The notes under the pieces are model-generated. The model was not told the DNA's origin and did not search any database. It saw only the letters and a list, made by a program, of their open reading frames with translations. Source: a virus. Taken from it: a stretch of DNA of 64,000 nucleotides. Made by a program: the position numbers and the translations under genes. Positions 1 to 64,000 of this stretch are shown here, piece after piece (the stretch's first letter is position 1; the number at the start of each line of letters is the position of its first letter). The stretch covers positions 1 to 64,000 of IMG/VR virus record IMGVR_UViG_3300025646_000024; one strand, written 5' to 3'.

Positions 1-52
1 TTTGGTCGTACTCAATTAGATGTGAGTGGTTTTGATGTTGAAGAGATGACCG

Positions 53-1125
53 ATGAAGACAAAGAAGAATGGAAGGACTTCTGGGAGAATGACGATGACT
101 GAACGAGCACAAGAACTACGAGAGATTATCCGTCAGGCACTCTACCGAACTCCTATGACCGAAGAGTGTGAAGTTCCTATTACCGCTTCTGCTTTGAGGT
201 ATGTTGCTGACCGACTCTATACTGACTGGGGAGAACTTCAACACCCAGCATCAGTCATTCATGATATTGCTAATGAATTGGAGGATGATGAACTATGACT
301 GATTATTATGATTTTTTTGTTCCAGAGAACAAGTTTATTGTTCCTGTGACTGTTCTTCTTTCTAATGCTGACCAAGTAAAACTACGAAAGTTCATCAACC
401 TCCATTATCTTGGTGATGAGGATGCTAATGAGTTTGTAGATGGAACTTACAAAGCAAAGTATCCAGAGAAAGAAACCACAGAGTTTCAGAATGCAGTATG
501 GAAAACTAATGTTGGTTATACAGTAAATCTTGCTGTAGAGTTTGATGAGAAAGGTGTCCCTACATTTGAGGTTGTGAAAAATGAATAATCAAGAAGAAAT
601 AGGATGGGCATTACCAGTAGGATTTGTCATCATTAATATTATTGCTATTATTCTTGCTTTAACAGGAAATCTACCAGACGGAGTTTGATTGTGGTTGAGA
701 AAATTAAGTTTGTTAGTGTAACACGCACTATTTGTCCTAAAACAGGAATTCATTATTTGGATGCCATCGGGGAGGATGGTTTCCATTATATGGCACAAAT
801 GGTTCATAATATCAATAGTGATGAACCCTGGTTATTGTACAAGAAAGTGTGGTATAAAGACCCTCAACACCCCTACGATATTTGATGGAGAAACCAAATG
901 AAATTTAATAATGAAGCACTGATTGCTCTGTGTATTATGTCTGGATTTACTCTTATCCTTGCTACCATATTTTCTGGGCTTTCTACTGAAGCACAAAAAC
1001 AAAGTTTGTATCAGAAAACCTACGACAAATCTATGGAATGTCGTATTACTTTCAAAGGTAGAAGTCCAACAGAAGTAAATTCTTATTGTGGTGAAATTCC
1101 TAAACTTGAGGATTTTTTGAAGTAG
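53..1125 (+). CDS. Run of short hypothetical phage proteins (ORFs 53-298, 295-588, 685-885, 898-1125)
   Basis: Abutting or overlapping + strand ORFs with no recognisable motif; some ORF-track starts are probably too far upstream. Confidence 0.6.
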
Positions 1126-1133
1126 TATAAATA
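1126..1133 (+). promoter_or_regulatory. T4-type late promoter TATAAATA, putatively driving a small RNA
   Basis: Exact TATAAATA directly after the stop of 898-1125. Confidence 0.75.
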
Positions 1134-1137
1134 CTAA

Positions 1138-1198
1138 TGTCTGTTGGTACTGCAATTCTCTACAGACAAGATTAGGTGCTCTTTTGGGCACCTTTTCT
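1138..1198 (+). ncRNA. Putative ~60-nt small RNA (hairpin plus terminator), antisense to the leader of the downstream HNH gene
   Basis: Stem TGTCTGT(1138-44)/ACAGACA(1162-68); terminator-like hairpin AGGTGCTC-TTTT-GGGCACCT(1174-93) plus T-run; 1140-1154 is complementary to 1213-1227. Confidence 0.55.
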
Positions 1199-1200
1199 AT

Positions 1201-1208
1201 TATAAATA
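1201..1208 (+). promoter_or_regulatory. T4-type late promoter TATAAATA of the HNH endonuclease
   Basis: Exact consensus ending 25 nt before ATG 1234. Confidence 0.8.
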
Positions 1209-1233
1209 ATAATGCAGTACCAATAGAATATAA

Positions 1234-1944
1234 ATGAACTATCTAAAGATATATTGTAACCTTATAAGGAAAGCAGAGAACAGAACTCCTCCTGAAGGTT
1301 ATACAGAAAAACACCATACATTTCCAGTAAGTATCTTTGGAAAAAATAATAGAATTGTAGTGCTTACGGCAAGAGAACATTATGTTGCACACGCACTATT
1401 GGAAAAAATTTGTATTCAAAGATATGGATTGCATCATTATAGAACTAAAAAAATGAATAACGCACATATAATGATAAAATCTAGTGGTTATTGTAACTCT
1501 TATCTATACGAAACTGCTAAAATTAGAAGAAGTGAAAATATGAGGAGAAATCTTCATAGATTAGGTACGAGGCATACAGAAGAAACCAAAAAAATATTAA
1601 GTGAAAAACATAAAGGCAAAACTCATTCAAAAGAAAGTAATGAAAGTAGAAGCAAAAAACTGACAGGAAAAAATAATCATAACTATGGAAAAAGGTGGTG
1701 GAACGATGGAAATGGAAATGAAGTTTTCTCTATTGATTGCCCCCAAAACTGGATTCCTGGTCGCAATGAAGAGGCAAAGAAAATAAGCACAGAAACAAAT
1801 ATAGGTAGAAAATGGTGGAATGATGGCAATGGTAATACTAAATTTTGTAGAGAGTGTCCTGGGAACGGATGGGTCCCTGGAGTGAGTGAAGAAAGAAGAA
1901 AAAATATAAGTAAATCAATGAAAAATTTATCTAAAAAAACTTGA
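1234..1944 (+). CDS. Free-standing HNH homing endonuclease with NUMOD3-like DNA-binding repeats
   Basis: EKHHTFP...N.VVLTAREHYVAH HNH core; HTEETKKILS and HSKES motifs; duplicated G(K/R)(R/K)WWNDGNGN repeat. Confidence 0.85.
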   Translation: MNYLKIYCNLIRKAENRTPPEGYTEKHHTFPVSIFGKNNRIVVLTAREHYVAHALLEKICIQRYGLHHYRTKKMNNAHIMIKSSGYCNSYLYETAKIRRSENMRRNLHRLGTRHTEETKKILSEKHKGKTHSKESNESRSKKLTGKNNHNYGKRWWNDGNGNEVFSIDCPQNWIPGRNEEAKKISTETNIGRKWWNDGNGNTKFCRECPGNGWVPGVSEERRKNISKSMKNLSKKT

Positions 1945-1963
1945 ATGGAAATAATATGTTGCT

Positions 1964-2019
1964 CCACTTTGTAAACTGTCACACTAGCACTTGCGGGTTT
2001 CTTCCTAATCCGTTATGAT
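1964..2019 (+). promoter_or_regulatory. Sigma70-type promoter with upstream box A
   Basis: CCACTTTGTAAACTGTCACA (1964-83), TTGCGG (1991-96), 17 bp, TATGAT (2014-19); the next gene probably starts at ATG 2042. Confidence 0.7.
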
Positions 2020-2041
2020 ACTCCTATCTACAAGAAACATT

Positions 2042-5000
2042 ATGCGTTTGACCGCACACGAACTCGCAGTTATTATTGATACACTCAACCATTCTCTAAT
2101 GGTATCAAACTGGAATGGATATTATACTGCCCAATCAAGGGAAAATGTAAGGAATACGATTGCTGTGATTATGAATGAAATGAGTGTAGAGATTATCACA
2201 GACAAACCAAACTTCACTATTGATGCTGACGCAGGTATTTAAAATGACTGACATAAAACTCTGTAAGGATTGTAAGCACTACAAGAAAGATTGGTATGCT
2301 CGTATCACTGGATATGGAGACACATTTGATATTTGCGTCAATCCTCATTTGATTGCTGTAAATCCTGTGAGTGGAAAGACCAAAGGTGATTTTTGTGATA
2401 CAATGAGAAAGTATCACGGATGTGGTATGGAAGGTAAGTATTGGGAGGCACGAAAATGAGCAAATCTGAAACATTCCTCATTATCTCACAGATTTATTGT
2501 GTAGGTGATCTTATTGTTGAAGGTAAAAAAACATTTTTATATGGTGTGGGATGAAAGAACTTGAAATAGGTTCTAAATGGAAACATAAGACCTCAAATGA
2601 TGTTTATGTTGTGAAAGAACAGTATTCTCATAGAGTAGTGTTAGAGCACGAACTTACTGGTGAAACTGTAAAACTAACTGTGGGACATTTTAACCCTCAA
2701 GGTTTTGATGAGTATGAGTATTATGAAACTAACTAAACTAATCTTTGATTATAAGTGGTATTATTTGAGGACACTTGAAGAACTGGCACAGGGAGACCCC
2801 ACAAGGTCTCCTATTGCCTTATAATACTCTCGTACACACAAAGGAACATTTTATGGACGATTGGATGCTTGAGTTACGAACTGTTGAGTTAGAGAAGGAT
2901 GTTATATGTGAGACAACTTATCGTAAAATTATTTCCCACGACAACTTTGATTACGATGAACACCTCGTTGATGACAAAATTAGGATGAATTATTTCTGAT
3001 GACTAAAACACAGGTGTTTCAAATTTCTTGGTTTATCATGAAATATGGATTTTTAATTTATGTTTCTTGTCTTTTACTGAACTTGGGTGTCATTATTCCA
3101 TCAATTCTTATTTGGGGTTTTGTTTTTGTTGATTTGGGGTATGAATTTTTAAGAATGGTTGAGTATTATCAACCAACAAACCGTGAGAAAGTAAAATGAC
3201 TGAATACCTGAAACTACGCTAATGCCATTCTTTCCTGATTGCTATGACGAATGGGGTCTTTATAAGATTACCTACGATGGAGACCACAAGATGTATGAAA
3301 TGCTATTTGAGGGCACGGAAGAAGAGTGCCGTGAGTATGCTTATGAGAACTACACAGATAAGGAGCAAGGTGAAATGTGCCTGATGGATTATGAAGCAAG
3401 GGAATGGGATGTATGACTAAAGACGAACTCAAGAATTTTGATCCATCAACCGTACAATACTACCAAGTAGCATACAAATGTAACTTTGCCACAGATCCAC
3501 AAGAGTATCGCACACAAAATCATGGTACAATGAGTATGGCACTTGCTTCTGCTCACTTGCTTCATGCACGAGGACAGTTCACTATTATCTCTGTAACACC
3601 AATCTACAAATGACTGAACGCAACTTTAAAAAAGAACTTTCTCACTCCGTCTATTATGATATGGAGAATGGGAATGATAGTGAAACAATTGATTATGATT
3701 GTCTGATTGCTATTATTACTGAATTGTGTGATAGAATAGAACAGTTGGAGAAGGACAACGAACTTCTGAAATCTTATGCTTGGGAACAATGACTGAGCAC
3801 AATTTACCAGATAAAGATGATGCTCCGTGGTTGGATACAACCTATGATGGTTTTATGACCCATGGGGAAATGTTAGAAGTTGCTGCTCAACGAGAAGCAG
3901 AAAACAAAGCACTTGAAGCATTAGACAAACTCCATGAGGAAAATGGTGAAGGTATGAAACAACTTGCCGAACACGAAAGGATCAAAGTCATTCAAACTGC
4001 TTGTGGTGCCATTGACAAATATTCTGATGCACTTAAAGCACTTGCTGAAACTGAAAAGGTAGAGTTGCGAGCAGAATTGGAAGCAAAGAAGAAAGAAAAC
4101 TTTCAGCTGGTTGCTGATGCTTGTATGGTAGAATATGAACAGAAGTATCAGCGTGATGTATTCCCAGTGGATGAATACTGGGTGTATATGATTTCTGAAT
4201 ACTTTGGCACAGGTGAAGGTCAAACTACCTGTATTATGATGACACAGGCAACACCATATGGTGATGACTTCACAGAAGAAAATCGCTATGTGCCTATCAA
4301 CTCTAAGCAGTATCGTGCTGTAAGGGAGTTTCACAAACAGTTTGGCACTTGGTATCTCCATGGTCTGAAGTTCCTCAGTAAAGAAGATTTCTTTGCTGAA
4401 TGTTCATATTACATCCCACCTGTGATGATGAAACTCTCTAATAAGAGTTGCTTCAAAGATTTCTACACCCGTGTTCATTACAATTTCTCATGACAAAAAT
4501 CAAATTCAGCGGTCACTCCAAAACAGAACGTGAAGTCGAATTCACTCAAGCAGATAAACATCGTCTGTTTGAACTGATGAAAGAAGAATTCATCGATCAC
4601 ATCACATACTCCAGGTTCAGTAACATCTATCATCCCACAAAAACTGAAAAACAAATCATGGAATTATGTAAAGATTTCGACGTTGATGTAGCATATGATA
4701 AAGATCGTGTAGCATTTTTTACTGAAGTAATTAACAACATGGAGAATACTTATGGATAAAGAACTTTACAACCCTGATGAGTTTCTGCTTGACAACATCA
4801 AATCATTTCACTACGAGGTGATGGATGAAGGTGAGCATGTATGGATGGCATTCTATTTTGAGAATGGTAACACTGGGCACTTGAATATCTTCCGAAACTG
4901 TGGTAAGATTAACACACGCTATGAGGAATGGGTAAATGACGTACAAACTAAATGAGGAAGCAACAGCATTTTCATATACTCGTGAAGAACTCTTTGAGTG

Positions 5001-5459
5001 TATCACTAGAATCGTAGCACATCCACATAAGACCATCACAGAACACGACCAATCCCGTGCTCTTGCCATCATGGTAGTGTTTGACGACTATTTCACCAAT
5101 TATACTCAAAGTGATAATAATGGTGGGCATTGTGTTTATGAATGTGATGCTATGGACTTTATTGATTTTGTGAGGTTTAAACTTGGTATCAGTGATTATG
5201 ATGCTGTTGATGTTGATGAGGTTTTGAAATGAAACCAACTGAAGCTGGATTTGATGGAGAAAAGGGTGTGAACCTTAATATGTCACATCTACCCGATGGA
5301 GGAATATATAAACTGCGACGTGGCTCTACTCCTCCATGGACATTCAAGGCTAATTTTAAAAATCAGTTAATGTGGCAAGAAATAATACCACCTAGACTTT
5401 TATATTGTAACTCAGATAACCAGTGGTTTGAACTAGATTTTATTCCTATAGAAACATGA
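2042..5459 (+). CDS. Cluster of about 13 short hypothetical proteins (incl. Cys-rich ORF ending 2459 and 237-aa 3780-4493)
   Basis: Tightly packed + strand ORFs, many with ATGA stop/start overlaps; no function recognisable. Confidence 0.6.
2771..2825 (+). promoter_or_regulatory. Promoter with box A and TATAAT -10
   Basis: ACACTTGAAGAACTGGCACA (2771-90), hairpin GGAGACC/GGTCTCC over the -35 zone, TATAAT (2820-25); gene likely starts at ATG 2853. Confidence 0.7.
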
Positions 5460-5809
5460 TTCCTCTCATAAACAAGTGGATAATCGGATTTAAACCGATT
5501 AAGTATACTCCTTTCTGGTATTGGTATCGTCTATTATGTCATCAGGGGTATCGTCTTGATGACAGACATTTGTATGCAGACTTCTGGTATGAATTGAACT
5601 ATGGTTGGTGGACTATGGAGTATGATGCTTTCATCAATGGCCCAGGTACAGAAGAAGCTATGATGGGTATAAGTTCTCCTGATGACCTTCCAGAGACCAT
5701 CTACTTGACAGAAGAAGCTTTTGACTCTATGATGGAGAAGATCAATAATCCAGATCCACCCACACCATTTCTACGACAACTATTATCTCGACCTGCACCC
5801 TGGAATTAA
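5456..5809 (+). CDS. Hypothetical protein with DUF1778/TacA-antitoxin-like C-terminus
   Basis: C-terminal IYLTEEAFDSMMEKINNPDPPTPFLRQLL resembles the I.L..E.F..F...L.NPP.P...L..L tail of DUF1778 antitoxins. Confidence 0.45.
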   Translation: MIPLINKWIIGFKPIKYTPFWYWYRLLCHQGYRLDDRHLYADFWYELNYGWWTMEYDAFINGPGTEEAMMGISSPDDLPETIYLTEEAFDSMMEKINNPDPPTPFLRQLLSRPAPWN

Positions 5810-5813
5810 AATT

Positions 5814-6237
5814 ATGAAACTTACAAAAACACACTTTTGCCTTCCTGAATTTTATACAGCAGATGATGAATCTCCCAACTATAAAGAAGAGTATTTGAAA
5901 AATTGTGAAGAACATGTAATTGCAGTAGCAAAATCTTGTTATTTGATTTCAGATACTACGATTGGCAGTGATTTACTTGATGAATTTGAACACATTTCTG
6001 AACTGAAAAGTATCATTCACGACCTAGGTAAGTACATTGGTAAGAGGTTCTATGAAAGTTAAAACCCGTGTTATTTTAGAACAAGCAATTGAGGAAGGCG
6101 TGAATCGTGGTTGGCGTCTTGCTCACAAATATACAGAAAATCCTGAAGAACATGTAATCATTGACCGTATCAATGATGCAGTAATGGCTCAAATCTACGA
6201 ATACTTTTCTTTTGAAGATGAACTACACATTTCCTGA
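5814..6237 (+). CDS. Two short hypothetical proteins (5814-6062 and about 6052-6237)
   Basis: Overlapping ORFs leading into the RNA ligase. Confidence 0.6.
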
Positions 6238-7381
6238 AATTACTCACCTTGATAATGTGATCCCTCACATTGAGGATCGTCCTGAGTTCAAAGTGATGGA
6301 CAAAGGTTGGTACACTGTTATCAACTACATGGTTGCATTTGGGGATACATTCTCACTCATTCGTGAACGTTCTCATTACAATATGTGGGTGCGTCGTGAA
6401 TGTCGTGGTCTTATCTTTGATAATGCAACTGGCCAACTTATTTCTCGGCCATATCACAAGTTCTTCAATGTAGGTGAACGAGAAGAAACTCAGATTGACA
6501 AACTAAATCTGAGTGCTTCACATATAGTTCTGGAGAAGTTGGATGGTTCGATGATTCGCCCCATTCCAACTCCAGAAGGATTCCGTCTTGGCACAAAGGC
6601 AGGTATCACTGATGTCGCAATGAATGCAGAAGTATTCATTGGAGATAAACCACAATACAATACTTTCATTCTTGCAATGATTGAAGGTGGTATGACTCCT
6701 ATTTTTGAGTGGGTTTCAAGAAAAAATCGTATTGTAGTTGATTATCCAAAGGACCAGCTGATTCTCACTGGCATTCGCAATCTTGTAAAGGGTAACTATC
6801 TACCATACTTTAACATGGTAGAACTTGCAGTACATTATGATATTCCTTATGTGAAAGCATTTTCTGGAAGTGTACCTATTGATGAAGATTTAATCAATGC
6901 AATACGTGCATGGGATGATGGTGAGGGTGTAGTGATTCGCTTTGATAATGGTCATATGGTCAAAGTCAAAGCTGATGAATATATTCTTCGACATCGCTCT
7001 AAAGAACAAATCAACTCAGAAAAGAATATCATTCAGGTTATTCTGAATGATACAGTGGATGATATGATTCCACTGCTCACAGAAGATGATGCAACTCGTC
7101 TACGAAAGTTCCAGTCTGAGTTCTGGAGTGCAGTTGATGAAGTGGCACAAGACCTTACCAGCATCTTTGAAGGTGGTGATAAGATGTATCCAGACAAGAA
7201 GGAGTTTGCCGTTGAGTTTGTAAACCGAATGCTTCTGCCCATTCATCGCCCATTCATGTTTGGCATGAAGCAGGGTAAAGAATGTAAACAACTCTTGATT
7301 GATTCAATCGAAAAGTCTCTCACTTCTCAAACCAAACTAAACGATTCACGCTGGATGTTCGGAGGTATTTCATGGAACTGA
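6218..7381 (+). CDS. rnlA: RNA ligase 1 (T4 Rnl1 family)
   Basis: RECRGLIFD and SRPYHKFFN Rnl1 signatures; adenylation motif EKLDGS; EGVV (motif IV); KVK (motif V); ATG 6218 preferred to TTG 6212. Confidence 0.92.
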   Translation: MNYTFPEITHLDNVIPHIEDRPEFKVMDKGWYTVINYMVAFGDTFSLIRERSHYNMWVRRECRGLIFDNATGQLISRPYHKFFNVGEREETQIDKLNLSASHIVLEKLDGSMIRPIPTPEGFRLGTKAGITDVAMNAEVFIGDKPQYNTFILAMIEGGMTPIFEWVSRKNRIVVDYPKDQLILTGIRNLVKGNYLPYFNMVELAVHYDIPYVKAFSGSVPIDEDLINAIRAWDDGEGVVIRFDNGHMVKVKADEYILRHRSKEQINSEKNIIQVILNDTVDDMIPLLTEDDATRLRKFQSEFWSAVDEVAQDLTSIFEGGDKMYPDKKEFAVEFVNRMLLPIHRPFMFGMKQGKECKQLLIDSIEKSLTSQTKLNDSRWMFGGISWN

Positions 7382-7872
7382 TTATGATGTGTGGCATTCC
7401 TTGTGCTGGCAAATCGAGCTACATTCGCAGGGGAACTGAAAACACTGATGTGTTTGATGAATATGTAATCCTATCTACAGATGATTACATTGAAGAGTAT
7501 GCCAAAGCAAATGGCAAGACTTACAATGAAGTCTTTGATGATGTCATTGGTGAAGCTACCACACGCATGTATCAAGACCTTGAGCTTGCAATCCAGCGAG
7601 GCAAATCTATTATCTGGGATCAGACTAATGTATCAAAGAAGTCTCGTATGAAGAAACTAAAGAAGATTCCTGATACTTATACTAAGACTGCAGTAGTTCT
7701 TCCTATTACTCTAGAGGAAGCTATTATTCGCAATTCTCAACGAGCAAACAAGTTTATTGCACGTTCTGTATTATCTCGTATGTATCATCAATTTGAAATT
7801 CCAACTGAAGATGAAGGTTTTGATGTTATCATGACTCATGATGGATCGCATCTTAAACTGCAGGTAGCCTGA
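7372..7872 (+). CDS. P-loop kinase (AAA_33; equivalent to the 5'-kinase half of T4 PNK/PseT)
   Basis: GIPCAGKS Walker A, ILSTDD, IIWDQTN, RNSQR lid motif. Confidence 0.85.
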   Translation: MELIMMCGIPCAGKSSYIRRGTENTDVFDEYVILSTDDYIEEYAKANGKTYNEVFDDVIGEATTRMYQDLELAIQRGKSIIWDQTNVSKKSRMKKLKKIPDTYTKTAVVLPITLEEAIIRNSQRANKFIARSVLSRMYHQFEIPTEDEGFDVIMTHDGSHLKLQVA

Positions 7873-8252
7873 TGATTTCTGACTCGGTGTTTGACCAGGC
7901 TATTGCAACTGCAAAGTCTTCTCCATCTAAAAAGCAAGTTGGTGCTCTTCTATTGAGGAGAAATAAAATTATTACAACTGCAGTTAATCTTGAAACTAAG
8001 TCTCATCCACTCCAAGCTAAGTTTGCTGAACGAGTAGGACTTTGGCAAAAAATATATTTACATAGTGAGATTCATGCATTAATTAAATGTAAAGAACCCG
8101 TAGATACTATTGTCGTTGCAAGAGTAAATCCTCAAAATAAATTACGAAATGCAAAACCATGTCCTATATGTTCACTTGCTATCGAAGAATCGGGCATTAA
8201 CCACATATATTATTCAACTGATGATGGATTTATGTACAAATACAAAGCATAA
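7872..8252 (+). CDS. Zn-dependent cytidine/deoxycytidylate deaminase-fold protein
   Basis: VGA, HSE and PCPIC zinc-binding motifs. Confidence 0.85.
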   Translation: MISDSVFDQAIATAKSSPSKKQVGALLLRRNKIITTAVNLETKSHPLQAKFAERVGLWQKIYLHSEIHALIKCKEPVDTIVVARVNPQNKLRNAKPCPICSLAIEESGINHIYYSTDDGFMYKYKA

Positions 8253-8259
8253 ATATAAA

Positions 8260-8314
8260 TGCCTGAGTTGGGTGCAATCTTCGCAGGTAAAGAAGGAGCT
8301 TTATGCTCCTTCTT
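8260..8314 (+). ncRNA. Putative ~55-nt small RNA antisense to the leader of the downstream GIY-YIG gene
   Basis: CATAAATA (8248-55) upstream; stem TGCCTG(8260-65)/CAGGTA(8284-89); hairpin AAGAAGGAGC/GCTCCTTCTT (8290-8314); 8264-8276 is complementary to 8331-8343. Confidence 0.55.
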
Positions 8315-8318
8315 CTAG

Positions 8319-8326
8319 TATAAATA
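8319..8326 (+). promoter_or_regulatory. T4-type late promoter TATAAATA of the GIY-YIG endonuclease
   Basis: Exact consensus ending 26 nt before ATG 8353. Confidence 0.8.
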
Positions 8327-8352
8327 TTACTGCACCCAACTTAAGAGCAGTT

Positions 8353-9042
8353 ATGTATTCTCCAAGAATATACACATATAAAATTACCTTTGAAGAGGTT
8401 CCGTACTACTATTATGGAATGCATGAAGAAAAGGTATATGATGAACCATATTGGGGTTCCCCAGTAACAAATAAATGGTGCTGGAATTTTTATACGCCAA
8501 AGAAACAAATATTGGAAGTATTTTCTACTAGAGAAGATGCATATAAAGTAGAAATGCGATTAATCAAATCAGTTTTAAATGTTGATAAATGGTGCCTCAA
8601 TATGAATTGTGGAGGGATTATTTCTCGTGAAATTTATGTTAAAACTGGTACAATGACTTATGAACTTGGGATAGGAATACATGCACAATCACCAAAGGAG
8701 CGCAAAGAGGTAGCAAAACTTGGAGGTAAAATGTCTAAATCTTTGGGAGTAGGTGTGCATGGCAGAACAGATAGTCAGATGACTTTAGATGCAAAAAAAT
8801 CTGTAGAAACTCATCGAAAAAACAATACAGGATGTTTTGATTCAAACCATTCGTTGCAAAGAAAAGGAGGAATCATTCAAGGAAAAAAGAATGTTTCAAA
8901 TGGACATTTGCAACAATTATCAAAATTAAAATATATTTGTTTAGAAACTGGATTTATATCAAGTGCCAGAGGATTATCTGTATATCAAAAAAATAGAGGA
9001 ATTTGTACTACCAAAAGAAAGCTATTAGATATGCCAATATAA
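8353..9042 (+). CDS. Free-standing GIY-YIG (Seg-like) homing endonuclease
   Basis: YTYKIT...YYYGMH...YWGS, AYKVE, CLN catalytic-domain pattern; true start ATG 8353 rather than 8149, because the extension crosses two promoters and a terminator. Confidence 0.75.
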   Translation: MYSPRIYTYKITFEEVPYYYYGMHEEKVYDEPYWGSPVTNKWCWNFYTPKKQILEVFSTREDAYKVEMRLIKSVLNVDKWCLNMNCGGIISREIYVKTGTMTYELGIGIHAQSPKERKEVAKLGGKMSKSLGVGVHGRTDSQMTLDAKKSVETHRKNNTGCFDSNHSLQRKGGIIQGKKNVSNGHLQQLSKLKYICLETGFISSARGLSVYQKNRGICTTKRKLLDMPI

Positions 9043-9089
9043 TATCTGTCTATTGAATACTTGACACGCCCATGAATATATGCTATGAT
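9034..9089 (+). promoter_or_regulatory. Sigma70-type promoter with degenerate box A
   Basis: TTGACA (9061-66), 17 bp, TATGAT (9084-89); CCAATATAATATCTGTC upstream. Confidence 0.75.
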
Positions 9090-9114
9090 GCTATTTGATA
9101 TCAACTCACAAATC

Positions 9115-9588
9115 ATGGATTCCTCTACGAATACTCATAAACTTAAGTGCATCATTTTCGACCTTGATGGCACTCTATGCGATGTGACACATCGTAGACA
9201 ATTTGTTGCAACTAAGCCTCGTAACTGGGATGCATGGAACAAAGGAATCATCAATGATAACCCTGTAGAACAAGTTCTTGCAATGTTCAATGCATTGAAG
9301 TATTTGTATCCTATATTTTTCGTGAGTGGCCGCTCTGATGATTACCGTGATGTAACTGTAGAATGGCTTGAGAAACATGGTATCACACCATATGATCATA
9401 ATGGCTTGTATATGAGAAAGTATCAAGATCATCGTGATGATGCTATCGTCAAAGCAGAGATTGCTGATGAGATCGAGAAACAGTATCAAATCTTTGCAGT
9501 CTTTGATGATCGGAAGCGGGTATTGACAATGTGGCAGCAGCGTGGTATATTTACTTTTGATGTCTCCCAAGGTAAAGGTGATTTCTGA
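9115..9588 (+). CDS. HAD-family phosphatase (equivalent to the 3'-phosphatase half of T4 PNK/PseT)
   Basis: DLDGT, VSGR, MRK..DHRDD, FDDR motifs; start moved to ATG 9115 because 9085 lies in the -10 box. Confidence 0.88.
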   Translation: MDSSTNTHKLKCIIFDLDGTLCDVTHRRQFVATKPRNWDAWNKGIINDNPVEQVLAMFNALKYLYPIFFVSGRSDDYRDVTVEWLEKHGITPYDHNGLYMRKYQDHRDDAIVKAEIADEIEKQYQIFAVFDDRKRVLTMWQQRGIFTFDVSQGKGDF

Positions 9589-11050
9589 TGGGACTATTTG
9601 ACCGAGTTCGTTGTTCATATCCAATCAACGAACACTTCAATAATAACATGCTCCAAACTAAAGGACTATCAAATTCTTTAGCTGAATACTGGATTAGTCC
9701 TGCAGGAGAGTTATTTGAGATTGATGATTATGAAGCTGCAGATTTTGTGGAAGTTGATGATGAAGACCTGCGACCATGGGAGAAATTTCAGTGGGTTCCT
9801 AATGGAAATCATGGTAAAGTCAAGCCAGTATATATCACTGATTGCATAGAGGTCTATCCAGAGCAGAATCCAAATGCAAAATGGGAATGCTGGCCACGAT
9901 GCAGTATATGCTTTAAATTAGGTAAGATTACACACGTTGAAATACTTAGATGAGTGAATTTCCATACGAGGGGTTTCCATACAGGCTAGAATACACTGAT
10001 GGAAAGGATGAAAAAATTTGTTGGTTTATGTGCGAAGAGCATCTTCAAAAATATATTGATAGATACAAACCAACAAATGCAAGTATTCAAACAATCAAAC
10101 AAAACCAGAAGAAACAACAACTTTTCTCTGATCTAGACACATTCTTTACACCAGATGAAACACCTGTGGCACCTGTGGGCACTCGCACTCGGAGAAAAAG
10201 CTCACAAAAAAGATCAAGTAGCTGATAAGGTTGCCATTGTGCGTACCCTTATTTTCACTACATATCTTATACCAAACTGCTTTATTGTTGCTGGTGTTAT
10301 TCGACACTGGAATGATAGAGAAATTAACGTTGAGGTTGAAATCTATGAAAATTCAAACTATGCAGAAAAGCTTTACTCAGAAAGACGGGACTATCTGGGA
10401 ATGGACGGAGACACCCGAATTGAGGGAGTATATTCGTCAGGCACAATCAAGAACCGCACTGGAGAATTTGAATGAAGGACCAAAACGAGCATCCTGAAAT
10501 TGCAGAGGTTGATTGGATTGATGACACATTCCGTGTTGAAGAATCTCGCTGGAAAACTTGGAAGAGTTTTCATAAGAATGGGGACTCACTTATTACTTCT
10601 CTCACAAGGGAATCTTGCATCTCTGCAACCAGATTCATCCTCAAAGGTAGACAAGAAGGTTTTTCAGAAAGTAAACTTTACGAAGGGGTGGTAGGTGGAA
10701 AACTCTAACGATGTTCCAGTCCACGTACTGGACCCAACGACTCCCTGGTACGAGTTTCTGTCCTATACTGAATGCTGTTGGAGCCTGAAGCCGCCAGGCC
10801 ACCCATCACTCACACGATTCATGCGGTATCATGATTATCTCAAAGAGGTTGGTCTCAAATGAATGAATTCACAATTACTTCAGGCACAGCAAACAAATAC
10901 ACAGACGCAGAACTTGATGCAATGTGTCTGTATTCAGAGAATCTGGAATTGAAACGACAGCTCCAGATTCTTGAAGAACAAAATCTAAAACTCAAGAATG
11001 AACTTCTTGAACTCTCTGCACAAATGGAAGGTATGATTTATGAAGACTGA
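9588..11050 (+). CDS. Cluster of short hypothetical proteins (9588-9953, 9950-10225, 10155-10475, about 10345-10497, 10472-10708, 10695-10862, 10859-11050)
   Basis: Overlapping + strand ORFs; 10695-10862 (GTG start, 55 aa) is below the ORF-track cutoff. Confidence 0.6.
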
Positions 11051-11450
11051 TCGCAATGGTTTTATTGACCCTGCTGCTATTCTGATTGTTGGTGGCATCG
11101 CTGTTATTGGTGCTGTCCTATTCATCGGTGGTCCTATCTACGGGGTGTGGCAGCAATCTCTTGCTGGTAAAGCAGAACTGCAAAAGGCAGAATATACTCG
11201 TCAGGTAGCAGTGCTTGAAGCACAAGCAAAGATGGATTCTGCACAGAAACTAGCTGAAGCAGAGATTATTCGTGCTGGTGGTGTTGCAAAAGCAAACCAG
11301 ATTATTGGTGATTCGCTGAAAGATAATCGTGAGTATCTTCAGTATCTGTATATCACTGGCATTGAAGAAGGCTCACAGAAAGGTAATGTAACCATCTACG
11401 TACCAACAGAAGGCGGAATGCCAGTTCCAACACTTCAAATGAATAAGTGA
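11040..11450 (+). CDS. Membrane-anchored coiled-coil protein resembling the C-terminal part of SPFH/band-7 proteins
   Basis: N-terminal hydrophobic helix then AEAEIIRAGGVAKANQII...YLQYLYI...IYVPT. Confidence 0.6.
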   Translation: MKTDRNGFIDPAAILIVGGIAVIGAVLFIGGPIYGVWQQSLAGKAELQKAEYTRQVAVLEAQAKMDSAQKLAEAEIIRAGGVAKANQIIGDSLKDNREYLQYLYITGIEEGSQKGNVTIYVPTEGGMPVPTLQMNK

Positions 11451-11456
11451 TTCTGT

Positions 11457-11479
11457 GGGGGCTACAAGCCCCCTTTTTT
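11457..11479 (+). terminator. Rho-independent terminator
   Basis: GGGGGCT-ACA-AGCCCCC followed by T6. Confidence 0.85.
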
Positions 11480-11486
11480 ATAAATA
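11479..11486 (+). promoter_or_regulatory. T4-type late promoter TATAAATA
   Basis: Exact consensus ending 22 nt before ATG 11509. Confidence 0.85.
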
Positions 11487-11508
11487 CTTAAAAATAATCA
11501 GCTGATCA

Positions 11509-12150
11509 ATGTACGAAATAATCAGAGAAAAAGACGAAGTAGAAATTGGCTCTAAGACTGGTGGGTTAGTTCCAAAGAAAAAAAGAAGTCCAGCTAATCA
11601 ATATAAGTATGAAAAAGAAAGAAGAGAAAATTTAAAGAAGAAACCAGGAATGACTGGTGATAGTCCATTGATTCAAGCACTTCGTAGAAGAGCACAAGTC
11701 ACTGGAAACTATGCAGAAAGCAAATCGTATTCTCAGTTCCTTGAAGAAGCATTTAAGAGAACAGGTAAAACAATAGGTTTCAAGGTATTTCATCATGGAT
11801 CTGATGCAGACTCAGTTAAAAGCATAAAGAAAGGTGGACCCAAACCATCACCAAAGGGAAGTGAAGGTCCAGGGCATTATGTTACTCCAGATAAAAAGAA
11901 AGCAGACAAATATGCAGAGTTTACTTCTAAACAGAGAAAGAAAAAGCCAGCAACAGTATCATACAGAGTACCAAGCAAAAGAGTAGCTAAAACAGATACT
12001 ATTCCAAAGGGACTGACATCACAGCAAAGAACAACAAAGGAAAAGCCAGTCATTCAAAATACTAGAACTGGTCATGTTGCCATGGATGCAGATTATGCAA
12101 ATTCAAAAATGATACGTAATCCATCACCAACTATTCGTAAAAGAAAGTAA
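11509..12150 (+). CDS. Basic late protein with internal capsid-targeting-like motif and ADP-ribosyltransferase-like domain
   Basis: SKSYSQFLEEA, then VFHHGS...SIKKGG...GPGHYVT....A.KYA (H-G-S/T, G-x-Y, A..YA pattern of H-Y-type ARTs). Confidence 0.6.
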   Translation: MYEIIREKDEVEIGSKTGGLVPKKKRSPANQYKYEKERRENLKKKPGMTGDSPLIQALRRRAQVTGNYAESKSYSQFLEEAFKRTGKTIGFKVFHHGSDADSVKSIKKGGPKPSPKGSEGPGHYVTPDKKKADKYAEFTSKQRKKKPATVSYRVPSKRVAKTDTIPKGLTSQQRTTKEKPVIQNTRTGHVAMDADYANSKMIRNPSPTIRKRK

Positions 12151-13938
12151 ATGGCTTTAGAAAAATGGGATTTAGGCAAAGAGCTTATGCAATGTCTTGC
12201 ATTTGCTCATTTTGCTGTATATAAGTATTCTAAAAGGACAGAAGATGAACATGAACAATTATTCTATGATTTGTTTGATCCAGATATAGCTATTGATACA
12301 AAACCATATAAAAAGCATCTGGGCGAAAACTTTCAATTCACTAGAGTGTTTGAAAACTGGCCAACCACACTCACACCTGCGACTGGAGAAAAGAGTGTCG
12401 ATATTGGAGTCAAAATAGTTTATGATGTAGCTAAAAATTTTTATCATAGAAATTTAATATCTAAAAACTTTCAGTTGTATCAATTTGTAGATCAGACAGA
12501 TCCATTCATGAAATTGATTAAAACTGAGTGTTTATCTAAAATAATAAAGGCAGCTAAATTGCCAATTAAAGAAGATGTATTGTCGAGTGCAGATATTTAC
12601 ATTGTGAAGATAGCAGAAAAAAACAAAATTGAAACTGAATTCACAAATGAAATACTGAGAAAATCTGATTTATATTTAATCAATAACTTTGATAAGTATA
12701 ATGAAATACTAGAAGCACATTGGACCAAACATTCTTTATTTGGAGTGTCGTTAAAACTTCCATCTACCAATGGGACAAAAAATATAAAAATAGTTGGAAA
12801 GAAAGATAATAAAATTGGAAAGAAAATGCTTAAGCATGTTGATCCATATAGTAAATTTATTGCTATGCTTTCTGATCCAAATGCAAACATTAACAAACTG
12901 ATAACTGAAACAGTAATATTTGATCACAATGGTATGGATATCAATAGAGTGGGGCAATGGAAATTTCCAGTAACTTTTAGATATAAAGAGTTGGGATTAT
13001 ATGAAAATGATGTGAAGTTTAATTTACTGGCATGGCCAAAAGCACAAAAAGATGGAGGGGGCACTGCAGGATTCAACGGACAATTTTTTGATACTCCTGG
13101 ATATAGTTCTCAGTGGGTGGGTGGAACTGGAGTCAAACCACTTGAGAATTTTCTGTTTAAATATCCAGAATTTAATAGAATTAATAATGAATTAATATCT
13201 ATTCGTAAAAAGGCATTAAATTATGCTCTATCTGGCAGTGTAAACAAATCAGTTAATTTAACCCAACAAATCAATACTGATATACAAGTAAATAAACCAA
13301 TTGGATCTGGCAAAACACCAGTCTATAGAAAATTAAAGAAGACCGATCCCAAGACTTCATATACTAAAGATGGCATGTATTCTAGAATGACTTATTTGAA
13401 GGGTCAGCAAGGGAAATATGATTACGGTGCCAATCCAACAAAAGATACTAAAAATTATAAAATGAAAATTAATAACTTGCAGACTTTATATTCCAGAGCA
13501 AAGCGAGATATATCAAAACCAGTATTTGTAGCTGGATCTGAGAGACAAAGTAGTTTAATTAAATTTATATCAGAATACGAATCTGCTACTGGGAGATCAA
13601 ATATATTAAATATCTATAGAACTGCAGTTGTAAATTTAATTTTAAAAAAAGAGCTACAGCATGGATTGAATAGAGATGATTCTGAAATTAAAACTCATTT
13701 TGAGAATGCTCAAATATCATATTTTTTAACTCGTGGTGGCCCAAATTTACATCTATACTTAAAGCAAAGAATATTCTTAACTGTATTTGGGGTTATTACA
13801 AAAAAATCATATAAAGTGTTCTTGAATAATATGACTGGAACTACACAAATGATTAGTGCAATTAAAGCACAAGTTATGAAAAGTATGATGAAAAATATAA
13901 AAGAGTTTGATACGGTACCACACTTCTACATGTCTTGA
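12151..13938 (+). CDS. 595-aa hypothetical protein, possible divergent PD-(D/E)XK-fold nuclease
   Basis: E.MQC...SADIYIV...GVSLK pattern; very AT-rich; directly follows 11509 under the late promoter. Confidence 0.4.
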   Translation: MALEKWDLGKELMQCLAFAHFAVYKYSKRTEDEHEQLFYDLFDPDIAIDTKPYKKHLGENFQFTRVFENWPTTLTPATGEKSVDIGVKIVYDVAKNFYHRNLISKNFQLYQFVDQTDPFMKLIKTECLSKIIKAAKLPIKEDVLSSADIYIVKIAEKNKIETEFTNEILRKSDLYLINNFDKYNEILEAHWTKHSLFGVSLKLPSTNGTKNIKIVGKKDNKIGKKMLKHVDPYSKFIAMLSDPNANINKLITETVIFDHNGMDINRVGQWKFPVTFRYKELGLYENDVKFNLLAWPKAQKDGGGTAGFNGQFFDTPGYSSQWVGGTGVKPLENFLFKYPEFNRINNELISIRKKALNYALSGSVNKSVNLTQQINTDIQVNKPIGSGKTPVYRKLKKTDPKTSYTKDGMYSRMTYLKGQQGKYDYGANPTKDTKNYKMKINNLQTLYSRAKRDISKPVFVAGSERQSSLIKFISEYESATGRSNILNIYRTAVVNLILKKELQHGLNRDDSEIKTHFENAQISYFLTRGGPNLHLYLKQRIFLTVFGVITKKSYKVFLNNMTGTTQMISAIKAQVMKSMMKNIKEFDTVPHFYMS

Positions 13939-13963
13939 CATGGCTGGGGCTTCATGGTAGGAT
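13935..13963 (+). promoter_or_regulatory. Sigma70-type promoter
   Basis: TTGACA (13935-40), 17 bp, TAGGAT (13958-63). Confidence 0.8.
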
Positions 13964-13984
13964 GGATCCATTCGTTCATCACCC

Positions 13985-15226
13985 ATGAAGCTCCGTCCTC
14001 ACCAAGCCCGAAGCCTCACCAAGATGGAGCTGGTTAAGCTTGGCCAGATCTATGTCCCCACTGGTGGTGGCAAGACTCTGATTATGATTCGTGATCTCAT
14101 GCGTAGATTATCAGAATCAGACAAACCATTCACTGCACTGATTGTTGCTCCTCGCATCCTGCTTGCGAATCAGTTATGTGCAGAGTTCACACAAGATATT
14201 AAAAATGCTGTAGTTGCTCACATTCACTCAGGTGAGACCAAGCATTTCTCTACAACTAATCCTGATCATCTTACCATGTTTCACAACATGGTTAAATCTA
14301 CCAATGAACACCAACTACTTTTTACTACTTATCATTCTCTTCATCGTGTTGTTGACAGTGGAATACACATTGATACAGTCTACTTTGATGAGGCTCACAA
14401 TGCCTGTAAGCGAGACTTCTTTGTTTCTACTGCAATGATGTCTCAACATGCAGAGTCTGCATACTATTTCACTGCCACACCTAAACTGTCACAGAATCCA
14501 AAAGGTCGTGGCATGAATAACTCTATTGTGTTTGGACAGGTGATTGAGAATGTACCTGCACCCGAACTGATTGAGAATGGTAGCATCATTCCTCCAATGG
14601 TTCAAATTCATGAAGTAGATGGTGAGCGTGAGAAAGAAAATGCAGCAAAACATGATGCTAAAACTCTGTTATCTATTCTTGATGGCCTAGATGATACTAA
14701 AGCTCAAAAAGTGCTAGTTGCTGCACCTAGTACCAAAGTGTTGTGTCAAATGCTATTTCGTACTGATGTGATGCATCAGTTCAAACAACGTGGCTATGAT
14801 ATTCTGCACATTACATCAAAGGAAGGTGCATATGTCAATGACAAGAAAGTGAATCGTGAAGTATTCTTTGACACCATGACTCAGTGGGGTCAGGATAGGA
14901 CAAAGAAGTTTGTGTTATTTCATTATTCTATTCTGAGTGAAGGTATCAACTGCCCAGGGCTCACCCACTCTGTGCTCCTGCGAAATCTCAACGTGATTGA
15001 AATGTGTCAAACTATTGGCCGAGTTATTCGTGTTGATAGAGAAGATGCTGCAGATATGGCCAATGGTGTTCTCACTCCTGGTGATTATCTGTCCTATCGG
15101 AAATCATATGGGTTCGTGACTGTACCAGTCCACAAGAACTATGGCAAGAACACCCAGCAGCGGCTGCAGAGCGTGGTAGACTTTGTGTTCAGGCAGGGCA
15201 TCCCTCCTGAGTACTATGTTGACTGA
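13985..15226 (+). CDS. Superfamily 2 DEAH-box helicase (ResIII-like)
   Basis: LRPHQ Q-motif, PTGGGKT, DEAH, TAT, LSEGIN, QTIGRVIR. Confidence 0.9.
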   Translation: MKLRPHQARSLTKMELVKLGQIYVPTGGGKTLIMIRDLMRRLSESDKPFTALIVAPRILLANQLCAEFTQDIKNAVVAHIHSGETKHFSTTNPDHLTMFHNMVKSTNEHQLLFTTYHSLHRVVDSGIHIDTVYFDEAHNACKRDFFVSTAMMSQHAESAYYFTATPKLSQNPKGRGMNNSIVFGQVIENVPAPELIENGSIIPPMVQIHEVDGEREKENAAKHDAKTLLSILDGLDDTKAQKVLVAAPSTKVLCQMLFRTDVMHQFKQRGYDILHITSKEGAYVNDKKVNREVFFDTMTQWGQDRTKKFVLFHYSILSEGINCPGLTHSVLLRNLNVIEMCQTIGRVIRVDREDAADMANGVLTPGDYLSYRKSYGFVTVPVHKNYGKNTQQRLQSVVDFVFRQGIPPEYYVD

Positions 15227-15227
15227 G

Positions 15228-15282
15228 CCAGTTCACGGGCTGTCACATATCACTTGACAGCCCAGCCAATCTGACCTATTGT
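15228..15282 (+). promoter_or_regulatory. Sigma70-type promoter with box A
   Basis: CCAGTTCACGGGCTGTCACA (15228-47), TTGACA (15254-59), 17 bp, TATTGT (15277-82). Confidence 0.8.
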
Positions 15283-15305
15283 GTCTTTGTTGACACGGAG
15301 GTTTC

Positions 15306-16306
15306 TTGACCTACACACGACGACGCAAACGCATGAACAATCACAACTATACCTGGGCTGAAGCTCTAGGTGCTATTGCAGGACTTATCATTGTAGCAGT
15401 ATTTGCATTCTCCTTGACTGCACTGTTCATGATTCCTGTAGCATGGATGATTCACTGGATTCTAGTGAATTTGTTCAGCTACACTGTACTCACTCTCTGG
15501 CAAGTCTGGGGTATCATTCTTGGTGTTCGACTTGTATTCTCTGGTCTTGTAACTGTAAACAAAAACTGATCATGAATGAAGGTAACATCACAGTCACTCT
15601 GACTGAATCCCAGCACGAACTGCTGAATGAGATTTTATGCCATTCAATGGATGCATTTCAACTTGTATCTCCATATGATGATGGTATGTGGGATCTGCCA
15701 CTTGACAATCCTATCATTCAACGCTATACTATGGTTGAGAACCTTCGGGAACTCTTCTATGAACTTTGGTCTGATCGTTTCACCCCAACTGAGGAAGTTC
15801 TTTGATGCTACCATTTCTTCTTGCCACTGTGGTTCAGTATGATTTCCTATCGACTCCTGTTCCTGAAAGTATTGCAAAGCAATGTGCCAGTGATGTTGGT
15901 ATTCCTTGGGCTAGTGATAATTTTAGTGATACTGAATGGCAAGAGTTTAAGCGTTGTATCATTCATAGGGTAAAGTAACATGGCACAACTCTGGAGAGCA
16001 ACAATCCGAACTCAATCCAATGTTTTACAGAATGTTGAGATTGAAACACCAGGCATTGTACGGCAAGATGCTATTGCACAAGTTAAATCAACCTATGGTG
16101 CAAAGGAGGTTATTACCTGCAATCCTATCAGTTCATCTTCATCATCTAGTTCTGGATCCAGTTATTCATCTGGTTCATCTGATGGTAGTTGGTTCTGGAT
16201 ATTGCTTTTCGGTGCAATGATGGCAGTCTATGTATTTCGTTATGTAATTTTAGTTGCATTGATTATCTTTGCAATCTATTTTATCTACAAATGGCTTAAC
16301 AAATGA
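15306..16306 (+). CDS. Hypothetical proteins, incl. membrane proteins 15306-15569 and 15980-16306 (Ser-rich linker, C-terminal TM segments)
   Basis: Hydrophobic helices visible in the translations. Confidence 0.6.
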
Positions 16307-16935
16307 AAAGTATTCGCTTCATTGGTGATGTTCATGGTAAATGGAAACAATACAAGAAGATCATCAGTGAATGTGATACTTCTATTCAGGTGGGTGATTT
16401 TGGAGTGGGCTTTATTAGTAAAATCACTGAGGCAGTTCACTCCAATCCACCATATGATTCCATGAAAAAAGGTGATCATCGCTTTATTCGTGGAAATCAT
16501 GATAATCCAAATGTATGTAAGAAGCATCCATTCTGGATACCAGATGGTACAATAATTCATGATAAGATCTTCTGTGTTGGTGGTGCAAAGTCTATTGACA
16601 AATCATACCGAACAGAAGGTTATGATTGGTGGGCTGATGAAGAGCTAGCATACTCAAAATTATTAAAGATGTATGATGAGTATGAAAAACTCAAGCCATC
16701 AGTGATCGTAGCACATGAAATGCCAGAAAGCCTGACATACATAGTCTGTGCAAAGTGTAATATGACAAAACTTAACGATGTGTCTGTCACTCGTTTGTTT
16801 TTTGATAATATATTAGAGTTACACAAACCAGACCTCTTTATTCATGGGCATTGGCATGTCAATCACCATACCATGCACAATGGTGTTGAGTATATTGGTC
16901 TGGATGAATTAAATTACGTGGACCTGGAATTATGA
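16303..16935 (+). CDS. Calcineurin-like metallophosphoesterase
   Basis: GDVHG, GDFG, GNHD, H, HGHWH motifs. Confidence 0.9.
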   Translation: MKSIRFIGDVHGKWKQYKKIISECDTSIQVGDFGVGFISKITEAVHSNPPYDSMKKGDHRFIRGNHDNPNVCKKHPFWIPDGTIIHDKIFCVGGAKSIDKSYRTEGYDWWADEELAYSKLLKMYDEYEKLKPSVIVAHEMPESLTYIVCAKCNMTKLNDVSVTRLFFDNILELHKPDLFIHGHWHVNHHTMHNGVEYIGLDELNYVDLEL

Positions 16936-18481
16936 ACGATGAAGACTGGACTAACCTTAGCAACATGCACAAGGAGTTGACAAAAAACCATTTAGCAGCC
17001 TATGATACAGCATATCTTGAGAAGTACGCTGAGCTTCTTGCGAAATCACTTGAAGGGAAAGGAGACCCACATCATGACGGAGACTGATTATTCAATTTAT
17101 CTCTCACATACAAATGCTATGGAGAGAATGGATAAGTTCAATCAGCGTGCAGTGAAGGCTAAGACCTACAAAACAATGCACAAGAACTTTAGAATTGCTG
17201 ATGCTCTTTATGCAGAGTATCGTGAACTGATCGAAGAAGATCAAACCTATGTTACACTTTGTCTAGATCACCTTGAGGGTATTATCAATGATTGAAACCA
17301 CTACATTCCCAGTTGAAGTTAATGCTATTGCAGCTGTTGCTGGACTAGCTGGAGCACTTGTTGTGATTCTTTACGCATTCACACGGAACCATCAGTATGA
17401 AATGCGGAAACGTATGCGGAGCATCAGGAAGGCTAATGAGTCAGAGGTTGACATGCCCCCGCAAATCGGTTAATCTACTGGGGTAGTCAAGGGAACCAAC
17501 CCATGAACGACATCATCACACTCACGCCAGTCAAGCCCAGAACTCGTGAGGTGTATCATTACACCACCAGCCGCTGGGATTGGCAAGATGGTAATGTAAA
17601 CCAGATGTGGATTGAGCAAGTGGATGAAGACCAATACGTTGCCATCGCCCACAATCCAGCAAAAGGTGCTAGTATGGTGATGTCGAACCCCAGAGGCTAT
17701 CATGATACGCTACAATGGGTTCGACAGTTCTGTGGTTCCTTCTGCATTCTCTGATCATGAAAAACTACAAAGTTGTTGTAAAAACCTATGATGGTCTGTG
17801 TACTATCTGGTATGAAAAGTCTAAAGCAAAGTCTGCAACAGATTTGATTTGCCGTCGTGTGCATGAACAACTCTGTGGACTTAACATCAAGCAAATTGAA
17901 GTTTCTCTCTCGGTATGAAACCCTATCCACTTGGTATTGATAATCCGTACAGGATTATGCAAGAAATTGGTTCTACTAAATGGTCTATTTACAGACTAGA
18001 ACCATTCCAAAAAGTAGCAACATTCAAGTCACAATTCGATGCCTATGATGCTCGCAGGGCTCTACTCAAAGTAGAAGGTTACAATGCATGACTGCTAAGT
18101 ATATCATTACAGGCATGATTGGCGTTATTCTAATCATTGCCTGGAATGTGTTTCTAATTCATAGAGATACAGAAATGTTCAAGTCCTATTACTATCCAAA
18201 TTACCAACAAAATGAACTTCACTGATCTAAACTTTCAACCACATCCACATTACAAAGATGGTGTGCAAGCTAAGTACTTTTTCTCTAATGGGTATGGTGT
18301 ATCTGTAGTCAGGTTTCCTGGTTCCTATGGTTTCCAAAATGATCTGTATGAAGTAGCCATCCTGAAAGGTACAGAAGATAAATATGATCTAGTTTATGAT
18401 ACACCAATCACTGATGATGTATTAGGTCATCGTGATGAACAAGACATTAACAACATTCTAGAGGAAGTAGCAGCACTATGA
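16932..18481 (+). CDS. Cluster of short hypothetical proteins (16932-17087, 17074-17295, 17503-17754, 18212-18481 and others)
   Basis: Packed + strand ORFs. Confidence 0.55.
17421..17476 (+). promoter_or_regulatory. Sigma70-type promoter with degenerate box B
   Basis: GCATCAG-GAAGG-CTAATGA (17421-39), TTGACA (17448-53), 17 bp, TAATCT (17471-76). Confidence 0.65.
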
Positions 18482-18555
18482 GTAACAAACCTTACAACAA
18501 GCAACCAAAGCCCAAAACTGTAAAGATCTTCGGTACCTATCATACCTATATTAAG

Positions 18556-18611
18556 CCAGTTAAGTCACTGGCACAATAACCATACACCAGGGGCTGCAAA
18601 GCCCCTATACT
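18556..18611 (+). promoter_or_regulatory. Promoter with box A
   Basis: CCAGTTAAGTCACTGGCACA (18556-75); TATACT (18606-11) at the same distance as in other copies. Confidence 0.7.
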
Positions 18612-18639
18612 AGTTTCAGTTCCATCGCAACCACCTCCA

Positions 18640-19089
18640 ATGGGTACTCGCTCCAGAATCGGCATCGAACTCAAGAACCGCTCTGTGGTTTCTGTGTATT
18701 GTCATTATGATGGCTACCCTGAGCACAATGGTAAGATTCTCCAGAATCTGTATACTACCAGAGAGCAAGTCATCAATCTAATTGATGGTGGCAGTATGTC
18801 ATCTTTGCATACGTCACATGTATGGGAAACCAAAGCCATGCGGAATGAATCAAATGAAATCATCACTGATTCCGCAGGTAATTGGATGTATGAACCCACC
18901 AGACCTGAACAACCACTGTATCATACAGAGCGAGGTGAAGAACTAAATGTAGAACACACCAGCAAAAAGGAATTCCTGTCTGGTAATTCTGGAGAAGAGT
19001 ATGCTTATCTCTTCACCCTAGATAATCAATGGAAATGCTATAAGATTGGCTGGGGTGATACCAACACTCAAGAGATTCCTCTATCATGA
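18640..19089 (+). CDS. Phage hypothetical protein (MGTRSRIG...YCHYDGYP type)
   Basis: N-terminal motif familiar from phage hypothetical proteins; function unknown. Confidence 0.75.
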   Translation: MGTRSRIGIELKNRSVVSVYCHYDGYPEHNGKILQNLYTTREQVINLIDGGSMSSLHTSHVWETKAMRNESNEIITDSAGNWMYEPTRPEQPLYHTERGEELNVEHTSKKEFLSGNSGEEYAYLFTLDNQWKCYKIGWGDTNTQEIPLS

Positions 19090-19281
19090 ACATTCCAAAC
19101 TGGCAACACCATTCTAATAAACCAAAAACCACTAAAGGACAATCAAAAGCCAAACTCAAAGCACGTAGACAATCACTGAACCACCTCAAAGCCAAGTATT
19201 TACAACAGAAAAACACCACTTTCTCACATTAAAATTATACTCTATACTAAATACATCATGTTCCATCGTTTCTTTCAAAAA

Positions 19282-19620
19282 ATGCGTACTTTCAGACAAT
19301 TCCTAGAAGAAGCAAAGAAGAAGAAGCCACTATATTCCGAAAAGCAAATCATGAAAGCCCTAAACAAACAAGGTGGAATTGGTGGTAAAGCAGTAGAAAA
19401 GTATAATCAACAGAATCCAGATAGAGGACCAAGAGAGTATAAACTAGGTGAAGATATTCAACAGAGACAACAACAACTTAATACAACACAGAGAGAAAGA
19501 CTACAAGCAGAAAGAGAAAGAGTAGCAAAGTATAAAGCAAAGAGACAAGCAGATGTAGAGAGAGAAGATGAACAAGATGAAATTATTAAACGAATAGAAA
19601 TCATTAACAAAAATAAGTAG
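19282..19620 (+). CDS. Highly charged late protein with N-terminal capsid-targeting-like motif
   Basis: MRTFRQFLEEA from ATG 19282; ACTAAATA late-type promoter at 19246-53. Confidence 0.6.
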   Translation: MRTFRQFLEEAKKKKPLYSEKQIMKALNKQGGIGGKAVEKYNQQNPDRGPREYKLGEDIQQRQQQLNTTQRERLQAERERVAKYKAKRQADVEREDEQDEIIKRIEIINKNK

Positions 19621-19627
19621 AGTATAG

Positions 19628-19683
19628 TATTAGTTTTCCACAGGTAGAGTATAAATTGTGGAAAAACCTGTGGAAAACTAATA
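19628..19683. repeat. 18-bp perfect inverted repeat with three DnaA-box-like TTTTCCACA 9-mers
   Basis: TATTAGTTTTCCACAGGT (19628-45) / ACCTGTGGAAAACTAATA (19666-83); boxes at 19634-42 (+), 19657-65 (-), 19669-77 (-). Confidence 0.85.
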
Positions 19684-19753
19684 GATTAAAAATATGTTAA
19701 AAAATATGTATGAGAGAGATAGAATTATTAAGTATATGTGATAGAAAGAAAGG

Positions 19754-19905
19754 ATTATTAACCTTATACTGTATGCCTCCGAGAATTATTAACTGTATAC
19801 TGTATGCCTCCGAGTGTGTCAAGTAAATTATTAACCTTATACTGTATGCCTCCGAGTGTGTCAAGTAAATTATTAACCTTATACTGTATGCCTCCGAGTG
19901 TGTCA
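19754..19905. repeat. Tandem direct repeat: four copies of a 30-bp core, last three at 42-bp period
   Basis: ATTATTAACCTTATACTGTATGCCTCCGAG at 19754, 19785 (2 substitutions), 19827, 19869; linker TGTGTCAAGTAA. Confidence 0.95.
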
Positions 19906-19950
19906 GAGAAAGTATCTGAAATGTTCGGAGGTGTAGCAGTCTTGGCCCGC

Positions 19951-19979
19951 AGTATATCACATCACGCCGAATTTGTCAA
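19951..19979 (-). promoter_or_regulatory. Near-consensus leftward sigma70 promoter
   Basis: Minus strand reads TTGACA-17 bp-TATACT; no credible ORF downstream. Confidence 0.8.
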
Positions 19980-20158
19980 GCCCCCCAGCCCAAAAAACCC
20001 ATAAGGACTCCAAATCATTCCGAGGCCACCAATAAGTATTACTAATATAAGCATTCCAAATCCCTCCGAGTCCATTCATTAGCATTACTAATCACAGACC
20101 CCTTGACATACCACCCAGGATCAGGTATATTACATATGTCACTGAGACACCCCAACCC

Positions 20159-20353
20159 ATGAACTACCCAGACGTGGTACAATTCTTCAGCCCATCCATG
20201 AAACAAGATGAGATGATTGAAGTATTAACAGAAGAACTTTATAGTAATAACTACAAACTAATGGAAATGATTATTGAGGAATATGTAACCTCTATGGATA
20301 GTGAACAGTTGACTCATTTAGAATGTTTTATCAATAACAACCTGACTGATTAG
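20159..20353 (+). CDS. Small acidic hypothetical protein
   Basis: ORF behind promoter 20103; its stop TAG lies inside box B at 20347. Confidence 0.65.
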   Translation: MNYPDVVQFFSPSMKQDEMIEVLTEELYSNNYKLMEMIIEEYVTSMDSEQLTHLECFINNNLTD

Positions 20354-20426
20354 TAACACTTATGGCTCAGGGGGTTGACTCCAGCCCCAATTCAGGCCAT
20401 ACTTGAATCGTTCACCACCTGAACCC

Positions 20427-20986
20427 ATGAAACTCACCACCGAGCAAACTCAAGACCTGCTGACTGCACATTGCTATCGAGTTATTGATAACATGGATGC
20501 AGATGATTTGTTTAGCTATGCTATGCAACTCATGATGCAATCTTTTGACAAGAATCCTGGCCAAGGTGATACAGATGTTGAAGGATTGATTTCTGACATC
20601 TGGATTGCAGAAGATGAGGATGATGATAGTGCTCAAGAGTTTATTGCTGGTGTTCTAGGTAATGAACTCGCAGAGGAGATTGTAAAGACTACTCAATTCT
20701 AATTATTAACAATGGAAACTAGCTTCGATTTCCCTGAACTAGAGACTGAATGGCAGGATGACATGTTAATTCCTGCAGATGATGACTATGAAAGTGAACA
20801 ACACTTTCAGCAGTTTATTAACTCCAACACTGATTATTGATTATTATGTCTAAAGCACTTCTGGTTTCAATGCTTCGCAAAGGTCAAACTGGCAATGAGA
20901 TTCTCACGATTCTTAACATGCTCGCCAGTGAAGATGAAGACATTAGTAATACTAATGAACCAACTCTAGATGAGATTGAGTTCTGA
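20427..20986 (+). CDS. Three-gene acidic module, copy 1 (20427-20702; 20712-20840, 42 aa; 20846-20986, 46 aa)
   Basis: MKLTTEQ..., METSFDFPEL...FINSNTDY, MSKALLVSMLRKG...DEIEF; paralogous to copy 2 with reading frames conserved. Confidence 0.75.
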
Positions 20987-21067
20987 TTAGTATTACTAAT
21001 CATTCAGGGGGTTGACAAGACCCTGAAAATCGGTTAAGTTACCTTTGTTCACTTCTGAACCACTCCA

Positions 21068-21512
21068 ATGGCTCTGATTCTCGACACCAGCAATCAGTAC
21101 AACTCTGTTGCAAACCATGACTACAAAATGACATGGTGTGCATCTTGGGTTGACCATTATAATTTCCTTGCAGGTATTAGCTTTAATACTGAAGCTGAAA
21201 CTGCAATGTATAAAGAAGAGATGATGGAATATCTCTGCTATGATGTCTGATTAGTATTACTAATCAATCGGGGGGTTGACACCTCAACCCCCACCTGCTA
21301 CATTATCAATGTTCACTACTGAACCCATGACCAACACTTTTGACCGTGATTCGCTGATTGAAACCTATGTTCAGCAGCTTATTGATGGTATGGACATGAA
21401 GACTATGGAGCGTATGGTTTATGATACCTTGATTGACAATCTTTCTTCCTATTCTGATGAAGAACTGATTACAGAGGTTGAAGAATACAATCCCGAACTG
21501 TTGGAGGATTGA
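21068..21512 (+). CDS. Two single-gene cassettes (21068-21250; about 21327-21512)
   Basis: Each has its own promoter and ends at the TGA of box B; the second resembles the N-terminus of the 20427/21590 family (L.....ID.MD). Confidence 0.7.
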
Positions 21513-21589
21513 TCAGCATTACTAATCAATCGGGGGGTTGACAGGGATCAATCCCCATGCCATACTTACATCGTTCACCACACAAGGCC

Positions 21590-22134
21590 ATGAACCTCAC
21601 TTCTGAACAGGTCAAAGATCTCTGTCAGGCACATTGTTATCGTGTCATTGAACAAATGAACCACGATGATTTAATTAGCTATGCTGTACAGATGATGTAC
21701 ATGTCATTTGAAAAGAATCCTGGTGATGGTGACATTGATGTTGAAATGTTGGTTTCTGACATCTATGTTGCTGAAGATGAAGATGATGATTCTGTGTATG
21801 AATTTGTTTCTGGCACAGTAGGTGAAGAGATTGCTGAACAAGTTATTAACTATCAATTCTGAATCATGGACACTTATGATTTCGCTGAACTTGAGGCTGA
21901 AGTATTTGACTGGCAGGATGATATGTTGATTCCTGCCGATGATGATGCTGAAGCTGACAAACATTTCAGCCAGTTTATTAACTCCAACACTGATTATTGA
22001 TTATTATGTCTACAGAAGTTCTGATTTCGATGCTTCGCAAGGGAAAGAATGGTGAGCAAATTCTCACTATTCTCGACATGATTACTGGTGAGGATGATAC
22101 TGCAGAGCCCACATCTGAAGAGATTGAGTTCTGA
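21590..22134 (+). CDS. Three-gene acidic module, copy 2 (21590-21862; 21866-22000, 44 aa; 22006-22134, 42 aa)
   Basis: MNLTSEQ..., MDTYDFAEL...FINSNTDY, MSTEVLISMLRKG...EEIEF. Confidence 0.75.
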
Positions 22135-22215
22135 TTAGTATTACTAATCATTCAAGGGGTTGACAAACTCAGCCCCATCCTGTAAATTATTAACCGTACA
22201 CCTGCTGAACACATC

Positions 22216-22479
22216 ATGGCAACTGCAATCGCTCCTGTACATCGTCAGTTTACTAAAGAGCAATCTAGTGCTATTCATTCTATTACTATCCCTGGTGATA
22301 GTAATGATGTTTTTATTAACTATCATAGCAATGCAGATAAAGTTTACAACTTCACTGCATCAGATAGTTACATTGAATTCCTAAGTGATCTTCTCACTAA
22401 TGATGAGATCCTGAAGAATGTTAGCATTGGTTCTACTATTGCTGATGGGCGACGGACTGAAGAACTGAAGTCTGTCTGA
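22216..22479 (+). CDS. KTSC-domain-like small protein
   Basis: SSAIHSI....V.INY......YNF......SIG pattern resembles KTSC (SS.I.SI.Y...L.V.F..G..Y.Y...S.G). Confidence 0.45.
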   Translation: MATAIAPVHRQFTKEQSSAIHSITIPGDSNDVFINYHSNADKVYNFTASDSYIEFLSDLLTNDEILKNVSIGSTIADGRRTEELKSV

Positions 22480-22602
22480 TAGAATCTATGGGGGGTGAGA
22501 TTCCCCCCTTTTCATTACATTATTACAGATTGTGACAGCTGAACTCATTGCAGCCCTGATCATGCTTAAACTGTTGAACACAGCCCATCGCAAACTCTCA
22601 CA

Positions 22603-23038
22603 ATGGATCCGATGATTTCTGTTCAGCCTATCAGCAAAAAGGCCAAAAACAGGTTCGCTAATCTAATGGAATCTTGCGAGCATTGTATTGTTGAACAACA
22701 CAAAGGAGATAAAGTCTTTCTGCGTAGTCTAAATGGCAGAAACTTCTTCTGGGTTAATGTACACCACGATCAGGATTGGCTGTTGGAGATGTAATTATTT
22801 CGGATTGTGAACATGGGGGCATCCAAGCCCCCAGCCATGCTGTAGGATTGATGAGTCAACCGCAAACGACACCGTGACCAGCCAAAACCCCTACGTTCAG
22901 CAGCTGCAAGCCCAGGGCAAGGAGCCCAGCAAGGCTGCTGCCCCTAAGCGGACCTTCCCTTGCACCATCGGTGCTCGGACCTTCCACACCGAGGAGCAGT
23001 ATCAGGAAGCCCTGCACGAGTTTCTGAACGGGTACTGA
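22603..23038 (+). CDS. Two single-gene cassettes (22603-22794; 22874-23038, GTG start, 54 aa)
   Basis: Each is preceded by box C and a -10 element (TAAACT 22567, TAGGAT 22843). Confidence 0.65.
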
Positions 23039-23113
23039 TAAGCAACGCTAATCAGTCGGGGGCTCCACGAGCCCCCACCAGCTGCTAGACTTTTCTCAGT
23101 TCACACCCAAGCC

Positions 23114-23782
23114 ATGAACTTCGCCCTCACCGCCATCAGCAGCAACGCTAAGACTGGCCCGATCCCCACCAGCACTAGCAGCCGTGAGACCTGCCCCAGC
23201 ACCTGCCCCTTTTACGACAAAGGGTGCTACGCTAAGTCTGGCCCCCAGAACATTCACTGGAAAAAGGTTACTGAAGGTGAGCGTGGTGTAAACTTTCAAG
23301 AGTTTACAACTGCAATCCGTAAGCTTCAGCGAGGCCAACTCTGGCGGCACAATGTATCTGGTGATCTGCCACACATTCTGGGTGACATTAACGCACCTAT
23401 GGTGGAAGCTCTCGCTGATGCAAACCGTGGCCGCAAAGGTTACACCTACACCCACCACATTCTGAATGATCATAACCTAAAGGTCATTCAGGAAGCTAAC
23501 AGCAAAGGCTTCACGATTAACGCTTCCACTGAAGACGTAGAGGTGGCTGATGCAGTGATGACAGAGCACGGTATTCCTGCTGTTGCTGTTGTCAAGTCTG
23601 ACAAAACAGATAGATTCTACAAAACAGAATCAGGTCGCAAAGTTGTCACCTGCCCCGCTACAATTCATGAGAATGTAACTTGTGCAACCTGTAAGCTTTG
23701 TGCAAAGTCTGACCGAGACTTTATCATTGCATTCCCTGCACATGGCAATGCAAAGAAAACAGTGAACGAGATTGTCGCCTAA
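23114..23782 (+). CDS. Cys-rich phage protein (GP88-like, possibly Fe-S binding)
   Basis: N.KTG...TCPSTCP....GCYA, RHNVSGD, YTYTH, NAS and C-terminal CPA....TCATCKLC motifs. Confidence 0.6.
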   Translation: MNFALTAISSNAKTGPIPTSTSSRETCPSTCPFYDKGCYAKSGPQNIHWKKVTEGERGVNFQEFTTAIRKLQRGQLWRHNVSGDLPHILGDINAPMVEALADANRGRKGYTYTHHILNDHNLKVIQEANSKGFTINASTEDVEVADAVMTEHGIPAVAVVKSDKTDRFYKTESGRKVVTCPATIHENVTCATCKLCAKSDRDFIIAFPAHGNAKKTVNEIVA

Positions 23783-23896
23783 AGTATAATTATTTCGGAT
23801 TGTGAACAATCGGGTCTGGGGCATCGCCAGCCCCCACCCGATGCTGTAGAATACGATCAAGCGAGGCAAGGGACCTCGCACAACCCACCCGAGACA

Positions 23897-26236
23897 ATGA
23901 CCAGCTCTGACCGTCTGACCCGTACCAGCATCCCCACCGTGGTGGCTGTTGCCATTGCCAAGGTCACTCTGCTGAAACCCCACGTTATCGGCAGGCACCG
24001 TGCACAGTGGCTGTTCGATCTGGCCACCAGTGAGACTGCTCTCAAGGAGGAGCGCAAGCTGGGCCGTAAGGCACTGCAGATCGCTGCCGATGCTGCTGGC
24101 CGCAGCGTGATCACCCTGGCTGATGGTCGCACCATCGGCAACCGAGTCTACAGCAAGGCCAGCAACCGCAGGCTAGTTCGCTGGAGCCAGGATCGCCCTA
24201 GCGCAGTCTGACAAGTGGCACAAGGGGGCTTGACAGCAAGCCCTTTTTTTGTCTTTTTTTATTAACTATTTTATGGCAGGGGGCGTGGCGACCATTTCAT
24301 CATCAGGCTTACCCCAGCCCTCTCTCGGTTGTGAAACTATCCTAGCACGGCACCAGCCCACTAGGACAGCTCCAAACCAGTTCAGCCACTGGCACAAGAC
24401 CCCTAGACTCTGGCCAGGATCTGTGCGATTCTATAAAGGTCAAACAAAGGCAACCCCATGAATCCCTTTCTCACTGATTCACAAGTGGAAGAACTGAATA
24501 CAATGGGTTACATTGAATTGACTGAAGAATTATTAAGCGTTATATTTAATACTACCAATGTAGTTTGGGAGAATGATATTCTGGTAGACAAGAATTATTA
24601 TCAATAATACAAAATTATTAACCGTAATAGGTAATACTTAACCATACATTCCCCCATACACATAGGGGCACAATGTATGATTAAAGCACACACCTAGGCC
24701 AGTCCAGAGACTGGCCACCAGCTGGCCCAGACCCCACCAGCCCACCTGCTATACTGATCTCAGTTCAGCCAAAGGCCATGATCGCCAACCACGCCACCGC
24801 ACAAGACTTCGCCAACTGGGAAGCCAAGGCCAAGGCCATGACCATGGCTGAGCTGCTATGGTCGGCACAGGATGCTCGCAAGGCCGAACAGGCGATGCGA
24901 GGCTGGAACCCCATCGCTGAGGGTCGCTACAGCGATGAGGCAAGCACCTATGGCGATGAGATCCGCCGCCGCAGGGCCAGAGCCTGAGCTGGCCCAGGGC
25001 CACCTGGCCCACTGGCACACTCCAAACCCCAGTGGGCCAGCTCCAAACCCGTCACAGTGTGACAATCCAAAAAGCTGCACAAGCCCCTGTTGCCAGCTGC
25101 CGCTTGGGCCTGCTAGTGTTGATCACGTACACCGCACTACAGCGATGCAACCCACCGTCACCCTGACCCTGACCGCTTGGGAGGCCGAGCAGCTGCGCCG
25201 CATGGCCTTCGACTCCAGTTCCTACTGGTTCGGCATCCTGCAGGAGGCATTCAACGACCCTGCCAACACCAGGGATCGGGAAGCCATTGAGCGCCTGTGG
25301 CGTCAAAGCGGGGCCATGGCCCAGCGCCTGGGTGAGCTGATCGGCTGATCAACCACGGGGCCACCATCTGGCCCCACCATGATGTACACTTAATCTCAAG
25401 CGGGCCGACAGGAGCCCGCACACCCCCCAGAGACAATGGCAAACGACATCGCCACCCTCGCCCTCGCCTACAAGCAGGCCACTGATGCCCTGAAGCTCGC
25501 CGAGCAGGCCAAAGCCGATGCCAGCCTGGCCTTGGTGGAAGCCATGCAGGCTGCCGAACAGGAGCGGGTTGAAACCCCTGCAGGCAAGGTCAGCCTGTGC
25601 CAGGGTCGCCGCACCGTTAAGGTCACTTGCAAAGCTTTGCAGGCCGAGATCAAGCTCCTACAGGAGCGGGCCGTCAGGACAGGCCGAGCCGTTGAAGCGG
25701 TGGGCAAACCCTACGTCATGATCCGCTGATCAACCATGGGGCAAGCTTGACGGCTTGCCCCTTTCTGCCCCATAATGGGGAAGTCCAAACGACACCCGAC
25801 CCATGGCCACGATCAACCCCATCGAAGCCGACTTCATCACCCATTGCATCGAGGTGTGGTGTAACGAGCTGCCGCAGATCGCTGGGCGTCCCGTGATGTT
25901 CACCACACAGGGCGAGCAGCCTGAGCAGGTGCTGCTGACTCATGATCAGATCGAAGCTCTGTACCTGCGGCTGCAGGCCCTGAAGTGAGCCCTACGGGGA
26001 GCCTACGGGCTCCCCTTCCTATCCACAACCACAACCACACACCGAGCATGTTTGAGACCCTCAGAGAGGCCACCATGGCCCGTGCAAACGATGCTGGCTG
26101 CATCCCATACCAAGACGCCCTAACCGAGGCCATCAGCCACGGTGCAGGCCAGGAGTTTATTGCCCTGTATGGGTCAGCCATCGCCTGGCCTATGGGTGTG
26201 GATGCTGGCGAGTGGCTGGCCTGGCTCGGTTACTGA
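23897..26236 (+). CDS. GC-rich single-gene cassettes (23897-24211, 24778-24987, 25145-25348, 25436-25729, 25803-25988, 26048-26236) plus AT-rich 24458-24607
   Basis: GC3-rich + strand ORFs, mostly starting 20-45 nt behind a -10 element. Confidence 0.65.
24224..24250. terminator. Rho-independent terminator overlapping a TTGACA
   Basis: GGGCTTG-ACAG-CAAGCCC then T7 and a second T7 run. Confidence 0.75.
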
Positions 26237-26408
26237 ATGTAACGGGGGAGCCAGTCTCCCCCATTGATCAGCGATACTGATCGATCAGCAGTGCTGATCA
26301 GTGGGCAGAGGCAGTATAAACGGCCCTTATGGGTCGCCGCCCCCCGTACCCGTGGAAAATTCTAAATACTCAAGCTATAAACCTTTACCAGCGACTTCGA
26401 TATATTCA

Positions 26409-26864
26409 ATGATTAAAAATAAAAAAATTTTGCCCACAAAATTTGACGGCTACTATGTTTCTGAAGACGGAAAAATTTTTACTGAGTGGCATTTAGTAAA
26501 TAATAATGGAAGATTTGGTTCAATCAGAGGAGAGCTGCGAGAAGTAAAATCTCATCCAAGAGGAGGATGTAATCCAAATGACAGATATTTAGCTGTAAAT
26601 ATTTCATTAAAAAATGACCAAGGAAAAACTATTAAGCAAATCAAATATTACTCACATAGACTCATAGCAGAGACTTTTATAGAAAACCCACAAAATTTGA
26701 AAGAAGTAGACCATATTGATGGAAACAAACAAAATAACTCAACAACAAATCTGAGGTGGGTAGATAGAAAAGAAAACCTAAAATGGATGATAGGAAATAC
26801 TTTTGGAAAAAATTTTCGACAAAAAAAATCCGAGAACCTTGTAGATTCTCGGAGAAAAAAATAA
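26409..26864 (+). CDS. HNH homing endonuclease (NUMOD4/HNH_3 type)
   Basis: YYVSEDG, HRLIAETFIENP....VDHIDGNKQNN...NLRW; ATG 26409 preferred to GTG 26301. Confidence 0.88.
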   Translation: MIKNKKILPTKFDGYYVSEDGKIFTEWHLVNNNGRFGSIRGELREVKSHPRGGCNPNDRYLAVNISLKNDQGKTIKQIKYYSHRLIAETFIENPQNLKEVDHIDGNKQNNSTTNLRWVDRKENLKWMIGNTFGKNFRQKKSENLVDSRRKK

Positions 26865-26875
26865 TTTATTTGAGA

Positions 26876-27514
26876 TTAGTCTTTACCTCTCTTTGGATTT
26901 TCAACTCCTAGTCTTGCTCTTGCAGAATTACGATTCAATCTGAATCTCTTAGTCAGGTCTTTACCTGTCTTAACTGCTTCTTTTCCTTCTTTAGACTTTC
27001 TAAATTGCTTTTCTTGTGATGCCATGCTTTTCATCACAAATCTTGGAACTGGCTGATCTCTTTTTGCATTTCTTGCAAATGATCTCCTTTGTGATGTTCT
27101 AGGTGATACTGTAGTAATAGATCTAAAATCAGCATCTTTCTTTAGACTATCATCAGTGCTCTTTTTAAACTTTGGATTAACATTAGTGTTATCCTGAATT
27201 CTTGGCTTAGATTTATCTGCGTTTCTTAGTCGATTCATTGTAAGTTTGTGGACTTCAGGAAACTTAGATTGATTAGATCTATTACCATGAATTGTTTCTC
27301 GTGCATCATCATATCCAGTTGCAGTTCCACCAGTCTTCTTGGCTAGCCCTTTTGCCATTGTTGATTTACCAGAGCCAGGCATTCCAGCCATTTTAATATC
27401 TAATGGTGCACTAGATTTGCCACTCTTTGCACCTGGCTTTGGTGTTCTACCTTGCTTTGATGCAACTTGTGATCTTCTAGAAGATTCTAAAAGAAATTCA
27501 GAATATGTCTTCAT
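26876..27514 (-). CDS. Very basic P-loop kinase (AAA_33/PNK-like) with N-terminal capsid-targeting-like motif
   Basis: MKTYSEFLLES; GMPGSGKST, YDDARE, DNTN, RNAKRD..VP; AATAAATA late-type promoter on the minus strand at 27533-40. Confidence 0.8.
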   Translation of the reverse strand: MKTYSEFLLESSRRSQVASKQGRTPKPGAKSGKSSAPLDIKMAGMPGSGKSTMAKGLAKKTGGTATGYDDARETIHGNRSNQSKFPEVHKLTMNRLRNADKSKPRIQDNTNVNPKFKKSTDDSLKKDADFRSITTVSPRTSQRRSFARNAKRDQPVPRFVMKSMASQEKQFRKSKEGKEAVKTGKDLTKRFRLNRNSARARLGVENPKRGKD

Positions 27515-27572
27515 ATAATTGAATTTTTTAAATATTTATTTCGGCTATATACTGTAGTTTTAAATACAATAC

Positions 27573-27755
27573 ATGTCAACATTTTCTTCATTTACTACTG
27601 AGGTACAGTATGATGATGCATCTGGAGAATACTTCATTACATTCCCAGATGAGCTTATAGATGAGATGCAATGGCAAGAGGGTGATACTTTAGAATTTGA
27701 ATACTTTGATCACCATGATACTCCTGGTATTCGCATACATAAAGTAGGAGACTGA
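27573..27755 (+). CDS. AbrB/MazE-like swapped-hairpin small protein
   Basis: GEYFITFPDELIDEMQWQEGDTLEF matches the AbrB pattern. Confidence 0.7.
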   Translation: MSTFSSFTTEVQYDDASGEYFITFPDELIDEMQWQEGDTLEFEYFDHHDTPGIRIHKVGD

Positions 27756-27765
27756 CCCTAATAAT

Positions 27766-30700
27766 ATGTCTAATTGTAGTCCAAAGAAAGACCCTGTAGA
27801 TAAGAAGCTTACTTTTACATATACAGAGTGCCCTGCACCAGAAGAAGGATCACCAGCTCAGATTACTATAGAGTTTCCATATATTGAAAAGTACTGGTAC
27901 GAAGTTAGGCCGCCTGATGCAGCAAACAAGACCATCCAAAATGGAAGCAAGCAACAAAAGCTTCGTCGATCTGTAATTCAAGTACCTGCTGTTGATGCAG
28001 AGAATGCAGATGGAGATAATGTAAACTTTGTTGATCAGGTATTTTATCAACCAGAATATGAGATTGTTGGTTCTGGTGATGACATTAAAAGTAAGCCAGT
28101 ATATGAAAGATTCTGTAAGGCAGATAAAGTATACGACGAGCAATACTTCTACCATATCTTTGAATGGCCATTAACACATACTCTTCCTGCACGACCTGTG
28201 GGAGGTATTACTGTAACTACTCCACCACCTCCTCCACCAGGATCTGAGGGTGGAGAAGAGAGTTGTCCAGTTTATGCAGTATCCAGTACCAGCGTCGGTG
28301 GTACATTTACACTCAATAGAGTAGACAGTCAAGTAATTGGCCTACCTGAGGGAAGCGTTGCTTACCATGGAGGTACACTCGATAATAAGATATTCTTTTA
28401 CTATGAGAATACCACCAATAAAGATATGATTGCTGTTGGTGATGTCATTAATGGCTGGACAGTTGATAAAGTAGTTAACTATAACTCTGAGCACTTTGAC
28501 GAGAAATCTTTAAGAACCACAGAGTCCGTTAGAAGAAGAGTCTCTAAGTTTTCTGAGAAGAACAAGACTCCTGGGTTTATCTTTATCAACAAAAACGACG
28601 GTGCAGAAGATAGAATTATCAACGTCGGGGACTTAGTGACTGGCTATGGTATTCAGAAGGACACTTATGTAGATAGTATTCAAGGACTTAAGATCTTTCT
28701 TACTAGACCTTTAAAGTACAAAAACAAGAGAAGAGTTAGAAACGTCAGGTTTACTAACACTGGTCTTGCTAATAACATCTCAAACCAGATTCTTTGCTAT
28801 GCAGAAATTAGTGGTGGCAGTGCTGCATTCATTAAAGACCAGTACTATTCAAAAGATACCCCCTCAACTCCCCAGTATACAAGTACGATTTACCATGTTT
28901 TTGACGACAAAAAGAACAAAAACATACAACTGACCACAACCAAGGAAATAAAGGTTCAAACTATCAATAGAAACGACGAAGGTGGGTCAAATGATAGTGA
29001 TAACAGAAAGCACTACTTAGTGACTTTCTTGGATGAAACTACAATTAGCAATAAAAGTGATGTGCAAATTTCTATTACTGATGATAGGACTGCATCAGGA
29101 GTAGAACAATCTTTTGTATTTGCTTCTAAAATTGAAGTTGTAGACAGTAAAAGTTTCAAAGTATGGTTCAAGAGAAATGATAACAAGGTTAACACTTATG
29201 TTCGTGGATGGAATGTAACCAGAGTTCCAGGTGGAGCAGTCATTCCTGAAAATAGAATTCAAGTGATTGCTGGTAGAGGCATCATAGACAGGTCTGCAGT
29301 CTGTGGTGTTTATGTCAGTAATGATAAAAAGTTCTATACTTATACTCCTTTATTCTATTCTAGAGATGGATTCTGCGAATCTACTTACCTAGAAGATGAC
29401 CTAGGTAAATTTGCACTTGGTAGTGTTATTCTAAACGATAAAAGTTATTACTTACAACAACAGTTTTTATGTGTTGGACCTGCAAATGACACTGCATACC
29501 AAATCAATAACATTTTTTGGACCTATTTTAACAGGCCATCCGAGATTAATGAACTAAAAACTTGGATAAGTCGCTTAGCTTCTTCTGATTTTCTTACTAT
29601 TCAAAAGGAAATTATAGATTCTGAGAAGTTAAAACTCGGACAAAGAACTATTTTAGCAGTTAAAGACTCCGAATGTGACAGCACTATCAATCCAGACTAC
29701 TCAAAAGTCTATTATCCACACAGTGAATTCAATACTTTTAATGAATATATTGCTCCTGTTCAAAATGATAGTGTATTTGACCCATGTATTGACGTAAAAA
29801 CACCTAAAACTTACAGTAAAGAAGAGTTAGACTCTATAATTACGACAAATCTTGGTGGTAGTTTTCACTTTTCTAGTATCAATTTACCTGAGGAGATGTA
29901 TAAACAGGTGATTTCTAATGAAAATTCACTTCAAAATACCCTACTGAGAGCAATTACTGCTATTGGTAGTTCTGTTCCAAAGCAAACTACCATCCCAAAT
30001 CTACCTCCACTCATTGAAGGAGAGGATAAATCCAGTCAAGTGTTTAGAACTGAGGCTGCATATCGCATTCCACCAAGATTTAAGTCACTTGAATACATTA
30101 TTGAAGACTTTAGTTTCGTCAGTGATTCAAGTCTCTTCCCAGATTCAGATGAAAACAACACTGAAATACAAATTAAGTCTATTCCTAAGTGGACTGGAAG
30201 TGTTTCTCCAGCAAGTGGGGATGGTTGGCAAGCAAATGTCAATACTGATGGAGAAGGTTTCATTAACACAGTAACTATTTCTGCAGTTCCATTCCCTGCT
30301 CCACCACTAGGTGGAAGTACTACTGCATGGGCTGCTGGGCCAGCTCCTACTACATTCTGGCATGGGGATGATACTAACTACCAAGTTACATTTAAAAAGA
30401 TCTTAAACTTTAGAGTTAACGAAGTTAGTAAGAACCTTTCTAATGCAGTCAAGAACAAAGGTAATCCATTTATGGATGAACCTCCATATGCAAAGCTAGT
30501 TCAAGATCTAAAACCAACTGATACTACAATCAAAGTAGACAGTACTAGCCAATTTATCTCTGCAGGATATTTAATTATTCCAAAATATATCGTCAAAAAA
30601 GAAGTAAATCCAGAAACTAGGAATGAAACCCCATATCATTATTACCTAGGTGAAGAAATTATCTATTACAGAGATAAAACAGAAACAGAGTTTCTGCAAT

Positions 30701-31020
30701 GTACACGAGAGATGTTTGATACAACATCTTCATTTGAAAAAATTGCAAATTCAGGAGATATTGAATCTGATGTAACCTATATAATTAAGACTCTTGGATC
30801 TGTCAATTGGAAAGATTATGGTGCTCCAGATGATTATGGAGTCGGAACTATATTTACTGCTACATCTGATGGCTCTGGTGAAGTTGAAAGTGGAGAAGTA
30901 TACTTGTTTGAGAGTACTATGACTCCATTTGAAAATAGTAATTATGCATACTATAGTTATGAAAAGAATAATTACTTGTCTCAATTCTGGCCAATCTCAA
31001 TTCAGAATAAAAACGTATGA
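27766..31020 (+). CDS. Large virion structural protein (1084 aa)
   Basis: Lies before PAAR and baseplate genes; TTIKVDST..F...G...GEEIIYY and YIIKTLG..W...GA...GTIFTA repeats are shared with the gp7-like protein. Confidence 0.6.
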   Translation: MSNCSPKKDPVDKKLTFTYTECPAPEEGSPAQITIEFPYIEKYWYEVRPPDAANKTIQNGSKQQKLRRSVIQVPAVDAENADGDNVNFVDQVFYQPEYEIVGSGDDIKSKPVYERFCKADKVYDEQYFYHIFEWPLTHTLPARPVGGITVTTPPPPPPGSEGGEESCPVYAVSSTSVGGTFTLNRVDSQVIGLPEGSVAYHGGTLDNKIFFYYENTTNKDMIAVGDVINGWTVDKVVNYNSEHFDEKSLRTTESVRRRVSKFSEKNKTPGFIFINKNDGAEDRIINVGDLVTGYGIQKDTYVDSIQGLKIFLTRPLKYKNKRRVRNVRFTNTGLANNISNQILCYAEISGGSAAFIKDQYYSKDTPSTPQYTSTIYHVFDDKKNKNIQLTTTKEIKVQTINRNDEGGSNDSDNRKHYLVTFLDETTISNKSDVQISITDDRTASGVEQSFVFASKIEVVDSKSFKVWFKRNDNKVNTYVRGWNVTRVPGGAVIPENRIQVIAGRGIIDRSAVCGVYVSNDKKFYTYTPLFYSRDGFCESTYLEDDLGKFALGSVILNDKSYYLQQQFLCVGPANDTAYQINNIFWTYFNRPSEINELKTWISRLASSDFLTIQKEIIDSEKLKLGQRTILAVKDSECDSTINPDYSKVYYPHSEFNTFNEYIAPVQNDSVFDPCIDVKTPKTYSKEELDSIITTNLGGSFHFSSINLPEEMYKQVISNENSLQNTLLRAITAIGSSVPKQTTIPNLPPLIEGEDKSSQVFRTEAAYRIPPRFKSLEYIIEDFSFVSDSSLFPDSDENNTEIQIKSIPKWTGSVSPASGDGWQANVNTDGEGFINTVTISAVPFPAPPLGGSTTAWAAGPAPTTFWHGDDTNYQVTFKKILNFRVNEVSKNLSNAVKNKGNPFMDEPPYAKLVQDLKPTDTTIKVDSTSQFISAGYLIIPKYIVKKEVNPETRNETPYHYYLGEEIIYYRDKTETEFLQCTREMFDTTSSFEKIANSGDIESDVTYIIKTLGSVNWKDYGAPDDYGVGTIFTATSDGSGEVESGEVYLFESTMTPFENSNYAYYSYEKNNYLSQFWPISIQNKNV

Positions 31021-31340
31021 CAAGACCCATCGCAGCATTAGGAAATCCAGATTCTATTTCATTTAGACCCTGTTGTGTCTATCCACCAAATATCGTCACT
31101 CCCATTGTGGCAACGGTATTTGCCAATGGACGCCCTAGAGCCAAGGCAGGAGACGTTCTAACCCCAGCTCCAGGCTTTCCAGTCTGTCCAAATACTACAT
31201 GCACCCCCATAGCTAGGACTATCATTGCCCCCAGCAAGGTCTTTGTAAATGGTCGGCCATCCGCACACGTAGGGGACTTGACAAATCCAGTTTCCCCACG
31301 TACAATACTACCTGTACCCACCAACATTTTCGTGAACTAA
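31017..31340 (+). CDS. PAAR-domain spike tip protein (gp5.4-like)
   Basis: RPIAALG, VFANGRPRAKAGD, VFVNGRPSAHVGD repeats. Confidence 0.85.
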   Translation: MTRPIAALGNPDSISFRPCCVYPPNIVTPIVATVFANGRPRAKAGDVLTPAPGFPVCPNTTCTPIARTIIAPSKVFVNGRPSAHVGDLTNPVSPRTILPVPTNIFVN

Positions 31341-31341
31341 C

Positions 31342-31485
31342 ATGGCAAAAGCACCTAGTTTTAACAAGTCTGGCTATACTCCAGCTAAGCCCAAAATGAC
31401 TCGTCAAGGTCAGTCAAAAAATACCCGACTTTCTGCATCCAGTCGAAATGGACGCAAAAAAGCCTATCGAGGGCAAGGTCGATAA
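31342..31485 (+). CDS. 47-aa basic peptide (MAKAPSF...KKAYRGQGR)
   Basis: ORF below the track cutoff; lies between the PAAR stop and a terminator. Confidence 0.7.
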   Translation: MAKAPSFNKSGYTPAKPKMTRQGQSKNTRLSASSRNGRKKAYRGQGR

Positions 31486-31489
31486 TAGT

Positions 31490-31516
31490 AAAAAGGGGTC
31501 GAAAGACCCCTTTTTT
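31490..31516. terminator. Bidirectional Rho-independent terminator
   Basis: A5-GGGGTC-GAAA-GACCCC-T6. Confidence 0.9.
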
Positions 31517-31588
31517 GTCCCTAAATACTACCGAAGGGATAGCAACCCCTTTAAAAGTTCTGTTAGACCCATTTTTTGGAGAAAACAG

Positions 31589-31744
31589 ATGGCAATTCAC
31601 CCAAATCCCGACAGGGATGTTACATATATGAAGCAAACGTGGGGAACTACAAAATTAGTTACAGATTATGCTTCGTTACCAACAAAAAGAAAAAAGGTTT
31701 ACCAAGTAGACTATTGTGAATACTTTAAAGATACATCTAAATAG
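31589..31744 (+). CDS. Small hypothetical protein (MAIHPNPDRD...WGT)
   Basis: GGAG RBS, ATG 31589, late-type CCTAAATA at 31520-27; the ORF-track start 31448 crosses the terminator. Confidence 0.65.
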   Translation: MAIHPNPDRDVTYMKQTWGTTKLVTDYASLPTKRKKVYQVDYCEYFKDTSK

Positions 31745-31769
31745 TTTATAATTACAACATTTTATTTAA

Positions 31770-32186
31770 ATGTCAACTGTTTCACAAGAGTTAGGCAAAA
31801 TTTCTAGGTCATTTAAGGACATTAGTTTAAATTTTGGACTAAATCCTGTGACTAAAGACATTGTAGTGCTAAAGAATGAAGAGGCAATTAAACAGTCGGT
31901 AAAAAATTTAGTATTAACTAGGTTAGGAGAAAGACTGTTTAATCCTCTTATTGGAACTGATACTACAAGTTACTTATTTGAGCTAACTGCTACATTCTCA
32001 GCAAATTCACTGATTGAAGAAATTGAAAGTGTTTTGCTTACATATGAACCTAGAATAACACTTAATAATATTACAGTTAATGTGGATGACGATACAAATG
32101 AATTTGAAGTTATAATAGATTATTTTATTGTTGGATTACCTCCCATAGTACAAACCGTAGATTTTATCCTCGTAAGAGAAAGTTAA
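31770..32186 (+). CDS. gp25: Baseplate wedge subunit gp25
   Basis: FKDISL.F..NP, AIKQSVKNLVLT..GERLFNP..G, YEPRI. Confidence 0.92.
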   Translation: MSTVSQELGKISRSFKDISLNFGLNPVTKDIVVLKNEEAIKQSVKNLVLTRLGERLFNPLIGTDTTSYLFELTATFSANSLIEEIESVLLTYEPRITLNNITVNVDDDTNEFEVIIDYFIVGLPPIVQTVDFILVRES

Positions 32187-32189
32187 TAA

Positions 32190-34358
32190 ATGGAACTACC
32201 TACTATCTCTGCTTTAGAATTCGATCAAATCAGAGAATCCATTAAAAATTTTATCAAAAGTAAGACTGATTTCCAGGATTACGATTTTGAAGGATCCAAC
32301 TTATCCATGTTGGTGGATGTTTTGGCATATAACAGCATGTATTCGTCATATAACATCAATATGGCGGCAAATGAGCTTAATCTGGATACTGCAGTGCTTC
32401 GTGATAATGTAGTTTCACATGCAAAAAGATTAGGATATACTCCAAATTCATATACTTCGGCAAAAGTCAATTATAACATTACAGTAAACAACGTTGGCAA
32501 TTACCAATCAGTAAATATTAGTGCCGGACCACTATTTTCTACAACTCAAAATAATAAAGTATATACATTTTTACTTAGAAGTGCGCTGAATGTAAATACT
32601 CAAGGAAGTTCTTCAGTAACATTTCAAAATATAGAGCTAGTTGAGGGCTCCGAATTTAGTATTAGATACACTGTAGATGATGCCAACGAAAACCAACGTT
32701 TTTTTGTCCCAAATAACTTTGTAGATGCAGATTCCATCAAGGTTTTCATAATTTCAGACCCATCAACTAACTTAGAAGTTGAATATGAAAGAAAACTTGG
32801 TATTGTAGGTGTAATTGCATCAGATAGAGTATTTTTTGTCGAAGAAGTTCAAGATCAAAAATATGAAATTATTTTTGGAGACGATATAATTGGTAGAAAA
32901 CTACAAAATGGAGAAATTGTAATCATACGATATATTGTGTCAAATGGATCAGATGCTAATCAAATTGCGACCTCTCAATTAAAGTTTATTGGTACTGTAA
33001 CTGGAGATTCATCTAATATTTCAGCAACTAATATTTCTACCACTGCACTAAGTACAAAAACTGATGGTGGATCAGAGTTTGAATCAATTAAATCAATAAA
33101 ATATAGAGCCCCTAGATACTACGCTGCCCAGCAACGAGCAGTAGTGAATAGTGACTATGAAAGCATTCTACAAAATATTTATTCAAATGCAGATTTAATT
33201 AGAGTTATTGGAGGAGAAACTAAATCGCCTCCAGAATTTGGTAAAGTTTTTATTTCAATTAAGCCAAAAATTGGTTCTACAATTTCAATCGTAGAAAAAA
33301 CTAAAATTGTTAATGAATTAAAAAGATATGCAGTTGGTTCTATAACTACAGTTATAGAAGATGCTATTCCATTCTTTATTGATTTATACATTGATGTCAT
33401 TTATGAACAAAGTAAAACAAATAAAGATAAATTAACTCTCATTAATTTAACTAGACAAATTATATCAAATTATAATTTAGACGATGAATTTAAAAACTTT
33501 AATGGTATATTTTCGTCATCTAAATTAATTTGTCTTATTAGAGATATTGAACCTGCAGTAAAATTTGTTATTGTGAAATCAATATTTAGAAGAACAGTTC
33601 AATTATTTGAAAACGTACATTATAGATATAAAGTTAATTTTTATACTAAATTAAAGAACAACATTGATAGTAAGTACACTTTAATTAGTGATCCGTTTTG
33701 CATTAAAGGTTATAATGTTCCATTGGTTTTGGTAGCATTTTCAAATAATTTTTCTGGTTGTGAAAAAAATGGAATTGTCTATTTAATGACTGAAAATGAA
33801 AGAGTTATAGCAATTGCAGGATCTATAAATTATGACACTGGTGTTGTGCAATTTGATTTAACTGCATGTCAAACCACACCAATAAATATCTATGTTATTC
33901 CAGACAATCCAGATGTAACCACTGGAGCAGACACTTATCCAGTGGTCACTCCAATTAATGTGGAATATATTGATATAGGATCTTCTACTGGATCTCAAAC
34001 CACAGTTCAACCGTTGCCAACTACAACCTCTCTAGTTCCACCAACACCAGCACCATCTGGAGATCCATTAGGATCTTCTCCAACAAATAATATCCCAGGA
34101 ACTACAGTAACAAACCCAGATGGTAGTGTTACCACAGTGGATGATGATGGAACTGCAATAACAACAAATCCAGATGGAAGCCAAACTATAGAGCAACCAA
34201 CAGATCCAGTAGATCCTTGCATTGCACTATATGATAAAATTGAAGCTCAAGGCTACATGGATAATGATACCAAGCAAAAGCTTGCAGAATATGGATGCCC
34301 ACCACCAGATCCAACTATTGAAGACTTTACTCCAGTTACCCCAGATATCTGCTCATGA
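32190..34358 (+). CDS. gp6: Baseplate wedge subunit gp6
   Basis: LEFDQI, DYDFEGSNLS.L.D.LAYN, VVSHAK.LGY.P, FGDD..G, Q.RAV...DY. Confidence 0.92.
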   Translation: MELPTISALEFDQIRESIKNFIKSKTDFQDYDFEGSNLSMLVDVLAYNSMYSSYNINMAANELNLDTAVLRDNVVSHAKRLGYTPNSYTSAKVNYNITVNNVGNYQSVNISAGPLFSTTQNNKVYTFLLRSALNVNTQGSSSVTFQNIELVEGSEFSIRYTVDDANENQRFFVPNNFVDADSIKVFIISDPSTNLEVEYERKLGIVGVIASDRVFFVEEVQDQKYEIIFGDDIIGRKLQNGEIVIIRYIVSNGSDANQIATSQLKFIGTVTGDSSNISATNISTTALSTKTDGGSEFESIKSIKYRAPRYYAAQQRAVVNSDYESILQNIYSNADLIRVIGGETKSPPEFGKVFISIKPKIGSTISIVEKTKIVNELKRYAVGSITTVIEDAIPFFIDLYIDVIYEQSKTNKDKLTLINLTRQIISNYNLDDEFKNFNGIFSSSKLICLIRDIEPAVKFVIVKSIFRRTVQLFENVHYRYKVNFYTKLKNNIDSKYTLISDPFCIKGYNVPLVLVAFSNNFSGCEKNGIVYLMTENERVIAIAGSINYDTGVVQFDLTACQTTPINIYVIPDNPDVTTGADTYPVVTPINVEYIDIGSSTGSQTTVQPLPTTTSLVPPTPAPSGDPLGSSPTNNIPGTTVTNPDGSVTTVDDDGTAITTNPDGSQTIEQPTDPVDPCIALYDKIEAQGYMDNDTKQKLAEYGCPPPDPTIEDFTPVTPDICS

Positions 34359-37300
34359 ACAGTCTAAAAGAAAAAATTGTAAATATTTCTTCCCTGATTG
34401 AAAAGCAGTTACCAAACTTTGTTGCTGAGGATAATCCAAAATTCATTTCATTTTTAAATTCATATTATGAATCTCAGGAAACCAAGTATAATTCGTTAGA
34501 TTTAGTTACCAACTTAATTAATTATTATAATATTGGAAGTTATACTCCAGCTAGTTTAACACAATATACAAATTTACAATCTCATTTAACAGATAGTTCT
34601 GATAGTATTACTGTAATATCCACTAAAGGATTTCCAGACAAAAATGGGTATCTTTCAATTGATGGAGAAATAATTTTTTATAAAGAGAAAACCGCAACTC
34701 AGTTTATTAACTGTGTTCGTGGAACTTCTGCGTTTGTGTTTGAAAGTGTTCCATATAATCAAGTAGTATATAAACAAGGTTCTGGCGCTGTTTCTCATGC
34801 TAGTGGATCTCAAGTAGTTAATATTGCATATTATTTTACTCAGGAATTTTTAAAGAGAATAAAATCTGAAATTTCTCCAAATCTACCAGAAGTACTAGTA
34901 CAAGATCTAAATTTAATCACATTTTTAAAAAATATAAAATCTTTTTATTCCGCTAAAGGAAGTGAAGAGTCTCATAAAGTTTTATTCCGAATTTTATTTA
35001 ACGATAAAAAGGTAAAGATACGTCTCACACCTAGAGGTTCTGGTGCTGCCATTGATATTTTAAATTATACAGGAAAAATTGATATATTTAATTTAGTATC
35101 TGGTGGTAGTGATTACTACTACGAATTAGTCAATGGAAATTTAGTTTCTGAACCGTTGATTGAAATTGTCGGTTCTGGCACTGGCAAAAAGTTACCAGGG
35201 GAATTATCTGTACCACCTTCAGCTCAAATGAAAGTGACTCAGATGAATTCATCTGGTGCCATTACTCAAATCTCAGTTTTAAATGAAGGTGAAAATTACA
35301 TTGGTCCAATTAGTGCAAGAATAAGACCAAGAACATTTACGCAAGATCAACAAATTTATAATGTAGATTCAAATGGAGTTACTACTGGAACTGCAAAAGT
35401 AGATACTTGGGATTCTGGTGCAAATGAACTAATTTTGTATGATGTGGTCGGATATTTTAAAATTGATGATAAAATTATTGGAGAGGGTGGAGAAAATCCA
35501 AGAGCATTTATTTCAAAAGCATATGCAGTAACAGATATAAACAAAGAAGGAAATCCTGCAATTGAAATTATTTCTGAAGATCCTACTATAGAATATCCAA
35601 AAAATTATGTATTTAGACCATCATCTGCATCATTTTATGAAAGAATAGCTATACGTTGTGAGTTATTGGCAGACCATAGTTCAATGCGAAGTTTAGATAA
35701 TGTAAATTTAATCGAATTAGTACAAGCTAAAGATACTATCAATAATATTTCTGGAACATCATTCATAGTATCTGAAATTTCAAAGATAAGTGATTCATTA
35801 TATGAGTTTGAATTGCAAAAATCATTGAACTATAAAGATTTATATCTCCCGTCATCAACAAAAGTTACTTCTACTGTCAGTAACATTACATCTTCATCAA
35901 ATTCTACTATTTCAGTCGAATCAACTTTTAATTTTCCAAAAACTAATGGAAAATTGTTTGTAAATAATGCAATTATAAACTATCAAAGTAAAAATGATAC
36001 TCAATTTTTAAACTGCACATTAGTAGGAAATGGGAATGTCAGTGTAGTATCTGGCAATAATATTCATTTATATGGTAGAAATTGCTTAACCTCTGGAGAA
36101 CTTACATATTTCATTAAAGGTTATATTAATGGAGATAGAAGTTCTACTCCTGTTTTATTAAGATTGTATGCTCTTCCATCCACCCCAATTATTGAAGATG
36201 GTGGAAAATTATACTCAAATGACATATATGAGTTGGAAGTTCCATCTTTAAAATTTAATAAAACTATATTAAAGTCTAGTCAATATAGTAGTGGAAAAAT
36301 AGATAGTGTAATTATAGAAAATGCAGGAACTAACTACAAGGTAAATGATAAATTAATTATAAACAACGTGGGAAATATTGGTAGTGGATTTTCTGCTCAA
36401 ATTTCTAGTATTGTTGGAAAGCAACTAGTATCAGTTAATTTTGCTGAAATTAATGAGCAAAATTGCATAGTATTTACAACTAGTGAAAATCATGGTTTGG
36501 TAGTTGGGGATAAGGTAAAATTTAATACTAGTTTGGGAAATCAAACAGTTTTCAATGTAGTATCAACTACTAAATTTGCTGTTGAAAATTCAACTAATTT
36601 GACAACATTATCGCTGGTAAACGTATTTTATATTACTAACTCGCCTACCGCATTGGGTCCTATTAACTCAATCAATATTTCAAATTATGGAAAAAATTAT
36701 TCTAAACTACCAGAAGTAGTTGGAGTAAATTCTCAATTTGGCACTGGAGCATTTATTCAGTTAAATTCTTCTGAAGTAGGAAAACTTACGAAGTTTACAT
36801 ATGATTCAGTTGGCGATGAATTGATTGGGAACAAAAATACTAAATATCAAGTAAAAATTCCAACTAGTGCTAAAATTATTAATAATTTTGAATTAGCCTC
36901 TATTGAGGTTTTAATTGGTGGTAATAATTATAATTCTTTATTAGATAAAATAACTGTAAATGGTGTAGTAGATTTAAACTATGAGTTTGAGATAATAGCT
37001 GATTCTGGAATTATTAGGGAAGTCAATATTTTAAAAAGTAAGTATAACTTAAATTCATTTCCTACAATTGGTGTTCAAAGCCAGTTTGGATCTGGGGCAA
37101 CTTTTAATTCAAAATTAAAAAGAAAACAGCTAAAGCAAGGTGATATTTTAACATTTGGAACTCCCACATCTAATGTTAAAGCCGAAGTGGTACAGTTCGA
37201 TTCTCAGTCATCTACACTAGAGTATTATGTGATATCTGGAACTATCTCAAATGGAGATGCAATTTATGATTCACTTGGGATGATATATGGAAATATTCAA

Positions 37301-40300
37301 AGTATTAGCAATGCTTCAGTTTATTGCAAAAGATCTCCTTACATTAAATACACACCAAAGTTTTTAGATAATCTTGGATTTGTTAGTGATTCAAGTCAAA
37401 GAATTATTAATAGTGACTACATTCAAGATTGGTCATATACAATATCATCTACCAGAAATACATCAGAGTGGAAAAATCAAGTACTTGATAATACTCATGT
37501 ATCTGGCTGTAGAGTATTTGGAAAGCACAGAATTGAAAACAAAAAGGAATTTTTTGAGGCAAAAGAGGAAGTATTTAATAGTTCAGTTATTTTTAAATCT
37601 TCTCTAAGTAATTTAGTTAATTTAAATTTAAATTTATCTAAATCAACTTTATATAAAATTGCAATAGCTGATGTATCTACATTTTCAGTTTCTGATATTG
37701 TGTATGGCAGTTTTAGCAGATCATATGGAATTATTACTGCAATAAATGATAATTACATTACAATTAATACAGTCAGTGATACTGAATTTGAACTTGAAGA
37801 GTACATATTTAAAGTATCAGTAGAATTTATTCTTGAAAATGATAATATTACTAACTATGGCATCTCTTTCTGGAATGGTATTTTTCAACAGCCAGTTAAT
37901 TCATATTATTTGACAGAATCTGACTATATTCCTGCATTCCCAGTATCATCCACTGACGATATAGTATTGCAAGAACTTGAAACACCATTTCAAGTTTTAG
38001 ATACTACGTTAATAGGAAATCAAATAATTTTAACCAAAAATTCAATACCAGTAGTACCATCAGCTAAAGAGCAACTTATAATTTCAATTCATGGCGTAGT
38101 TCAATCACCATCAGCTTATACACTTTCCCAAAATATTTTAAATTTTAATTCAATTACGATAAAACCAGAGGATAATCTAATTGTACTATATCATCCAAAA
38201 TTAAAATCACTTACATTCACTGGTTCTGGAACTAATTACACGATAAATTATACTCCCGCATCTACATGCAATTTAGTTGTATTTGCTAATGGAGTTTATC
38301 AGACTCATTTATCTCCACTATCTAATTATTCGTTAACTGGTAATCAAATAGTATTTGCTAGTTCAATTATAAATCCTTCCATAAATCTGGTAGGATGGTA
38401 CATTGATGAAACAGTAACCTGCTCTATTGTAGATATAGGAGACATCAATAATAGAAAAATTATTGATTTAAAACCAGTAGATCTTCAAAAATTAACTGAG
38501 TATTTAGAAACCAATTCAGTTAAGTCGCCATCATCTTCATATGAAATAACTAAAGATTTACTTGAAGGTACAGTATACACAGATAATATTGGTAATGTAT
38601 ATGGATTTGATACAAAATTTATGTATTCAAGTCCAGAATACTCAAAGAGTTATGTTGAAGTACTAGATCCAATTATATTTGATGGAAGTTCATACACATT
38701 TCCATTAAAGTACATGGATGGAAATTCATATGCGCTAATTAATGGAAAAACTAATTTAATTGTAAATATAGATGGAAATATTTTAGATCCAAAAAAATAT
38801 ACCATTACTGGTTCAAATATAGTATTTCAAAATTTATATACTTCTGCAAATAAATGCACGATAATTGATTTCTTTAGCAATTATATCGCAAATACAACTT
38901 CTTCATCTAGGGGAATAATTTTAGATGACTTAAATGTAGTTCAAGATGGAAGCAGAAAAACTTTTAATTTATCTGATAGAGGTGTTCCTCAATATGTTAA
39001 AAATACAGCAGATATATTTACCGTAAAAAATCAAGTATTATTAATTCCTACCACACAATCACAAACAGTATCTGCAAATAAAATTACATTGCAAGAAGCA
39101 CCAACTGCATCTGATATTACTCAATTATTTTATTTTAATAGACAATTAAGTCCAGCAAACACAAAGAATGTAATTTTAGATGCGTGGGAATGTTTTGATG
39201 GAGTTGATAAAACTTGGCCATTGACACGAAATGGAATTTTATTTACACCAGTAAGTGTCAATAATTTACTGGTTTGTAGAAATGGCGTGTTTCAAATTCC
39301 AGGAGTAGATTATACTATTTCTGGCACATACATAACTTTTGATGAAGCACCAGAAATTACTGAAGATATTGTACTTATCTATTCATATAATAACATCAAT
39401 CAAAATAGTTATATCACTAGCTTTAGTGCAATCGCTGAAGTATCTACTGTAAACTTAGGATTGACTCCACCAAATGTATATGATTTGTTAGTTTCTAGAA
39501 ATGGAATTATTCAAAATCCAACAGAAGATTTTACAGTATCTGGTTCTACATTAACATTTACTTCTCCAGTTCAGGTATCAGAAAGTGTCTTTATAGTATA
39601 TGCTCATGCTTCTGAAGAAATTGGTATTTCTAGTGTTACTAATTCTACCATAGTTTTAGCCACTGCAATCACTTCTGGGCAGGAAGATGGTCTTGTACTT
39701 TATGTTAATGGAACTCCAAAATTTAACAATAAAGATTATACCATTTCCAATGGAAATACAGTGACTCTTCTCGATGGAGTTACAGTAGATCCTGGCACAG
39801 TACCATTTGCCATCAAATATGTTACTTCATTCATTGTAGATGATCTTGGAGATTGCCAAAATGGAATCAAGCAAAAATTCAGACTATTCTACAATCAACA
39901 AAACTTAATCGCTTCGGATGTAGCAAGCAATGCAGATATCTTAGTTTCAAAAAATGGAACTATTCTATCTCCTGGAGTTCAATACACAATAAACTCTGAG
40001 AGAGGCATGATAGTATTTTCTACACCTCTAATCTCTACAGATGTAGTGTTTATGGTTAGAATGTACAATAATAAACTAATAACTTTATCTGGAAGTGGTT
40101 CGCAGTACACTCTAAGTGAAGCTGTAACAACACCAGAAAGAGAACAGTTAATTATATTTGGGTCTAAACAATGGTGTAGCGAAGAAGCTAATGACTTTGC
40201 ATTCCAGAACTCAACTACTGTAACTTTTAATGGTATTACTGCAGGTGCAAATCTGTTTGCTATAAAATTTGATGTCTCATTTAAAGTGTTAGATCAAATT

Positions 40301-41821
40301 AATACTCCATTTAATGGAGTAAATACTAAGTTTAATTTGTTTGCTACTCAAGAGAATTTCCTACCACAAGGAACTATTGAAAATAATCAATACCCGAGTG
40401 AAACTAGTTTGATTGTAATCAAGGATGGTAAATTGCTTGATCCTGGAGTAGATTACACACTACAAGGAGACATTAAGAGTCAAATTCAATTTGCGACAGC
40501 TCCTAGTTCATCCAGTGAAATTTCAGTTAGATCAGTCGGTTCTTTCCTAAAATTAAAAACTATTAATTCTGCTACTGGAGCTTCATTTAATATTCAAAAA
40601 GTTGATAATACAGATTATTATGCAAATAAAGATATTGGTAGACCTAGAAAACTTGAAAATCAGATTTTAGTTTTTAGAAACGGAAATATTCAAAGTCCAC
40701 TATATGACTATTACATTGATAATAATAAATTAATTTTTACTTCAAGTATTTCATCAAGCAAATTAGTTATACTAGATTTTAGAGGAGTTTCTTCCGATGT
40801 AAGTGTTGATTCTGTCAATTACCAAGTTTCGGTTGGAGATAAAATATTACTAGATGGAGATCCTGACTTAAAAGTAGTTTCTTCTGTGCTGTCTCCCACT
40901 GCAATGACCGTAACTTCATATATTGAGGTTGGCAAAAAGTATGTTATTACTACAGCAGGAACTAATTTTACAACATTTGGAGCTTCAAATAATAATATAG
41001 GTACTATATTTACTGCTACTGCTTCTGGAACTTCTAATGGGATCGCAAATACAGTAAATACTAAACGAGCATCTGGGCTTGCAGTTACTAGCACCACTTC
41101 AAATGGAAAAGTTACTAATTTTTCTATTACAAACGGTGGAAATAATTACAAAGATCCTGTTGTAATCAGAACTAAAGGAACTGGATTTAATGCCAAAGGA
41201 ACTGCAACTGTAGATATTACTTTAGGAAACAAAGTAGTTGAACCAGTTAAAATTGAATCTCAAGGATATAATCAATATTCTACTCCTATAGTAGTACCTA
41301 CTTTATATTCATATCTCTATAGACAAGTTCCATTTAGTAATTCTACAATCAAAGTAGCTACAAAATTACACACTGCAATAAATTCAACTGATGAAATTAT
41401 AACTATATCAAATTCAAGTCGATTTGAATTTAGTGATATTCAGGTTGTTGTAACCTCATCTACTGGATCTGGAGCTACATTTAGGCCATTTGTTAATAAA
41501 GGAAAAATTACTAAAATAGAGTTATTGAGTGGTGGTAGTAATTACAATGAAATAGATATATCCGTTGATGTCATCAATGGTGGTGGGTCTGGTTGTGTAA
41601 TTGAACCCGTGTTAAATTCTAGTGGAACTATAACGTCAATAAATCTAAGGAATTCTGGAGAAGGATATGATAACTATAGAGTAATTATAGATTCTGAAAT
41701 AGTAGAATATACTACAATTGATACTACTCAGGCACAACCACGTTTACTAGGATGCACTAGAGCACTAAATGCAACTTCACATAATCAAAATACTTTGGTT
41801 TATTTTGATAGCTTTATTTAA
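34355..41821 (+). CDS. gp7: Baseplate wedge initiator, gp7-like giant protein (2488 aa)
   Basis: IE.QLP.FV.ED...F..FL..YY, KNIKSFY.AKGS..S...LFR; lies between gp6 and gp8; many NG..Q.P..DY repeats. Confidence 0.75.
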   Translation: MNSLKEKIVNISSLIEKQLPNFVAEDNPKFISFLNSYYESQETKYNSLDLVTNLINYYNIGSYTPASLTQYTNLQSHLTDSSDSITVISTKGFPDKNGYLSIDGEIIFYKEKTATQFINCVRGTSAFVFESVPYNQVVYKQGSGAVSHASGSQVVNIAYYFTQEFLKRIKSEISPNLPEVLVQDLNLITFLKNIKSFYSAKGSEESHKVLFRILFNDKKVKIRLTPRGSGAAIDILNYTGKIDIFNLVSGGSDYYYELVNGNLVSEPLIEIVGSGTGKKLPGELSVPPSAQMKVTQMNSSGAITQISVLNEGENYIGPISARIRPRTFTQDQQIYNVDSNGVTTGTAKVDTWDSGANELILYDVVGYFKIDDKIIGEGGENPRAFISKAYAVTDINKEGNPAIEIISEDPTIEYPKNYVFRPSSASFYERIAIRCELLADHSSMRSLDNVNLIELVQAKDTINNISGTSFIVSEISKISDSLYEFELQKSLNYKDLYLPSSTKVTSTVSNITSSSNSTISVESTFNFPKTNGKLFVNNAIINYQSKNDTQFLNCTLVGNGNVSVVSGNNIHLYGRNCLTSGELTYFIKGYINGDRSSTPVLLRLYALPSTPIIEDGGKLYSNDIYELEVPSLKFNKTILKSSQYSSGKIDSVIIENAGTNYKVNDKLIINNVGNIGSGFSAQISSIVGKQLVSVNFAEINEQNCIVFTTSENHGLVVGDKVKFNTSLGNQTVFNVVSTTKFAVENSTNLTTLSLVNVFYITNSPTALGPINSINISNYGKNYSKLPEVVGVNSQFGTGAFIQLNSSEVGKLTKFTYDSVGDELIGNKNTKYQVKIPTSAKIINNFELASIEVLIGGNNYNSLLDKITVNGVVDLNYEFEIIADSGIIREVNILKSKYNLNSFPTIGVQSQFGSGATFNSKLKRKQLKQGDILTFGTPTSNVKAEVVQFDSQSSTLEYYVISGTISNGDAIYDSLGMIYGNIQSISNASVYCKRSPYIKYTPKFLDNLGFVSDSSQRIINSDYIQDWSYTISSTRNTSEWKNQVLDNTHVSGCRVFGKHRIENKKEFFEAKEEVFNSSVIFKSSLSNLVNLNLNLSKSTLYKIAIADVSTFSVSDIVYGSFSRSYGIITAINDNYITINTVSDTEFELEEYIFKVSVEFILENDNITNYGISFWNGIFQQPVNSYYLTESDYIPAFPVSSTDDIVLQELETPFQVLDTTLIGNQIILTKNSIPVVPSAKEQLIISIHGVVQSPSAYTLSQNILNFNSITIKPEDNLIVLYHPKLKSLTFTGSGTNYTINYTPASTCNLVVFANGVYQTHLSPLSNYSLTGNQIVFASSIINPSINLVGWYIDETVTCSIVDIGDINNRKIIDLKPVDLQKLTEYLETNSVKSPSSSYEITKDLLEGTVYTDNIGNVYGFDTKFMYSSPEYSKSYVEVLDPIIFDGSSYTFPLKYMDGNSYALINGKTNLIVNIDGNILDPKKYTITGSNIVFQNLYTSANKCTIIDFFSNYIANTTSSSRGIILDDLNVVQDGSRKTFNLSDRGVPQYVKNTADIFTVKNQVLLIPTTQSQTVSANKITLQEAPTASDITQLFYFNRQLSPANTKNVILDAWECFDGVDKTWPLTRNGILFTPVSVNNLLVCRNGVFQIPGVDYTISGTYITFDEAPEITEDIVLIYSYNNINQNSYITSFSAIAEVSTVNLGLTPPNVYDLLVSRNGIIQNPTEDFTVSGSTLTFTSPVQVSESVFIVYAHASEEIGISSVTNSTIVLATAITSGQEDGLVLYVNGTPKFNNKDYTISNGNTVTLLDGVTVDPGTVPFAIKYVTSFIVDDLGDCQNGIKQKFRLFYNQQNLIASDVASNADILVSKNGTILSPGVQYTINSERGMIVFSTPLISTDVVFMVRMYNNKLITLSGSGSQYTLSEAVTTPEREQLIIFGSKQWCSEEANDFAFQNSTTVTFNGITAGANLFAIKFDVSFKVLDQINTPFNGVNTKFNLFATQENFLPQGTIENNQYPSETSLIVIKDGKLLDPGVDYTLQGDIKSQIQFATAPSSSSEISVRSVGSFLKLKTINSATGASFNIQKVDNTDYYANKDIGRPRKLENQILVFRNGNIQSPLYDYYIDNNKLIFTSSISSSKLVILDFRGVSSDVSVDSVNYQVSVGDKILLDGDPDLKVVSSVLSPTAMTVTSYIEVGKKYVITTAGTNFTTFGASNNNIGTIFTATASGTSNGIANTVNTKRASGLAVTSTTSNGKVTNFSITNGGNNYKDPVVIRTKGTGFNAKGTATVDITLGNKVVEPVKIESQGYNQYSTPIVVPTLYSYLYRQVPFSNSTIKVATKLHTAINSTDEIITISNSSRFEFSDIQVVVTSSTGSGATFRPFVNKGKITKIELLSGGSNYNEIDISVDVINGGGSGCVIEPVLNSSGTITSINLRNSGEGYDNYRVIIDSEIVEYTTIDTTQAQPRLLGCTRALNATSHNQNTLVYFDSFI

Positions 41822-41862
41822 ATAAATAATCATACAAAAGACTAACTACAAGGATAAAACTA

Positions 41863-43464
41863 ATGCCTTCTTTAGTAACTGATAATTTTAGAGTGTTTGC
41901 AGCACAGCAGTTCATAGAATCACTTGCAGAGCCTTTTACTGGGCAAGCTCAAGATGCAGATTCATCTGCTAGTGCTCAAGCATATAGAAGTAAAATATAT
42001 CTGTTTATTGGAAGATCCTATAACTGGAATGATCCAAACGGCGCAATTAAGGAAAAATATGCCCTATTGCCATCTGTTAGCGATCAAACACCACCAAATC
42101 CAATTGACAATTTAGATGAATTGAACGAAATTTATGATGATATGATTGCAATTAAACGAATTCAGCCAGGTGATGTAGCTGAAGTAATTCGTAAAAGAAC
42201 TTGGCAATCTGGAATTGTCTATGATATGTACAGGCATGACTATGGCCCATCAAATCCAGCAAAGGCATCATTGCAGGCAAAATTATATGATTCCAATTTT
42301 TATGTGATGACTGATGATTTTCGTGTTTATAAGTGCATTTATAATGGTCAAACTCCAGCAGGCGGGGCATATCCAAACGGAAAACCTTCAACAGTAAAAC
42401 CTACTGCAACTACTCCTACTATTGACACTACTAGTGATGGATATAGATGGAAGTACATGTATACTATTTCTATAACTGACTATATTAAATTTGTTTCTAC
42501 AGATTTTATACCAGTTAGAATAGAATCTACTGTTGCAAATGCTGCAATTCCTGGTTCAATAGATCAGGTACTTATTCAAAATGCGGGATCTGGATTAACA
42601 ATAAATGGTAGTACCACATCTGGTACTGTACACACTAGTATTGACGGAAATGGAACTGGCGGAGTTGTTTCTATTACAATTGCTGGAGGAGTAGTTACTG
42701 GAGCATCGGTAGTTGCTGTTGGTACTGGATATACATTTGGATATATTGATTTATCTAAATGCTATACTCAAAGTAATTTAAGTGGTTCTGTTGTGGGACT
42801 AGGGTTAAATTCAAGCAGTGCTAAAATTCTTCCAATTATTTCACCTCCTGGAGGACACGGCAAAAATGCCATCTATGAATTAGGTGGGTATAGAGTAATG
42901 ATCAATAAAACTATTGAATTTTTGGATGGCAGTGGCGACATTCCAGTTAATATGGAATTTAGACGATTTGGTATTATTGAAGATCCTCAAATCAGTAGTT
43001 TAGATTTTGTTGAAACTACTGGAACAGTGTGTAAGGCAGTCAAATTTTTAGATACTACACCAGAAACAACTACATTTCAAAATGGTCAAATTATAACTCA
43101 AACTAGAACAGTTAATGAAGTTACATATGAAGCAAAAGGAAGGGTAATTCATTGGGATTCAATTAATAAAGTTTTAAGGTATTATCAAAATGAATATATT
43201 TCAGAAACTCAATCGTCAACAAGTAAAAATAAATTAGTACCATTTAATGGAAATTCTCCCATTACTAGTGCTACTGGATCTGCTACTCCAGATTCTTCAT
43301 TTACTGGATCTATTGCAGGGCTACCCGCAATTCAATTTTTGAATGGATACTTTACTTCCGAAATAACCCCATACAGTGGCAATATTCTATATGTTGAAAA
43401 TAGAAAGCCTGTATTTAGATCAAATGATCAGATTGAAGATGTAAAATTAGTGATCGAGTTTTAA
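41863..43464 (+). CDS. gp8: Baseplate wedge subunit gp8
   Basis: YDMYRHDY, FYVMT.DFRVYKCI.N, DGYRWKYMYT, ISPPGGHG.....ELG, Y.ENR. Confidence 0.9.
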   Translation: MPSLVTDNFRVFAAQQFIESLAEPFTGQAQDADSSASAQAYRSKIYLFIGRSYNWNDPNGAIKEKYALLPSVSDQTPPNPIDNLDELNEIYDDMIAIKRIQPGDVAEVIRKRTWQSGIVYDMYRHDYGPSNPAKASLQAKLYDSNFYVMTDDFRVYKCIYNGQTPAGGAYPNGKPSTVKPTATTPTIDTTSDGYRWKYMYTISITDYIKFVSTDFIPVRIESTVANAAIPGSIDQVLIQNAGSGLTINGSTTSGTVHTSIDGNGTGGVVSITIAGGVVTGASVVAVGTGYTFGYIDLSKCYTQSNLSGSVVGLGLNSSSAKILPIISPPGGHGKNAIYELGGYRVMINKTIEFLDGSGDIPVNMEFRRFGIIEDPQISSLDFVETTGTVCKAVKFLDTTPETTTFQNGQIITQTRTVNEVTYEAKGRVIHWDSINKVLRYYQNEYISETQSSTSKNKLVPFNGNSPITSATGSATPDSSFTGSIAGLPAIQFLNGYFTSEITPYSGNILYVENRKPVFRSNDQIEDVKLVIEF

Positions 43465-43506
43465 AATAAATAATAAGAAGCACAAAAAAACTTGAAGGTT
43501 AAATAG

Positions 43507-46500
43507 ATGCAAAATACAGATCTTAGTTTGCAACCATACTTTGATGATTTTACTGAAGATAAAAAATTTTATAAGGTATTATTCAAGCCAAACTATCCTG
43601 TACAGGCTAGAGAGTTAACCACTCTGCAGTCTATGCTACAATACCAAATTGAAAAATTTGGACAGCATGTATTTAAAGAAGGTTCGGTAGTTATTCCTGG
43701 TCAAACAGGATACAATACTCAATATCATGCAGTATTAGTTCAACCAACTGTAAACTCTATTAGTTTTGAAACTATTAGAGAAAATTTAGTTGAAAGGACT
43801 GTTAGGGGACTAACAAGTAATGTAGTTGCAACTGTAGTTAATAGTATTAGTGCCGAAGAATCTGAAAAATCTGTAGCTACATTATATGTAAAGTATACTT
43901 CATCTGGCAATATTGTCAACGGAGTTCAGTTTACTAAATTTACTAGTGGAGAAACTTTAGTCGATGAATTTAATAATCCAGTAGCAGTGACAGCATCTCA
44001 AAACGCTACTGATTATGTTGGAAGTGCCGCATACATTACTGAAGGAATATTTTTTATCAGGGGATTTTTTGTAACTGTACCTGCACAAACTATTATACTA
44101 GATCAATATTCAAATTACCCATCTTATAAAATTGGGTTATCTGTACAAGAGTCTATAGTAACTGCAGAAACAGATTCTACTCTATATGATAATGCTGTCG
44201 GATCTTCTAACTACACTGCTCCTGGCGCAGACAGACTAAAAATTGATGCAGTATTAACAAAACAAGATACTAATTTTGGAACAGACTCGGCATTTATTGA
44301 ACTACTTAGACTAGATGAAGGAAAATTAGTCGAGCAAGTCGATGCTTCAGTTTATGATGAACTGGAGAAAAATTTAGCCAGAAGAACTTATGATGAGTCT
44401 GGAAACTATACTATTAACAATATTAATCTTAGAATTCGTGAAACATATGACGACGGAAGAAATAATGGAGTTTACAAATTGAATGATGCTCTTCCAGATG
44501 GAAGAAAAGTATTAAATAGAAATCCAACTTCAGAAGATGGTAGTGCAATTAATGGTTTAGATTATTATACTATTGAATTGGATCCACTAAAAGCTTATGT
44601 AAAAGGATATGAAATTAATAATACCAGTAAAAAATATTTAACAGTAGAAAAACCTAGATCATCATTAGCTTTAAATAACCAAGGCATTTCTTCAATTTTT
44701 GGTAATTATTTTACATTGAAAGTGAATACTATTATTGGTGGAGTAATTCCAACAGGAACTACAATTCAGCTACTAAGTTCAGGAACTCAAGTCGGTCAAT
44801 GTAGATCATTAGCATTAATCTCTGGTGGAAGATTATTTGTATGTGATGTTACGATGTTTTCTGTCATCACTACAAATGAAGCAACACCAAATTTAGTGGT
44901 AGGAGATTTTATTTTTGGTTCAAATGGCAGTCAAGGAGTAGTTCATGGAGTAAATGGTAATATTATTACTGTAAGGCAAACTACTGGAGATTTTTCTAGT
45001 GGCGTATCATTTTCTAATAGTAATAATTCTAGTACATATATTATAAACACTGCAGTAAATAATAAGATTGAAAATATAACTTCAATTTCTACATCTGGTG
45101 GTGCTACTGCAGAATTAGAGTTAGAAAAAGTTTCAATTTCTGGTTCCTCATTTGCAGTAACAAGCAATATTTTAACAGGAACTTCTACTCAATTTTCAAG
45201 AGATTTGAAAGCTGGCATGAAGCTTGAAATTGGCACTAATATTGCTACACTTCAATCTATTACTGGAGAATCTGCAACTTTATCTACTGGAAGTATTGCA
45301 GATGGAAATTATTATTCTATTAAAAAATTAGTACCAAAATTAAAAACATTTGGCACTAATTTCTTTTCTAAATTTCCAAATACAGTTAAATCTACATCAG
45401 ATTTGACATATTATAAAACTATAAACGAAACTAAAGTAGTAACTTCTGGTTCAGGTGGAGTAGGAAATATCACAATTTCAACTACTGCGGATTATTCAAT
45501 TTCAACTGGAGATATTAGTGTATCTAATTCTTCTGGATTTGTGTCATATACAGTAAGTCCTTCATCTCAGTCCAATAGTGTAATTTTGGTAGTAAGTGAT
45601 GCATCAATTGGATCTTCAGTATTAGTTACATATAAAGTACGAGTAAACAACCCAACATTAAAAGGCAAAACTTCTAATAAATTTACTAGTTTACTTGTAG
45701 ATAAACAAAAAAATAATACAAATACTAAATATGGAACTAGAATTTCCGATAAAGAAATTTCATTAAAATTTTCTGATGTATATAGAATTCATGCAATTCA
45801 TGAGGCTATATCATCATCGGATGCAAATACTAGTTTATTTGACAGTGTAGTAGTAAATAGTTCCAATCAAATTCAAGTTGGTGATGTATTATATCATGAA
45901 TTAATTAGTGCAAGAGTCATTTCTATTAGTGGAAATACTTTATACATTAAGTACTTATCTTCCAATAAATTTCCAGTAATATTTACTCAGCCAATAGAAA
46001 TTACAGTTGCAGGAAATTCTAATGTACAAGGAAAATTTGTTACTTCTGTAACAAATGGAAATTATAGAGATATTACAAATAACTTTAATTTAGTAAAAAA
46101 TGATTCATCAGAATTTTATAATATCTCTAAATTAGTTAGAAATGATGGAAGACCAGTTCCAACCAACAAATTTATTGTAATATTTGATTATTATATTCAT
46201 TCCAATACATCAAATGATTTCTATACCGCAAATTCATACAATTTTAGTGAAGAGCCTTTTGCAACAGTTCCTACAACATACAACGGAATTGCATATACAG
46301 ATATTGTAGATTTTAGATATGAAACTGCTGCATCCTCAACTTCTGGGACATCTGGAACTCTATCGTCTCCTTTTGTTGAAACCAATTCTGCATTTGACTT
46401 ATTTAATGCTACTTCACTAGCAAATAGACCTGTTAATGTATTTACCTACCCAGGAGAAATTATTAGTGCAGATTATAGTTACTACTTAGGAAGAATTGAC

Positions 46501-49500
46501 AAAATTTTCCTAGATGAAAATAACAATTTATTGGCTCTAAAAGGATCCGAATCAAATTCTCCACAAGAACCTCAGGAAATTCAAAATTCACTATTACTAG
46601 CTACAGTTACGATTCCTCCATACATGAAGGATGTTTCAACAGCTAGTGTAAAAATTAGTGACTTTAAACGTTATACAATGAAGGATATTTCATCAATTGA
46701 TAAGCGTTTAGAGACTGTAGAAAATTTAACCTCACTAAATCTACTAGAAGTTGGAACTAACAGCTTATTAATACTAGATGAATTTGGAAACAATAGATTC
46801 AAAACGGGCTTTATTGCAGATAATTTTAAAAGTACTGACTTTGCAGATTTAAATAATGTTACATATACTGCGTCTATTGATACTGAAAATGCAATACTGA
46901 GACCATATCCATATGCAACAAAGATTGGAGTAAATTATGATGATGTTTCAACTACAGTGAAAAAAGGATCTATAGTAACATTACCATATACAGAAGTTGA
47001 ATACATCAAACAACAGTATGCAAGTAGAGTAGAAAATTTACAACCATTTGAAGTTATTTCATGGAATGGAGAAATTACACTTGAACCAAATAAAGATGTG
47101 TGGTTTGACACTGTTAGAACTGAGACTAATACTCAACAAATAGATTTAACCACTCCTTTTAGAGCACTATTTGATCGCACAACTGCACTAGCAGATCAAT
47201 GGAATGATTGGAATAGAAATATTGTTCCTAGACTTCAAGTTGCAGGAGGAACATTAAATGTTAGTAATACTGGTAGTGTAGACAATACATTTACAACATT
47301 TACTCAAGATATTGAAGTTGGAGACAGCATTAATAGTATTGAAGTAAACAGGTTTGTTCGTTCTAGACTAGTTTATTTAAGTGCTAATAAATTAAAAGCC
47401 AATACTGTAATTCATTTCTTTGTTGATGAAGTTCTACATGATGAAATGATTTTCCCTCTGGATATCATTGACATGACCGAAAGGACTGGAACTTTTGTAA
47501 TTGGAGAAAAGGTATTTTTATCTAATACTGATACAGTAACCACTCCTCCAGAATCAACTACTATAGAAACTACTGTAATTAGTTCATCTCTGGGAGATTA
47601 TACTTCATCTAGTACATATCTATCAATACAGCCACCAACTACATCTGATGGAACTCAGTTAAATCCAACAATTTTAAATTCTACATTTTATGTTATTGGA
47701 GAAACTTCTGGTGCAATTGGAAAAGTAACCTTATTAAATTCGGCCAGAGTTAAAACAGATGCAGCTGGTAGCTTAGAAACATTTTTAGTAATTCCTCCAG
47801 ATACTTTTGAGACTGGCAATTTATCCTTTAAAGTTTGTGATCAAATTACTGGAACTTCAATTTATGGTATTTCTGATACTAATGCAGTAGCTACATATGA
47901 TACTTTAGGAACTACTGTGAATTTGACCAGTAACATTATGTCTCTAGATTTGCCAGAAATTTCTTCTGGTCCAATTAGAGGAACTACAGTAAGATTTATT
48001 CCATTCCCACCACCACCACCACCAGCTGGACGAGATCCAATAGCTCAATCATTCTATGTAGATTCCCAGGGTGGAGTGTTCTTATCTTCAATTGATTTAT
48101 ATTTCCAGTCAAAAGATCCAACAATTCCAGTTTCTATTGAAATTAGAACAATGGAGAACGGAACACTTACTGATACTGTAGTTCCAAACTCAGTTGCAGT
48201 AGTTCAGGCTTCTGATGTAAAAATTTCTTCCGATGCTTCTCTTGCGACTAAATTTACATTCCCATCTGTAGTATATCTAAATCAAGACACATATTACGCA
48301 TTTGTGGCAAGAAGTGATTCAAAATTATATAAAATTTGGGTTTCTAGACTCAATGATTCTGATGTAACCACTGCTTATGCTATTGATAAACAACCATATT
48401 CTGGGTCACTATTTAAATCTCAGAACATGTCCACTTGGACTCCAGATGATTTTGAAGATGTTAAATTTACAATTAATCGAGCAAAATTTGCTACTAACTC
48501 AACATACACTTGTGTATTAAATAACGATCCAATTGCAGATGCAGCACTAATTCAAAGTCCATTGCAAATGACTTTGAATTCATCTGAAATTAGAGTTTTT
48601 CAGCCAAATCATTGTATGAATACTACACAAAATTATGTTAAAATTTCTGGTGTTACTTCAGATGCTCCTGCAACTATACTAAGCAATCCAATTACAATAA
48701 CGTATATTGGAAATGTTACTGTAGGAAATGCAGCATCAACTACATGGCAGACAATTAATGGGGCACCTGTCAGTGCATCTAATCCTGGTTATGTAATGAT
48801 TGATAACGAAATTATTACATACGCTTCTATATCAGGAAATACTTTAGGTATTGTTGAAAGAGGTGTTGCAGGAACTACTGCAACTGGACATAGCGGAAAT
48901 GCCCCAGTAATGTGTTACAATTTAAATGGAATTCCACTAATAGAAATTAATAAAGTGCACAAAATAACAGAAGTTATTGATTTTGATAATTACAAAATTT
49001 CAACTATTAGTAAAGCATCTTCAGATTTAAGAAGTGGAGGAGATACTGCAAAAGCTTCTAAGAATATTCAGTATGAAGAATTATATCCAGATTTAAATAA
49101 TCTAGTTCTTCCATCTACAGATATGTCTATAACATTTACTAGTGTAAGTGGAAGTTCTCTATATGGTGCTGCCAATTCATTTACACAACTAAACGAAGAG
49201 TCTGTTGAAAATAGACAATATTCTAGAATGAACTCATCTAGATTAATTGCATCCGCCCCAAATACTGCTGTATACTATCCAGGGTATCCATATACTTTAA
49301 AATTAAATGTAAAAATGTCTTCTAATTTAGATAATGTTAGCCCTGTACTAGAATTATACGGATCTGCCATTAATACGGTGTCTAATAGGTTAAGTAAAAA
49401 ACTTATAGATAATAGTGTTGATATTTCAGCAGAATTAACACCTTCATCTGGTTTCTATTCATCATACATAACTAAAAAAGTTACATTAGAAGGAGTATCT

Positions 49501-49809
49501 ACATCAATTAAAGTATTCTTGGATGCAGTTAGAACTCAAGGTTTAAATGGAAATTACTCTGATATTAAAGTATTTGTTAGAACTGTTGGTGATGGAAATC
49601 TAGGATCATTTAATGAAACTGGTTATGTAGAGGTTCCAGCAGTATCATATCCAAAATCTTCAAATTCTAATGATTACAAAGCTTTTGAGTTTGAGTTGAA
49701 AAATTTACCTGAATTTAAACAATATGCAGTAAAAATTTGTATGATTAGTGAAGATCAAACAAATAACATTAAAATTAGAAACTTTAGAGCTATTTCTCTA
49801 GCAGTATAA
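43507..49809 (+). CDS. VrlC-like large virion structural protein (DUF4815-type)
   Basis: PYFDDF...K.FYKVLF.P..PVQARELT.LQS, APGADRLKI, LARRTYDESGNY, RYTMKDI, DPIAQSF. Confidence 0.85.
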   Translation: MQNTDLSLQPYFDDFTEDKKFYKVLFKPNYPVQARELTTLQSMLQYQIEKFGQHVFKEGSVVIPGQTGYNTQYHAVLVQPTVNSISFETIRENLVERTVRGLTSNVVATVVNSISAEESEKSVATLYVKYTSSGNIVNGVQFTKFTSGETLVDEFNNPVAVTASQNATDYVGSAAYITEGIFFIRGFFVTVPAQTIILDQYSNYPSYKIGLSVQESIVTAETDSTLYDNAVGSSNYTAPGADRLKIDAVLTKQDTNFGTDSAFIELLRLDEGKLVEQVDASVYDELEKNLARRTYDESGNYTINNINLRIRETYDDGRNNGVYKLNDALPDGRKVLNRNPTSEDGSAINGLDYYTIELDPLKAYVKGYEINNTSKKYLTVEKPRSSLALNNQGISSIFGNYFTLKVNTIIGGVIPTGTTIQLLSSGTQVGQCRSLALISGGRLFVCDVTMFSVITTNEATPNLVVGDFIFGSNGSQGVVHGVNGNIITVRQTTGDFSSGVSFSNSNNSSTYIINTAVNNKIENITSISTSGGATAELELEKVSISGSSFAVTSNILTGTSTQFSRDLKAGMKLEIGTNIATLQSITGESATLSTGSIADGNYYSIKKLVPKLKTFGTNFFSKFPNTVKSTSDLTYYKTINETKVVTSGSGGVGNITISTTADYSISTGDISVSNSSGFVSYTVSPSSQSNSVILVVSDASIGSSVLVTYKVRVNNPTLKGKTSNKFTSLLVDKQKNNTNTKYGTRISDKEISLKFSDVYRIHAIHEAISSSDANTSLFDSVVVNSSNQIQVGDVLYHELISARVISISGNTLYIKYLSSNKFPVIFTQPIEITVAGNSNVQGKFVTSVTNGNYRDITNNFNLVKNDSSEFYNISKLVRNDGRPVPTNKFIVIFDYYIHSNTSNDFYTANSYNFSEEPFATVPTTYNGIAYTDIVDFRYETAASSTSGTSGTLSSPFVETNSAFDLFNATSLANRPVNVFTYPGEIISADYSYYLGRIDKIFLDENNNLLALKGSESNSPQEPQEIQNSLLLATVTIPPYMKDVSTASVKISDFKRYTMKDISSIDKRLETVENLTSLNLLEVGTNSLLILDEFGNNRFKTGFIADNFKSTDFADLNNVTYTASIDTENAILRPYPYATKIGVNYDDVSTTVKKGSIVTLPYTEVEYIKQQYASRVENLQPFEVISWNGEITLEPNKDVWFDTVRTETNTQQIDLTTPFRALFDRTTALADQWNDWNRNIVPRLQVAGGTLNVSNTGSVDNTFTTFTQDIEVGDSINSIEVNRFVRSRLVYLSANKLKANTVIHFFVDEVLHDEMIFPLDIIDMTERTGTFVIGEKVFLSNTDTVTTPPESTTIETTVISSSLGDYTSSSTYLSIQPPTTSDGTQLNPTILNSTFYVIGETSGAIGKVTLLNSARVKTDAAGSLETFLVIPPDTFETGNLSFKVCDQITGTSIYGISDTNAVATYDTLGTTVNLTSNIMSLDLPEISSGPIRGTTVRFIPFPPPPPPAGRDPIAQSFYVDSQGGVFLSSIDLYFQSKDPTIPVSIEIRTMENGTLTDTVVPNSVAVVQASDVKISSDASLATKFTFPSVVYLNQDTYYAFVARSDSKLYKIWVSRLNDSDVTTAYAIDKQPYSGSLFKSQNMSTWTPDDFEDVKFTINRAKFATNSTYTCVLNNDPIADAALIQSPLQMTLNSSEIRVFQPNHCMNTTQNYVKISGVTSDAPATILSNPITITYIGNVTVGNAASTTWQTINGAPVSASNPGYVMIDNEIITYASISGNTLGIVERGVAGTTATGHSGNAPVMCYNLNGIPLIEINKVHKITEVIDFDNYKISTISKASSDLRSGGDTAKASKNIQYEELYPDLNNLVLPSTDMSITFTSVSGSSLYGAANSFTQLNEESVENRQYSRMNSSRLIASAPNTAVYYPGYPYTLKLNVKMSSNLDNVSPVLELYGSAINTVSNRLSKKLIDNSVDISAELTPSSGFYSSYITKKVTLEGVSTSIKVFLDAVRTQGLNGNYSDIKVFVRTVGDGNLGSFNETGYVEVPAVSYPKSSNSNDYKAFEFELKNLPEFKQYAVKICMISEDQTNNIKIRNFRAISLAV

Positions 49810-49813
49810 AATT

Positions 49814-50047
49814 ATGAAAAAAGTAATGGTAGATGGACACCCAGGATTATACAGAGACCTTGAAAGTGGTGCCATAGTAAATGATAACTTATATGAATAT
49901 GAATCCTACATGAAAAGTTATCAGAATAGAAAAGATAAGTTTGATAAAATTAATCAAATTGAAAATGATCTCAGTACATTAAAATCTGAGATGTCTGAAA
50001 TTAAAAATTTGCTATTAGAATTACATGAACGAACTTCCCCTAACTAA
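49814..50047 (+). CDS. Hypothetical protein (V.GH..LYRD..SGAIVN plus coiled coil)
   Basis: Type of gene typically found after the VrlC-like gene in cyanomyoviruses. Confidence 0.75.
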   Translation: MKKVMVDGHPGLYRDLESGAIVNDNLYEYESYMKSYQNRKDKFDKINQIENDLSTLKSEMSEIKNLLLELHERTSPN

Positions 50048-50183
50048 ACAGTTTACTCTTCAAAAAATTTATAATGATATAGACACTTTGAATGAAGAGG
50101 AAGCTAAAAAAATAGCAAAGGAATTTGCTAGACTATACCATATGCAACAACATGTTGTGATGAATTTATTAATTAGAAAATAA
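50025..50183 (+). CDS. NblA-like small protein (52 aa), possible phycobilisome degradation adaptor
   Basis: MNELPLTKQFTLQKIYNDIDTLNEEEAKKIAKEFARLYHMQQHVVMNLLIRK; L.L..QF.L.......+..E+A pattern; absent from the ORF track. Confidence 0.5.
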   Translation: MNELPLTKQFTLQKIYNDIDTLNEEEAKKIAKEFARLYHMQQHVVMNLLIRK

Positions 50184-50191
50184 TATAAATA
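50184..50191 (+). promoter_or_regulatory. T4-type late promoter; related (A/C)TAAATA sites at 31736, 41821, 43465, 52522, 55875, 59220, 61952, 63682
   Basis: Each lies about 20-40 nt upstream of a structural gene start. Confidence 0.8.
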
Positions 50192-50214
50192 TTAGAGAAA
50201 CCTCTATATTAATA

Positions 50215-50753
50215 ATGGCAGCTGTAAAGAACTTGTATGTTGATCAAGGATCTGATTTTAATGCTGAAATAACATTATATGATTATTTTAATCAACCTTG
50301 GAATTTAGCTTCTTATACAAGTGTAAATGCAAAGATAAAAAAATCTTATTACAGTACAAATTCTGTAAATTTTACAGCAACTTTTGTAAGTGATCGAACA
50401 AGTGGATCTATATTATTGACTTTATCTTCTTCTCAAACATCTTCTTTAGAACAAGGAAGATACCTGTATGATGTAGTAATTACTCATTTGGATGGCACAA
50501 AAACCAGAGTAATAGAGGGAATTGTTACTATTAATCCTGGAGTAACATGAAAACAAATGTAAGAGTCTCAAATCAACCTCAAGTAATAACTGTTGCAACA
50601 AACTTTGCAGCTAAAATTTCATCTGCAGTTGATGTTGACATGACAAATGCATCAACAGGGGCTCTATTACAATATGATGATACAACCAAAACTTGGTATG
50701 CAAGAACTATTATAGAAGAAAGTGGTTTAATTATAAATTGCGGAAACTACTAA
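50215..50753 (+). CDS. Two small virion-associated proteins (50215-50550, 50547-50753)
   Basis: NL.VDQGSDF...GRYLYDV...TRVIEG.V...PGVT pattern; second has GALLQYD...W and a C-terminal NCGNY. Confidence 0.7.
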
Positions 50754-50771
50754 CTATTAGGAAGTAAAAAA

Positions 50772-52523
50772 ATGGCAACAATTATTAAAATTAAAAGATC
50801 TTCTGGAACTAGTCAACCAAACCTTGGTCAAGGTGAATTAGGTTATTCCTGGGGTGCTGGAACTTACACAGACGCACAAAATGCCACAGTATCATCTTAT
50901 GGTAAGATGTACTTGGGTACTGGTACTGAAACTAGTGGAATTGCGGCAAACATAGAAGTTATTGGTGGTAAGTATTTCACCGATATGCTTGACCATGGAC
51001 ATGGTATATTAACAGCAAACTCAGCAGTTATTGTTGATTCTGCGAGTAAAATTAATGTTTGGAATGTAGATAATTTAAGCCTAGATGCAAATACAATTTC
51101 ATCTACTGATACAGATGGAGACATTGTAATTGACCCAAATGGTACTGGGGAAATTGTTGTTCCAGATGATACATATTTAACTTTTGGTACAAGTAAGGAT
51201 ACTAAAATTAAATATGACGAAGCTACTGACGATAGACTAGAAGTAACTGGTGCTGATTGGAATTTTGCATCTGGTGTTGCAATCAGTGTTAGTGATAGTA
51301 CTGCATCCACAGATACAACTTCTGGAGCTTTTGTTGTATCTGGTGGAGTTGGTATTGGAGGAAATCTAAATGTAGGTGGTTCCTTAAATTCTGGATCTTT
51401 AACTGTAATTGATTTTACAGCTTCTGGAGATTTAACAGTTCAAGGTGGAGATATTAATGTAATTGCAACCGCAACAAATATTAATATTAAAGATAATACT
51501 CCTAGTGCTCTTGCAATTAAAGAAGGTACTAATGAATATATTAAAATTGACACTACAGATGGTTTTGAATTAATTACATTAGGAACTTCAAATGTTGTTA
51601 TTTCTAATGATTTGTCAGTTAATGGTGGAGATCTTACAACAAATCAAACTACATTTAATCTATTAAATGCAACTGCTACTACAGTAAATGCATTTGGTGC
51701 TGCAACCACTATTAACATTGGTACTTCTGCAACTACTACAGACTTTGGTGATTTAAAAATTAATGGATCTACTATTTTTGGAGATGAAAATGGTCAAACT
51801 ATTACCCTTGATCCTTATCCTGCTGGTGGAGACGCTGGTGGTGATGTCGTTGTCAGGGGTAACTTTAAGGTAACTGGTACTACAACTACGGTAAATTCTA
51901 CCGTAATGACAGTAAATGATCCAATCTTTACCTTAGGTGATGCTATCAGTGAAAAGGTACTAAAAAATTCTGCATCTAATGGTGCAACTACACTAACACT
52001 TGATAATACAACAGGTTTAAACACTGGCGATATTATCACTGGAGATGCAAATATTCCTGCAAATACTACAATTACAGTAGATAATGCAACACAAGTAACA
52101 TTAAGTGCTGCATTGACAGGTGGGATTGCAGCTGGAACTACTCTGACCTTCACTCAAGGTGCAGATGATAACATGGATCGTGGTATTGAATACAGATACT
52201 ACAACGGAAGCCTTAAGACTGGATTCTTTGGTTATGATGAATCTGGAATCTCTGAGGATGTAACCACATATTATTTCACATATATTCCAGATGCAACAAA
52301 TAGTGGAAACGTATTTACTGGAACAAGAGGTAGTGCATACTTCAAGACTGTAAAGCTTGATGATGGTGTTCTAAATGGTGTTGCATTCTTTGATCAGTAT
52401 AAGAGACTAACTAGAACAGTAGCAGCAGGAACTTCTGATGCAACTACTTCTAATCAAATTTTAACTGTAGATGGATCTGGAGTTCCTGTTTGGACTACAA
52501 CTCTTGACGGTGGAACCTACTGA
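50772..52523 (+). CDS. Tail fibre-like structural protein
   Basis: MATIIKIKRS..GEL.Y, GAFVVSGGVGIGGNLNVGG, GN..V.GTTTTVNS, C-terminal DGGTY. Confidence 0.75.
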   Translation: MATIIKIKRSSGTSQPNLGQGELGYSWGAGTYTDAQNATVSSYGKMYLGTGTETSGIAANIEVIGGKYFTDMLDHGHGILTANSAVIVDSASKINVWNVDNLSLDANTISSTDTDGDIVIDPNGTGEIVVPDDTYLTFGTSKDTKIKYDEATDDRLEVTGADWNFASGVAISVSDSTASTDTTSGAFVVSGGVGIGGNLNVGGSLNSGSLTVIDFTASGDLTVQGGDINVIATATNINIKDNTPSALAIKEGTNEYIKIDTTDGFELITLGTSNVVISNDLSVNGGDLTTNQTTFNLLNATATTVNAFGAATTINIGTSATTTDFGDLKINGSTIFGDENGQTITLDPYPAGGDAGGDVVVRGNFKVTGTTTTVNSTVMTVNDPIFTLGDAISEKVLKNSASNGATTLTLDNTTGLNTGDIITGDANIPANTTITVDNATQVTLSAALTGGIAAGTTLTFTQGADDNMDRGIEYRYYNGSLKTGFFGYDESGISEDVTTYYFTYIPDATNSGNVFTGTRGSAYFKTVKLDDGVLNGVAFFDQYKRLTRTVAAGTSDATTSNQILTVDGSGVPVWTTTLDGGTY

Positions 52524-52549
52524 TAAATAATTAAAACCATGAGGTAATT

Positions 52550-52765
52550 ATGAATCCAGATGAAGTAAACAATTTGTTGTCAGTCATGCAAAAGAAAATA
52601 AATGATCTGACATCTCAAAATATTATGCTTGAAGCTAAGGTAATTTACCTTAATAATATTGTAACTTCACTGCAAAAACAAGTTCCTGTGTCTGATGGAG
52701 GATCTTTCGGTGAATCTTCTGACACAGAAACTAAAGAACCAGTAAAATCTAGAAGGTCAGCATAA
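52550..52765 (+). CDS. Small coiled-coil hypothetical protein
   Basis: GAGG RBS, late-type promoter, KINDLTSQNIMLEAK. Confidence 0.7.
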   Translation: MNPDEVNNLLSVMQKKINDLTSQNIMLEAKVIYLNNIVTSLQKQVPVSDGGSFGESSDTETKEPVKSRRSA

Positions 52766-53586
52766 TGGCAAAACCAAGTAGCAGAGTACAATTAAAAGAA
52801 TATTGTCTTCGTAAACTTGGTAAGCCAGTGATTGAAATTAACGTGGACGATGATCAGATTGAAGATCTAATTGATGATACCATTCAACTCTTCAATGAAA
52901 GAGCATATAATGGTATGGAGAGAACGTATTTAAAATATAAACTTAGTCAAGAAGATATTGATAACGGGAAGAAAAGAAACTTCACTACAACTACTACAGA
53001 TACCAACGAATCTGATAATTCTAGAACTTTAAATTTTGAAGAAGGTAGAGGATATTTAACAATACCAGATCACGTTATTGGTGTGCAAGGTATTTTTAAA
53101 GTATCAAATGCTTTTGTCAATAATATGTTTGGTTTTAGATACCAGTTTTTCTTGAATGATTTTTATAACTTTTATTCTTATGATATCATGAATTATTACA
53201 TGGTATTAACTTATCTTGAAACTCTGGATTTTATGTTAGAGGGTAATAAAGATATTAGATATAATAAAGTTCAAAATAGATTGTACATTGATTTAGATTG
53301 GGGTATGCAATCTAAAGATGATTTTATAGTTATTGATTGTTATAGAGCTTTAAATCCAAATGAATTTACAAAATTATATGATGAAATTTGGGTTAAGAAA
53401 TATTTGACTGCATTAATCAAAAAACAATGGGGGCAAAATTTAGGTAAATTTGAAGGAATTCAAATGCCAGGTGGAGTTACATTTAATGGCAGACAATTTT
53501 ATGATGATGCAGTACAAGAAATAGATAAATTAGAAGAAACTTTAATGACAACTTATTCTTTGCCACCACTTGATATGGTAGGATAA
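52765..53586 (+). CDS. gp13: Neck protein gp13
   Basis: LKEYCLRKLG.PVIEINVDDDQ, KKQWGQNL.KF.G..MPGG. Confidence 0.93.
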   Translation: MAKPSSRVQLKEYCLRKLGKPVIEINVDDDQIEDLIDDTIQLFNERAYNGMERTYLKYKLSQEDIDNGKKRNFTTTTTDTNESDNSRTLNFEEGRGYLTIPDHVIGVQGIFKVSNAFVNNMFGFRYQFFLNDFYNFYSYDIMNYYMVLTYLETLDFMLEGNKDIRYNKVQNRLYIDLDWGMQSKDDFIVIDCYRALNPNEFTKLYDEIWVKKYLTALIKKQWGQNLGKFEGIQMPGGVTFNGRQFYDDAVQEIDKLEETLMTTYSLPPLDMVG

Positions 53587-54683
53587 TGAAAAACGTTTAC
53601 TTTTCACATGGAACTTCATCTGAACAGAGACTCTATGAAGATTTAATCATAGAGTCTCTGAAAATATATGGATTTGATGTTTATTATCTTCCAAGAGAAA
53701 TTTCTCAAGATGATAGATTATTTGGAGAAGATCCACTTGCATTGTTTGATGAAAACTACATGATCGAGATGTATGTGTCAAACTATGAGGGTTTCACTGG
53801 AGAAGGAACCCTGTTAACTAGGTTTGGTGTACGAATTGCAGAAGAAGCTACGTTTATTATATCAAAAAGACGTTGGGAAGATTTAATATCATCTTCTAAT
53901 AATTTAATTTCTAGTAAAAGACCTAATGAAGGAGACGTAATTTATTTCCCACTAACAAATCAATTATTTCAAATTAAATTTGTAGAACATAATAAACCAT
54001 TCAGGCAATTAGGACAGATTGCAACTTATCAACTAGTTTGCGAAGTAATGGAAGATTCCAGTGAAAGATTTGAAACTGGAATTGATGAGATTGATAATAT
54101 TAGAAGAGATGAAGGATATTCTATTACGTTTAATTTAACAGAAGGTATAAAACAAATCAATGTTCTTACAAGTGGAACTGGATATACTGCGTCTGGAACT
54201 ACTATTACAATAGGATCTATATATGGTGCATCTGGAGCAACAGCTGCAGCAACAGTCTCCTCGGGAACAATTACTGGAGTAAAAGTTATTGAACCTGGAA
54301 CTGGATATACAACTGTTCCATCAGTTACTATTAATGGTGCTGGAACTGGAGCTACTGCACAAGCAGTGTTAGCTCTCAAAGGAAATTATAAAGTTGGTGA
54401 AATAGTAATTGGTTCTAAAAGTAATGCAAGAGGAAAAGTTATTCGATATGATATTTCAAACAAGGAATTAGAACTTATAGATATAGTAGGAACATTTGTG
54501 GATAATGAACTTCTTGTTGGACAAACAAGTAATGCTCAATGGATCACAAATTCATTTAGTTCTATAGAAAATCAAAATGATGATTTCAATGAAAACAAAT
54601 GGTTTGAAGATCAAGGTAACACACTTGTTGATTGGTCCGAAAGAAATCCATTCGGTGAATATACAAATATGGGAGACTTCTAA
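53586..54683 (+). CDS. gp14: Neck protein gp14
   Basis: EQ.L.EDLIIES.KIYG.DV.YLPR, RPNEGD.IYFP, SE.NPFG. Confidence 0.92.
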   Translation: MKNVYFSHGTSSEQRLYEDLIIESLKIYGFDVYYLPREISQDDRLFGEDPLALFDENYMIEMYVSNYEGFTGEGTLLTRFGVRIAEEATFIISKRRWEDLISSSNNLISSKRPNEGDVIYFPLTNQLFQIKFVEHNKPFRQLGQIATYQLVCEVMEDSSERFETGIDEIDNIRRDEGYSITFNLTEGIKQINVLTSGTGYTASGTTITIGSIYGASGATAAATVSSGTITGVKVIEPGTGYTTVPSVTINGAGTGATAQAVLALKGNYKVGEIVIGSKSNARGKVIRYDISNKELELIDIVGTFVDNELLVGQTSNAQWITNSFSSIENQNDDFNENKWFEDQGNTLVDWSERNPFGEYTNMGDF

Positions 54684-55480
54684 TGTTAGGCACACATTTT
54701 TATAACGAATCTATTCGCAAAACAATTATTGGTTTTGGAACATTATTTAATAACATTGAATTACAACGAAAAGATAAACTTGGTTCTGTTCAACAAACTA
54801 TTAAAGTTCCATTGGCATATGGTCCAATTGAAAAATTTCTTGCAAGGGTTGAAGCTGAACCAGATTTAGATAAGAGACGACCAACTCAAATTCAATTACC
54901 TAGAATTTCATTTGAAATGAAAGGAATTTCATATGATCCATCTAGGAAACTTGGACCAACTCAGGTTTGCAGGACTCCAAAAGACGGAGAAACTGACATA
55001 ACATATTCTCATTATATGCCAGTTCCATATAATTTAGATTTTGAAGTTGCAATTATTAGTAAGAATAATGATGATGCAGTTCAAATTTTAGAACAGATTC
55101 TACCTTTCTTTCAACCATTTTTTTCAGTCACAATTAATATGGTAAGTGAAACAGATGAGAAAAAAGATATTCCAATCTTATTAAATAATGTTTCTATTCA
55201 AGATGATTATGAAGGAGATTTCAAAGTAAGAAGAACAATTATATATACTTTAACTTTTACAGCAAAATCATATATCTACGGTCCAATTACGACTTCAGAT
55301 GTAATTAAGAAAGTTAATGTTGATATTGGAACTGCAATTAATGCAAATCGTTATATTACCTATAGTGCAACGCCAAAAGCACTTGAAGATTTAAATAATG
55401 ATGGACAGATTAATGCAGATGATGATCTACTAGTTGAACCAGAAGATAATTTTGGATTTAATGAAATTTGGACAGAATAA
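54683..55480 (+). CDS. gp15: Tail sheath stabiliser / tail completion protein gp15
   Basis: FGTLFNNI, VPLAYGP..KFL, LPRISFE, QILEQILPFFQP. Confidence 0.93.
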   Translation: MLGTHFYNESIRKTIIGFGTLFNNIELQRKDKLGSVQQTIKVPLAYGPIEKFLARVEAEPDLDKRRPTQIQLPRISFEMKGISYDPSRKLGPTQVCRTPKDGETDITYSHYMPVPYNLDFEVAIISKNNDDAVQILEQILPFFQPFFSVTINMVSETDEKKDIPILLNNVSIQDDYEGDFKVRRTIIYTLTFTAKSYIYGPITTSDVIKKVNVDIGTAINANRYITYSATPKALEDLNNDGQINADDDLLVEPEDNFGFNEIWTE

Positions 55481-55482
55481 TT

Positions 55483-55896
55483 ATGTCATCATACGATAAC
55501 TTAGATGATGTATTCAATATAGTTCCACAAGATTCCGAAAAGGAATTAACTACTGTGGAAGTAGATTCAGATCTAGATCATATTGAAGCAGACTATCAGT
55601 ATAGTAGAAATCAACTATACAAATTAATTCAGAAAGGTCAGCAAGCTATAGATGGTATTATAGATGTAGCCTCAAGTAGTGATCACCCAAGGGCTTATGA
55701 AGTAGCATTTCAAGGGATGAAACATGTCTCTGATATGACTGACAAACTTATTGATCTACAAAAGAAAATGAAAACAATTGAAGGGGATGTTCCACAGAAG
55801 GGACCATCTACTATTAACAATACTATGTTTGTTGGATCTACTGCAGAACTTCAAAAGTTTCTAAAACAATCAAAAATAAATAATATAGAAGAATAG
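55483..55896 (+). CDS. gp16: Terminase small subunit gp16
   Basis: DY.YSR..L, HPRAYEV, FVGSTAELQK.LK; ATG 55483. Confidence 0.92.
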   Translation: MSSYDNLDDVFNIVPQDSEKELTTVEVDSDLDHIEADYQYSRNQLYKLIQKGQQAIDGIIDVASSSDHPRAYEVAFQGMKHVSDMTDKLIDLQKKMKTIEGDVPQKGPSTINNTMFVGSTAELQKFLKQSKINNIEE

Positions 55897-55906
55897 GAGT
55901 ATTTTA

Positions 55907-56458
55907 ATGTCTGTACTTAAAGTCGTGCAAAATATTGCTGCAGTAGCTTGCACTGGTGGTAATGCTGTTCAATCTGCAGCCGTCATTGTTAAAAGTGGAA
56001 TTTATCGTTTCACTGCTGATACAAGTGACGCAATCCATGTTGCTTGGGGTGGCAATCCAACTGCAGTAGATGGAAATGACTTTCATATTCCAAAAGAGAA
56101 TTCTGAGATTGTGAAGTGTGCAACTCCCAAAAAAGTAAGAATTACTTCAATCACTAAAGGAGCAACAAATACTGTAATGAATATTCCACTTGATACTGGT
56201 ACTCCTGGACATCCTTTTGCAGTTGGTGATTATGTAACTCTCACTGGATCTTCCGTTGCTGCATATAATACTGGAATTGCACACTTAGCAGTTACAGCAG
56301 TTACCGATACTTCAATTACAGTTGCACTAGATTCATCTGAATATGCTGCATTCACTGGAACTGCAACTCTTTCTAATTCAATCAAGTTTTCTGTAAAGCC
56401 TGATGGAAATGGTGCTGCTACAGGACACATCACTGAAGTACAGATTGTAGGTGGATAA
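55907..56458 (+). CDS. Hypothetical late protein, probably virion-associated
   Basis: Late-type promoter 55875, GGAG RBS, beta-rich composition, C-terminal EVQIVG. Confidence 0.65.
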   Translation: MSVLKVVQNIAAVACTGGNAVQSAAVIVKSGIYRFTADTSDAIHVAWGGNPTAVDGNDFHIPKENSEIVKCATPKKVRITSITKGATNTVMNIPLDTGTPGHPFAVGDYVTLTGSSVAAYNTGIAHLAVTAVTDTSITVALDSSEYAAFTGTATLSNSIKFSVKPDGNGAATGHITEVQIVGG

Positions 56459-57513
56459 TGGCACAAAAAAGAGTTCCTACTGAAAAAGAGATTGCCAAAA
56501 AACATGGCGTATCTGTAGATTATGTTACACGACAAGCTGAGATAGGCTCTACAGTAGAAAGAGAGCATGTCACCAAGCATGACGAAGCCTACAATATTGC
56601 ACTTCAGCATATAGCAGAATTTCCAGATTACTACAAGCATTTACTCAAAATGGAAAAGAAACTCAAGGGAGAATGGAAAAATGGAAAAAAAGCCGTTAAA
56701 GAAGAAAAAGAAGAGACTCGTTATTGCCATCTTTGCGAAAAGCCAGAAAAAAAATCTGAATGTTCTTATGGACCTAGTGCATGGGAAATGAACACTAGTC
56801 TTTTGAACATGCAAGAAGATCATAAAGAAATTGCATCTGGAAAGATGAAAGATCATGAAGGTTACATGGCAAAACTTGAATTGGATCAAATGGAAAGATC
56901 TATTGCCATGCTTCGCAAAGTTATTCGCAAATCAAATCAACAACTTCCAGCTTGGGTGCAATCTAAAATTACCAGAGCTGCTGATTTTGTAGATACTGCT
57001 GCAGAATATCTTTCATCTGATGAAAAATTAAGTGAACAAAAATCATTTTCACAGTTTGTGAGAGAGGCTAGTTTTGAAATTGATCCCGAACATAATAGAT
57101 TCAAAAAACAAAAAAAGATTAGAGATCTTGCAGTTAGAACCAACAATCGTGGAGAAAGGACAGCTGCAGAAAGAAAAATAACAGGACCAGCTTATCAAAA
57201 ACCAAAACCACAAAAAACTGTGTATATTCAACGAAGCGGTCAATTAAATACTGAGGGGGCTGCATGGCAACGTAAAGAAGGTAAAAATCCCACAGGAGGA
57301 CTAAATGCTGCAGGTAGAGCTTCTGCTAAAAAACAAGGAATGAATTTGAAACCTCCAGTTACTAAACCACCTTCAGAATTAAATCCAGATTCAGAAGCAG
57401 CTAAAAGAAGAAATTCATTCTGTGCAAGAATGGGAGGAAATCCTGGACCAATGAAAGACGAAAAAGGTAGACCAACAAGAAAAGCATTAGCTTTGCGTAA
57501 ATGGAATTGTTAA
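56458..57513 (+). CDS. Multi-segment basic late protein with internal capsid-targeting-like motif
   Basis: G..VE.EH....A..IALQH..E.PDYY, AWVQSKIT, QKSFSQFVREA, AWQRKEGKNP.GGLN...SFCARM...LRKWNC segments. Confidence 0.65.
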   Translation: MAQKRVPTEKEIAKKHGVSVDYVTRQAEIGSTVEREHVTKHDEAYNIALQHIAEFPDYYKHLLKMEKKLKGEWKNGKKAVKEEKEETRYCHLCEKPEKKSECSYGPSAWEMNTSLLNMQEDHKEIASGKMKDHEGYMAKLELDQMERSIAMLRKVIRKSNQQLPAWVQSKITRAADFVDTAAEYLSSDEKLSEQKSFSQFVREASFEIDPEHNRFKKQKKIRDLAVRTNNRGERTAAERKITGPAYQKPKPQKTVYIQRSGQLNTEGAAWQRKEGKNPTGGLNAAGRASAKKQGMNLKPPVTKPPSELNPDSEAAKRRNSFCARMGGNPGPMKDEKGRPTRKALALRKWNC

Positions 57514-57528
57514 TTTAAATTAAACATT

Positions 57529-59205
57529 ATGAGTGAAAGATCTAGTTATAAAGGTAATCCTAATTTAAAACCTTCTAACGTACAAATACAATTTACTTCT
57601 GAGCAATTAGAAGAGTATTTAAAGTGTCAAGAAGATCCAATTTATTTTGCGAAAAAATATATTAAAATTGTTTCTCTTGATGAAGGTCTAGTGCCTTTTA
57701 AGATGTGGGACTTCCAGGAAAAGTTGATTGATAATTTTCACAAGCATAGATTCAATATTGCAAAGCTTCCTAGGCAAACTGGTAAGTCAACAACTGTTGT
57801 CTCTTACCTACTTCATTATGCTCTTTTTAATCCCAACGTAAAAATAGCGATTCTTGCAAACAAAGCGGAGACCTCAAGGGAACTTCTATCCAGATTGCAG
57901 TTATCATACGAAAACCTACCTAAATGGCTACAGCAGGGAGTGGGTTCTTGGAACCGTGGCTCGCTTGAACTAGAAAACGGATCGAAGATTATTGCAGCAT
58001 CTACTTCCTCATCTGCAGTCCGAGGTAACTCTTTTAACATCATCTTCCTTGACGAGTTTGCGTTCATTCCAAACCATATTGCAGAACAGTTCTTCAGTTC
58101 TGTATACCCAACTATTTCGTCTGGTAAGACAACCAAAGTTATTATCATTTCCACTCCAAATGGAATGAACATGTTCTACAAGTTCTGGCATGATGCAGAA
58201 CGAGGAAAGAACAGTTATACCCCACTTGAAGTTAACTGGTGGGATGTTCCAGGTAGAGACCAAAAGTGGAAAGAAGAAACTATTGCAAACACTTCTCAGA
58301 GGCAGTTTGAGCAGGAGTTTGAATGCACATTCTTAGGATCTGTTGATACTCTCATCAATCCAAATAAATTACGTTCAATGGTTTATGAGGACCCACTAAA
58401 ACGAAGTGGGGGACTAGATATCTATGAAGAGGTTATTGAAGGCCATGATTATGTAATGACTGTTGATGTTGCACGAGGAGTTGGAAATGATTACTCTGCA
58501 TTTGCTGTTGTAGATGTTACTACAATTCCATATAAATTAGTAGCAAAATATAAAAATAACGAAATTAAACCAATTCTGTTCCCTAATATTATTGATACAG
58601 TAGGACGTAATTATAATAACGCCAACGTATTAGTAGAAGTTAATGATATTGGTGGACAGGTAGCTGACATTCTTCAGTTTGATTTAGAGTATGACAACTT
58701 GCTCATGTGTGCAATGAAAGGTCGTGCAGGTCAGATTGTAGGCACTGGATTTTCAAATAAAGCACAGCTAGGTGTAAAAATGACCAAAGCTGTGAAAAAA
58801 TATGGTTGTGCTAATTTAAAAGCATTGATTGAAGATGATAAGTTATTAGTTCCAGACTATGATATTATTAGTGAATTGACAACGTTTATCCAAAAAAGTG
58901 ATACCTTCAATGCAGAAGAAGGTTGCAATGATGACCTTGCGATGTGCCTTGTAATTTTCTCTTGGTTATCCACTCAACCTTACTTTAGGGAGCTTACTTC
59001 AAATGACGTTAGGAAAAGAATTTTTGAAGATCAAAGAGAGGCTATCGAGCAGGATATGGCTCCATTTGGTTTTATATTGGATGGCTTGACTGATGATGAG
59101 ACTACATTTGTAGATACTAAAGGAGACTATTGGGTGTCTGCAACAGATAGCAAATGGAATGTTGATGAATATGGTGACATGGCGTACATGTGGGAGTATA
59201 AGTGA
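57529..59205 (+). CDS. gp17: Terminase large subunit gp17
   Basis: YKGNPNLK, PRQTGKST, LDEFAF, STPNG, DVARG, DDLAM. Confidence 0.97.
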   Translation: MSERSSYKGNPNLKPSNVQIQFTSEQLEEYLKCQEDPIYFAKKYIKIVSLDEGLVPFKMWDFQEKLIDNFHKHRFNIAKLPRQTGKSTTVVSYLLHYALFNPNVKIAILANKAETSRELLSRLQLSYENLPKWLQQGVGSWNRGSLELENGSKIIAASTSSSAVRGNSFNIIFLDEFAFIPNHIAEQFFSSVYPTISSGKTTKVIIISTPNGMNMFYKFWHDAERGKNSYTPLEVNWWDVPGRDQKWKEETIANTSQRQFEQEFECTFLGSVDTLINPNKLRSMVYEDPLKRSGGLDIYEEVIEGHDYVMTVDVARGVGNDYSAFAVVDVTTIPYKLVAKYKNNEIKPILFPNIIDTVGRNYNNANVLVEVNDIGGQVADILQFDLEYDNLLMCAMKGRAGQIVGTGFSNKAQLGVKMTKAVKKYGCANLKALIEDDKLLVPDYDIISELTTFIQKSDTFNAEEGCNDDLAMCLVIFSWLSTQPYFRELTSNDVRKRIFEDQREAIEQDMAPFGFILDGLTDDETTFVDTKGDYWVSATDSKWNVDEYGDMAYMWEYK

Positions 59206-59266
59206 CCTCAAAATATAAAGATAAATAAATAGTTTTGAGAAAAAAAATCTCATAGAGGTAATAAAC

Positions 59267-61282
59267 ATGGCGTTTGCTTCACCTGGAGTATCTATCAAGG
59301 AAGTTGACTTAACTCCTACAATTAATGTATCTGACCAAAATATTGGAGCAGTTGTAATTGCTGCCGAAACTGGTCCTGTAGATACTGTAACTTTTGTTAC
59401 TAGTGAAAAGGAATTAGTAGACACATTTGGTAAACCAAATGATAATAACTACGAGTCTTGGTTTGCTGCATCAACTATCATTCAGTACGGTGGTATTGCA
59501 GCTGTAGTTAGACCAACAAGTTCAAACATTGTACTAAACTCTTCATCTGATGCTGGATTAGCTAGCTTCATCATCAAGAGCAAGTTTGATTTTGATAACT
59601 ACAGTGGAACCGCATTCAAATTTGCTGGCAGAAGTGCAGGTTCACTATTCAATTCAATTAAAGTAGTTGCAGTTGATCATGGTGCAGATCAAGTAATCAC
59701 TTATACTGGAGCAGATCCTTCAGTAGTTGCTGGAGATGCAATTAGAATTCTAAATGGCGGAACTCTACTTGGCACTGGATGGATCTATAAAGTAGACCCC
59801 ACTGCAAATACACTCCACATTATTCTAAATGATAGTACTAAGAGAATTCCATCCACTGGAACTGCTACATATAGCATCACAGATAATGCTGGAACTCCTG
59901 TAGTTCTAGTTGCAGCTGGAGAAATTGGATCAGTAAATAATACTTACTACGATACTCTTGAGTATGCATCTGGATTAAAGTGGAGAGATGTAGCACCTCA
60001 GCCAGGAACATCTGCGTCAGTAGCCGCTAAAGGCGGCAAGTTTGATGAAATGCACATCCTTGTTATTGATGAAGATGGTAATATTTCTGGCACTCCAAAT
60101 ACAATTCTAGAAAAATATCTATTTGTTTCAAAAGCAAAGGATGCAAGCACTCTAGATGGATCACTAGTGTATTTCTATAGCGCAATCGCAGAAAGATCCA
60201 AGTACATCTTCCCAGGATATTCAACTGAATTAGATTTTATTAGCACTTCAAAAATTACACTAGAAGGAGTAACTAATACATCTATTGGAGAAACAAATAG
60301 TGCAAATAAGGTCTTTTCTCCAATTTTAAACGCAGGCTCTTCAGTTCTAGGTTTCAGTCTAACAGGTGGTACTGACTATGACTTTACTAATGATGCTTCT
60401 GACATCGCAGCAGCAGTAACTAATGGATATGAGCTTCTCAGAGATTCTGAAACATTCAATGACGTAGATTTTCTAATCCCAGGTAGCATCAACCTTGATA
60501 GAGCAGCTAAGCTAATTGACATCGCAGAATCAAGAAGAGATTGTGTAGCAGTAATTTCTCCAAGAAGATCTGATGTAATTAACAGCTCAACCAGTGATGT
60601 TAAAACTGAAAACATTGTAGATTTCTTCAGTGGAATTGCAAGTAGCTCATTTGCAATGTTCGACTCTGGATATAAGTACATCTATGATAAGTTTAATGAC
60701 ACATATCGCTACGTACCTTGTGCTGCTGACGTTGCAGGTCTTTGCATTAATACTACTATTAATTCAGAAACTTGGTTCTCACCAGCAGGTTATAACAGAG
60801 GCAATCTAAGAAACGCAACCAAACTTGCATATTCACCAAAACAATCAGAAAGAGACAGACTCTATACAAATAGAATCAACCCAATTGTTTCCTTCCCAGG
60901 TCAAGGCATTGTTCTCTTTGGAGATAAGACTGCACTATCTTCTCCTAGTGCTTTCAATAGAATTAATGTTCGCAGACTGTTTATTGAAATTGAAAAGAAC
61001 ATTGCAAGATTCTCTAAATTCCAGCTATTTGAAATTAATGATGAAGTAACCAGAAGTTCATTCAAAGCTGCAGTAGAGCCTTACCTCAGAGGGGTTCAAG
61101 GTAGAAGAGGAATTTATGATTTCCTTGTTGTATGTGACGAAACTAATAATACTTCTGATGTCATTGATAGAAATGAATTTAATGCTGAGATTTATGTTAA
61201 ACCTGCGAGAAGCATTAACTTTATTACCATTACCTTTACTGCTACAAGAACTGGTATTTCCTTTGGCGAACTAACTCAGTAA
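59267..61282 (+). CDS. gp18: Tail sheath protein gp18
   Basis: SPGV..KEVDLT, WFSPAGYNRG, FGDKT, FNRINVRRLF, KPARSINFI. Confidence 0.97.
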   Translation: MAFASPGVSIKEVDLTPTINVSDQNIGAVVIAAETGPVDTVTFVTSEKELVDTFGKPNDNNYESWFAASTIIQYGGIAAVVRPTSSNIVLNSSSDAGLASFIIKSKFDFDNYSGTAFKFAGRSAGSLFNSIKVVAVDHGADQVITYTGADPSVVAGDAIRILNGGTLLGTGWIYKVDPTANTLHIILNDSTKRIPSTGTATYSITDNAGTPVVLVAAGEIGSVNNTYYDTLEYASGLKWRDVAPQPGTSASVAAKGGKFDEMHILVIDEDGNISGTPNTILEKYLFVSKAKDASTLDGSLVYFYSAIAERSKYIFPGYSTELDFISTSKITLEGVTNTSIGETNSANKVFSPILNAGSSVLGFSLTGGTDYDFTNDASDIAAAVTNGYELLRDSETFNDVDFLIPGSINLDRAAKLIDIAESRRDCVAVISPRRSDVINSSTSDVKTENIVDFFSGIASSSFAMFDSGYKYIYDKFNDTYRYVPCAADVAGLCINTTINSETWFSPAGYNRGNLRNATKLAYSPKQSERDRLYTNRINPIVSFPGQGIVLFGDKTALSSPSAFNRINVRRLFIEIEKNIARFSKFQLFEINDEVTRSSFKAAVEPYLRGVQGRRGIYDFLVVCDETNNTSDVIDRNEFNAEIYVKPARSINFITITFTATRTGISFGELTQ

Positions 61283-61314
61283 TTAATTTTTTGTAAACCA
61301 TCTAGGAGAACACA

Positions 61315-61950
61315 ATGGCTAAGAGTATCTCAGATTTCAAATCATATTTAAAAAAAGGTGGGGCAAGACCTAACCTATTCCTCGTTAGATTAAATTTTCC
61401 ATCACAACTTAACCAAGTTTTAGATATTGAATCCCGTGGTGGATCTTCAGCTGGAAATTTAACTACTCAAGCTGAATTTTTAGTAAAAACAGCTCAAATT
61501 CCAGCATCAAACATTGGAACTATTGAAGTTCCATATCGTGGAAGAATGCTTAAAGTTGCTGGAGATAGAACTTTTGAACCATGGTCAGTAACAGTTGTAA
61601 ATGATGGCAATTTTGAAATTCGTAAAGCATTTGAAACTTGGTCAAGAGGAATTAATGCACTAACTGAAAACGTATCTCAGTTAGGTTATGGTGCAGATGG
61701 TGGAGCATCTTATTGTGTAGACATGACTGTATTCCAACTCAGCAGAGATGGACAAGCTCCAAGTAGAACACCAGACAGCAATAATTCTGGAACAGATGGA
61801 ATGGAAACCATTCGTGCATATAAGTTTTATGACGCATGGCCTTCAGCAATTTCTTCAATTGATCTTTCTTTTGAAGCAAATGACCAAATTGAAGAGTTTA
61901 CTGTAGAATTTCAGTACAACTTCTTTGAAGTTACCAAGGATAAAGTTTGA
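61315..61950 (+). CDS. gp19: Tail tube protein gp19
   Basis: GGARPNLF, V.YRGR.LKVAGDRTFEPW, IEEFTVEFQY. Confidence 0.96.
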   Translation: MAKSISDFKSYLKKGGARPNLFLVRLNFPSQLNQVLDIESRGGSSAGNLTTQAEFLVKTAQIPASNIGTIEVPYRGRMLKVAGDRTFEPWSVTVVNDGNFEIRKAFETWSRGINALTENVSQLGYGADGGASYCVDMTVFQLSRDGQAPSRTPDSNNSGTDGMETIRAYKFYDAWPSAISSIDLSFEANDQIEEFTVEFQYNFFEVTKDKV

Positions 61951-61985
61951 TACTAAATACTATATAAAGAGTTTTTAGGATTATT

Positions 61986-63683
61986 ATGACTCAATTATTT
62001 GGTTTCTCAATTGAAGACAGAAAAAAGAAACCAGCAAAGGCGTTTTCACCAGCGCCTCCTAATGATGATGATGGCACCTCAGTAGTAGCTGCAGGTGCCT
62101 ATTTTGGTCAATACCTAGACTTAGACGGTGTTGGTCAGCACAACAACGAATTTGAGCTGGTTAGAAAGTATAGAGAAATTGCATTACACCCAGAAATTGA
62201 TAGTGCTATTGATGATATCATTAACGAAGCAATCAGCAGTGATTTAGATTATGCTCCAGTAGCAGTAGAACTATCCACATTAGAAGCTAGTGATAAAATT
62301 AAAAAATCAATCAAAGAAGAATTTGGTAATATTTTAAGACTACTAAGTTTTGATAAAAAGTGCCACAATATCTTTCGTCGCTGGTATATTGACGGAAGGT
62401 TATATTACCATAAAATCATTGACTTTGATAAACCAAAAGAAGGAATCAAAGAATTAAGATATATTGATTCCCTCAAAATTAAAAGAGTACGAGAAATTAA
62501 AAGGCAAAAAAATGTAGATTCTCTAACCACCATGGAAGGTCAGAAGTATGACTATGGTGAGTTTATTGAGTATTACATTTATTTCCCAAGAGGCTACAAA
62601 GGTTCAGACGCCAACGGAATTAAAATTTCAAATGATGCAGTTACTTATGTAACATCTGGATTGTTTGACCACAACAGAAATATGGTTCTTAGTTATCTGT
62701 ACAAGGCAATTAAGGCTGTAAATCAACTTAGAATGATTGAAGATTCACTAGTAATTTACAGATTATCTCGTGCTCCAGAGCGTAGAATTTTTTATATCGA
62801 CGTAGGCAATTTACCTAAAGTAAAAGCAGAGCAGTATCTACGAGAAGTGATGGGTAGGTATAGAAATAAACTCGTATATGATTCTGCTACTGGAGAAATT
62901 CGTGATGATCGCAAGCATCTAAGTATGCTTGAAGATTTTTGGCTACCAAGACGAGAGGGTGGTCGTGGCACAGAAATCACTACTCTTCCAGGTGGACAAA
63001 ACCTTGGAGAACTTGAAGATGTCAAGTATTTCCAGAAGAAACTCTACAAGTCACTAAATATTCCTCTCTCAAGACTAGAGCAAGAAAGCTCATTTACCAT
63101 TGGTAGAACTAACGAAATCACTAGAGATGAACTTAAGTTTGCTAAATTTGTTGGTAGACTCCGTAAGCGTTTTAGTGAACTATTCCATGATCTTCTCAGA
63201 ACTCAGTTAATTCTAAAGGGAATTATTACTGCAGATGATTGGGAAGAAATGAAAGAATTTATTCAGTATGATTATATTTTTGATAATCATTTTACTGAAC
63301 TAAAAAATTCTGAGATGATGAATGATCGTCTCAATATTGTCAATCAAGTTGAGCCATATCTTGGCAAATATTTTTCAGTTGAATATGTTCGTAGACAAAT
63401 TCTTAAGCAGACTGATGATGAAATTGAAGAAATTGATATGCAAATTGAGAATGAAAAACAACTTGGAATTATTCAAGATCCGAATGCAATGATGATGGAT
63501 CAGCAAGGTATGCTTCCACCTGGCCAAGATCAAGCCATGCAAGGTGATATGGCTGCATCTGGTGAAGCTGGACCTGCTGGAGGTGGCATGTCTGGTGGTT
63601 CTGGTGGAGCTAACGGAACTGGGTTGGATGCGGAGTTTAAAAAATTTGTTTCTCCGTCAGATTACGGAAAGGGCAAATTTTAA
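61986..63683 (+). CDS. gp20: Portal vertex protein gp20
   Basis: WYIDGR, IYRLSRAPERRIFYIDVGNLP, EDFWLPRREGGRGTEI, ITRDELKF. Confidence 0.98.
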   Translation: MTQLFGFSIEDRKKKPAKAFSPAPPNDDDGTSVVAAGAYFGQYLDLDGVGQHNNEFELVRKYREIALHPEIDSAIDDIINEAISSDLDYAPVAVELSTLEASDKIKKSIKEEFGNILRLLSFDKKCHNIFRRWYIDGRLYYHKIIDFDKPKEGIKELRYIDSLKIKRVREIKRQKNVDSLTTMEGQKYDYGEFIEYYIYFPRGYKGSDANGIKISNDAVTYVTSGLFDHNRNMVLSYLYKAIKAVNQLRMIEDSLVIYRLSRAPERRIFYIDVGNLPKVKAEQYLREVMGRYRNKLVYDSATGEIRDDRKHLSMLEDFWLPRREGGRGTEITTLPGGQNLGELEDVKYFQKKLYKSLNIPLSRLEQESSFTIGRTNEITRDELKFAKFVGRLRKRFSELFHDLLRTQLILKGIITADDWEEMKEFIQYDYIFDNHFTELKNSEMMNDRLNIVNQVEPYLGKYFSVEYVRRQILKQTDDEIEEIDMQIENEKQLGIIQDPNAMMMDQQGMLPPGQDQAMQGDMAASGEAGPAGGGMSGGSGGANGTGLDAEFKKFVSPSDYGKGKF

Positions 63684-63723
63684 TAAATAGTTATTGTAAT
63701 TTTTATACATTATTGAGGTTTTT

Positions 63724-63969
63724 ATGTCTTTGTCACAAGAAATTGTTGATAGCATTATTGCTAGAAACAATGTAAATGCAAATGAAAAAATTTATGATGC
63801 ACTATATGGAATAGCTTCCGATAAAATTGGAATGCGAAGAGTTGAACTTGCTCAGAATATGTTTGCATCAGGTAATTATGAAGATGAAGATGATTACTAT
63901 GAAGAGGGTGAAGAAGTAGTCGAATATGAAGATGAAGATCAAGAACCAGAAGACGAGTACGAACAATGA
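63724..63969 (+). CDS. Small acidic prohead core-like protein
   Basis: Lies between gp20 and gp21; very acidic C-terminus. Confidence 0.6.
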   Translation: MSLSQEIVDSIIARNNVNANEKIYDALYGIASDKIGMRRVELAQNMFASGNYEDEDDYYEEGEEVVEYEDEDQEPEDEYEQ

Positions 63970-64000
63970 AACTAATCACAGAAACTATCGAAAATATTAG
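63966..64000 (+). CDS. gp21: Prohead protease gp21, 5' end only (truncated by the window)
   Basis: MKLITETIENI start and synteny after gp20. Confidence 0.75.
   Translation, partial: MKLITETIENI

Follow-up and report, generated by a model that had tools for sequence, protein, structure and literature searches.

The window, by which we mean the whole 64,000-nt stretch of viral DNA analysed here, carries two homing endonuclease genes on the + strand, each of which is preceded by a compact, movable arrangement (~105 nt) of late-promoter boxes, complementary arms and a terminator-like hairpin. The first gene (1234-1944) encodes an HNH-type, MobB-like protein of 236 aa that matched PHROG 655 ('homing endonuclease', E 7.5e-30), and its tblastn matches were the MobB-like HNH genes of T4-like phages, which supports the HNH label that a first-pass annotation, made from the sequence by itself, had given it. 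The second gene (8353-9042) encodes a protein of 229 aa that matched PHROG 314 ('homing endonuclease', E 1.3e-12) and has relatives, 43-49% identical, in S-SRM01, B3 and IMG/VR contigs, which also bear the upstream arrangement, hereafter the module. On these grounds its assignment as a homing endonuclease stands, whereas the accompanying GIY-YIG label describes the N-terminal motif only: Pfam, NCBIfam and PDB sequence searches returned no GIY-YIG domain in this ORF, and its AlphaFold model, of low confidence (pLDDT 52), retrieved GIY-YIG domains in Foldseek at E > 5 only. No similarity between the two nucleases was detectable (BLASTP E = 3.3), in agreement with their earlier description as unrelated. 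The neighbouring genes are of T4 type (RNA ligase 1, polynucleotide kinase, dCMP deaminase and a Pnk phosphatase domain), the closest cultured relatives of both nucleases are found in the freshwater Kyanoviridae S-SRM01, B3 and B23, and the source of the DNA is a freshwater T4-like cyanophage.

The first copy of the module occupies positions 1126-1233 on the + strand, and reading of the sequence from 900 to 1500 confirmed, base for base, the elements and positions that had been annotated there. It opens with an upstream late-promoter box, P1 (TATAAATA, 1126-1133), which adjoins the TAG stop codon of the ORF at 898-1125 and has a predicted start near G1139. Four nucleotides separate this box from a 5' hairpin (1138-1168) in which, by folding, TGTCTG (1138-1143) pairs with CAGACA (1163-1168) around a 19-nt loop (1144-1162), and the loop displays the variable portion of the 5' arm, or seed (TCTGTTGGTACTGCA, 1140-1154), defined by its complement at 1213-1227 and by covariation. 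An intrinsic-terminator-like hairpin with a GC-rich stem and a TTTT loop follows at 1174-1193 and was detected by a terminator scan together with its T-run, which extends the element to 1196. The second late-promoter box, P2 (TATAAATA, 1201-1208; predicted start near G1214), lies within the long-range helix formed by the two arms. After a further 4 nt comes the 3' arm (TGCAGTACCAATAGA, 1213-1227), recognised by complementarity, covariation and folding, which ends 6 nt 5' of the ATG at 1234, makes up the initial ~14 nt of the predicted P2 leader and spans a purine-rich, Shine-Dalgarno-like AGA. The complementarity to 1140-1154 had been put at 15 nt with one G:U, and a script returned exactly this helix of 15 bp between 1140-1154 and 1213-1227, with one G:U.

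The recurrence of the same architecture before the second nuclease, also claimed at the outset, was checked base for base over 8050-8600, and the elements stand in the same order at 8248-8352 (+ strand). Here P1 (CATAAATA, 8248-8255) overlaps the TAA stop codon (8250-8252) of the dCMP deaminase gene. The 5' hairpin (8261-8288) folds with a stem of 8261-8265 against 8284-8288 and contains the 5' arm (8264-8276), and a terminator-like hairpin of 10 bp with a U-rich 3' side, evident from sequence and folding, occupies 8290-8314. P2 (TATAAATA) lies at 8319-8326 and, 4 nt further on, the 3' arm (TGCACCCAACTTA, 8331-8343) is complementary to 8264-8276 over 13 bp with one G:U, ahead of the nuclease ATG at 8353. 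When a script scanned the 80,263-nt contig for complements of at least 10 bp located 2-8 nt after TAAATA, with the partner 16-120 nt upstream of the box, just these two sites were found on the + strand. Positions 1-12000 of the window gave no Rfam match to the module at E <= 1, and the sole hit was an irrelevant snoRNA model elsewhere. A small ORF in the 5' unit (ATG at 1137 and at 8259) was considered and rejected, because its ATG precedes the predicted start and is missing from most homologues.

Full-length RNAs of copies 1 and 2 fold at -41.3 and -44.3 kcal/mol, respectively (z = -7.5 and -6.8), values that none of 200 shuffles equalled, and in the minimum-energy structure the arm helix is closed around the terminator hairpin. 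The RNA from P1 to the terminator is predicted to form two hairpins (z = -5.7 and -3.7), and the P2 leader alone is predicted to be open (-0.5 kcal/mol in copy 1 and -4.4 kcal/mol in copy 2). The arm helix, 15 bp in copy 1 and 13 bp in copy 2, spans about -21 to -7 from the ATG; the AUG itself lies outside it, and the Shine-Dalgarno sequence is just a weak AGA/GAG at the helix edge. Two hallmarks of a T4-type translational mask, a helix on the translation-initiation region and a late promoter nested within it (as judged by the predicted start), are found in the two copies. Both cassettes are co-oriented with the flanking early-type genes, and the terminator-like hairpin stands between the arms.

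The promoter motif itself recurs through the phage genome. In the 80,263-nt contig, the + strand has 21 copies of NATAAATA and the - strand has 2; those outside the modules lie 10-53 nt 5' of ORFs, among them the genes for a tail-fibre assembly protein, the tail sheath and the baseplate wedge. The same late-promoter motif has been reported for cyanomyoviruses (PMC2984593), and, judged from its sequence, the P1/P2 motif is the late promoter of this phage. In all 51 modules of the collection described below, the TAAATA of P1 lies exactly 4 nt ahead of the hairpin. The P1 8-mer is NATAAATA in 34 of these modules and NCTAAATA in 17, and P2 is TATAAATA in 47 of the 51. Because its 8-mer is less canonical than that of P2, P1 may be weak or employed in another role. 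A 'T-purine' start context is common to P1 and P2; it is not general among the late promoters of the phage and was therefore not used as evidence of initiation.

By eye, the layout of the two window copies was recognised before the homologous nuclease genes of S-SRM01, B3 and IMG/VR contigs. Eleven modules, including both copies from the window, went into a covariance model of the arms and the terminator, termed R1. Its search of related phage contigs, S-SRM01 and B3 revealed 51 distinct modules, with 6 in S-SRM01, 3 in B3, 9 in one contig of 136 kb, 6 in another contig and 3 within 13 kb in a third. Two of the modules in S-SRM01, a phage of Synechococcus sp. KCZYC6, occupy 48433-48538 and 55959-56061 of NC_070963.1. 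The marine phage S-PM2 gave 0 matches in the R1 search. About 33 further modules, one identical to the window's, came from a metagenome scan. Every one of the 51 modules lies directly 5' of an endonuclease-type ORF and ends at its start codon, and the downstream nucleases represent at least five N-terminal types, among them HNH proteins of the MNYLKIY type (21 modules), GIY-YIG proteins of the YTYAYL type (14) and of the PRIYxYKI type (at least 7), several other GIY-YIG-like N-termini and one EndoVII-like protein; NUMOD3 repeats are present in many of them. Two contigs share the same head with an identical seed, followed by an HNH gene in one case and by a GIY-YIG gene in the other (L004, L095), which shows that the head can be exchanged between nucleases. 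The proposal of a portable cassette common to unrelated nuclease families is thus borne out by the 51 modules, and the head is both specific to endonucleases and portable.

Exchange also takes place within the head. Two natural chimeras with mismatched arms were found (L014/L096 and L247), in each of which the crossover lies in the conserved terminator; recombination shuffles the halves of the head, and, since mismatched-arm chimeras exist, pairing is not indispensable. The 13-kb contig of L014, which represents 6% of a genome, contains no seed that matches the chimeric L014 leader. Among complete genomes, the R1 search revealed no orphan 5' units, and its weak matches were generic terminator-plus-late-promoter sites or a variant scaffold. 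A related scaffold hides the seed in one long hairpin, without a clear U-run in L025/L232 and with a U-run in L061. Taken as a whole, the module is a real, conserved and portable control head of homing-endonuclease cassettes.

Covariation of seed and target had been proposed as a check on the pairing, and the comparison, run with the covariance model, found it among the 51 modules. In an alignment fitted to the R1 model, 94.3% of the arm cells were paired across 39 distinct rows, compared with 66.3% after shuffling and 38-49% when the arms were slid; the same 39 rows contained compensatory changes at 13 of the 15 arm pairs, and in the terminator 5 of 5 pairs had changed on both sides. Without recourse to an alignment, cognate seed-leader duplexes had a mean energy of -22.0 kcal/mol versus -9.0 kcal/mol (sd 3.9) for 2,550 non-cognate combinations, and for 48 of the 51 leaders the best partner was the leader's own seed. 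The wobble in the arm helix places G in the 5' arm and U in the leader, at one pair in 20 of the 39 rows, and this single orientation fits + strand RNA and not DNA. The seed-leader pairing is that of + strand RNA and is under selection, and its complementarity is kept by compensatory change, a property looked for in trans-acting antisense RNAs. Within a single genome, non-cognate duplexes have energies of -7 to -9 kcal/mol, the same as between genomes, and this comparison therefore does not discriminate between action in cis and in trans.

The local 5' hairpin, which engages the 5' arm in the alternative structure, folded in all 22 modules tested and later in all 51, and it starts at the predicted +1 or +2 in 51/51. 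In an alignment that was not fitted to this hairpin, pairing reached 84.6%, compared with 76% after shuffling and 18-44% after sliding, and 4 of its 5 pairs had changed on both sides, as in the replacement of TGTCTG/CAGACA by TATCTG/CAGATA. Across the modules compared, the stem holds the constant portion, with the variable seed placed in the loop. The local hairpin and the long-range helix share 4-5 nucleotides and are therefore mutually exclusive. A GC-rich terminator hairpin with a U-run is likewise present in every module (51/51; median -14.5 kcal/mol), and the predicted short RNA, measured up to P2, is 50-80 nt long with a median of 59 nt over the 51 modules.

Endonuclease-free alleles of both sites were found. 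At the copy 1 site, the flanking genes of alleles L169-L172 overlap in ATGA, and at the copy 2 site, in alleles L104-L107, the deaminase gene directly overlaps the phosphatase gene; TAAATA and module are absent from both. P1 therefore travels with the cassette, and the idea that the insertion site already had this late promoter was rejected. Presence in 51/51 modules and absence from the endonuclease-free alleles mark the P1 box and the terminator as fixed components of the cassette, as had been suggested. The insertions comprise about 1123-2041 and 8253-9113, P1 included, and both are situated among early-type genes.

The comparison with these alleles also delimits the 3' ends of the cassettes. 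The 3' tail of cassette 1 (1945-2041, + strand), delimited against L169-L172, contains a weak sigma70-like pair (TTGCGG at 1991-1996, 17 nt, TATGAT at 2014-2019), a putative promoter, ahead of the native ATG at 2042. At the 3' end of cassette 2, a promoter scan found a near-consensus sigma70-type promoter (TTGACA-17-TATGAT, 9061-9089, + strand) that is predicted to restart early transcription. A promoter scoring at least 10/12 just past the nuclease stop is present in 18 of 45 cassettes versus 1 of 45 control windows. At the copy 2 site the overlap of the two host-phage genes has been duplicated: a recoded version at 8225-8252 ends the deaminase gene, and the original deaminase-end/phosphatase-start overlap, whose second copy was placed at 9114-9140 (+ strand) by by-eye alignment with L104-L107, starts the phosphatase gene. 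The ATG at 9115 is the probable true start of the phosphatase, as far as this alignment indicates.

We propose a combined cis-plus-trans reading of the module. The mobile cassette would begin with P1, the seed hairpin and an intrinsic terminator, continue with P2 and a seed-complementary leader, and then carry the nuclease gene; often it would end in an early promoter, from which transcription of the adjacent gene of the host phage, 3' of the insertion, would restart. In a first step, most transcripts derived from upstream would be halted at the terminator, and RNA that reads through would fold the 13-15-bp helix over -21 to -7 and thereby block translation, following the logic of T4 I-TevI and gene e. 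In a second step, the late promoter P2 would yield a short, unstructured and translatable leader. In a third, P1, also late, together with the terminator would yield an RNA of ~58-62 nt made up of the seed-presenting 5' hairpin and the terminator hairpin; partnerless in cis, this RNA would act in trans by pairing with the P2 mRNA over its first ~14 nt, and the dose of nuclease would be capped.

The three steps differ in standing. Masking and the open P2 leader are well supported by analogy with the T4 systems and by the anatomy of the module. The separate, trans-acting antisense RNA of ~60 nt is the new part and a plausible candidate. We put it forward because a model confined to cis leaves the invariant P1 and the mask-competing hairpin without a role; in addition, the terminator lies directly before P2, so that most 5' arms would be made without a 3' arm and would find a partner only in trans. 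The 16-19-nt loop, far larger than the loops of classical antisense RNAs, counts against the combined reading, and so does the end of the arm 6-10 nt before the AUG, where no strong Shine-Dalgarno sequence is visible. Co-expression of a repressor with its target seems wasteful unless it serves to tune the dose. Contig ends in the metagenome, which carry no transcript-start signal, show no pile-up at either predicted start. Weighing these points, we regard the combination of a mask with a P1-terminator antisense RNA acting in trans as evenly balanced between right and wrong. A bolder claim is more tentative, and we place it somewhat below that level: that the 5' unit encodes a late trans antisense RNA of ~60 nt, which would give T4-like phages their first functional class of regulatory small RNAs that act in trans. 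Its seeds would be naturally re-programmable, selfish nuclease cassettes would carry it to render themselves harmless at any landing site, and in phages with as many as nine cassettes the RNA-target pairs would be mutually orthogonal.

The strongest competitor is a mask acting in cis only, in which a T4-type helix would hide the start on transcripts from upstream of P2, the terminator would insulate, and P1 would be inactive or its product functionless. Experiments have established this logic for T4 e, soc, 49, I-TevI, I-TevII, I-TevIII and segB and for Aeh1 mobE (PMC3014915, PMC2988022), and PMC2677866 proposed it earlier for hairpins that have TATAAATA and complementary motifs and stand before cyanophage-like endonucleases. 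The full-length fold makes such a mask, which alone accounts for the covariation; a third of the copies have a sub-consensus P1, and the related scaffold of L025/L232 and L061 buries the seed in a single long hairpin. However, a cis-only mask offers no reason for a TAAATA that is kept at a fixed 4-nt offset in 51/51 modules and brought into early-gene regions, nor for the conservation of a local hairpin in competition with the mask, and the strong terminator before P2 would leave few upstream transcripts with both arms. We consider this explanation possible and incline away from it.

Both alternative helices are conserved and have 4-5 nucleotides in common, which could also suit a two-state leader whose 5' arm toggles between the local hairpin (open) and the long-range helix (closed) in response to temperature, a protein or ribosome traffic. 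The closed state, however, is far more stable (-41 versus about -24 kcal/mol for the parts), the loop holds no conserved ligand- or protein-binding motif besides GCAA, and the terminator would eliminate most such transcripts, which together make this switch improbable. An element that works at the level of DNA, with the inverted repeat and twin boxes serving recombination and shuffling as in PeSL or forming a nuclease-bound operator as for I-TevI, is the least probable reading: it would suit the chimeras with a crossover in the conserved terminator (L014/L096, L247), the same head and seed before different nuclease families (L004, L095), the documented PeSL elements of T4-like phages (PMC2839356, PMC4122927) and the binding of I-TevI to an operator over its own late promoter (PMC2988022), but the one-sided G:U pattern disfavours a DNA cruciform or operator and, with the strict covariation, points to + strand RNA, unrelated nucleases with different DNA specificities have a common head, and shuffling accounts for the spread of the head and not for its maintained complementarity.

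The cis part of the combined reading has close precedents. In T4 I-TevI and gene e and in Aeh1 mobE, a masking hairpin carries a late promoter inside (PMC3014915, PMC2988022). As in these T4-type masks, an upstream segment of the module pairs with the initiation region of an early-silent gene, the control is attached to homing endonucleases, and TATAAATA separates the two arms, which leaves late transcripts without the 5' arm. Unlike in the T4-type masks, a terminator lies inside the helix before P2, a second late-promoter box stands 4 nt upstream of the 5' arm, which is held in a conserved hairpin of its own, and the head is portable before at least five nuclease types; terminator, second box, 5'-arm hairpin and portability are not described for the T4 cases in PMC3014915 or PMC2988022. 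Closer still is the work of Dassa et al. (2009, NAR 37:2560; PMC2677866), which reports 5' untranslated hairpins for 15 of 16 free-standing endonucleases at 'fractured gene' cyanophage-like loci, some of them from freshwater Lake Gatun. Ten of the hairpins enclose TATAAATA, two conserved motifs are mutually complementary, and the structures are read as translational hairpins acting in cis. Judged from this description, they are very probably the same or a sister element, and the core of our finding is already in print. An upstream promoter, an internal terminator and a separate RNA are absent from the section that describes these hairpins. The new element is the constant upstream promoter plus terminator, which define a candidate antisense RNA of ~60 nt.

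In type I toxin-antitoxin pairs such as tisB/istR-1 and zor/orz, a trans- or cis-encoded antisense RNA blocks the leader of a toxic gene, and the toxin is a small, usually membrane-active peptide. The module is like these pairs in having a short hairpin-plus-terminator candidate RNA beside its target, complementary to the leader and pairing in a locus-specific manner, and is unlike them in that the two partners are encoded in tandem on the same strand and pair via an inverted repeat. The first-pass annotation had called the control 'type-I-antitoxin-like', a term that holds as an analogy of mechanism and fails as a statement of membership, the targets being nucleases of 236 and 229 aa.

Two further elements of T4-like phages invite comparison. 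The antisense RNA CfrI of S-PM2 (Millard et al. 2010, as cited in PMC2984593) is described there as ~225 nt long and placed on the opposite strand across psbA and F-CphI. Like our candidate, it is on that account a small RNA of a T4-like cyanophage that is tied to the gene of a homing endonuclease, F-CphI; unlike the module-bearing phages, S-PM2 has only a terminator plus TATAAATA before F-CphI. PeSL elements (Arbiol 2010, Comeau 2014; PMC2839356, PMC4122927) are composite units of T4-like phages in which a stem-loop is joined to an early sigma70 promoter. Like them, the cassettes are small, mobile and conserved promoter-terminator units between genes that mediate shuffling, and many end in an early-type promoter. 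The head itself lacks the combination of stem-loop and early sigma70 promoter by which a PeSL is recognised: it has two late-type boxes and a covarying helix with no sigma70 pair, whereas PeSL elements are without seed-target pairing.

Homing endonucleases must stay nearly silent in order to persist in a phage. The organization of the cassettes suggests a selfish gene that brings its own insulation kit, namely a transcription stop, an RNA lock, a late promoter of its own, possibly an antisense RNA and often a promoter that restarts the neighbour. Should the short RNA prove to exist and to work in trans, a stated gap would be closed, and dozens of orthogonal seed-target pairs, all built on a single scaffold, would be available as a natural library; should it not exist, the module is still a well-documented elaboration of textbook T4 control. 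The module also marks the true start codons of the endonucleases, which are mis-called in S-SRM01 and B3, and in this way aids annotation.

Cassette 2, an inserted homing-endonuclease gene with its control head, splits a 26-nt overlap between the end of the dCMP deaminase gene and the start of the Pnk-phosphatase gene, and this overlap is now present in two copies. The upstream copy (window 8225-8252) is recoded to end in …GFMYKYKA-stop, and the downstream copy (9114-9140) is nearly original. The phosphatase ATG at 9115 agrees with the endonuclease-free alleles of the site, and the start at 9085 given by the ORF finder is probably wrong. At this site a T4 PseT-like polynucleotide kinase is encoded in two pieces, the kinase half (7372-7872) and the phosphatase half (9115-9588) each being a gene of its own on either side of the dCMP deaminase gene (7872-8252); in endonuclease-free relatives the phosphatase gene lies directly 3′ of the deaminase gene.

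Both cassettes of the window carry a predicted early sigma70-type promoter after the nuclease stop, a weak one at 1991-2019 in cassette 1 and a near-consensus one at 9061-9089 in cassette 2. A promoter scoring at least 10 of 12 was found directly past the nuclease stop in 18 of 45 endonuclease cassettes versus 1 of 45 control windows, and these promoters often have a common scaffold of TTGAAA, a spacer containing GGTGCC, and TATAAT. The cassette therefore both halts and restarts transcription around itself, and in this it resembles PeSL, the composite terminator/early sigma70 promoter cassette of T4-like phages.

Among related phages, two natural chimeric heads join the 5′ unit of one seed type to the leader of another (L014/L096:304-408, and L247 upstream of its match), with the crossover falling in both cases within the conserved GGTGC…GCACC terminator. 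The cognate duplex of these heads reaches only about −6 kcal/mol, and the nucleases behind them should be unmasked in cis. In a single 136-kb contig, two further heads (L079 and L082) have arms that differ by a single compensatory pair, seed G to T and leader C to A; of the nuclease genes behind them, one is HNH and the other GIY-YIG-like.

A second scaffold with the same logic was observed at L025:1024-1118, L232, L236 and L061 (S-SRM01 77559-77665). Here, a TAAATA-like box again lies upstream, and a single long hairpin of the GTGGG…CCCAC type, followed by a U-run in some copies and by none in others, presents a 10-12-nt seed in its apical loop; 3′ of the hairpin come TATAAATA and a complementary leader adjoining the ATG. 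The psbA-linked endonuclease F-CphI of S-PM2 (L077:285-360) and its S-SRM01 counterpart (209740-209852) are preceded only by an early-type −10, a terminator hairpin and TATAAATA, with both the arms and the upstream box absent. This arrangement appears to be related to the cassette head, in a simpler form. Within the window, a complement scan of the minus strand also picked out, at about 30553-30678, a TAAATA box followed by a candidate arm pair of 12 bp with one G:U; the covariance model of arms and terminator did not match this pair.

Four loci in public records probably carry annotation errors: gp114 (62515-63273), gp075 (51291-51992) and gp297 (192466-193167) of S-SRM01 (NC_070963.1), and gp45 (41539-42162) of MN695334.1. 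Two of them, annotated as 'translation initiation factor 2', are GIY-YIG-type endonucleases bearing NUMOD3, and two are endonuclease coding sequences whose annotated start lies within the control module, 5′ of the initiation codon indicated by that module.

Follow-up and report, generated by a model that had tools for sequence, protein, structure and literature searches.

The 105 bases that precede a homing endonuclease gene (HEG) in an uncultured T4-like phage form a cassette that probably serves as a 5′ control region, masking the translation start in cis and thereby limiting translation of the endonuclease to mRNAs initiated at an internal late promoter (P2). The observation behind this reading lies far beyond chance, with a fold z-score of about −6 and strong covariation. 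The initial annotation had described the element as the second copy of a small-RNA/leader module in which each endonuclease is controlled by its own RNA, and this interpretation is partly supported by the analysis reported here.

Genomic context and insertion of the cassette

The DNA that we analysed (the window, 64,000 nucleotides) comprises the initial 64 kb of a virus record in IMG/VR that is 80 kb long and has an estimated completeness of 44%. It is 92% coding. Among its genes is one for a T4-like gp6 baseplate protein, for which the closest relatives from cultured phages, at ~34% identity, come from cyanomyoviruses; we assign the source phage to the T4-type, cyanophage-like phages. A megablast search with positions 7000-10000 gave no match among phages, and no match was obtained by tblastn with the 1084-aa ORF.

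An RNA-repair-type gene set occupies positions 6212-9588, where an Rnl1-like ligase gene is followed by kinase and phosphatase as separate genes (Table 1), and a deaminase-fold gene sits between the kinase and phosphatase genes, overlapping both. Four close relatives (L052-L055), with kinases 84-92% identical to that of the window phage, possess the kinase, deaminase and phosphatase genes and no endonuclease. In these relatives the 3′ end of the deaminase gene overlaps the 5′ end of the phosphatase gene directly and the whole insert segment is missing. Judged by this comparison, the cassette together with the HEG is an insertion between the overlapping deaminase and phosphatase genes. Since the kinase and the phosphatase are split in the HEG-less relatives as well, the endonuclease is not the cause of the split.

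The insert is flanked on either side by a copy of the native overlap. The left-hand copy (~8205-8252) serves as the end of the deaminase gene and has diverged, while the right-hand copy was identified by alignment with L052, L054 and L055 and by tblastn (Table 1). Over the 27 positions 9115-9141 the right copy shows one difference from the relatives; in the left copy (8224-8252) there are several substitutions and a 3-nt insertion. The divergence of the left copy would fit the loss of an endonuclease recognition site. The sigma-70-type promoter found at the 3′ end of the insert is missing from the HEG-less relatives, whose two genes overlap, and its probable role is to re-establish early transcription of the phosphatase gene. 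As this promoter stands just ahead of ATG 9115, position 9085, where the listed ORF begins, is unlikely to serve as the start.

Table 1. Positions of genes and cassette elements in the window
Feature	Position	Strand	Details
Rnl1-type RNA ligase	6212-7381		
P-loop kinase, polynucleotide-kinase-like	7372-7872		
Cytidine/dCMP deaminase-like gene, upstream of cassette	7872-8252	+	Pfam PF00383, E 4.5e-11
P1, late-promoter-type box CATAAATA	8248-8255	+	4 nt ahead of 5′ stem; predicted start ~G8261
5′ stem-loop, TGCCTG (8260-8265)/CAGGTA (8284-8289)	8260-8289	+	6 bp, one G:U; 18-nt loop
Anti-leader (5′ arm), contains hypervariable seed	8261-8276	+	Pairs with 8331-8349
10-bp hairpin, 8290-8299/8305-8314	8290-8314	+	At position of the cassette's intrinsic terminator; tail CTAGTATA
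P2, consensus late promoter TATAAATA between arms	8319-8326	+	Predicted start ~G8332; 26 nt ahead of ATG
Leader (3′ arm), complementary to anti-leader	8331-8349	+	Runs into SD-like AAGAG 8343-8347
Homing endonuclease gene, 229 aa	8353-9042	+	PHROG 314 'homing endonuclease', E 1.3e-12
Sigma-70-type promoter, TTGACA-17-TATGAT, TG extension	9061-9089	+	11/12 matches; 3′ end of insert
PNKP-type phosphatase	9085-9588 (listed ORF)		Start by homology ATG 9115
Right-hand copy of native deaminase/phosphatase overlap	9097-9141	+	Alignment with L052, L054, L055; tblastn
Copy 1 of cassette	1126-1236	+	Heads unrelated HEG 1234-1944 (PHROG 655)

The endonuclease gene and the non-coding nature of the cassette

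The product of the inserted gene, labelled a GIY-YIG endonuclease in the initial annotation, showed no match to Pfam GIY-YIG, even at E up to 5, and no match to PDB with either the single sequence or a 29-sequence profile. Its N-terminal nuclease domain (residues 1-55) was modelled by AlphaFold2 with pLDDT of only 29-39. The invariant residues are R5, I6, Y7, Y18-20, G22, E67 and N83, and the N-terminal RIY...YYYG motif looks only GIY-YIG-like. A match in S-PM2 (ORF p181, adjoining F-CphI) was considered as a precedent and rejected, as that ORF overlaps its upstream gene and has no cassette; because p181 lacks the cassette, the CfrI antisense-RNA precedent is not transferable.

The frame of the endonuclease is open from 8149 to 9042, and the initial annotation had pointed out that translation from 8149 would turn the element into simple coding sequence; the endonuclease would then carry an extension at its N terminus. 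This alternative failed on several grounds, and we regard it as extremely improbable. An in-frame stop lies between P1 and the ATG in 101 of 105 related cassettes, homologues at 43-49% identity share the start Met at 8353, positions 8149-8252 are the 3′ end of the deaminase gene, read in another frame, and conservation in the cassette tracks base-pairing and not codons. We therefore place the true start of the endonuclease at ATG 8353 and not at 8149, and take the open frame from 8149 to be accidental and the cassette to be non-coding.

Organization of the two cassette copies

Read in order, copy 2 consists of P1, the 5′ stem-loop with the anti-leader, a hairpin, P2, the complementary leader, the SD-like AAGAG and ATG 8353 (Table 1). 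The elements that the initial annotation had described are present: the box overlapping the deaminase stop, with TAA 8250-8252 falling within CATAAATA at 8248-8255; the TGCCTG/CAGGTA stem; the 10-bp hairpin, with the proviso given below; TATAAATA at 8319-8326; and the complementarity of 8331-8343 to 8264-8276, which extends over 13 bp with one G:U. When the P1 RNA was folded alone, the 5′ stem-loop displayed the anti-leader in its loop and 5′ strand. The distance from P2 to the ATG resembles that of the late promoters of structural genes.

The motifs TGYCTG, GTTGG and TGCAAT are common to copy 1 (1126-1236), as had been proposed. The two copies are truly copies of one conserved module. Relatives of both window endonucleases have the same layout, and a covariance model (R1) matched both copies, with 111.7 bits for copy 1 and 81.8 bits for copy 2. 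The copies differ in the hairpin between the arms. At this place a GC-rich hairpin followed by a T-run is found in copy 1 and in most relatives, and the copy-1 hairpin (1174-1193) was called terminator-like; in contrast, the copy-2 hairpin has no proper T-run, is only weakly terminator-like and was not called as a terminator.

Within 8293-8323, the copy-2 hairpin also contains a strong AAGGAG, located 4 nt ahead of the ATG of a 6-codon mini-ORF (MLLLLV) whose stop codon, TAA, is provided by the P2 box. This mini-ORF is missing from relatives in which the hairpin has a different sequence, and thus it is probably a chance occurrence.

A third TATAAATA in the window is fused to a strong terminator (7-bp GC stem plus T6, 11457-11486) and stands 22 nt upstream of a 213-aa ORF (11509-12150), for which only weak ADP-ribosyltransferase-like and DUF3990 matches were obtained. 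The segment 11457-12150 was considered as a third copy of the cassette and rejected, being a late gene without anti-leader arms.

RNA fold, covariation and strand

Folding of positions 8240-8375 gave an MFE of −45.6 kcal/mol (z = −5.98), and none of 200 shuffled sequences was as stable. In this fold a long-range helix, 8255-8275 × 8332-8354, covers AAGAG and part of the AUG (−22 to approximately +2) and encloses the 10-bp hairpin and TATAAATA as well as the small stem-loop. When 95 related cassettes were aligned, 93% of the cells in the long-range arms and terminator hairpin were paired, compared with 79% in shuffles, and only 37-50% were paired when the partners were slid by 1-3 columns. The covariation score was 0.469 versus 0.196 for shuffled alignments, and none of 500 shuffles reached the observed value; the earlier statement that the seed changes along with its target thus held for the 95 cassettes. 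Each of the eight central seed columns showed 3-5 pair types, with 27-49 of 90 sequences changed on both sides.

The local stem is also subject to covariation, with double-sided changes at all 5 pairs among 90 distinct cassettes. An alternative partner for its 5′ strand is the SD-like portion of the leader, and in two loci (L037 and L004) all three strands of the local stem and leader were altered together. The terminator hairpin of the relatives was 99% paired. G:U pairs outnumbered A:C by 166 to 2 in the hairpin and by 87 to 48 in the arms. The large excess of G:U in the hairpin and the smaller one in the arms indicate an RNA read from the endonuclease (sense) strand. No minus-strand late-promoter box was present near either copy of the cassette, and an Rfam cmscan of positions 1-13000 of the window at E up to 1 returned only a chance snoRNA match elsewhere.

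Two late-promoter boxes

The heptamer ATAAATA is depleted in the genome, with 17 occurrences observed and 29.7 expected, and every shuffle contained at least 17. When N[AC]TAAATA was searched on the plus strand with the cassettes excluded, 12-13 of the 19 sites were located 20-40 nt upstream of ORF starts, and the ORFs behind these sites were mostly large structural genes. A further site lies directly upstream of the sole long minus-strand ORF. Cyanomyovirus late promoters have been reported as NATAAATA (PMC2984593). On the basis of its position before structural genes and of the literature, we identify N[AC]TAAATA as the late promoter of the window phage. The gp33 protein was not found in the 80-kb record, an absence that is uninformative as the record is itself only 44% complete.

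P2 corresponds to this motif, and so does P1. In a set of 99 cassettes picked by a pattern that left P1 out, the P1 box was found in 98, compared with 1.2% expected by chance, and it was situated 57-67 nt upstream of P2. Among 26 diverse cassettes 13 columns are invariant, and 12 of these belong to the TAAATA cores of P1 and P2; conservation of the two boxes is thus equally strong. The spacing between P1 and the stem equals that between P2 and the arm (N4-5) and is nearly free of indels, unlike other parts of the cassette. The forms taken by P1, namely AATAAATA, GATAAATA, ACTAAATA, TCTAAATA and CATAAATA, also occur ahead of structural genes in the window phage. The conservation of P1, its spacing from the stem and its match to the promoters of structural genes are new here.

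Probable cis masking of the translation start

The pairing, its covariation, the non-coding nature of the element, its insertion, the identity of the box with the late motif and the fact that P2 is flanked by the two arms are observations, and together with the T4 rule, by which late transcription starts ~6 nt downstream of the box, they allow us to infer where transcripts start and end and how translation responds. RNA arriving from the upstream early genes would carry the anti-leader 8261-8276 and would either end at the hairpin or read through it. On read-through the anti-leader is predicted to fold onto the leader 8331-8349, up to the AUG, and so to bury the ribosome-binding region. The late polymerase, by contrast, would start ~6 nt past TATAAATA (8319-8326), so that the 5′ end of its mRNA coincides with the first base of the 3′ arm; lacking the anti-leader, this mRNA should be translatable.

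Modelling of the two transcripts agreed with this scheme. The two-arm read-through RNA had an MFE of −47.8 kcal/mol and the P2 transcript one of −7.9 kcal/mol, and the long-range helix was formed in the former only. When 80 nt of upstream coding RNA were included, the modelled probability of being unpaired in the SD-like region was 0.73, so that masking is partial there. In copy 2, whose hairpin has no T-run, read-through and hence cis masking are likely. Three features of T4-type masking hairpins, namely a helix over SD and AUG, a late promoter that excludes the 5′ strand and a HEG downstream, were found in the sequence, and a fourth, early repression and late release of translation, is predicted.

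Several observations stand against cis masking as the full account. It gives no role to P1, although this box is invariant, takes the forms of structural-gene promoters and lies at a fixed distance from the stem, and none to the covarying local stem, which would begin at the predicted +1; the presence of the full 3′ arm on the P2 RNA is likewise unexplained. In addition, with a good terminator between the arms in most relatives, foldable read-through RNAs may be a minority.

Distribution of the cassette and orthogonality of the seeds

We collected 167 unique cassettes with 88 distinct 12-nt arms, from uncultured T4-like phages and from cultured Synechococcus phages. With the covariance model, S-SRM01 yielded six copies, B23 three and the window record two, and the commonest terminator plus P2 pattern alone retrieved at least 119 further stretches. 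The layout shared by the IMG/VR contigs, S-SRM01 and B23 is box, N4-5, seed stem-loop, hairpin, TATAAATA, N4, seed complement and ATG. Of 94 unique, independently collected cassettes, 93 pair at −18 kcal/mol or better. The 8-nt central seed is hypervariable with compensation, in 88 variants, and the cassettes head at least 5-6 unrelated HEG families, told apart by their N-termini.

The initial annotation inferred that the two pairs in the window are orthogonal and predicted that cognate interactions would be clearly stronger than crossed ones. In cofolding, the cognate ddG was −17.5 kcal/mol for copy 1 and −16.4 kcal/mol for copy 2, whereas the crossed combinations gave −2.9 and −1.6 kcal/mol; across 26 cassettes the mean ddG was −16.0 for cognate and −3.8 for crossed pairs. 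The two pairs are therefore orthogonal in silico. The further proposal that each endonuclease has its own RNA agrees with what we found within the window genome but does not extend to the population, where 19 of the 88 arms recur in front of at least two unrelated HEG families; seeds are thus not tied to particular endonucleases. When seeds resident in the same genome were compared, 0 of 59 pairs were identical versus 0.53 expected, a difference with no statistical weight.

At some loci up to five cassettes were found within 12 kb. One of these, L122 (IMGVR_UViG_3300007735_000887), has five cassette-headed endonuclease-like genes with five different seeds at ~2.2-12.1 kb and constitutes a dense homing-endonuclease island. 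A chimera was detected at positions 304-408 of locus L019, where a 5′ arm of S-SRM01 type is combined with a 3′ arm and leader of L021 type; its arms are unpaired (−6.4 kcal/mol), and no orphan anti-leader was found elsewhere in the L019 locus. The mismatched arms indicate that cassettes recombine within the conserved terminator/P2 segment, and mismatched recombinants of this kind arise but are rare. In L043 and L047, relatives of the copy-1 endonuclease are preceded not by the twin-promoter cassette but by a simple short hairpin whose loop contains TATAAATA, as is classical for T4.

Possible roles of P1

The features that cis masking leaves aside could be accounted for if P1 were an active late promoter. 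It would then give rise to an RNA of ~55-60 nt, composed of the 5′ stem-loop with the seed and of the terminator hairpin, that binds the 5′ end of the P2 mRNA in trans and lowers late translation of the endonuclease; the 8-nt seed would set the specificity, and the effect would add to the cis mask and not replace it. We give this possibility not quite an even chance. The invariance of P1 in cassettes gathered without it, its spacing and forms, the local stem, the terminator and the target retained in its entirety on the P2 mRNA together make up the anatomy of a small-RNA gene, in which the RNA's own promoter is represented, at the level of sequence, by P1. The late motif is otherwise purged from the genome, so that a retained copy is probably active. 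The predicted ~57-nt RNA folds as a stem-loop plus terminator with a mean probability of 0.60 of being unpaired in the seed, the excess of G:U places the terminator hairpin on the sense strand, and the binding of cognate partners is far stronger in silico than that of crossed ones.

The pairing itself does not establish a separate small RNA, since the documented cis mechanism fully explains the complementarity (PMC2988022) and accounts for all of the pairing evidence equally well. The copy-2 hairpin is not terminator-like, seeds are common to unrelated HEG families, and the distinctness of co-resident seeds is not significant. The prior is also modest, as a 2010 review records no trans-acting sRNA characterised in T4-type phages (PMC3014915). 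A late ~57-nt P1 RNA acting in trans on the neighbouring mRNA would represent a family of trans-acting regulatory RNAs, the first in T4-type phages, with at least 88 seed-programmed orthogonal pairs travelling with HEGs and setting their dose, possibly also between co-infecting genomes; we put this forward tentatively, with the balance leaning somewhat against it.

P1 might also be functional in other ways: by providing late read-through of the masked HEG into downstream genes, by protection of the mRNA 5′ end from RNase E, or as a recombination or junction sequence that doubles as the stop codon of the upstream gene. In copy 2 the upstream gene ends with a stop codon inside P1, and at the insertion junction the box can be aligned with TCCTAAAC of the native sequence. 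Together with their spacers, P1 and P2 constitute a direct repeat of 13-14 nt, and a published account (PMC3113571) describes an antisense RNA guarding mRNA from RNase E in cyanophage infection. However, in copy 1 the upstream stop (TAG 1123-1125) is outside the box, so that supply of a stop codon is not general, and a role in junction formation or recombination leaves the invariance of six bases and the fixed spacing from the stem unexplained. A duplex that ends 5-10 nt ahead of the AUG more probably hinders ribosomes than assists them. We consider such roles unlikely.

Relation to known systems

A helix that masks the RBS, combined with an internal late promoter, has been documented for I-TevI, I-TevII, I-TevIII, segB and Aeh1 mobE (PMC2988022; PMC3014915). 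As in these T4-type HEG hairpins, the helix of the cassette is predicted to bury the ribosome-binding region of the HEG on upstream transcripts, and TATAAATA is placed such that late RNA would lack the 5′ strand, which predicts late-only translation here. Unlike them, the cassette has a long-range helix with ~55 nt between its arms, which closes a three-way structure holding a second stem-loop and a terminator-type hairpin. Its late RNA would retain the whole 3′ arm, a second and equally conserved late box stands ahead of the 5′ arm, 8 nucleotides are hypervariable with compensation, and the cassette is common to at least 5-6 HEG families.

IS10 RNA-OUT/RNA-IN and hok/sok are systems in which short structured antisense RNAs limit the genes of selfish elements. 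If P1 fires, the cassette would resemble them in having a stem-loop RNA with its own promoter that pairs with the start of a selfish mRNA, and in concentrating specificity in a short loop or seed. The IS10 and hok/sok RNAs are transcribed from the strand opposite the target, whereas the cassette RNA is predicted to come from the same strand, upstream, with its complementarity arising from an inverted repeat.

Dassa et al. (2009) described environmental, cyanophage-like free-standing HEGs of metagenomic 'fractured genes', of which 15 out of 16 had hairpins in the 5′ UTR; 10 of those hairpins carry TATAAATA, and two complementary motifs were reported (PMC2677866). Compared by way of their description in the text, these hairpins are probably the same cassette or a sister of it (PMC2677866). 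The passages describing them present a translational hairpin only; neither a promoter box upstream of it nor a terminator within it is mentioned, nor are a separate RNA and variability of the seed (PMC2677866).

HEGs need to be expressed enough to spread and not so much as to harm the phage. The T4 arrangement of hairpin and late promoter, until now seen as individual cases, appears here as one portable, standardised cassette, present with at least 5-6 unrelated endonuclease families in well over 100 uncultured phages and in cultured cyanophages. If P1 fires, the cassette would in addition encode a small RNA dedicated to restraining selfish nucleases, and regulators of this type have so far not been characterised in T4-type phages; the natural seed variants of the cassette would then offer a ready set of orthogonal RNA switches.

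Follow-up and report, generated by a model that had tools for sequence, protein, structure and literature searches.

Does a cyanophage carry binding sites of the host carbon-fixation regulator in front of its own early promoters? This question is raised by a 19 bp dyad, TGATTAG-N5-CTAATCA (hereafter box B), that recurs in the 64,000 nucleotides of viral DNA analysed here (IMG/VR record IMGVR_UViG_3300025646_000024, positions 1 to 64,000; hereafter the window). The original prediction, made from the letters alone, held that the dyad matches the operator of the LysR regulator RbcR and that the phage has wired a block of early genes to it, or titrates the regulator with many sites.

Box B and its promoters

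Three identical copies of the dyad (TGATTAGTATTACTAATCA) were found at 20984, 21248 and 22132, in agreement with the original description, and the word is absent from 100 dinucleotide shuffles. Over its full length it is a 9-1-9 palindrome. The core ATTAG-N5-CTAAT, allowing at most one mismatch, has 13 matches where 4.7 are expected, nine of them within 20030-23054. Variant boxes are located at 17421, 20076, 20347, 21510 and 23036, and weaker boxes at 20030, 20940 (inside an ORF), 19999, 25333, 26265, 26282 and 26314.

Seven promoters had been reported to follow a box after 8-9 nt, and the coordinates bear this out. The gap from the end of the box to TTGAC is 8 nt in modules 1 and 2 (TTGAC at 17448 and 20103) and 9 nt in modules 3 to 7 (20375, 21012, 21276, 21538 and 22160). 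At all seven a -10 hexamer (TAnnnT or CATACT) is found 17 nt after the -35. Most box promoters have near-consensus -35 and -10 hexamers and perhaps do not need an activator.

All modules are on the plus strand. Module 1 (17421..17476) consists of box GCATCAGGAAGGCTAATGA at 17421-17439, TTGACA at 17448-17453 and TAATCT; its box scores 12.6 bits with the host matrix described below, and orthologous boxes are present in L122, L124, L127 and L281. Module 2 (20030..20131) has a weak distal box at 20030-20048 and a proximal box TCATTAGCATTACTAATCA at 20076-20094, followed by TTGACA and TATATT. In module 3 (20347..20403) the box TGATTAGTAACACTTATGG is followed by TTGACT, lying within a GGGG..CCCC hairpin, and by CATACT. 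Module 4 (20940..21040) combines the box inside an ORF at 20940-20958 with a perfect box at 20984-21002, TTGACA and TAAGTT. Module 5 (21248..21304) has a perfect box at 21248-21266, TTGACA within a hairpin at 21270-21292 with the arms GGGGGGTTGA and TCAACCCCC, and TACATT. Module 6 (21510..21566) has box TGATCAGCATTACTAATCA, TTGACA and CATACT, and module 7 (22132..22188) a perfect box at 22132-22150, TTGACA and TAAATT; the latter precedes ORF 22216-22479, which it is predicted to drive. Module 8 (23036..23091), upstream of the DUF7227 gene at 23114-23782, has box TGATAAGCAACGCTAATCA, then after 9 nt a degenerate -35, TCCACG, in the hairpin GGGGGCTC..GAGCCCCC, and after 16 nt TAGACT. Of all the boxes this one comes closest to the host dyad (23.2 bits), and it has an ortholog in L281. 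Box and -10 are in register at three promoters despite a degenerate -35.

Ten consecutive plus-strand ORFs of 42-93 amino acids, all with a pI of about 4.1, lie behind the box promoters at 20159..22134; three are DUF7326/phrog_1352 paralogs. A putative intrinsic terminator read from the sequence (22490..22512, plus strand; GGGGGG, 7 nt, CCCCCC, TTTT) closes the array after ORF 22216-22479. For the GC-rich segment at 22.8-26.4 kb a host origin was considered and rejected, as no DNA match was found in five host-type genomes.

Further boxes have other arrangements. The minus-strand box TGATTTGGAGTCCTTATGG (19999..20017) is 19 nt before a leftward promoter, TTGACA (19979)-17-TATACT, an arrangement that recurs in L275 and L279. 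On the plus strand, in the element at 5667..5710, box GTATAAGTTCTCCTGATGA is likewise 19 nt before its promoter, TTGACA (5705)-17-TATGAT, one helical turn further out, and is kept in G001 (a complete related phage), L275 and L281. Three consecutive plus-strand dyads (26265-26283, 26282-26300 and 26314-26332) are located between a GC hairpin and an HNH endonuclease gene (ATG at 26410), with no clear promoter.

Conservation and spacing among phages

Eight positions are invariant in 39 distinct boxes (A3, T4, A6, G7 / C13, T14, A16, T17), and the third arm position, the spacer and the flanks are variable. The pattern of variation bears on whether the palindrome is a hairpin rather than a protein site, formed either in DNA as a cruciform or in RNA as a structure at the 3' end of the upstream transcript. 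Perfect copies can form a stem of 7-9 bp, positioned in the 3' UTR of the upstream ORF beside the GC hairpin. However, only 26% of the 39 distinct boxes have complementary bases at the mirrored positions 5 and 15, and about 30% have them for positions 1 and 2; each invariant position, moreover, holds one particular base and not just any complementary pair. As the arms are unequal and there are no compensating changes, a hairpin role was rejected as very improbable.

The distance from box to TTGAC was recorded in 905 kb of phage DNA. It is 8 nt in 21 cases, 9 nt in 32, 19-20 nt in seven and 31 nt in two, and intermediate distances do not occur in this DNA; the chance per offset is 0.0015. Together with the 41 nt seen in hosts (see below), these distances are helically phased. 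The same arrangement is found in cyanomyoviruses with a UvsW identity down to 49-58% and with unrelated flanks.

The box is not a universal cyanomyovirus feature, as a scan of Syn9, P-SSM2 and S-RIM8 gave none; S-PM2 and DSL-LC03 gave one each. Nor is it a standard component of early promoters: in G001 it is missing from the majority of TTGACA promoters, and dozens of other promoters of sigma70-like type in that phage do without it. An IMG/VR scan that used just the 14-base palindrome returned chance singletons for the most part, and the informative matches were those followed by TTGAC.

The dyad at host promoters

A dyad of the form T(G/C)ATnAG-N5-CTTAT(C/G)A is present 116-121 nt upstream of csoS1 in 35/35 Cyanobiaceae genomes. 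In front of the csoS1-cbbLS operon it is conserved as a block, with CTTGACG following 41 nt later. The search made no use of the flanking T, G and C, A positions, which nevertheless agree between host and phage. Each host genome has 2-4 matches to GATNAG-N5-CTNATC, compared with 0-1 for a reversed control. In three Cyanobium-type genomes the cso site is among these matches, and further ones lie upstream of psbA and of a cmpA/nrtA-like gene.

A weight-matrix comparison with host upstream regions had been proposed along with the original prediction. A matrix built from host sites only gave 12 phage matches of at least 12 bits against 0.7 in shuffles (17-fold), and the top phage matches are the boxes, which are thus recovered from host information alone. 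The two versions are not identical: the best phage copies read ATTAG/CTAAT and the likely hosts ATAAG/CTTAT. The host cso dyad is centred near -86 and the phage box near -54, counted from predicted starts in both, and the difference of 32-33 nt equals three helical turns.

We know of no published RbcR operator for alpha-cyanobacteria, and the dyad at 35/35 cso promoters would be a sharply defined candidate. In Nostocales the dyad is also found upstream of psbA; PacR (= rbcR) has been reported to bind psbA3 (PMC12052932). A review gives the RbcR motif as ATTA(G/A)-N5-(C/T)TAAT (PMC13249358, citing Bolay 2022). The original prediction had stated this motif correctly, and the claimed fit of the core ATTAG-N5-CTAAT to it holds, the three best phage copies matching exactly. 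In all, the motif, which contains T-N11-A, is matched exactly at 20078, 20942, 20986, 21250 and 22134. Box B and the RbcR/PacR operator thus have the same 5-5-5 dyad, of the class found at the host RuBisCO/carboxysome operon (35/35) and at Nostocales psbA promoters. They differ in that box B, a predicted site, is on a phage rather than the host chromosome, has its centre near -54, occurs in up to about ten copies in one array, and has an extended 7-5-7 form with TG..CA flanks and a free third arm position.

The candidate regulator

Exactly one LysR gene (PF00126) is present in each of four host-type genomes checked (G002-G005). Its product is a LysR-family protein of full length, for which CbbR is one of the best models, below cut-off; the best PDB match is 5Y2V, 'Rubisco operon transcriptional regulator', and NCBIfam and cluster searches return generic LysR names only. 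In the literature on MED4 the single LysR gene is named RbcR. We infer that the single host LysR is a putative RbcR of the Sll0998/All3953 class. A dyad near this gene, as would suit autoregulation, was not found within 1.5 kb in the four genomes.

That no cognate phage regulator is visible nearby, as first stated, agrees with our searches: Pfam and PHROGs placed the array ORFs in families of unknown function and returned no HTH family. A DNA-binding protein among these neighbouring ORFs, which are acidic throughout, is thus an improbable candidate. A faint match of DUF7326 to Sigma70_r2 (E = 0.048) was set aside. A phage-encoded LysR was rejected, as the complete relative G001 has no LysR HTH (PF00126). 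To our knowledge, NtcA (GTA-N8-TAC), LexA, the Fur box, IHF and the UP element all fail to fit the invariant AT-AG/CT-AT letters and the spacing.

A protein other than RbcR might still bind the dyad, either an unrecognised phage factor or a different host factor. A phage factor could autoregulate the early array and also block the host carboxysome operon. In favour of this, small dimeric phage regulators typically have perfect palindromes like the present 9-1-9 one as their sites, no function has been assigned to many of the small ORFs of the phage, and binding of RbcR to the host dyad is itself deduced. Against such a protein stand the searches above and the strongly acidic, not DNA-binding-like character of the ten ORFs behind the boxes, together with the fit to the published RbcR motif. 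In addition, host cso promoters, those of Prochlorococcus included, have the dyad without exception, and it occurs at Nostocales psbA, so it predates any one phage protein. We consider another binding protein unlikely.

Promoter cassettes with built-in stop codons

In six copies the stop codon of the upstream ORF is supplied by box bases 1-3 (TGA) or 5-7 (TAG). The ORFs ended in this way are 20159-20353 (TAG, module 3), 20837-20986 (TGA, perfect box of module 4), 21068-21250 (TGA, module 5), 21276-21512, 21997-22134 and 22874-23038. Such an upstream stop in an AT-rich tract just before a sigma70-like -35/-10 is a property of the PeSLs, the promoter-early stem-loop cassettes of T4-like phages (Arbiol 2010, PMC2839356; Comeau 2014, PMC4122927). 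Further likenesses are a G-run/C-run (GGGG..CCCC) stem-loop overlapping the -35, such as the hairpin of module 5, and a hyperplastic region in which small ORFans are flanked by the element and differ between close relatives, which gain and lose cassettes at breakpoints that lie within it. For cassette 21068-21250 the identity to L125, L126 and L128 is 92-94%, compared with 72-83% in the flanks, and L122, L124 and L127 lack this cassette; the breakpoints are in the box/promoter. The C-run of the promoter spacer is kept and the loop is variable among relatives, and the stem-loop is also present at many G001 promoters without a box.

PeSLs have been described from coliphage, Yersinia and Vibrio phages, whereas the present virus is a cyanophage; a low PeSL density has been noted for the cyanophage S-PM2 (PMC4503421). 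A subset of the present cassettes has a strict dyad instead of a loose AT-rich tract, and the cassettes have no evident Shine-Dalgarno. Terminator activity and mini-circle formation are further, experimental features of PeSLs (PMC2839356). As judged from the shared anatomy, box B makes up the upstream portion of promoter/stem-loop cassettes of PeSL-like type that flank shuffled small acidic early genes, and the data are evidence for putative PeSL-type shuffling cassettes in cyanomyoviruses. The cassette nature, which was missed in the original prediction, would explain the near-identity of the copies and the built-in stop codons. The three identical copies are partly due to duplication, since 20403-20986 and 21557-22134 are paralogous three-gene blocks; the box is also retained before unrelated genes and in distant phages, beyond the duplicated blocks.

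The box could then be nothing more than the AT-rich upstream part of such a cassette, serving as UP-like element, stop-codon donor or crossover site, its resemblance to the host dyad fortuitous and its copies alike through duplication and recombination. The point-by-point agreement with PeSLs, the identity of 21068-21250 exceeding that of its flanks, the paralogous blocks and the supply of TGA and TAG stops all suit this explanation. It does not account for eight invariant positions in 39 distinct boxes whose spacers and flanks vary, nor for a dyad and a distance that recur unchanged in distant phages whose flanks are unrelated. In G001 the box is missing from most GGGG-TTGACA-CCCC promoters and is thus not a general cassette component, and the 17-fold excess with the host-only matrix and the helically phased distances also argue against it. 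We regard a cassette part and nothing else as rather unlikely, slightly less so than another binding protein.

Position of the box and proposed mechanism

The virus infects freshwater picocyanobacteria, and about ten of its early promoters are preceded by a host-type dyad. That box B serves host RbcR as an operator near -54, acting as an upstream activator site, is a reading to which we give an even chance. The link to the host carbon regulator first proposed is supported in part, by the same dyad class at 35/35 cso operons and by the single LysR in four genomes; the position does not support it. RbcR sites of Synechocystis are reported at about -90 (activating) and about -10 (repressing) (PMC13249358), whereas the phage box, from its 8-9 nt gap to the -35, is centred at about -54, at neither of these. 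Also counting against the reading are the differing arms of the phage and host dyads, the near-consensus hexamers of most box promoters, the many promoters of G001 and the other cyanomyoviruses with few boxes or none, and the result at the host LysR gene.

The mechanism we propose is as follows. Box B would be an RbcR/PacR (CbbR-type LysR) operator, of the dyad class of the host carboxysome/RuBisCO promoter, which the phage would have built into PeSL-like early-promoter cassettes. The order within a cassette is an upstream stop in the dyad, 8-9 nt, the -35 TTGACA in a GGGG..CCCC stem-loop, 17 nt, the -10, a short leader and ATG. Host RbcR would bind the box on the same helix face as at its own promoter and help RNA polymerase. 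Binding may raise expression of the acidic early proteins, or tie it to the carbon and light state of the host. The GC stem-loop and the repeated cassette may also terminate upstream transcription and provide the places where crossovers shuffle genes, as PeSLs do. Somewhat more tentatively, several T4-like cyanophage lineages may have copied the operator of their hosts' only LysR (RbcR), the master activator of carboxysome and RuBisCO genes, to a helically phased early-promoter position, so that the first wave of phage expression would read the carbon/photosynthetic state of the host; by mass action the sites might in addition draw RbcR away from the carbon-fixation operon of the host.

This last effect might even be the main one. 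RbcR would then bind, and the roughly ten sites in each genome, their number raised further by replication, would act as a decoy that soaks up the only LysR of the host and lowers carboxysome/RuBisCO transcription. The number of sites, including the three tandem dyads at 26265-26332 without a clear promoter, and the inhibition of CO2 fixation by cyanophages noted in PMC10976474 are consistent with this. A decoy has no need, however, of a fixed 8-9 nt register with the -35 or of helical phasing. RuBisCO and carboxysomes are also long-lived relative to an infection cycle, and we consider a decoy role improbable.

Relation to known host control of cyanophage promoters

For the RbcR reading there is a precedent, as host PhoB binds cyanophage promoters (P-SSM2 pstS; S-PM2d, PMC10976474). 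In our literature search PhoB sites were the only case of host regulators experimentally tied to cyanophage promoters, and searching full texts for RbcR in connection with cyanophage gave nothing relevant. In both systems phage promoters contain a site, for box B a predicted one, of a host factor that would make the phage genes respond to a nutrient signal of the host. The regulator and signal differ, being phosphate for PhoB and carbon/photosynthesis for box B, and box B is on early ORFan cassettes, not metabolic or replication genes, with a far more regular spacing. PhoB binding is experimental, whereas box B binding is predicted, and the authors of that work warn that boxes predicted in phage genomes often fail experimentally (PMC10976474).

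For the biology of these phages the matter is of consequence. Cyanophages redirect host carbon metabolism and need light. If RbcR binds the boxes, early phage transcription would be coupled to the signal for carboxysome/RuBisCO synthesis in Prochlorococcus, Synechococcus and Cyanobium. This would offer a concrete route by which the outcome of infection may depend on CO2 and light.

Phage and host

The window covers the first 64 kb of a virus fragment of 80 kb from IMG/VR, and its weak DNA matches are Synechococcus T4-like phages. A relative, G001, is complete (172 kb, with terminal repeats). The psbA protein of G001 shares 91-93% identity with its counterparts in Cyanobium and Synechococcus, both freshwater and marine, which makes a Cyanobiaceae picocyanobacterium the most probable host. 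Positions 22000-26000 form a GC-rich island (0.48-0.57 vs about 0.35-0.40 elsewhere) containing a DUF7227 gene and several ORFs; no DNA match to it was found in five host-type genomes.

Box B and its promoters

Box B is a palindrome of the type TGATTAG-N5-CTAATCA. The identical copies, the variants and the 8-9 nt spacing before TTGAC described in the original prediction were all reproduced. The 19-mer TGATTAGTATTACTAATCA, a 9-1-9 palindrome, is found at 20984, 21248 and 22132 and is absent from shuffles; variants are found at 17421, 20076, 20347, 21510 and 23036. At each box, the box end is followed by 8 or 9 nt, TTGAC, 17 nt and the -10 (seven TTGAC promoters, and 23036 with a degenerate -35). 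In six cases the ORF upstream terminates at the TGA or TAG of the box.

A further box (19999-20017) precedes the leftward promoter at 19979 by 19 nt, and a 42-bp tandem repeat at 19754-19979 carries stacked minus-strand TTGACA promoters. At 26236-26410 a GC hairpin is followed by three dyads and an HNH endonuclease gene. Two dyads overlap, 17 bp apart, and the third, 32 bp further, contains an apparent TATAAA late-promoter word; this arrangement is kept in relatives L275, L279 and L280.

A position-by-position comparison of 39 distinct boxes next to promoters, taken from at least eight phages, shows A3, T4, A6, G7 and C13, T14, A16, T17 to be invariant, with variation at arm position three and in the five central bases. 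A hairpin is disfavoured: just 26% of these boxes can pair at the mirrored positions 5/15, and no compensating changes between the arms were seen. The pattern of letters suggests a protein site rather than a hairpin.

Cassettes carrying the box

The box is one component of a larger repeated module with a short leader, in which the -35 sits within a G-run/C-run hairpin (e.g. 21270-21292). Behind the boxes lie ten consecutive tiny ORFs (20159-22134), all with a pI of about 4.1, including three DUF7326/phrog_1352 paralogs and a duplicated three-gene block (20403-20986 and 21557-22134). These acidic products have the look of proteins made early for host takeover or mimicry. Several leaders open with the inverted repeat GTTCAC-N2-4-TGAACC (21043-21060, 21308-21325, 20408-20425), right at the predicted start just before ATG; this repeat may act in translation or as another operator.

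Promoter-early stem-loops (PeSLs) of other T4-like phages consist of an AT-rich tract with a stop codon, a sigma70-like promoter and a GGGG..CCCC stem-loop, sometimes overlapping the -35, and are located around ORFans in hyperplastic regions (PMC2839356, PMC4122927). The box cassettes share this anatomy, and their content likewise varies between close relatives. Three relatives match cassette 21068-21250 at 92-94% identity but its flanks at only 72-83%, and three others lack it; the breakpoints fall in the box/promoter. These breakpoints would fit a less likely rival explanation, that box B is purely a cassette or recombination element; the invariant letters speak against it.

G001 has many GGGG-TTGACA-CCCC promoters genome-wide, and still carries the box in only one cluster and a few singletons. 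The box is therefore an extra found on some cassettes and no general promoter part. Most strong sigma70-like promoters of G001 (L130-L138; e.g. 101743, 102743, 107264, 129401) place TTGACA in the loop between a G-run and a C-run that form a hairpin; in marine relatives a T-run comes after the hairpin, giving a terminator whose loop holds the -35 (L284:9920). From such hairpin-looped promoters, PeSL-like elements seem widespread in cyanomyoviruses.

The dyad in host genomes

The RbcR motif given in the original prediction, ATTA(G/A)-N5-(C/T)TAAT, proved correct, being given in this form in PMC13249358 (citing Bolay 2022). According to the same paper, RbcR in Synechocystis activates when bound about 90 nt before the start and represses when bound about 10 nt before it.

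Host-type genomes were reached through psbA, and the regions upstream of RuBisCO genes were inspected. A dyad lies 117-121 nt before csoS1 of the carboxysome/RuBisCO (cso) operon in 5/5 of the first genomes, and upstream of csoS1 in 35/35 genomes of a wider sample including small Prochlorococcus-sized ones, with the consensus T(G/C)ATaAG-N5-CTTAT(C/G)A. Host dyad and phage box also agree at the flanking T, G and C, A, which the search pattern did not include. In the host alignment the dyad is a conserved block followed by 41 nt, CTTGACG, 17 nt, CATTGT and a conserved leader, a layout from which its position would be about -86, not far from that published for activation. Host genomes contain only 2-4 occurrences each of the phage-derived pattern GATNAG-N5-CTNATC; one site is the cso site in three Cyanobium-type genomes, and others lie upstream of a cmpA/nrtA-like gene and psbA.

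In a conserved layout, the Cyanobiaceae cso promoters (L219-L223, L240-L269; about 200 nt upstream of csoS1) run from an AACAGT block through the dyad and, about 16 nt after it, a 'gTGATc' half-site to CTTGACG, 17 nt, CATTGT and the leader GAACATTCCA. Together, dyad and half-site may make up a full LysR site pair, one for recognition and one for activation.

A single LysR HTH gene was found in each of four host genomes, and none in the complete phage G001. The best solved relative of the host protein is named 'Rubisco operon transcriptional regulator', and the Prochlorococcus literature calls the gene RbcR. No dyad was found within 1.5 kb of this gene in the four genomes. Binding of box B by another protein than RbcR is a less likely rival explanation.

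A dozen beta-cyanobacteria carry the dyad 98-135 nt upstream of psbA. In Calothrix, Microcoleus, Nostoc, Brasilonema and others (L142, L143, L144, L151, L155, L171, L173, L179, L199) it scores 15-19 bits at a distance of 116-135 nt. This fits the direct binding of the psbA3 promoter reported in Anabaena for PacR, the rbcR product (PMC12052932). The phage's own psbA (L129) has no dyad upstream.

Host matrix and promoter spacing

In order to avoid circularity, a matrix from 34 distinct host sites only was run over the phage. At 12 bits or more it gave 12 matches in the window phage vs 0.7 in shuffles. The best matches are the boxes, the first being 23036 (23.2 bits), where the -35 is degenerate, yet box and -10 stay in register, as expected of an activator-dependent promoter. 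Most box promoters are already strong-looking.

Distant cyanomyoviruses (475 kb, UvsW only 49-58% identical) gave 14 matches vs 3 in shuffles, and 13 of the 14 have TTGAC at the same distance as in the window phage, within unrelated flanks. One box-type site each was found in S-PM2 and DSL-LC03, and none in Syn9, P-SSM2 and S-RIM8. In 905 kb pooled, TTGAC follows the box after 8 nt (n=21), 9 nt (n=32), 19-20 nt (n=7) or 31 nt (n=2), and at no other distance as far as 40 nt; any one offset has a chance of 0.0015. Together with the 41 nt of the host, these distances step by about 10.5 nt, i.e. the same helix face. Such stepping is typical of upstream activator sites, and box B probably acts as one. 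In a less likely rival explanation, box B is a decoy for RbcR, the titration alternative of the original prediction; such a decoy would need no fixed spacing.

Possible regulation by the host

The proposed wiring of phage early genes to RbcR stands in part. It is favoured by the dyad shared with the host cso promoter, the single LysR in the four host genomes and the lack of one in G001; against it, most box promoters look strong, and the phage box would lie near -54, which is neither of the two positions reported in Synechocystis. A full-text literature search gave no paper linking cyanophages and RbcR. Control of cyanophage genes by host PhoB is an experimental precedent, whose authors caution that predicted boxes often fail (PMC10976474). 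The reading that fits box B best is an RbcR-type operator that has been grafted onto early cassettes resembling PeSLs.

Follow-up and report, generated by a model that had tools for sequence, protein, structure and literature searches.

Promoter-early stem-loop (PeSL) cassettes have been described in the T4-type phages RB49/phi1, T4/PST and KVP40/nt-1 (Arbiol et al., 2010, PMC2839356; Comeau et al., 2014, PMC4122927), and a stop codon lying inside the repeat is part of that description. In cyanophage S-PM2, PeSLs were considered and judged too sparse to matter there (PMC4503421). An earlier note on the DNA studied here, a 64 000-nucleotide stretch of an uncultured virus (the window; positions 1–64,000 of IMG/VR record IMGVR_UViG_3300025646_000024), had described an integron-like array of small cassettes and compared it with RB49. 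That comparison was the right one, as the linkers between the genes are of the PeSL type (PMC2839356, PMC4122927): in a cyanophage, the array represents the PeSL cassettes known in T4-type coliphages, not an integron.

The likeness extends to a T4-like myovirus as host phage and to short intergenic units in which the stop of the gene upstream and a sigma70-type promoter go with a polyG/polyC stem-loop, placed either over the −35 or between −35 and −10. In both systems the units are concentrated in a hyperplastic region made up of small early ORFans; where close relatives differ by an insertion, deletion or replacement, the junctions fall in the units, and no dedicated recombinase is known. The present array differs in its cyanobacterial host and in its leaders, which lack the Shine-Dalgarno sequence that ends published PeSLs. 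In many of its GC-type units no −35 can be recognised and the −10 is of the extended form, and several linker 'dialects', the AT-type with its palindrome and two GC-types, stand side by side and track cassette GC content. Its upstream tract is more than AT-rich DNA, being a defined 7-5-7 element with an orientation, and the promoter and terminator roles of the cyanophage linkers are predicted ones. What the array adds to the known PeSL pattern is GATWAG-N5-CTAATCA, an oriented element set at constant spacing upstream of the −35.

A cassette array in a T4-like cyanomyovirus

The contig carries matches to portal, sheath, terminase, baseplate wedge and RNA ligase, its portal protein being 63–65% identical to those of cultured cyanomyoviruses. 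We counted 16 promoter-bearing linkers and 21 small ORFs (one doubtful) on the + strand of the array (20076–26300), a number in fair agreement with the roughly 15 units in 6 kb noted before. Quite probably, the array is the early-gene hyperplastic region of this uncultured phage, built of PeSL-type cassettes whose linkers act as crossover patches for general recombination.

From the stop codon of the preceding gene, each linker runs through a G-run/C-run hairpin covering the −35 region and spacer to a −10 element 7–10 nt past the hairpin, often in the extended form TGnTAnnnT, and then to a short leader, often with a 5′ hairpin, that reaches the next ATG. The promoter geometry is TTGACA-N17-TAnnnT. 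G-run + TTGAC + N17–18 + −10 gave 11 matches versus 0.71 expected, and the 80-kb contig holds 27 perfect GGGG...CCCC hairpins versus 0–2 in shuffles. Nine of the 10 + strand hairpin-plus-−10 units of the contig lie inside the array; in a complete 172-kb relative, the orthologous 5 kb contain 7 of 11. All 17 linkers folded below their own shuffles (mean z about −2.8). Some 50 distinct G-run hairpins have perfect 6–10 bp stems with variable inner pairs, and orthologous linkers show compensatory changes (GGGGGCTC/GAGCCCCC here versus GGGGGCTT/AAGCCCCC in relative L014; in a second pair, AGCC/GGCT versus ACCC/GGGT). Canonical terminators occur at 22490 and 24222 only, most linker hairpins lacking a U-run. 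By this geometry and the RB49 experiments, the linkers are predicted to act as promoters and attenuators: host primary-sigma RNA polymerase would start each unit early in infection, and the stem-loop would damp read-through from the upstream unit, so that each would be transcriptionally self-contained.

All features below are on the + strand. The left boundary (20030–20094), upstream of the first promoter and conserved in L012, L014 and L009, holds two copies of a palindrome family in a 46-nt repeat, one degenerate (20030–20048) and one at 20076–20094. Linker 1 (20076–20158) comprises the palindrome, TTGACA (20103–20108), N17, TATATT (20126–20131) and a leader, and opens U1 (64 aa, 20159–20353), whose TAG stop falls in the following palindrome. 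That palindrome, degenerate, begins linker 2 (20347–20426), with a G-run and TTGACT at 20375, a C-run hairpin, CATACT and a leader hairpin GTTCA..TGAAC at 20410–20424. It precedes the three-gene module U2abc (20427–20986), made of U2a (DUF7326, 20427–20702), U2b (20712–20840) and U2c (20846–20986). Linker 3 (20984–21067), which is chimeric, has a perfect palindrome (20984–21002), a G-run with TTGACA at 21012, TAAGTT (21035–21040) and a leader hairpin (21047–21060); U3 (60 aa, 21068–21250) follows. In linker 4 (21248–21326; z −5.4), the palindrome (21248–21266) is followed by the hairpin GGGGGTTGA..TCAACCCCC around TTGACA at 21276, TACATT (21299–21304) and a leader hairpin, ahead of U4 (61 aa, DUF7326, 21327–21512). 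Linker 5 (21510–21589) carries the palindrome variant TGATCAGCATTACTAATCA, a G-run with TTGACA at 21538 and CATACT (21561–21566). Behind it lies a second three-gene module, U5abc (21590–22134), with U5a at 21590–21862, U5b at 21866–22000 and U5c at 22006–22134. Linker 6 (22132–22215) combines the palindrome (22132–22150), the hairpin GGGGTTGA..TCAGCCCC, TTGACA at 22160 and TAAATT (22183–22188) before U6 (87 aa, phrog_4357, 22216–22479). A G6/C6 hairpin with a T-run, the canonical terminator at 22490–22508, opens linker 7 (22490–22602), which continues with TACATT (22516–22521) and a long leader to U7 (63 aa, phrog_1653, 22603–22794).

The GC-rich half (22.8–26.3 kb) has its own linker types, namely TAATTATTTCGGATTGTGAACA plus hairpin (at 22792 and 23787) and CTGATCAACCAYGGGGC plus hairpin (at 25345 and 25726). 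Linker 8 (22792–22873), of the former type (type 2), has the hairpin GGGGGC..GCCCCC (22815–22832) and TAGGAT (22843–22848), and shares a 22-nt exact repeat with linker 10 at 23787. It leads to the GC-rich U8 (54 aa, GTG start, phrog_649, 22874–23038). Linker 9 (23036–23113) contains the GC-type palindrome TGATAAGCAACGCTAATCA, the hairpin GGGGGCTC..GAGCCCCC (23058–23076), the extended −10 TGCTAGACT (23086–23091) and a CAGTTCA leader before U9 (222 aa, DUF7227, 23114–23782). Linker 10 (23780–23896), again type 2, adds to the 22-nt box a nested hairpin, TAGAAT (23847–23852) and a leader hairpin GCGAGG..CCTCGC, and precedes U10 (104 aa, 23897–24211). The canonical terminator at 24222–24247, with TTGACA in its loop and a T-run behind, is followed by the doubtful ORF (24273–24461), whose length varies among relatives and which overlaps by ATGA the start of U11 (49 aa, 24458–24607), an AT-rich ORF within the GC-rich half. 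Linker 12 (24605–24777; z −6.3) has hairpins, the extended −10 TGCTATACT (24750–24755) and a CAGTTCA leader; linker 13 (24985–25144) has long GC hairpins and the extended −10 TGCTAGTGT (25114–25119). They precede U12 (69 aa, 24778–24987) and U13 (67 aa, 25145–25348). In linker 14 (25346–25435), the TGA within CTGATCAACCACGGGGC is followed by a hairpin (25357–25375), TACACT (25385–25390) and a leader hairpin GCGGGC..GCCCGC ahead of U14 (97 aa, 25436–25729). In linker 15 (25727–25802), the TGA within CTGATCAACCATGGGGC is followed by a 10-bp hairpin with a TTGAC loop (25738–25761) and CATAAT (25771–25776) ahead of U15 (61 aa, 25803–25988). Linker 16 (25986–26047), a TGA plus the hairpin GGGGAGCC..GGCTCCCC (25996–26015), leads to U16 (62 aa, 26048–26236). 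The right boundary (26244–26300) consists of a hairpin (26244–26262) and overlapping GC-type palindromes (26265–26283 and 26282–26300), and is 81–89% identical in nine of 10 compared relatives. Adjoining the array is an HNH homing-type endonuclease gene (26409–26864), variable among relatives.

Stop codons, palindrome and the GATWAG-N5-CTAATCA element

The earlier note had named eight stops supplied by the next repeat, and all eight were found there in the ORF table and the sequence: TAG 20351 and TGA 20984, 21248, 21510, 22132 and 23036 open the 19-nt palindrome, and TGA 25346 and 25727 lie in a CTGATCA half-site. The palindrome itself, proposed as part of every unit, is present in six AT-type linkers (20076, 20347 in degenerate form, 20984, 21248, 21510 and 22132) and, as a GC-type version, at 23036; the other linkers lack the full form. 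Searched with up to three mismatches, TGATTAGTATTACTAATCA gave 11 strand-matches, all in 20076–22150, versus 0.07 in shuffles. Two relatives retain the same TGA stop with the palindrome swapped for another upstream element; the stop therefore overlaps the repeat but is independent of it.

The palindrome belongs to the wider GATWAG-N5-CTAATCA element, which also occurs in 43 other viral loci. Its asymmetry and fixed distance from the −35 indicate a promoter-linked role, and it is most likely a protein-binding site, as yet putative, of this promoter class. In this lineage the palindrome would also supply much of the crossover patch.

Mosaicism among relatives and the position of breakpoints

We compared the array with ten related viral contigs, metagenome assemblies like the source contig. 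The flanks are collinear, the right one (27520–32000) at 71–88% identity in the ten loci; the array is mosaic. Cassette content differs in every relative, common cassettes keeping their order. The closest relative shifts from cassette to cassette: L014 for U1 (92% amino acid identity, versus 53–63% in other relatives), L007 for U3 (98%), L017 for U5a (97%), L011 for U6 (82%), L016 for U7 (90%) and L012 for U11 (100%). U3 is 95–98% identical in L016, L017 and L007, where its neighbours are far more diverged; U8 is 94% identical in L014 and absent from L012, L016 and L017. Of the 11 loci retrieved through the downstream flank protein, nine have U10, as do L009 and L011.

The proposal that the boxes double as joints for gain and loss of cassettes was borne out, and extends to replacement: the array is not collinear among relatives, and its breaks lie in or adjoin the boxes. 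Stop-to-ATG gaps, 32% of the region, contain 63 of 95 homology ends (binomial p 4e-12, a nominal value since relatives share ancestry and the ends are not independent events), and most other ends are no more than about 15 nt away from such a gap. L012 versus L014 gave the same pattern, including linker-only matches of 31–86 nt at 79–100% identity. Linkers of unrelated cassettes share 20–40 near-identical nucleotides, in the AT-type the stretch spanning palindrome, G-run and TTGAC; this zone is 71–97% identical among linkers versus 23–57% for the part downstream. Exact repeats among linkers measure 35, 26, 22 and 21 nt, and these patches are the only homology between otherwise unrelated cassette genes.

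Linkers could be regulatory punctuation only, with illegitimate recombination striking anywhere and survivors ending between genes, the link to breakpoints being one of selection. Since linkers fill almost all intergenic space, position alone cannot separate 'in linker' from 'between genes'; selection against broken genes would likewise leave intergenic breakpoints, and promoter-like geometry is kept even where cassettes themselves are conserved. We nevertheless consider this explanation unlikely in view of the junctions. L007 has the U4 cassette and L016 lacks it, a clean 266-bp indel at which the two alignments overlap by a 21-nt core, CTAATCAnTCAGGGGGTTGAC, a direct repeat common to both flanking linkers. 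The 20984 linker is chimeric: its left half matches the U2c/U5c tail, its right half matches the U3 promoter of L016, L017 and L007, and the two are joined inside the common core of two linker types. Together with the linker-only identity between unrelated cassettes, these junctions argue for homology-guided exchange, not random end joining. Crossovers between linker patches remove, add, exchange or stack cassettes as wholes, leaving genes unbroken.

Recombination machinery

The earlier note saw no recombinase in the window; a search extended to the complete 172-kb relative gave no match to PF00589 or PF00239 (tyrosine and serine recombinases) in it or in this contig. The relative encodes a RecA/UvsX-type gene. 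General recombination or replication machinery of the UvsX type, or template switching between direct repeats, would drive exchange; a site-specific recombinase would not take part.

The 'integron-like' label fails as a mechanism. Like an integron, the array strings small units, most of a single gene, in one direction between imperfect inverted repeats, with content varying among relatives; unlike one, it has no attI, attC or common Pc, no integrase is encoded in this contig or the complete relative, each unit has its own promoter, and junctions look like homologous exchange in which direct repeats are the partners. The array also recalls the linker or boundary sequences of the modular theory of phage evolution (PMC2839356, PMC4122927), in that short conserved stretches separate exchangeable modules; here, however, the linkers are predicted promoter/hairpin units, 16 of them in 6 kb. 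The homing-type HNH gene at the array edge recalls the exchange that homing endonucleases assist in T4. Either an integron-like integrase acting on palindromes or hairpins, or HNH breaks at the palindrome repaired from a co-infecting phage, might be envisaged: the palindrome is well conserved and, in a complete genome, restricted to the array region, two tandem copies lie directly upstream of the HNH gene, and in T4-type phages homing endonucleases are known to promote exchange of the sequence on either side of them (PMC4122927). Such a site-specific system is very improbable, however, given the absence of tyrosine and serine recombinases from this contig and the complete relative, the promoter in each cassette and the promoter-linked asymmetry of the wider element. 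Moreover, HNH presence does not track mosaicism (L012, L014 and L017 lack the gene, yet have the same palindromes and mosaicism), and the GC-type half shuffles equally without the palindrome.

The tandem three-gene modules

U2abc belongs with the alleles of L012/L014, U5abc with those of L017 (97/86/88% amino acid identity for U5a/b/c). Duplication had been proposed earlier; the tandem instead consists of two divergent alleles brought together, not of a copy made in situ. It is highly doubtful that the tandem arose when assembly fused two co-occurring strains at a repeated linker, for although the source is a metagenome assembly, the U2c/U3 and U4/U5a adjacencies occur in no other contig and the two U*c/linker junctions have a 35-nt exact repeat in common, the putative parents share just 11–13 exact nucleotides at the join (20984–21012), short for an assembler error, the window's linker at 20984 differs from both, and the mosaicism among the ten other contigs is independent of this one feature.

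Array of small gene cassettes in a T4-like cyanomyovirus

PHROG matches to a portal protein, tail sheath, large terminase, baseplate wedge, helicase and RnlA-type ligase, together with 63-65% identity between the portal and those of cultured Synechococcus and Prochlorococcus myoviruses, identify the source as an uncultured T4-like cyanomyovirus. The IMG/VR record comprises 80,263 bp, of which the window is the first 64 kb, and is estimated to be ~44% complete.

Between 20076 and 26300 we counted 16 promoter-bearing linkers and 21 ORFs on the + strand (one of them doubtful), in agreement with the "about 15 units in 6 kb" of the earlier note. Each of the eight stop codons that this note had located inside the following repeat was recovered, exactly where it had been placed, from the ORF table and the sequence; its remark that leaders usually lack a Shine-Dalgarno sequence extends to the whole array, as no array ATG has one upstream. 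The observation of a repeated cassette array is confirmed. The 19-nt palindrome TGATTAGTATTACTAATCA gave 11 strand-matches at ≤ 3 mismatches, all within 20076-22150 (shuffles, 0.07), and the composite of G-run, TTGAC and -10 element occurred 11 times vs 0.71 expected. Linker types are mixed: the AT-type, which carries the palindrome, precedes units 1-6, a GC version precedes unit 9, and two further repeated types are found in the GC-rich half (22792/23787 and 25345/25726). The array is bounded on either side by two copies of the palindrome (20030/20076 and 26265/26282).

Most array ORFs are familyless or match a DUF only. U2a, U4 and U5a belong to DUF7326 and U9 to DUF7227 (U2a/b/c and U5a/b/c being three-gene modules); U6, U7 and U8 match PHROGs of unassigned function, and the remaining array ORFs gave no family match. 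U14 (25436-25729, 97 aa) showed PHROG matches to Mu Gam-like end-protection and RecE-like proteins that are too weak for naming (E 0.002-0.005). Against cultured phages, megablast with 19000-27500 returned zero matches; among cultured phage proteins U5a had no match and U10 a single distant one, in Synechococcus phage Sf-FR1. Only chance matches were obtained by blastn with a 38-nt linker query and, below threshold, by Rfam over 18-28 kb.

The G+C content is about 35-38% generally and 52-62% at 23-26 kb; along 22800-26300 it climbs from ~0.39 to 0.52-0.62, with GC-rich linkers accompanying GC-rich cassettes. This match between linker 'dialects' and cassette GC content may reflect separate exchange pools. 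U11 (24458-24607), with a G+C of ~0.33 amid GC-rich cassettes, shows 100% amino acid identity in the related contig L012. A recent host origin of the GC-rich U10 cassette was considered and found unsupported, no U10 relative having been found in 185,579 bacterial and archaeal genomes.

Linker anatomy resembles that of promoter-early stem-loops

By sequence match, the linkers hold predicted σ70-type early promoters: TTGAC(A)-N17-TAnnnT is present at 20103, 20375, 21012, 21276, 21538, 22160 and 25747, and GC-type units carry TGnTAnnnT at a fixed distance past the hairpin. The -10 element lies 7-10 nt past the hairpin and is very often TGCTAnnnT, an extended -10; this accounts for the many GC-type linkers in which a -35 cannot be recognised. 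The tract containing the upstream gene's stop is AT-rich in AT-type linkers only; GC-type linkers of the relatives likewise open with a TGA stop codon (TGAGCCCAGCCGGGG...).

All 17 linkers folded lower than their shuffles. On folding, AT-type linkers hold up to three hairpins, namely the palindrome itself, the G-run/C-run stem enclosing the -35, and GTTCA..TGAAC where the leader begins. Across the array and its relatives, ~50 different G-run hairpins were found, with perfect stems of 6-10 bp and varying inner pairs (TTGA/TCAG, CTTG/CAAG, ACCC/GGGT, CCAG/CTGG, CAAGCT/GGCTTG). Orthologous linkers differ by compensatory double changes, e.g. upstream of U9, where GGGGGCTC/GAGCCCCC in the window corresponds to GGGGGCTT/AAGCCCCC in the relative L014. 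A loose scan (GGG start, G-U allowed) was not clearly above local shuffles (24 vs 13-29 in the window's contig, 64 vs 29-45 in the complete relative) and was replaced by a stringent one, in which the contig contained 27 perfect GGGG..CCCC hairpins vs 0-2 in local shuffles. Nine of the 10 + strand units of hairpin plus -10 element in this contig lie within the array, and 7 of 11 such units in G001, a complete 172-kb relative, lie in the orthologous 5 kb. Just two hairpins are followed by a T-run (22490 and 24222).

Two further features of the leaders and linkers were observed. U10 and U14 share a leader type (23861-23879 and 25400-25419), a hairpin followed by CACA-C-rich-GAGACAATG, with compensatory changes in the stem (GCGAGG..CCTCGC vs GCGGGC..GCCCGC); a U14-like leader precedes U10 in three relatives (L015, L016 and L020), so leaders also move between genes. 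The motif (A/C)(C/G)TGGCACA recurs at 24213-24220, 24389-24397 and 25008-25016, just past stops or within long GC-type linkers, and does likewise in L012 and L014.

Promoter-early stem-loops (PeSLs) have been described in RB49/phi1, T4/PST and KVP40/nt-1 as intergenic units in which the upstream stop lies in an AT-rich tract and a σ70-type promoter is combined with a polyG/polyC stem-loop, in some cases lying over the -35; they cluster in hyperplastic regions and are associated with indels, and for RB49 experiments showed that they start and stop transcription and give rise to mini-circles (Arbiol et al., 2010, PMC2839356; Comeau et al., 2014, PMC4122927). The array has in common with them a T4-like myovirus host genome, a stable polyG..polyC stem-loop at a promoter-like sequence, the upstream gene's stop inside the unit and 5' of the -35, the concentration of units in one ~5-6 kb region among small ORFans, and indel or replacement junctions between relatives that fall in the units. 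The likeness to RB49-type promoter/stem-loops that the earlier note had drawn thus holds for every sequence-level PeSL feature save one: unlike PeSLs, array units have a start codon but no GGAG-like Shine-Dalgarno upstream of the ATGs. Shine-Dalgarno sequences are used weakly in picocyanobacteria; their absence here fits this usage, and the PeSL concept does not hinge on them. Judged by its sequence organization, the array appears to be a cyanophage member of the known PeSL kind, and we infer its transcription, termination, timing and circle formation.

In T4-like phages the small early genes are regarded as a toolkit for host takeover and for countering defences, and its turnover is one of the main questions of phage evolution. 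Experiments have demonstrated shuffling by PeSLs only in coliphage RB49/phi1, and for two further phage pairs it has been inferred; the array carries the architecture over to the ecologically important cyanophages. The one cyanophage paper found to discuss PeSLs, on S-PM2, considered them too thinly spread in that phage to account for gene gain (PMC4503421).

Cassettes are mosaic between relatives

Related contigs, all of them metagenome assemblies, were gathered by pattern search and by a search with the downstream 1084-aa protein. Across ten loci, collinearity holds in the right flank (27520-32000; 71-88% identity), and the array is mosaic: cassette content is different in every relative, the order of shared cassettes being retained. 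With X denoting a cassette or segment without window counterpart, L012 reads U1/X/U2abc/U6/U7/X/U10/U11/U12/X/U15/X/U16, L017 reads U1'/U3/U5abc/U6/U7/X/U9/U10, and L016 reads U1'/U3/X/b,c/U6/U7/X/U10/X/HNH-like. Array length is ~6.3 kb in the window vs ~3.8 kb in L017. The closest relative switches from cassette to cassette (amino acid identities): L014 for U1 (92%), L007 for U3 (98%), L017 for U5a (97%), L011 for U6 (82%), L016 for U7 (90%) and L012 for U11 (100%).

The relatives are thus not collinear inside the array, and their breakpoints cluster at the boxes, as the earlier note had anticipated. Stop-to-ATG gaps occupy 32% of the region and contain 63 of the 95 homology ends (nominal binomial p 4e-12, the ends not being independent events), and most of the others lie ≤ ~15 nt from a gap. 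Because of this non-independence, and because selection alone favours intergenic junctions, the breakpoint count is necessary, not sufficient.

Junctions at base resolution

One cassette distinguishes L007 from L016: a stretch of 266 bp with U4, present in the former and absent in the latter. Their alignments overlap by a 21-nt core, CTAATCAnTCAGGGGGTTGAC, common to both flanking linkers, and the single L016 linker matches one L007 linker on its left side and the second on its right. The U4 indel has the form that would be expected of a crossover between direct repeats or, in reverse, of the insertion of a circle. The linker at 20984 is chimeric: the left half of its palindrome continues the U2c/U5c tail, as in U*c/U6 junctions, and from CTAATCA on it matches the U3 promoter of L016, L017 and L007, whose left half is unrelated. 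A search for further contigs with U3 gave just the three already known.

The three-gene module occurs twice in the window, and the earlier note had counted duplication among the fates of cassettes. The two copies did not arise by local duplication: they differ as alleles, U2a/b/c grouping with the L012/L014 versions and U5a/b/c being 97/86/88% identical to L017; two allelic versions of the module were probably stacked by unequal exchange between linkers.

Between window linkers of unrelated cassettes, identity is 71-97% in the palindrome-to-TTGAC zone vs 23-57% from the hairpin loop to the ATG, a part that moves together with the gene behind it. Window linkers also contain exact repeats of 35, 26, 22 and 21 nt, and L012 and L014 show linker-only matches of 31-86 nt (79-100% identity) that join non-homologous cassettes. 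In L016 (4160-4560) and, in reverse, L007 (9550-9950), two adjacent linkers have TTCTGAAAC(C/T)GGCCCAAAGGGGTTGACA instead of the palindrome; that the upstream element is replaceable and then common to adjacent linkers of one genome suggests copying between linkers.

Mosaicism, breakpoints, the U4 indel and the chimeric linker all support the proposal that the boxes act as recombination joints for the gain and loss of cassettes. The single-cassette indel with its 21-nt junction, the chimeric linker and the two alleles in tandem are unusually clean natural examples.

Recombination mechanism

The array had been called integron-like. Integrons have a common Pc and promoterless cassettes ending in attC; here each of 16 linkers has its own promoter-like unit, the repeats are of several unrelated types, and an IntI-type tyrosine recombinase is missing. 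No PF00589 or PF00239 match was found in the contig, consistent with the recombinase-free window of the earlier note, or in the complete relative G001, in a search that recovered the control genomes. On these features we reject the integron analogy. G001 encodes a RecA/UvsX-type protein; given this gene and the lack of a tyrosine recombinase or resolvase, cassettes would likely be exchanged by general homologous recombination or by template switching, the mechanisms proposed for PeSLs.

A conserved operator-like element upstream of the promoters

In G001 the palindrome is confined to the region orthologous to the array. It is the local, symmetric version of a wider element consisting of (T)GATWAG, five bases (often YAAYA), CTAATCA, 3-6 bases (mostly 4), G3-6 and TTGAC. 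The pattern CTAATCA-N3-5-GGGGTTGAC had 65 matches, about the chance number by our own estimate, and the set is meaningful only after a check for the left half-site, which completes the wider element in 43 of 59 further viral loci. Most of these loci have a single copy, and the genes that follow it vary. The right half-site hardly changes between loci; the left half is commonly GATAAG, which does not complement it exactly, and the two flank an asymmetric centre. The element is therefore oriented, and it keeps a fixed distance to the promoter: its end lies 8-10 nt before the -35, and its midpoint falls near -54. Orientation and fixed distance point to binding by a protein, and away from a hairpin in RNA or a site of recombination in itself.

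Tentatively, and as a possibility that we consider well short of probable, the element could be the putative operator of a regulator (a phage protein or a host factor) for one class of cyanophage early promoters, spread along the array where it would co-regulate cassettes and serve as a crossover patch. If so, regulation would be coupled to gene shuffling through one sequence. As to other readings, a LysR-type T-N11-A fit to the palindrome is too loose to count. An RNA hairpin role of the palindrome is unlikely since the widespread GATAAG/CTAATC form has an uncompensated mismatch and an asymmetric centre. A host regulon sharing the operator-promoter composite is unsupported, the composite being absent from 185,579 bacterial and archaeal genomes. 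The sites of NtcA (GTA-N8-TAC), Fur/Zur (7-1-7), LexA, CIRCE and pho boxes do not fit the 7-5-7 spacing. The general principle of PeSL shuffling is already published. The operator-like element is the feature to follow up, and it offers a concrete target for finding a cyanophage early-transcription regulator.

One highly conserved instance of the composite, GATAAG TTCTT CTAATCA ... GGGGTTGAC ... TATATT, is found again in many viral contigs that are otherwise unlike one another (L027, e.g. - strand near 12490, L028, L029, L034, L035, L043, L057, L058, L060, L073 and L077) and is followed by a conserved hairpin-forming leader, GGTTGAGGGATTCCTCAC.

Flanks of the array

Left of the array, a gene-free block (19621-19983) looks like an origin or control region. 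It comprises a perfect 18-nt inverted repeat (19628-19645/19666-19683) containing TTTTCCACA-type boxes, four ~42-nt tandem repeats (19753-19915) and a near-consensus leftward promoter-like sequence (TTGACA-17-TATACT at 19979), and is partly conserved in L012, L016, L017 and L011. On the right, an AT-rich gene for an HNH_3 homing-type endonuclease (26409-26864) directly follows the tandem palindromes. L012, L014 and L017 lack it and have a 46-aa ORF in its place, and L016 and L011 have divergent versions. The only clear minus-strand gene near the array (26876-27514) encodes a P-loop kinase of a polynucleotide-kinase-like PHROG, which is 93% identical in L014 and has no match in L012, where other sequence occupies the interval; the variable zone therefore extends beyond the array. 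Within the conserved structural flank, a unit of G-run, TTGACA, C-run and TACAAT (31272-31306) is kept in all fetched relatives, so promoter-hairpin units also occur singly, outside the hyperplastic region.
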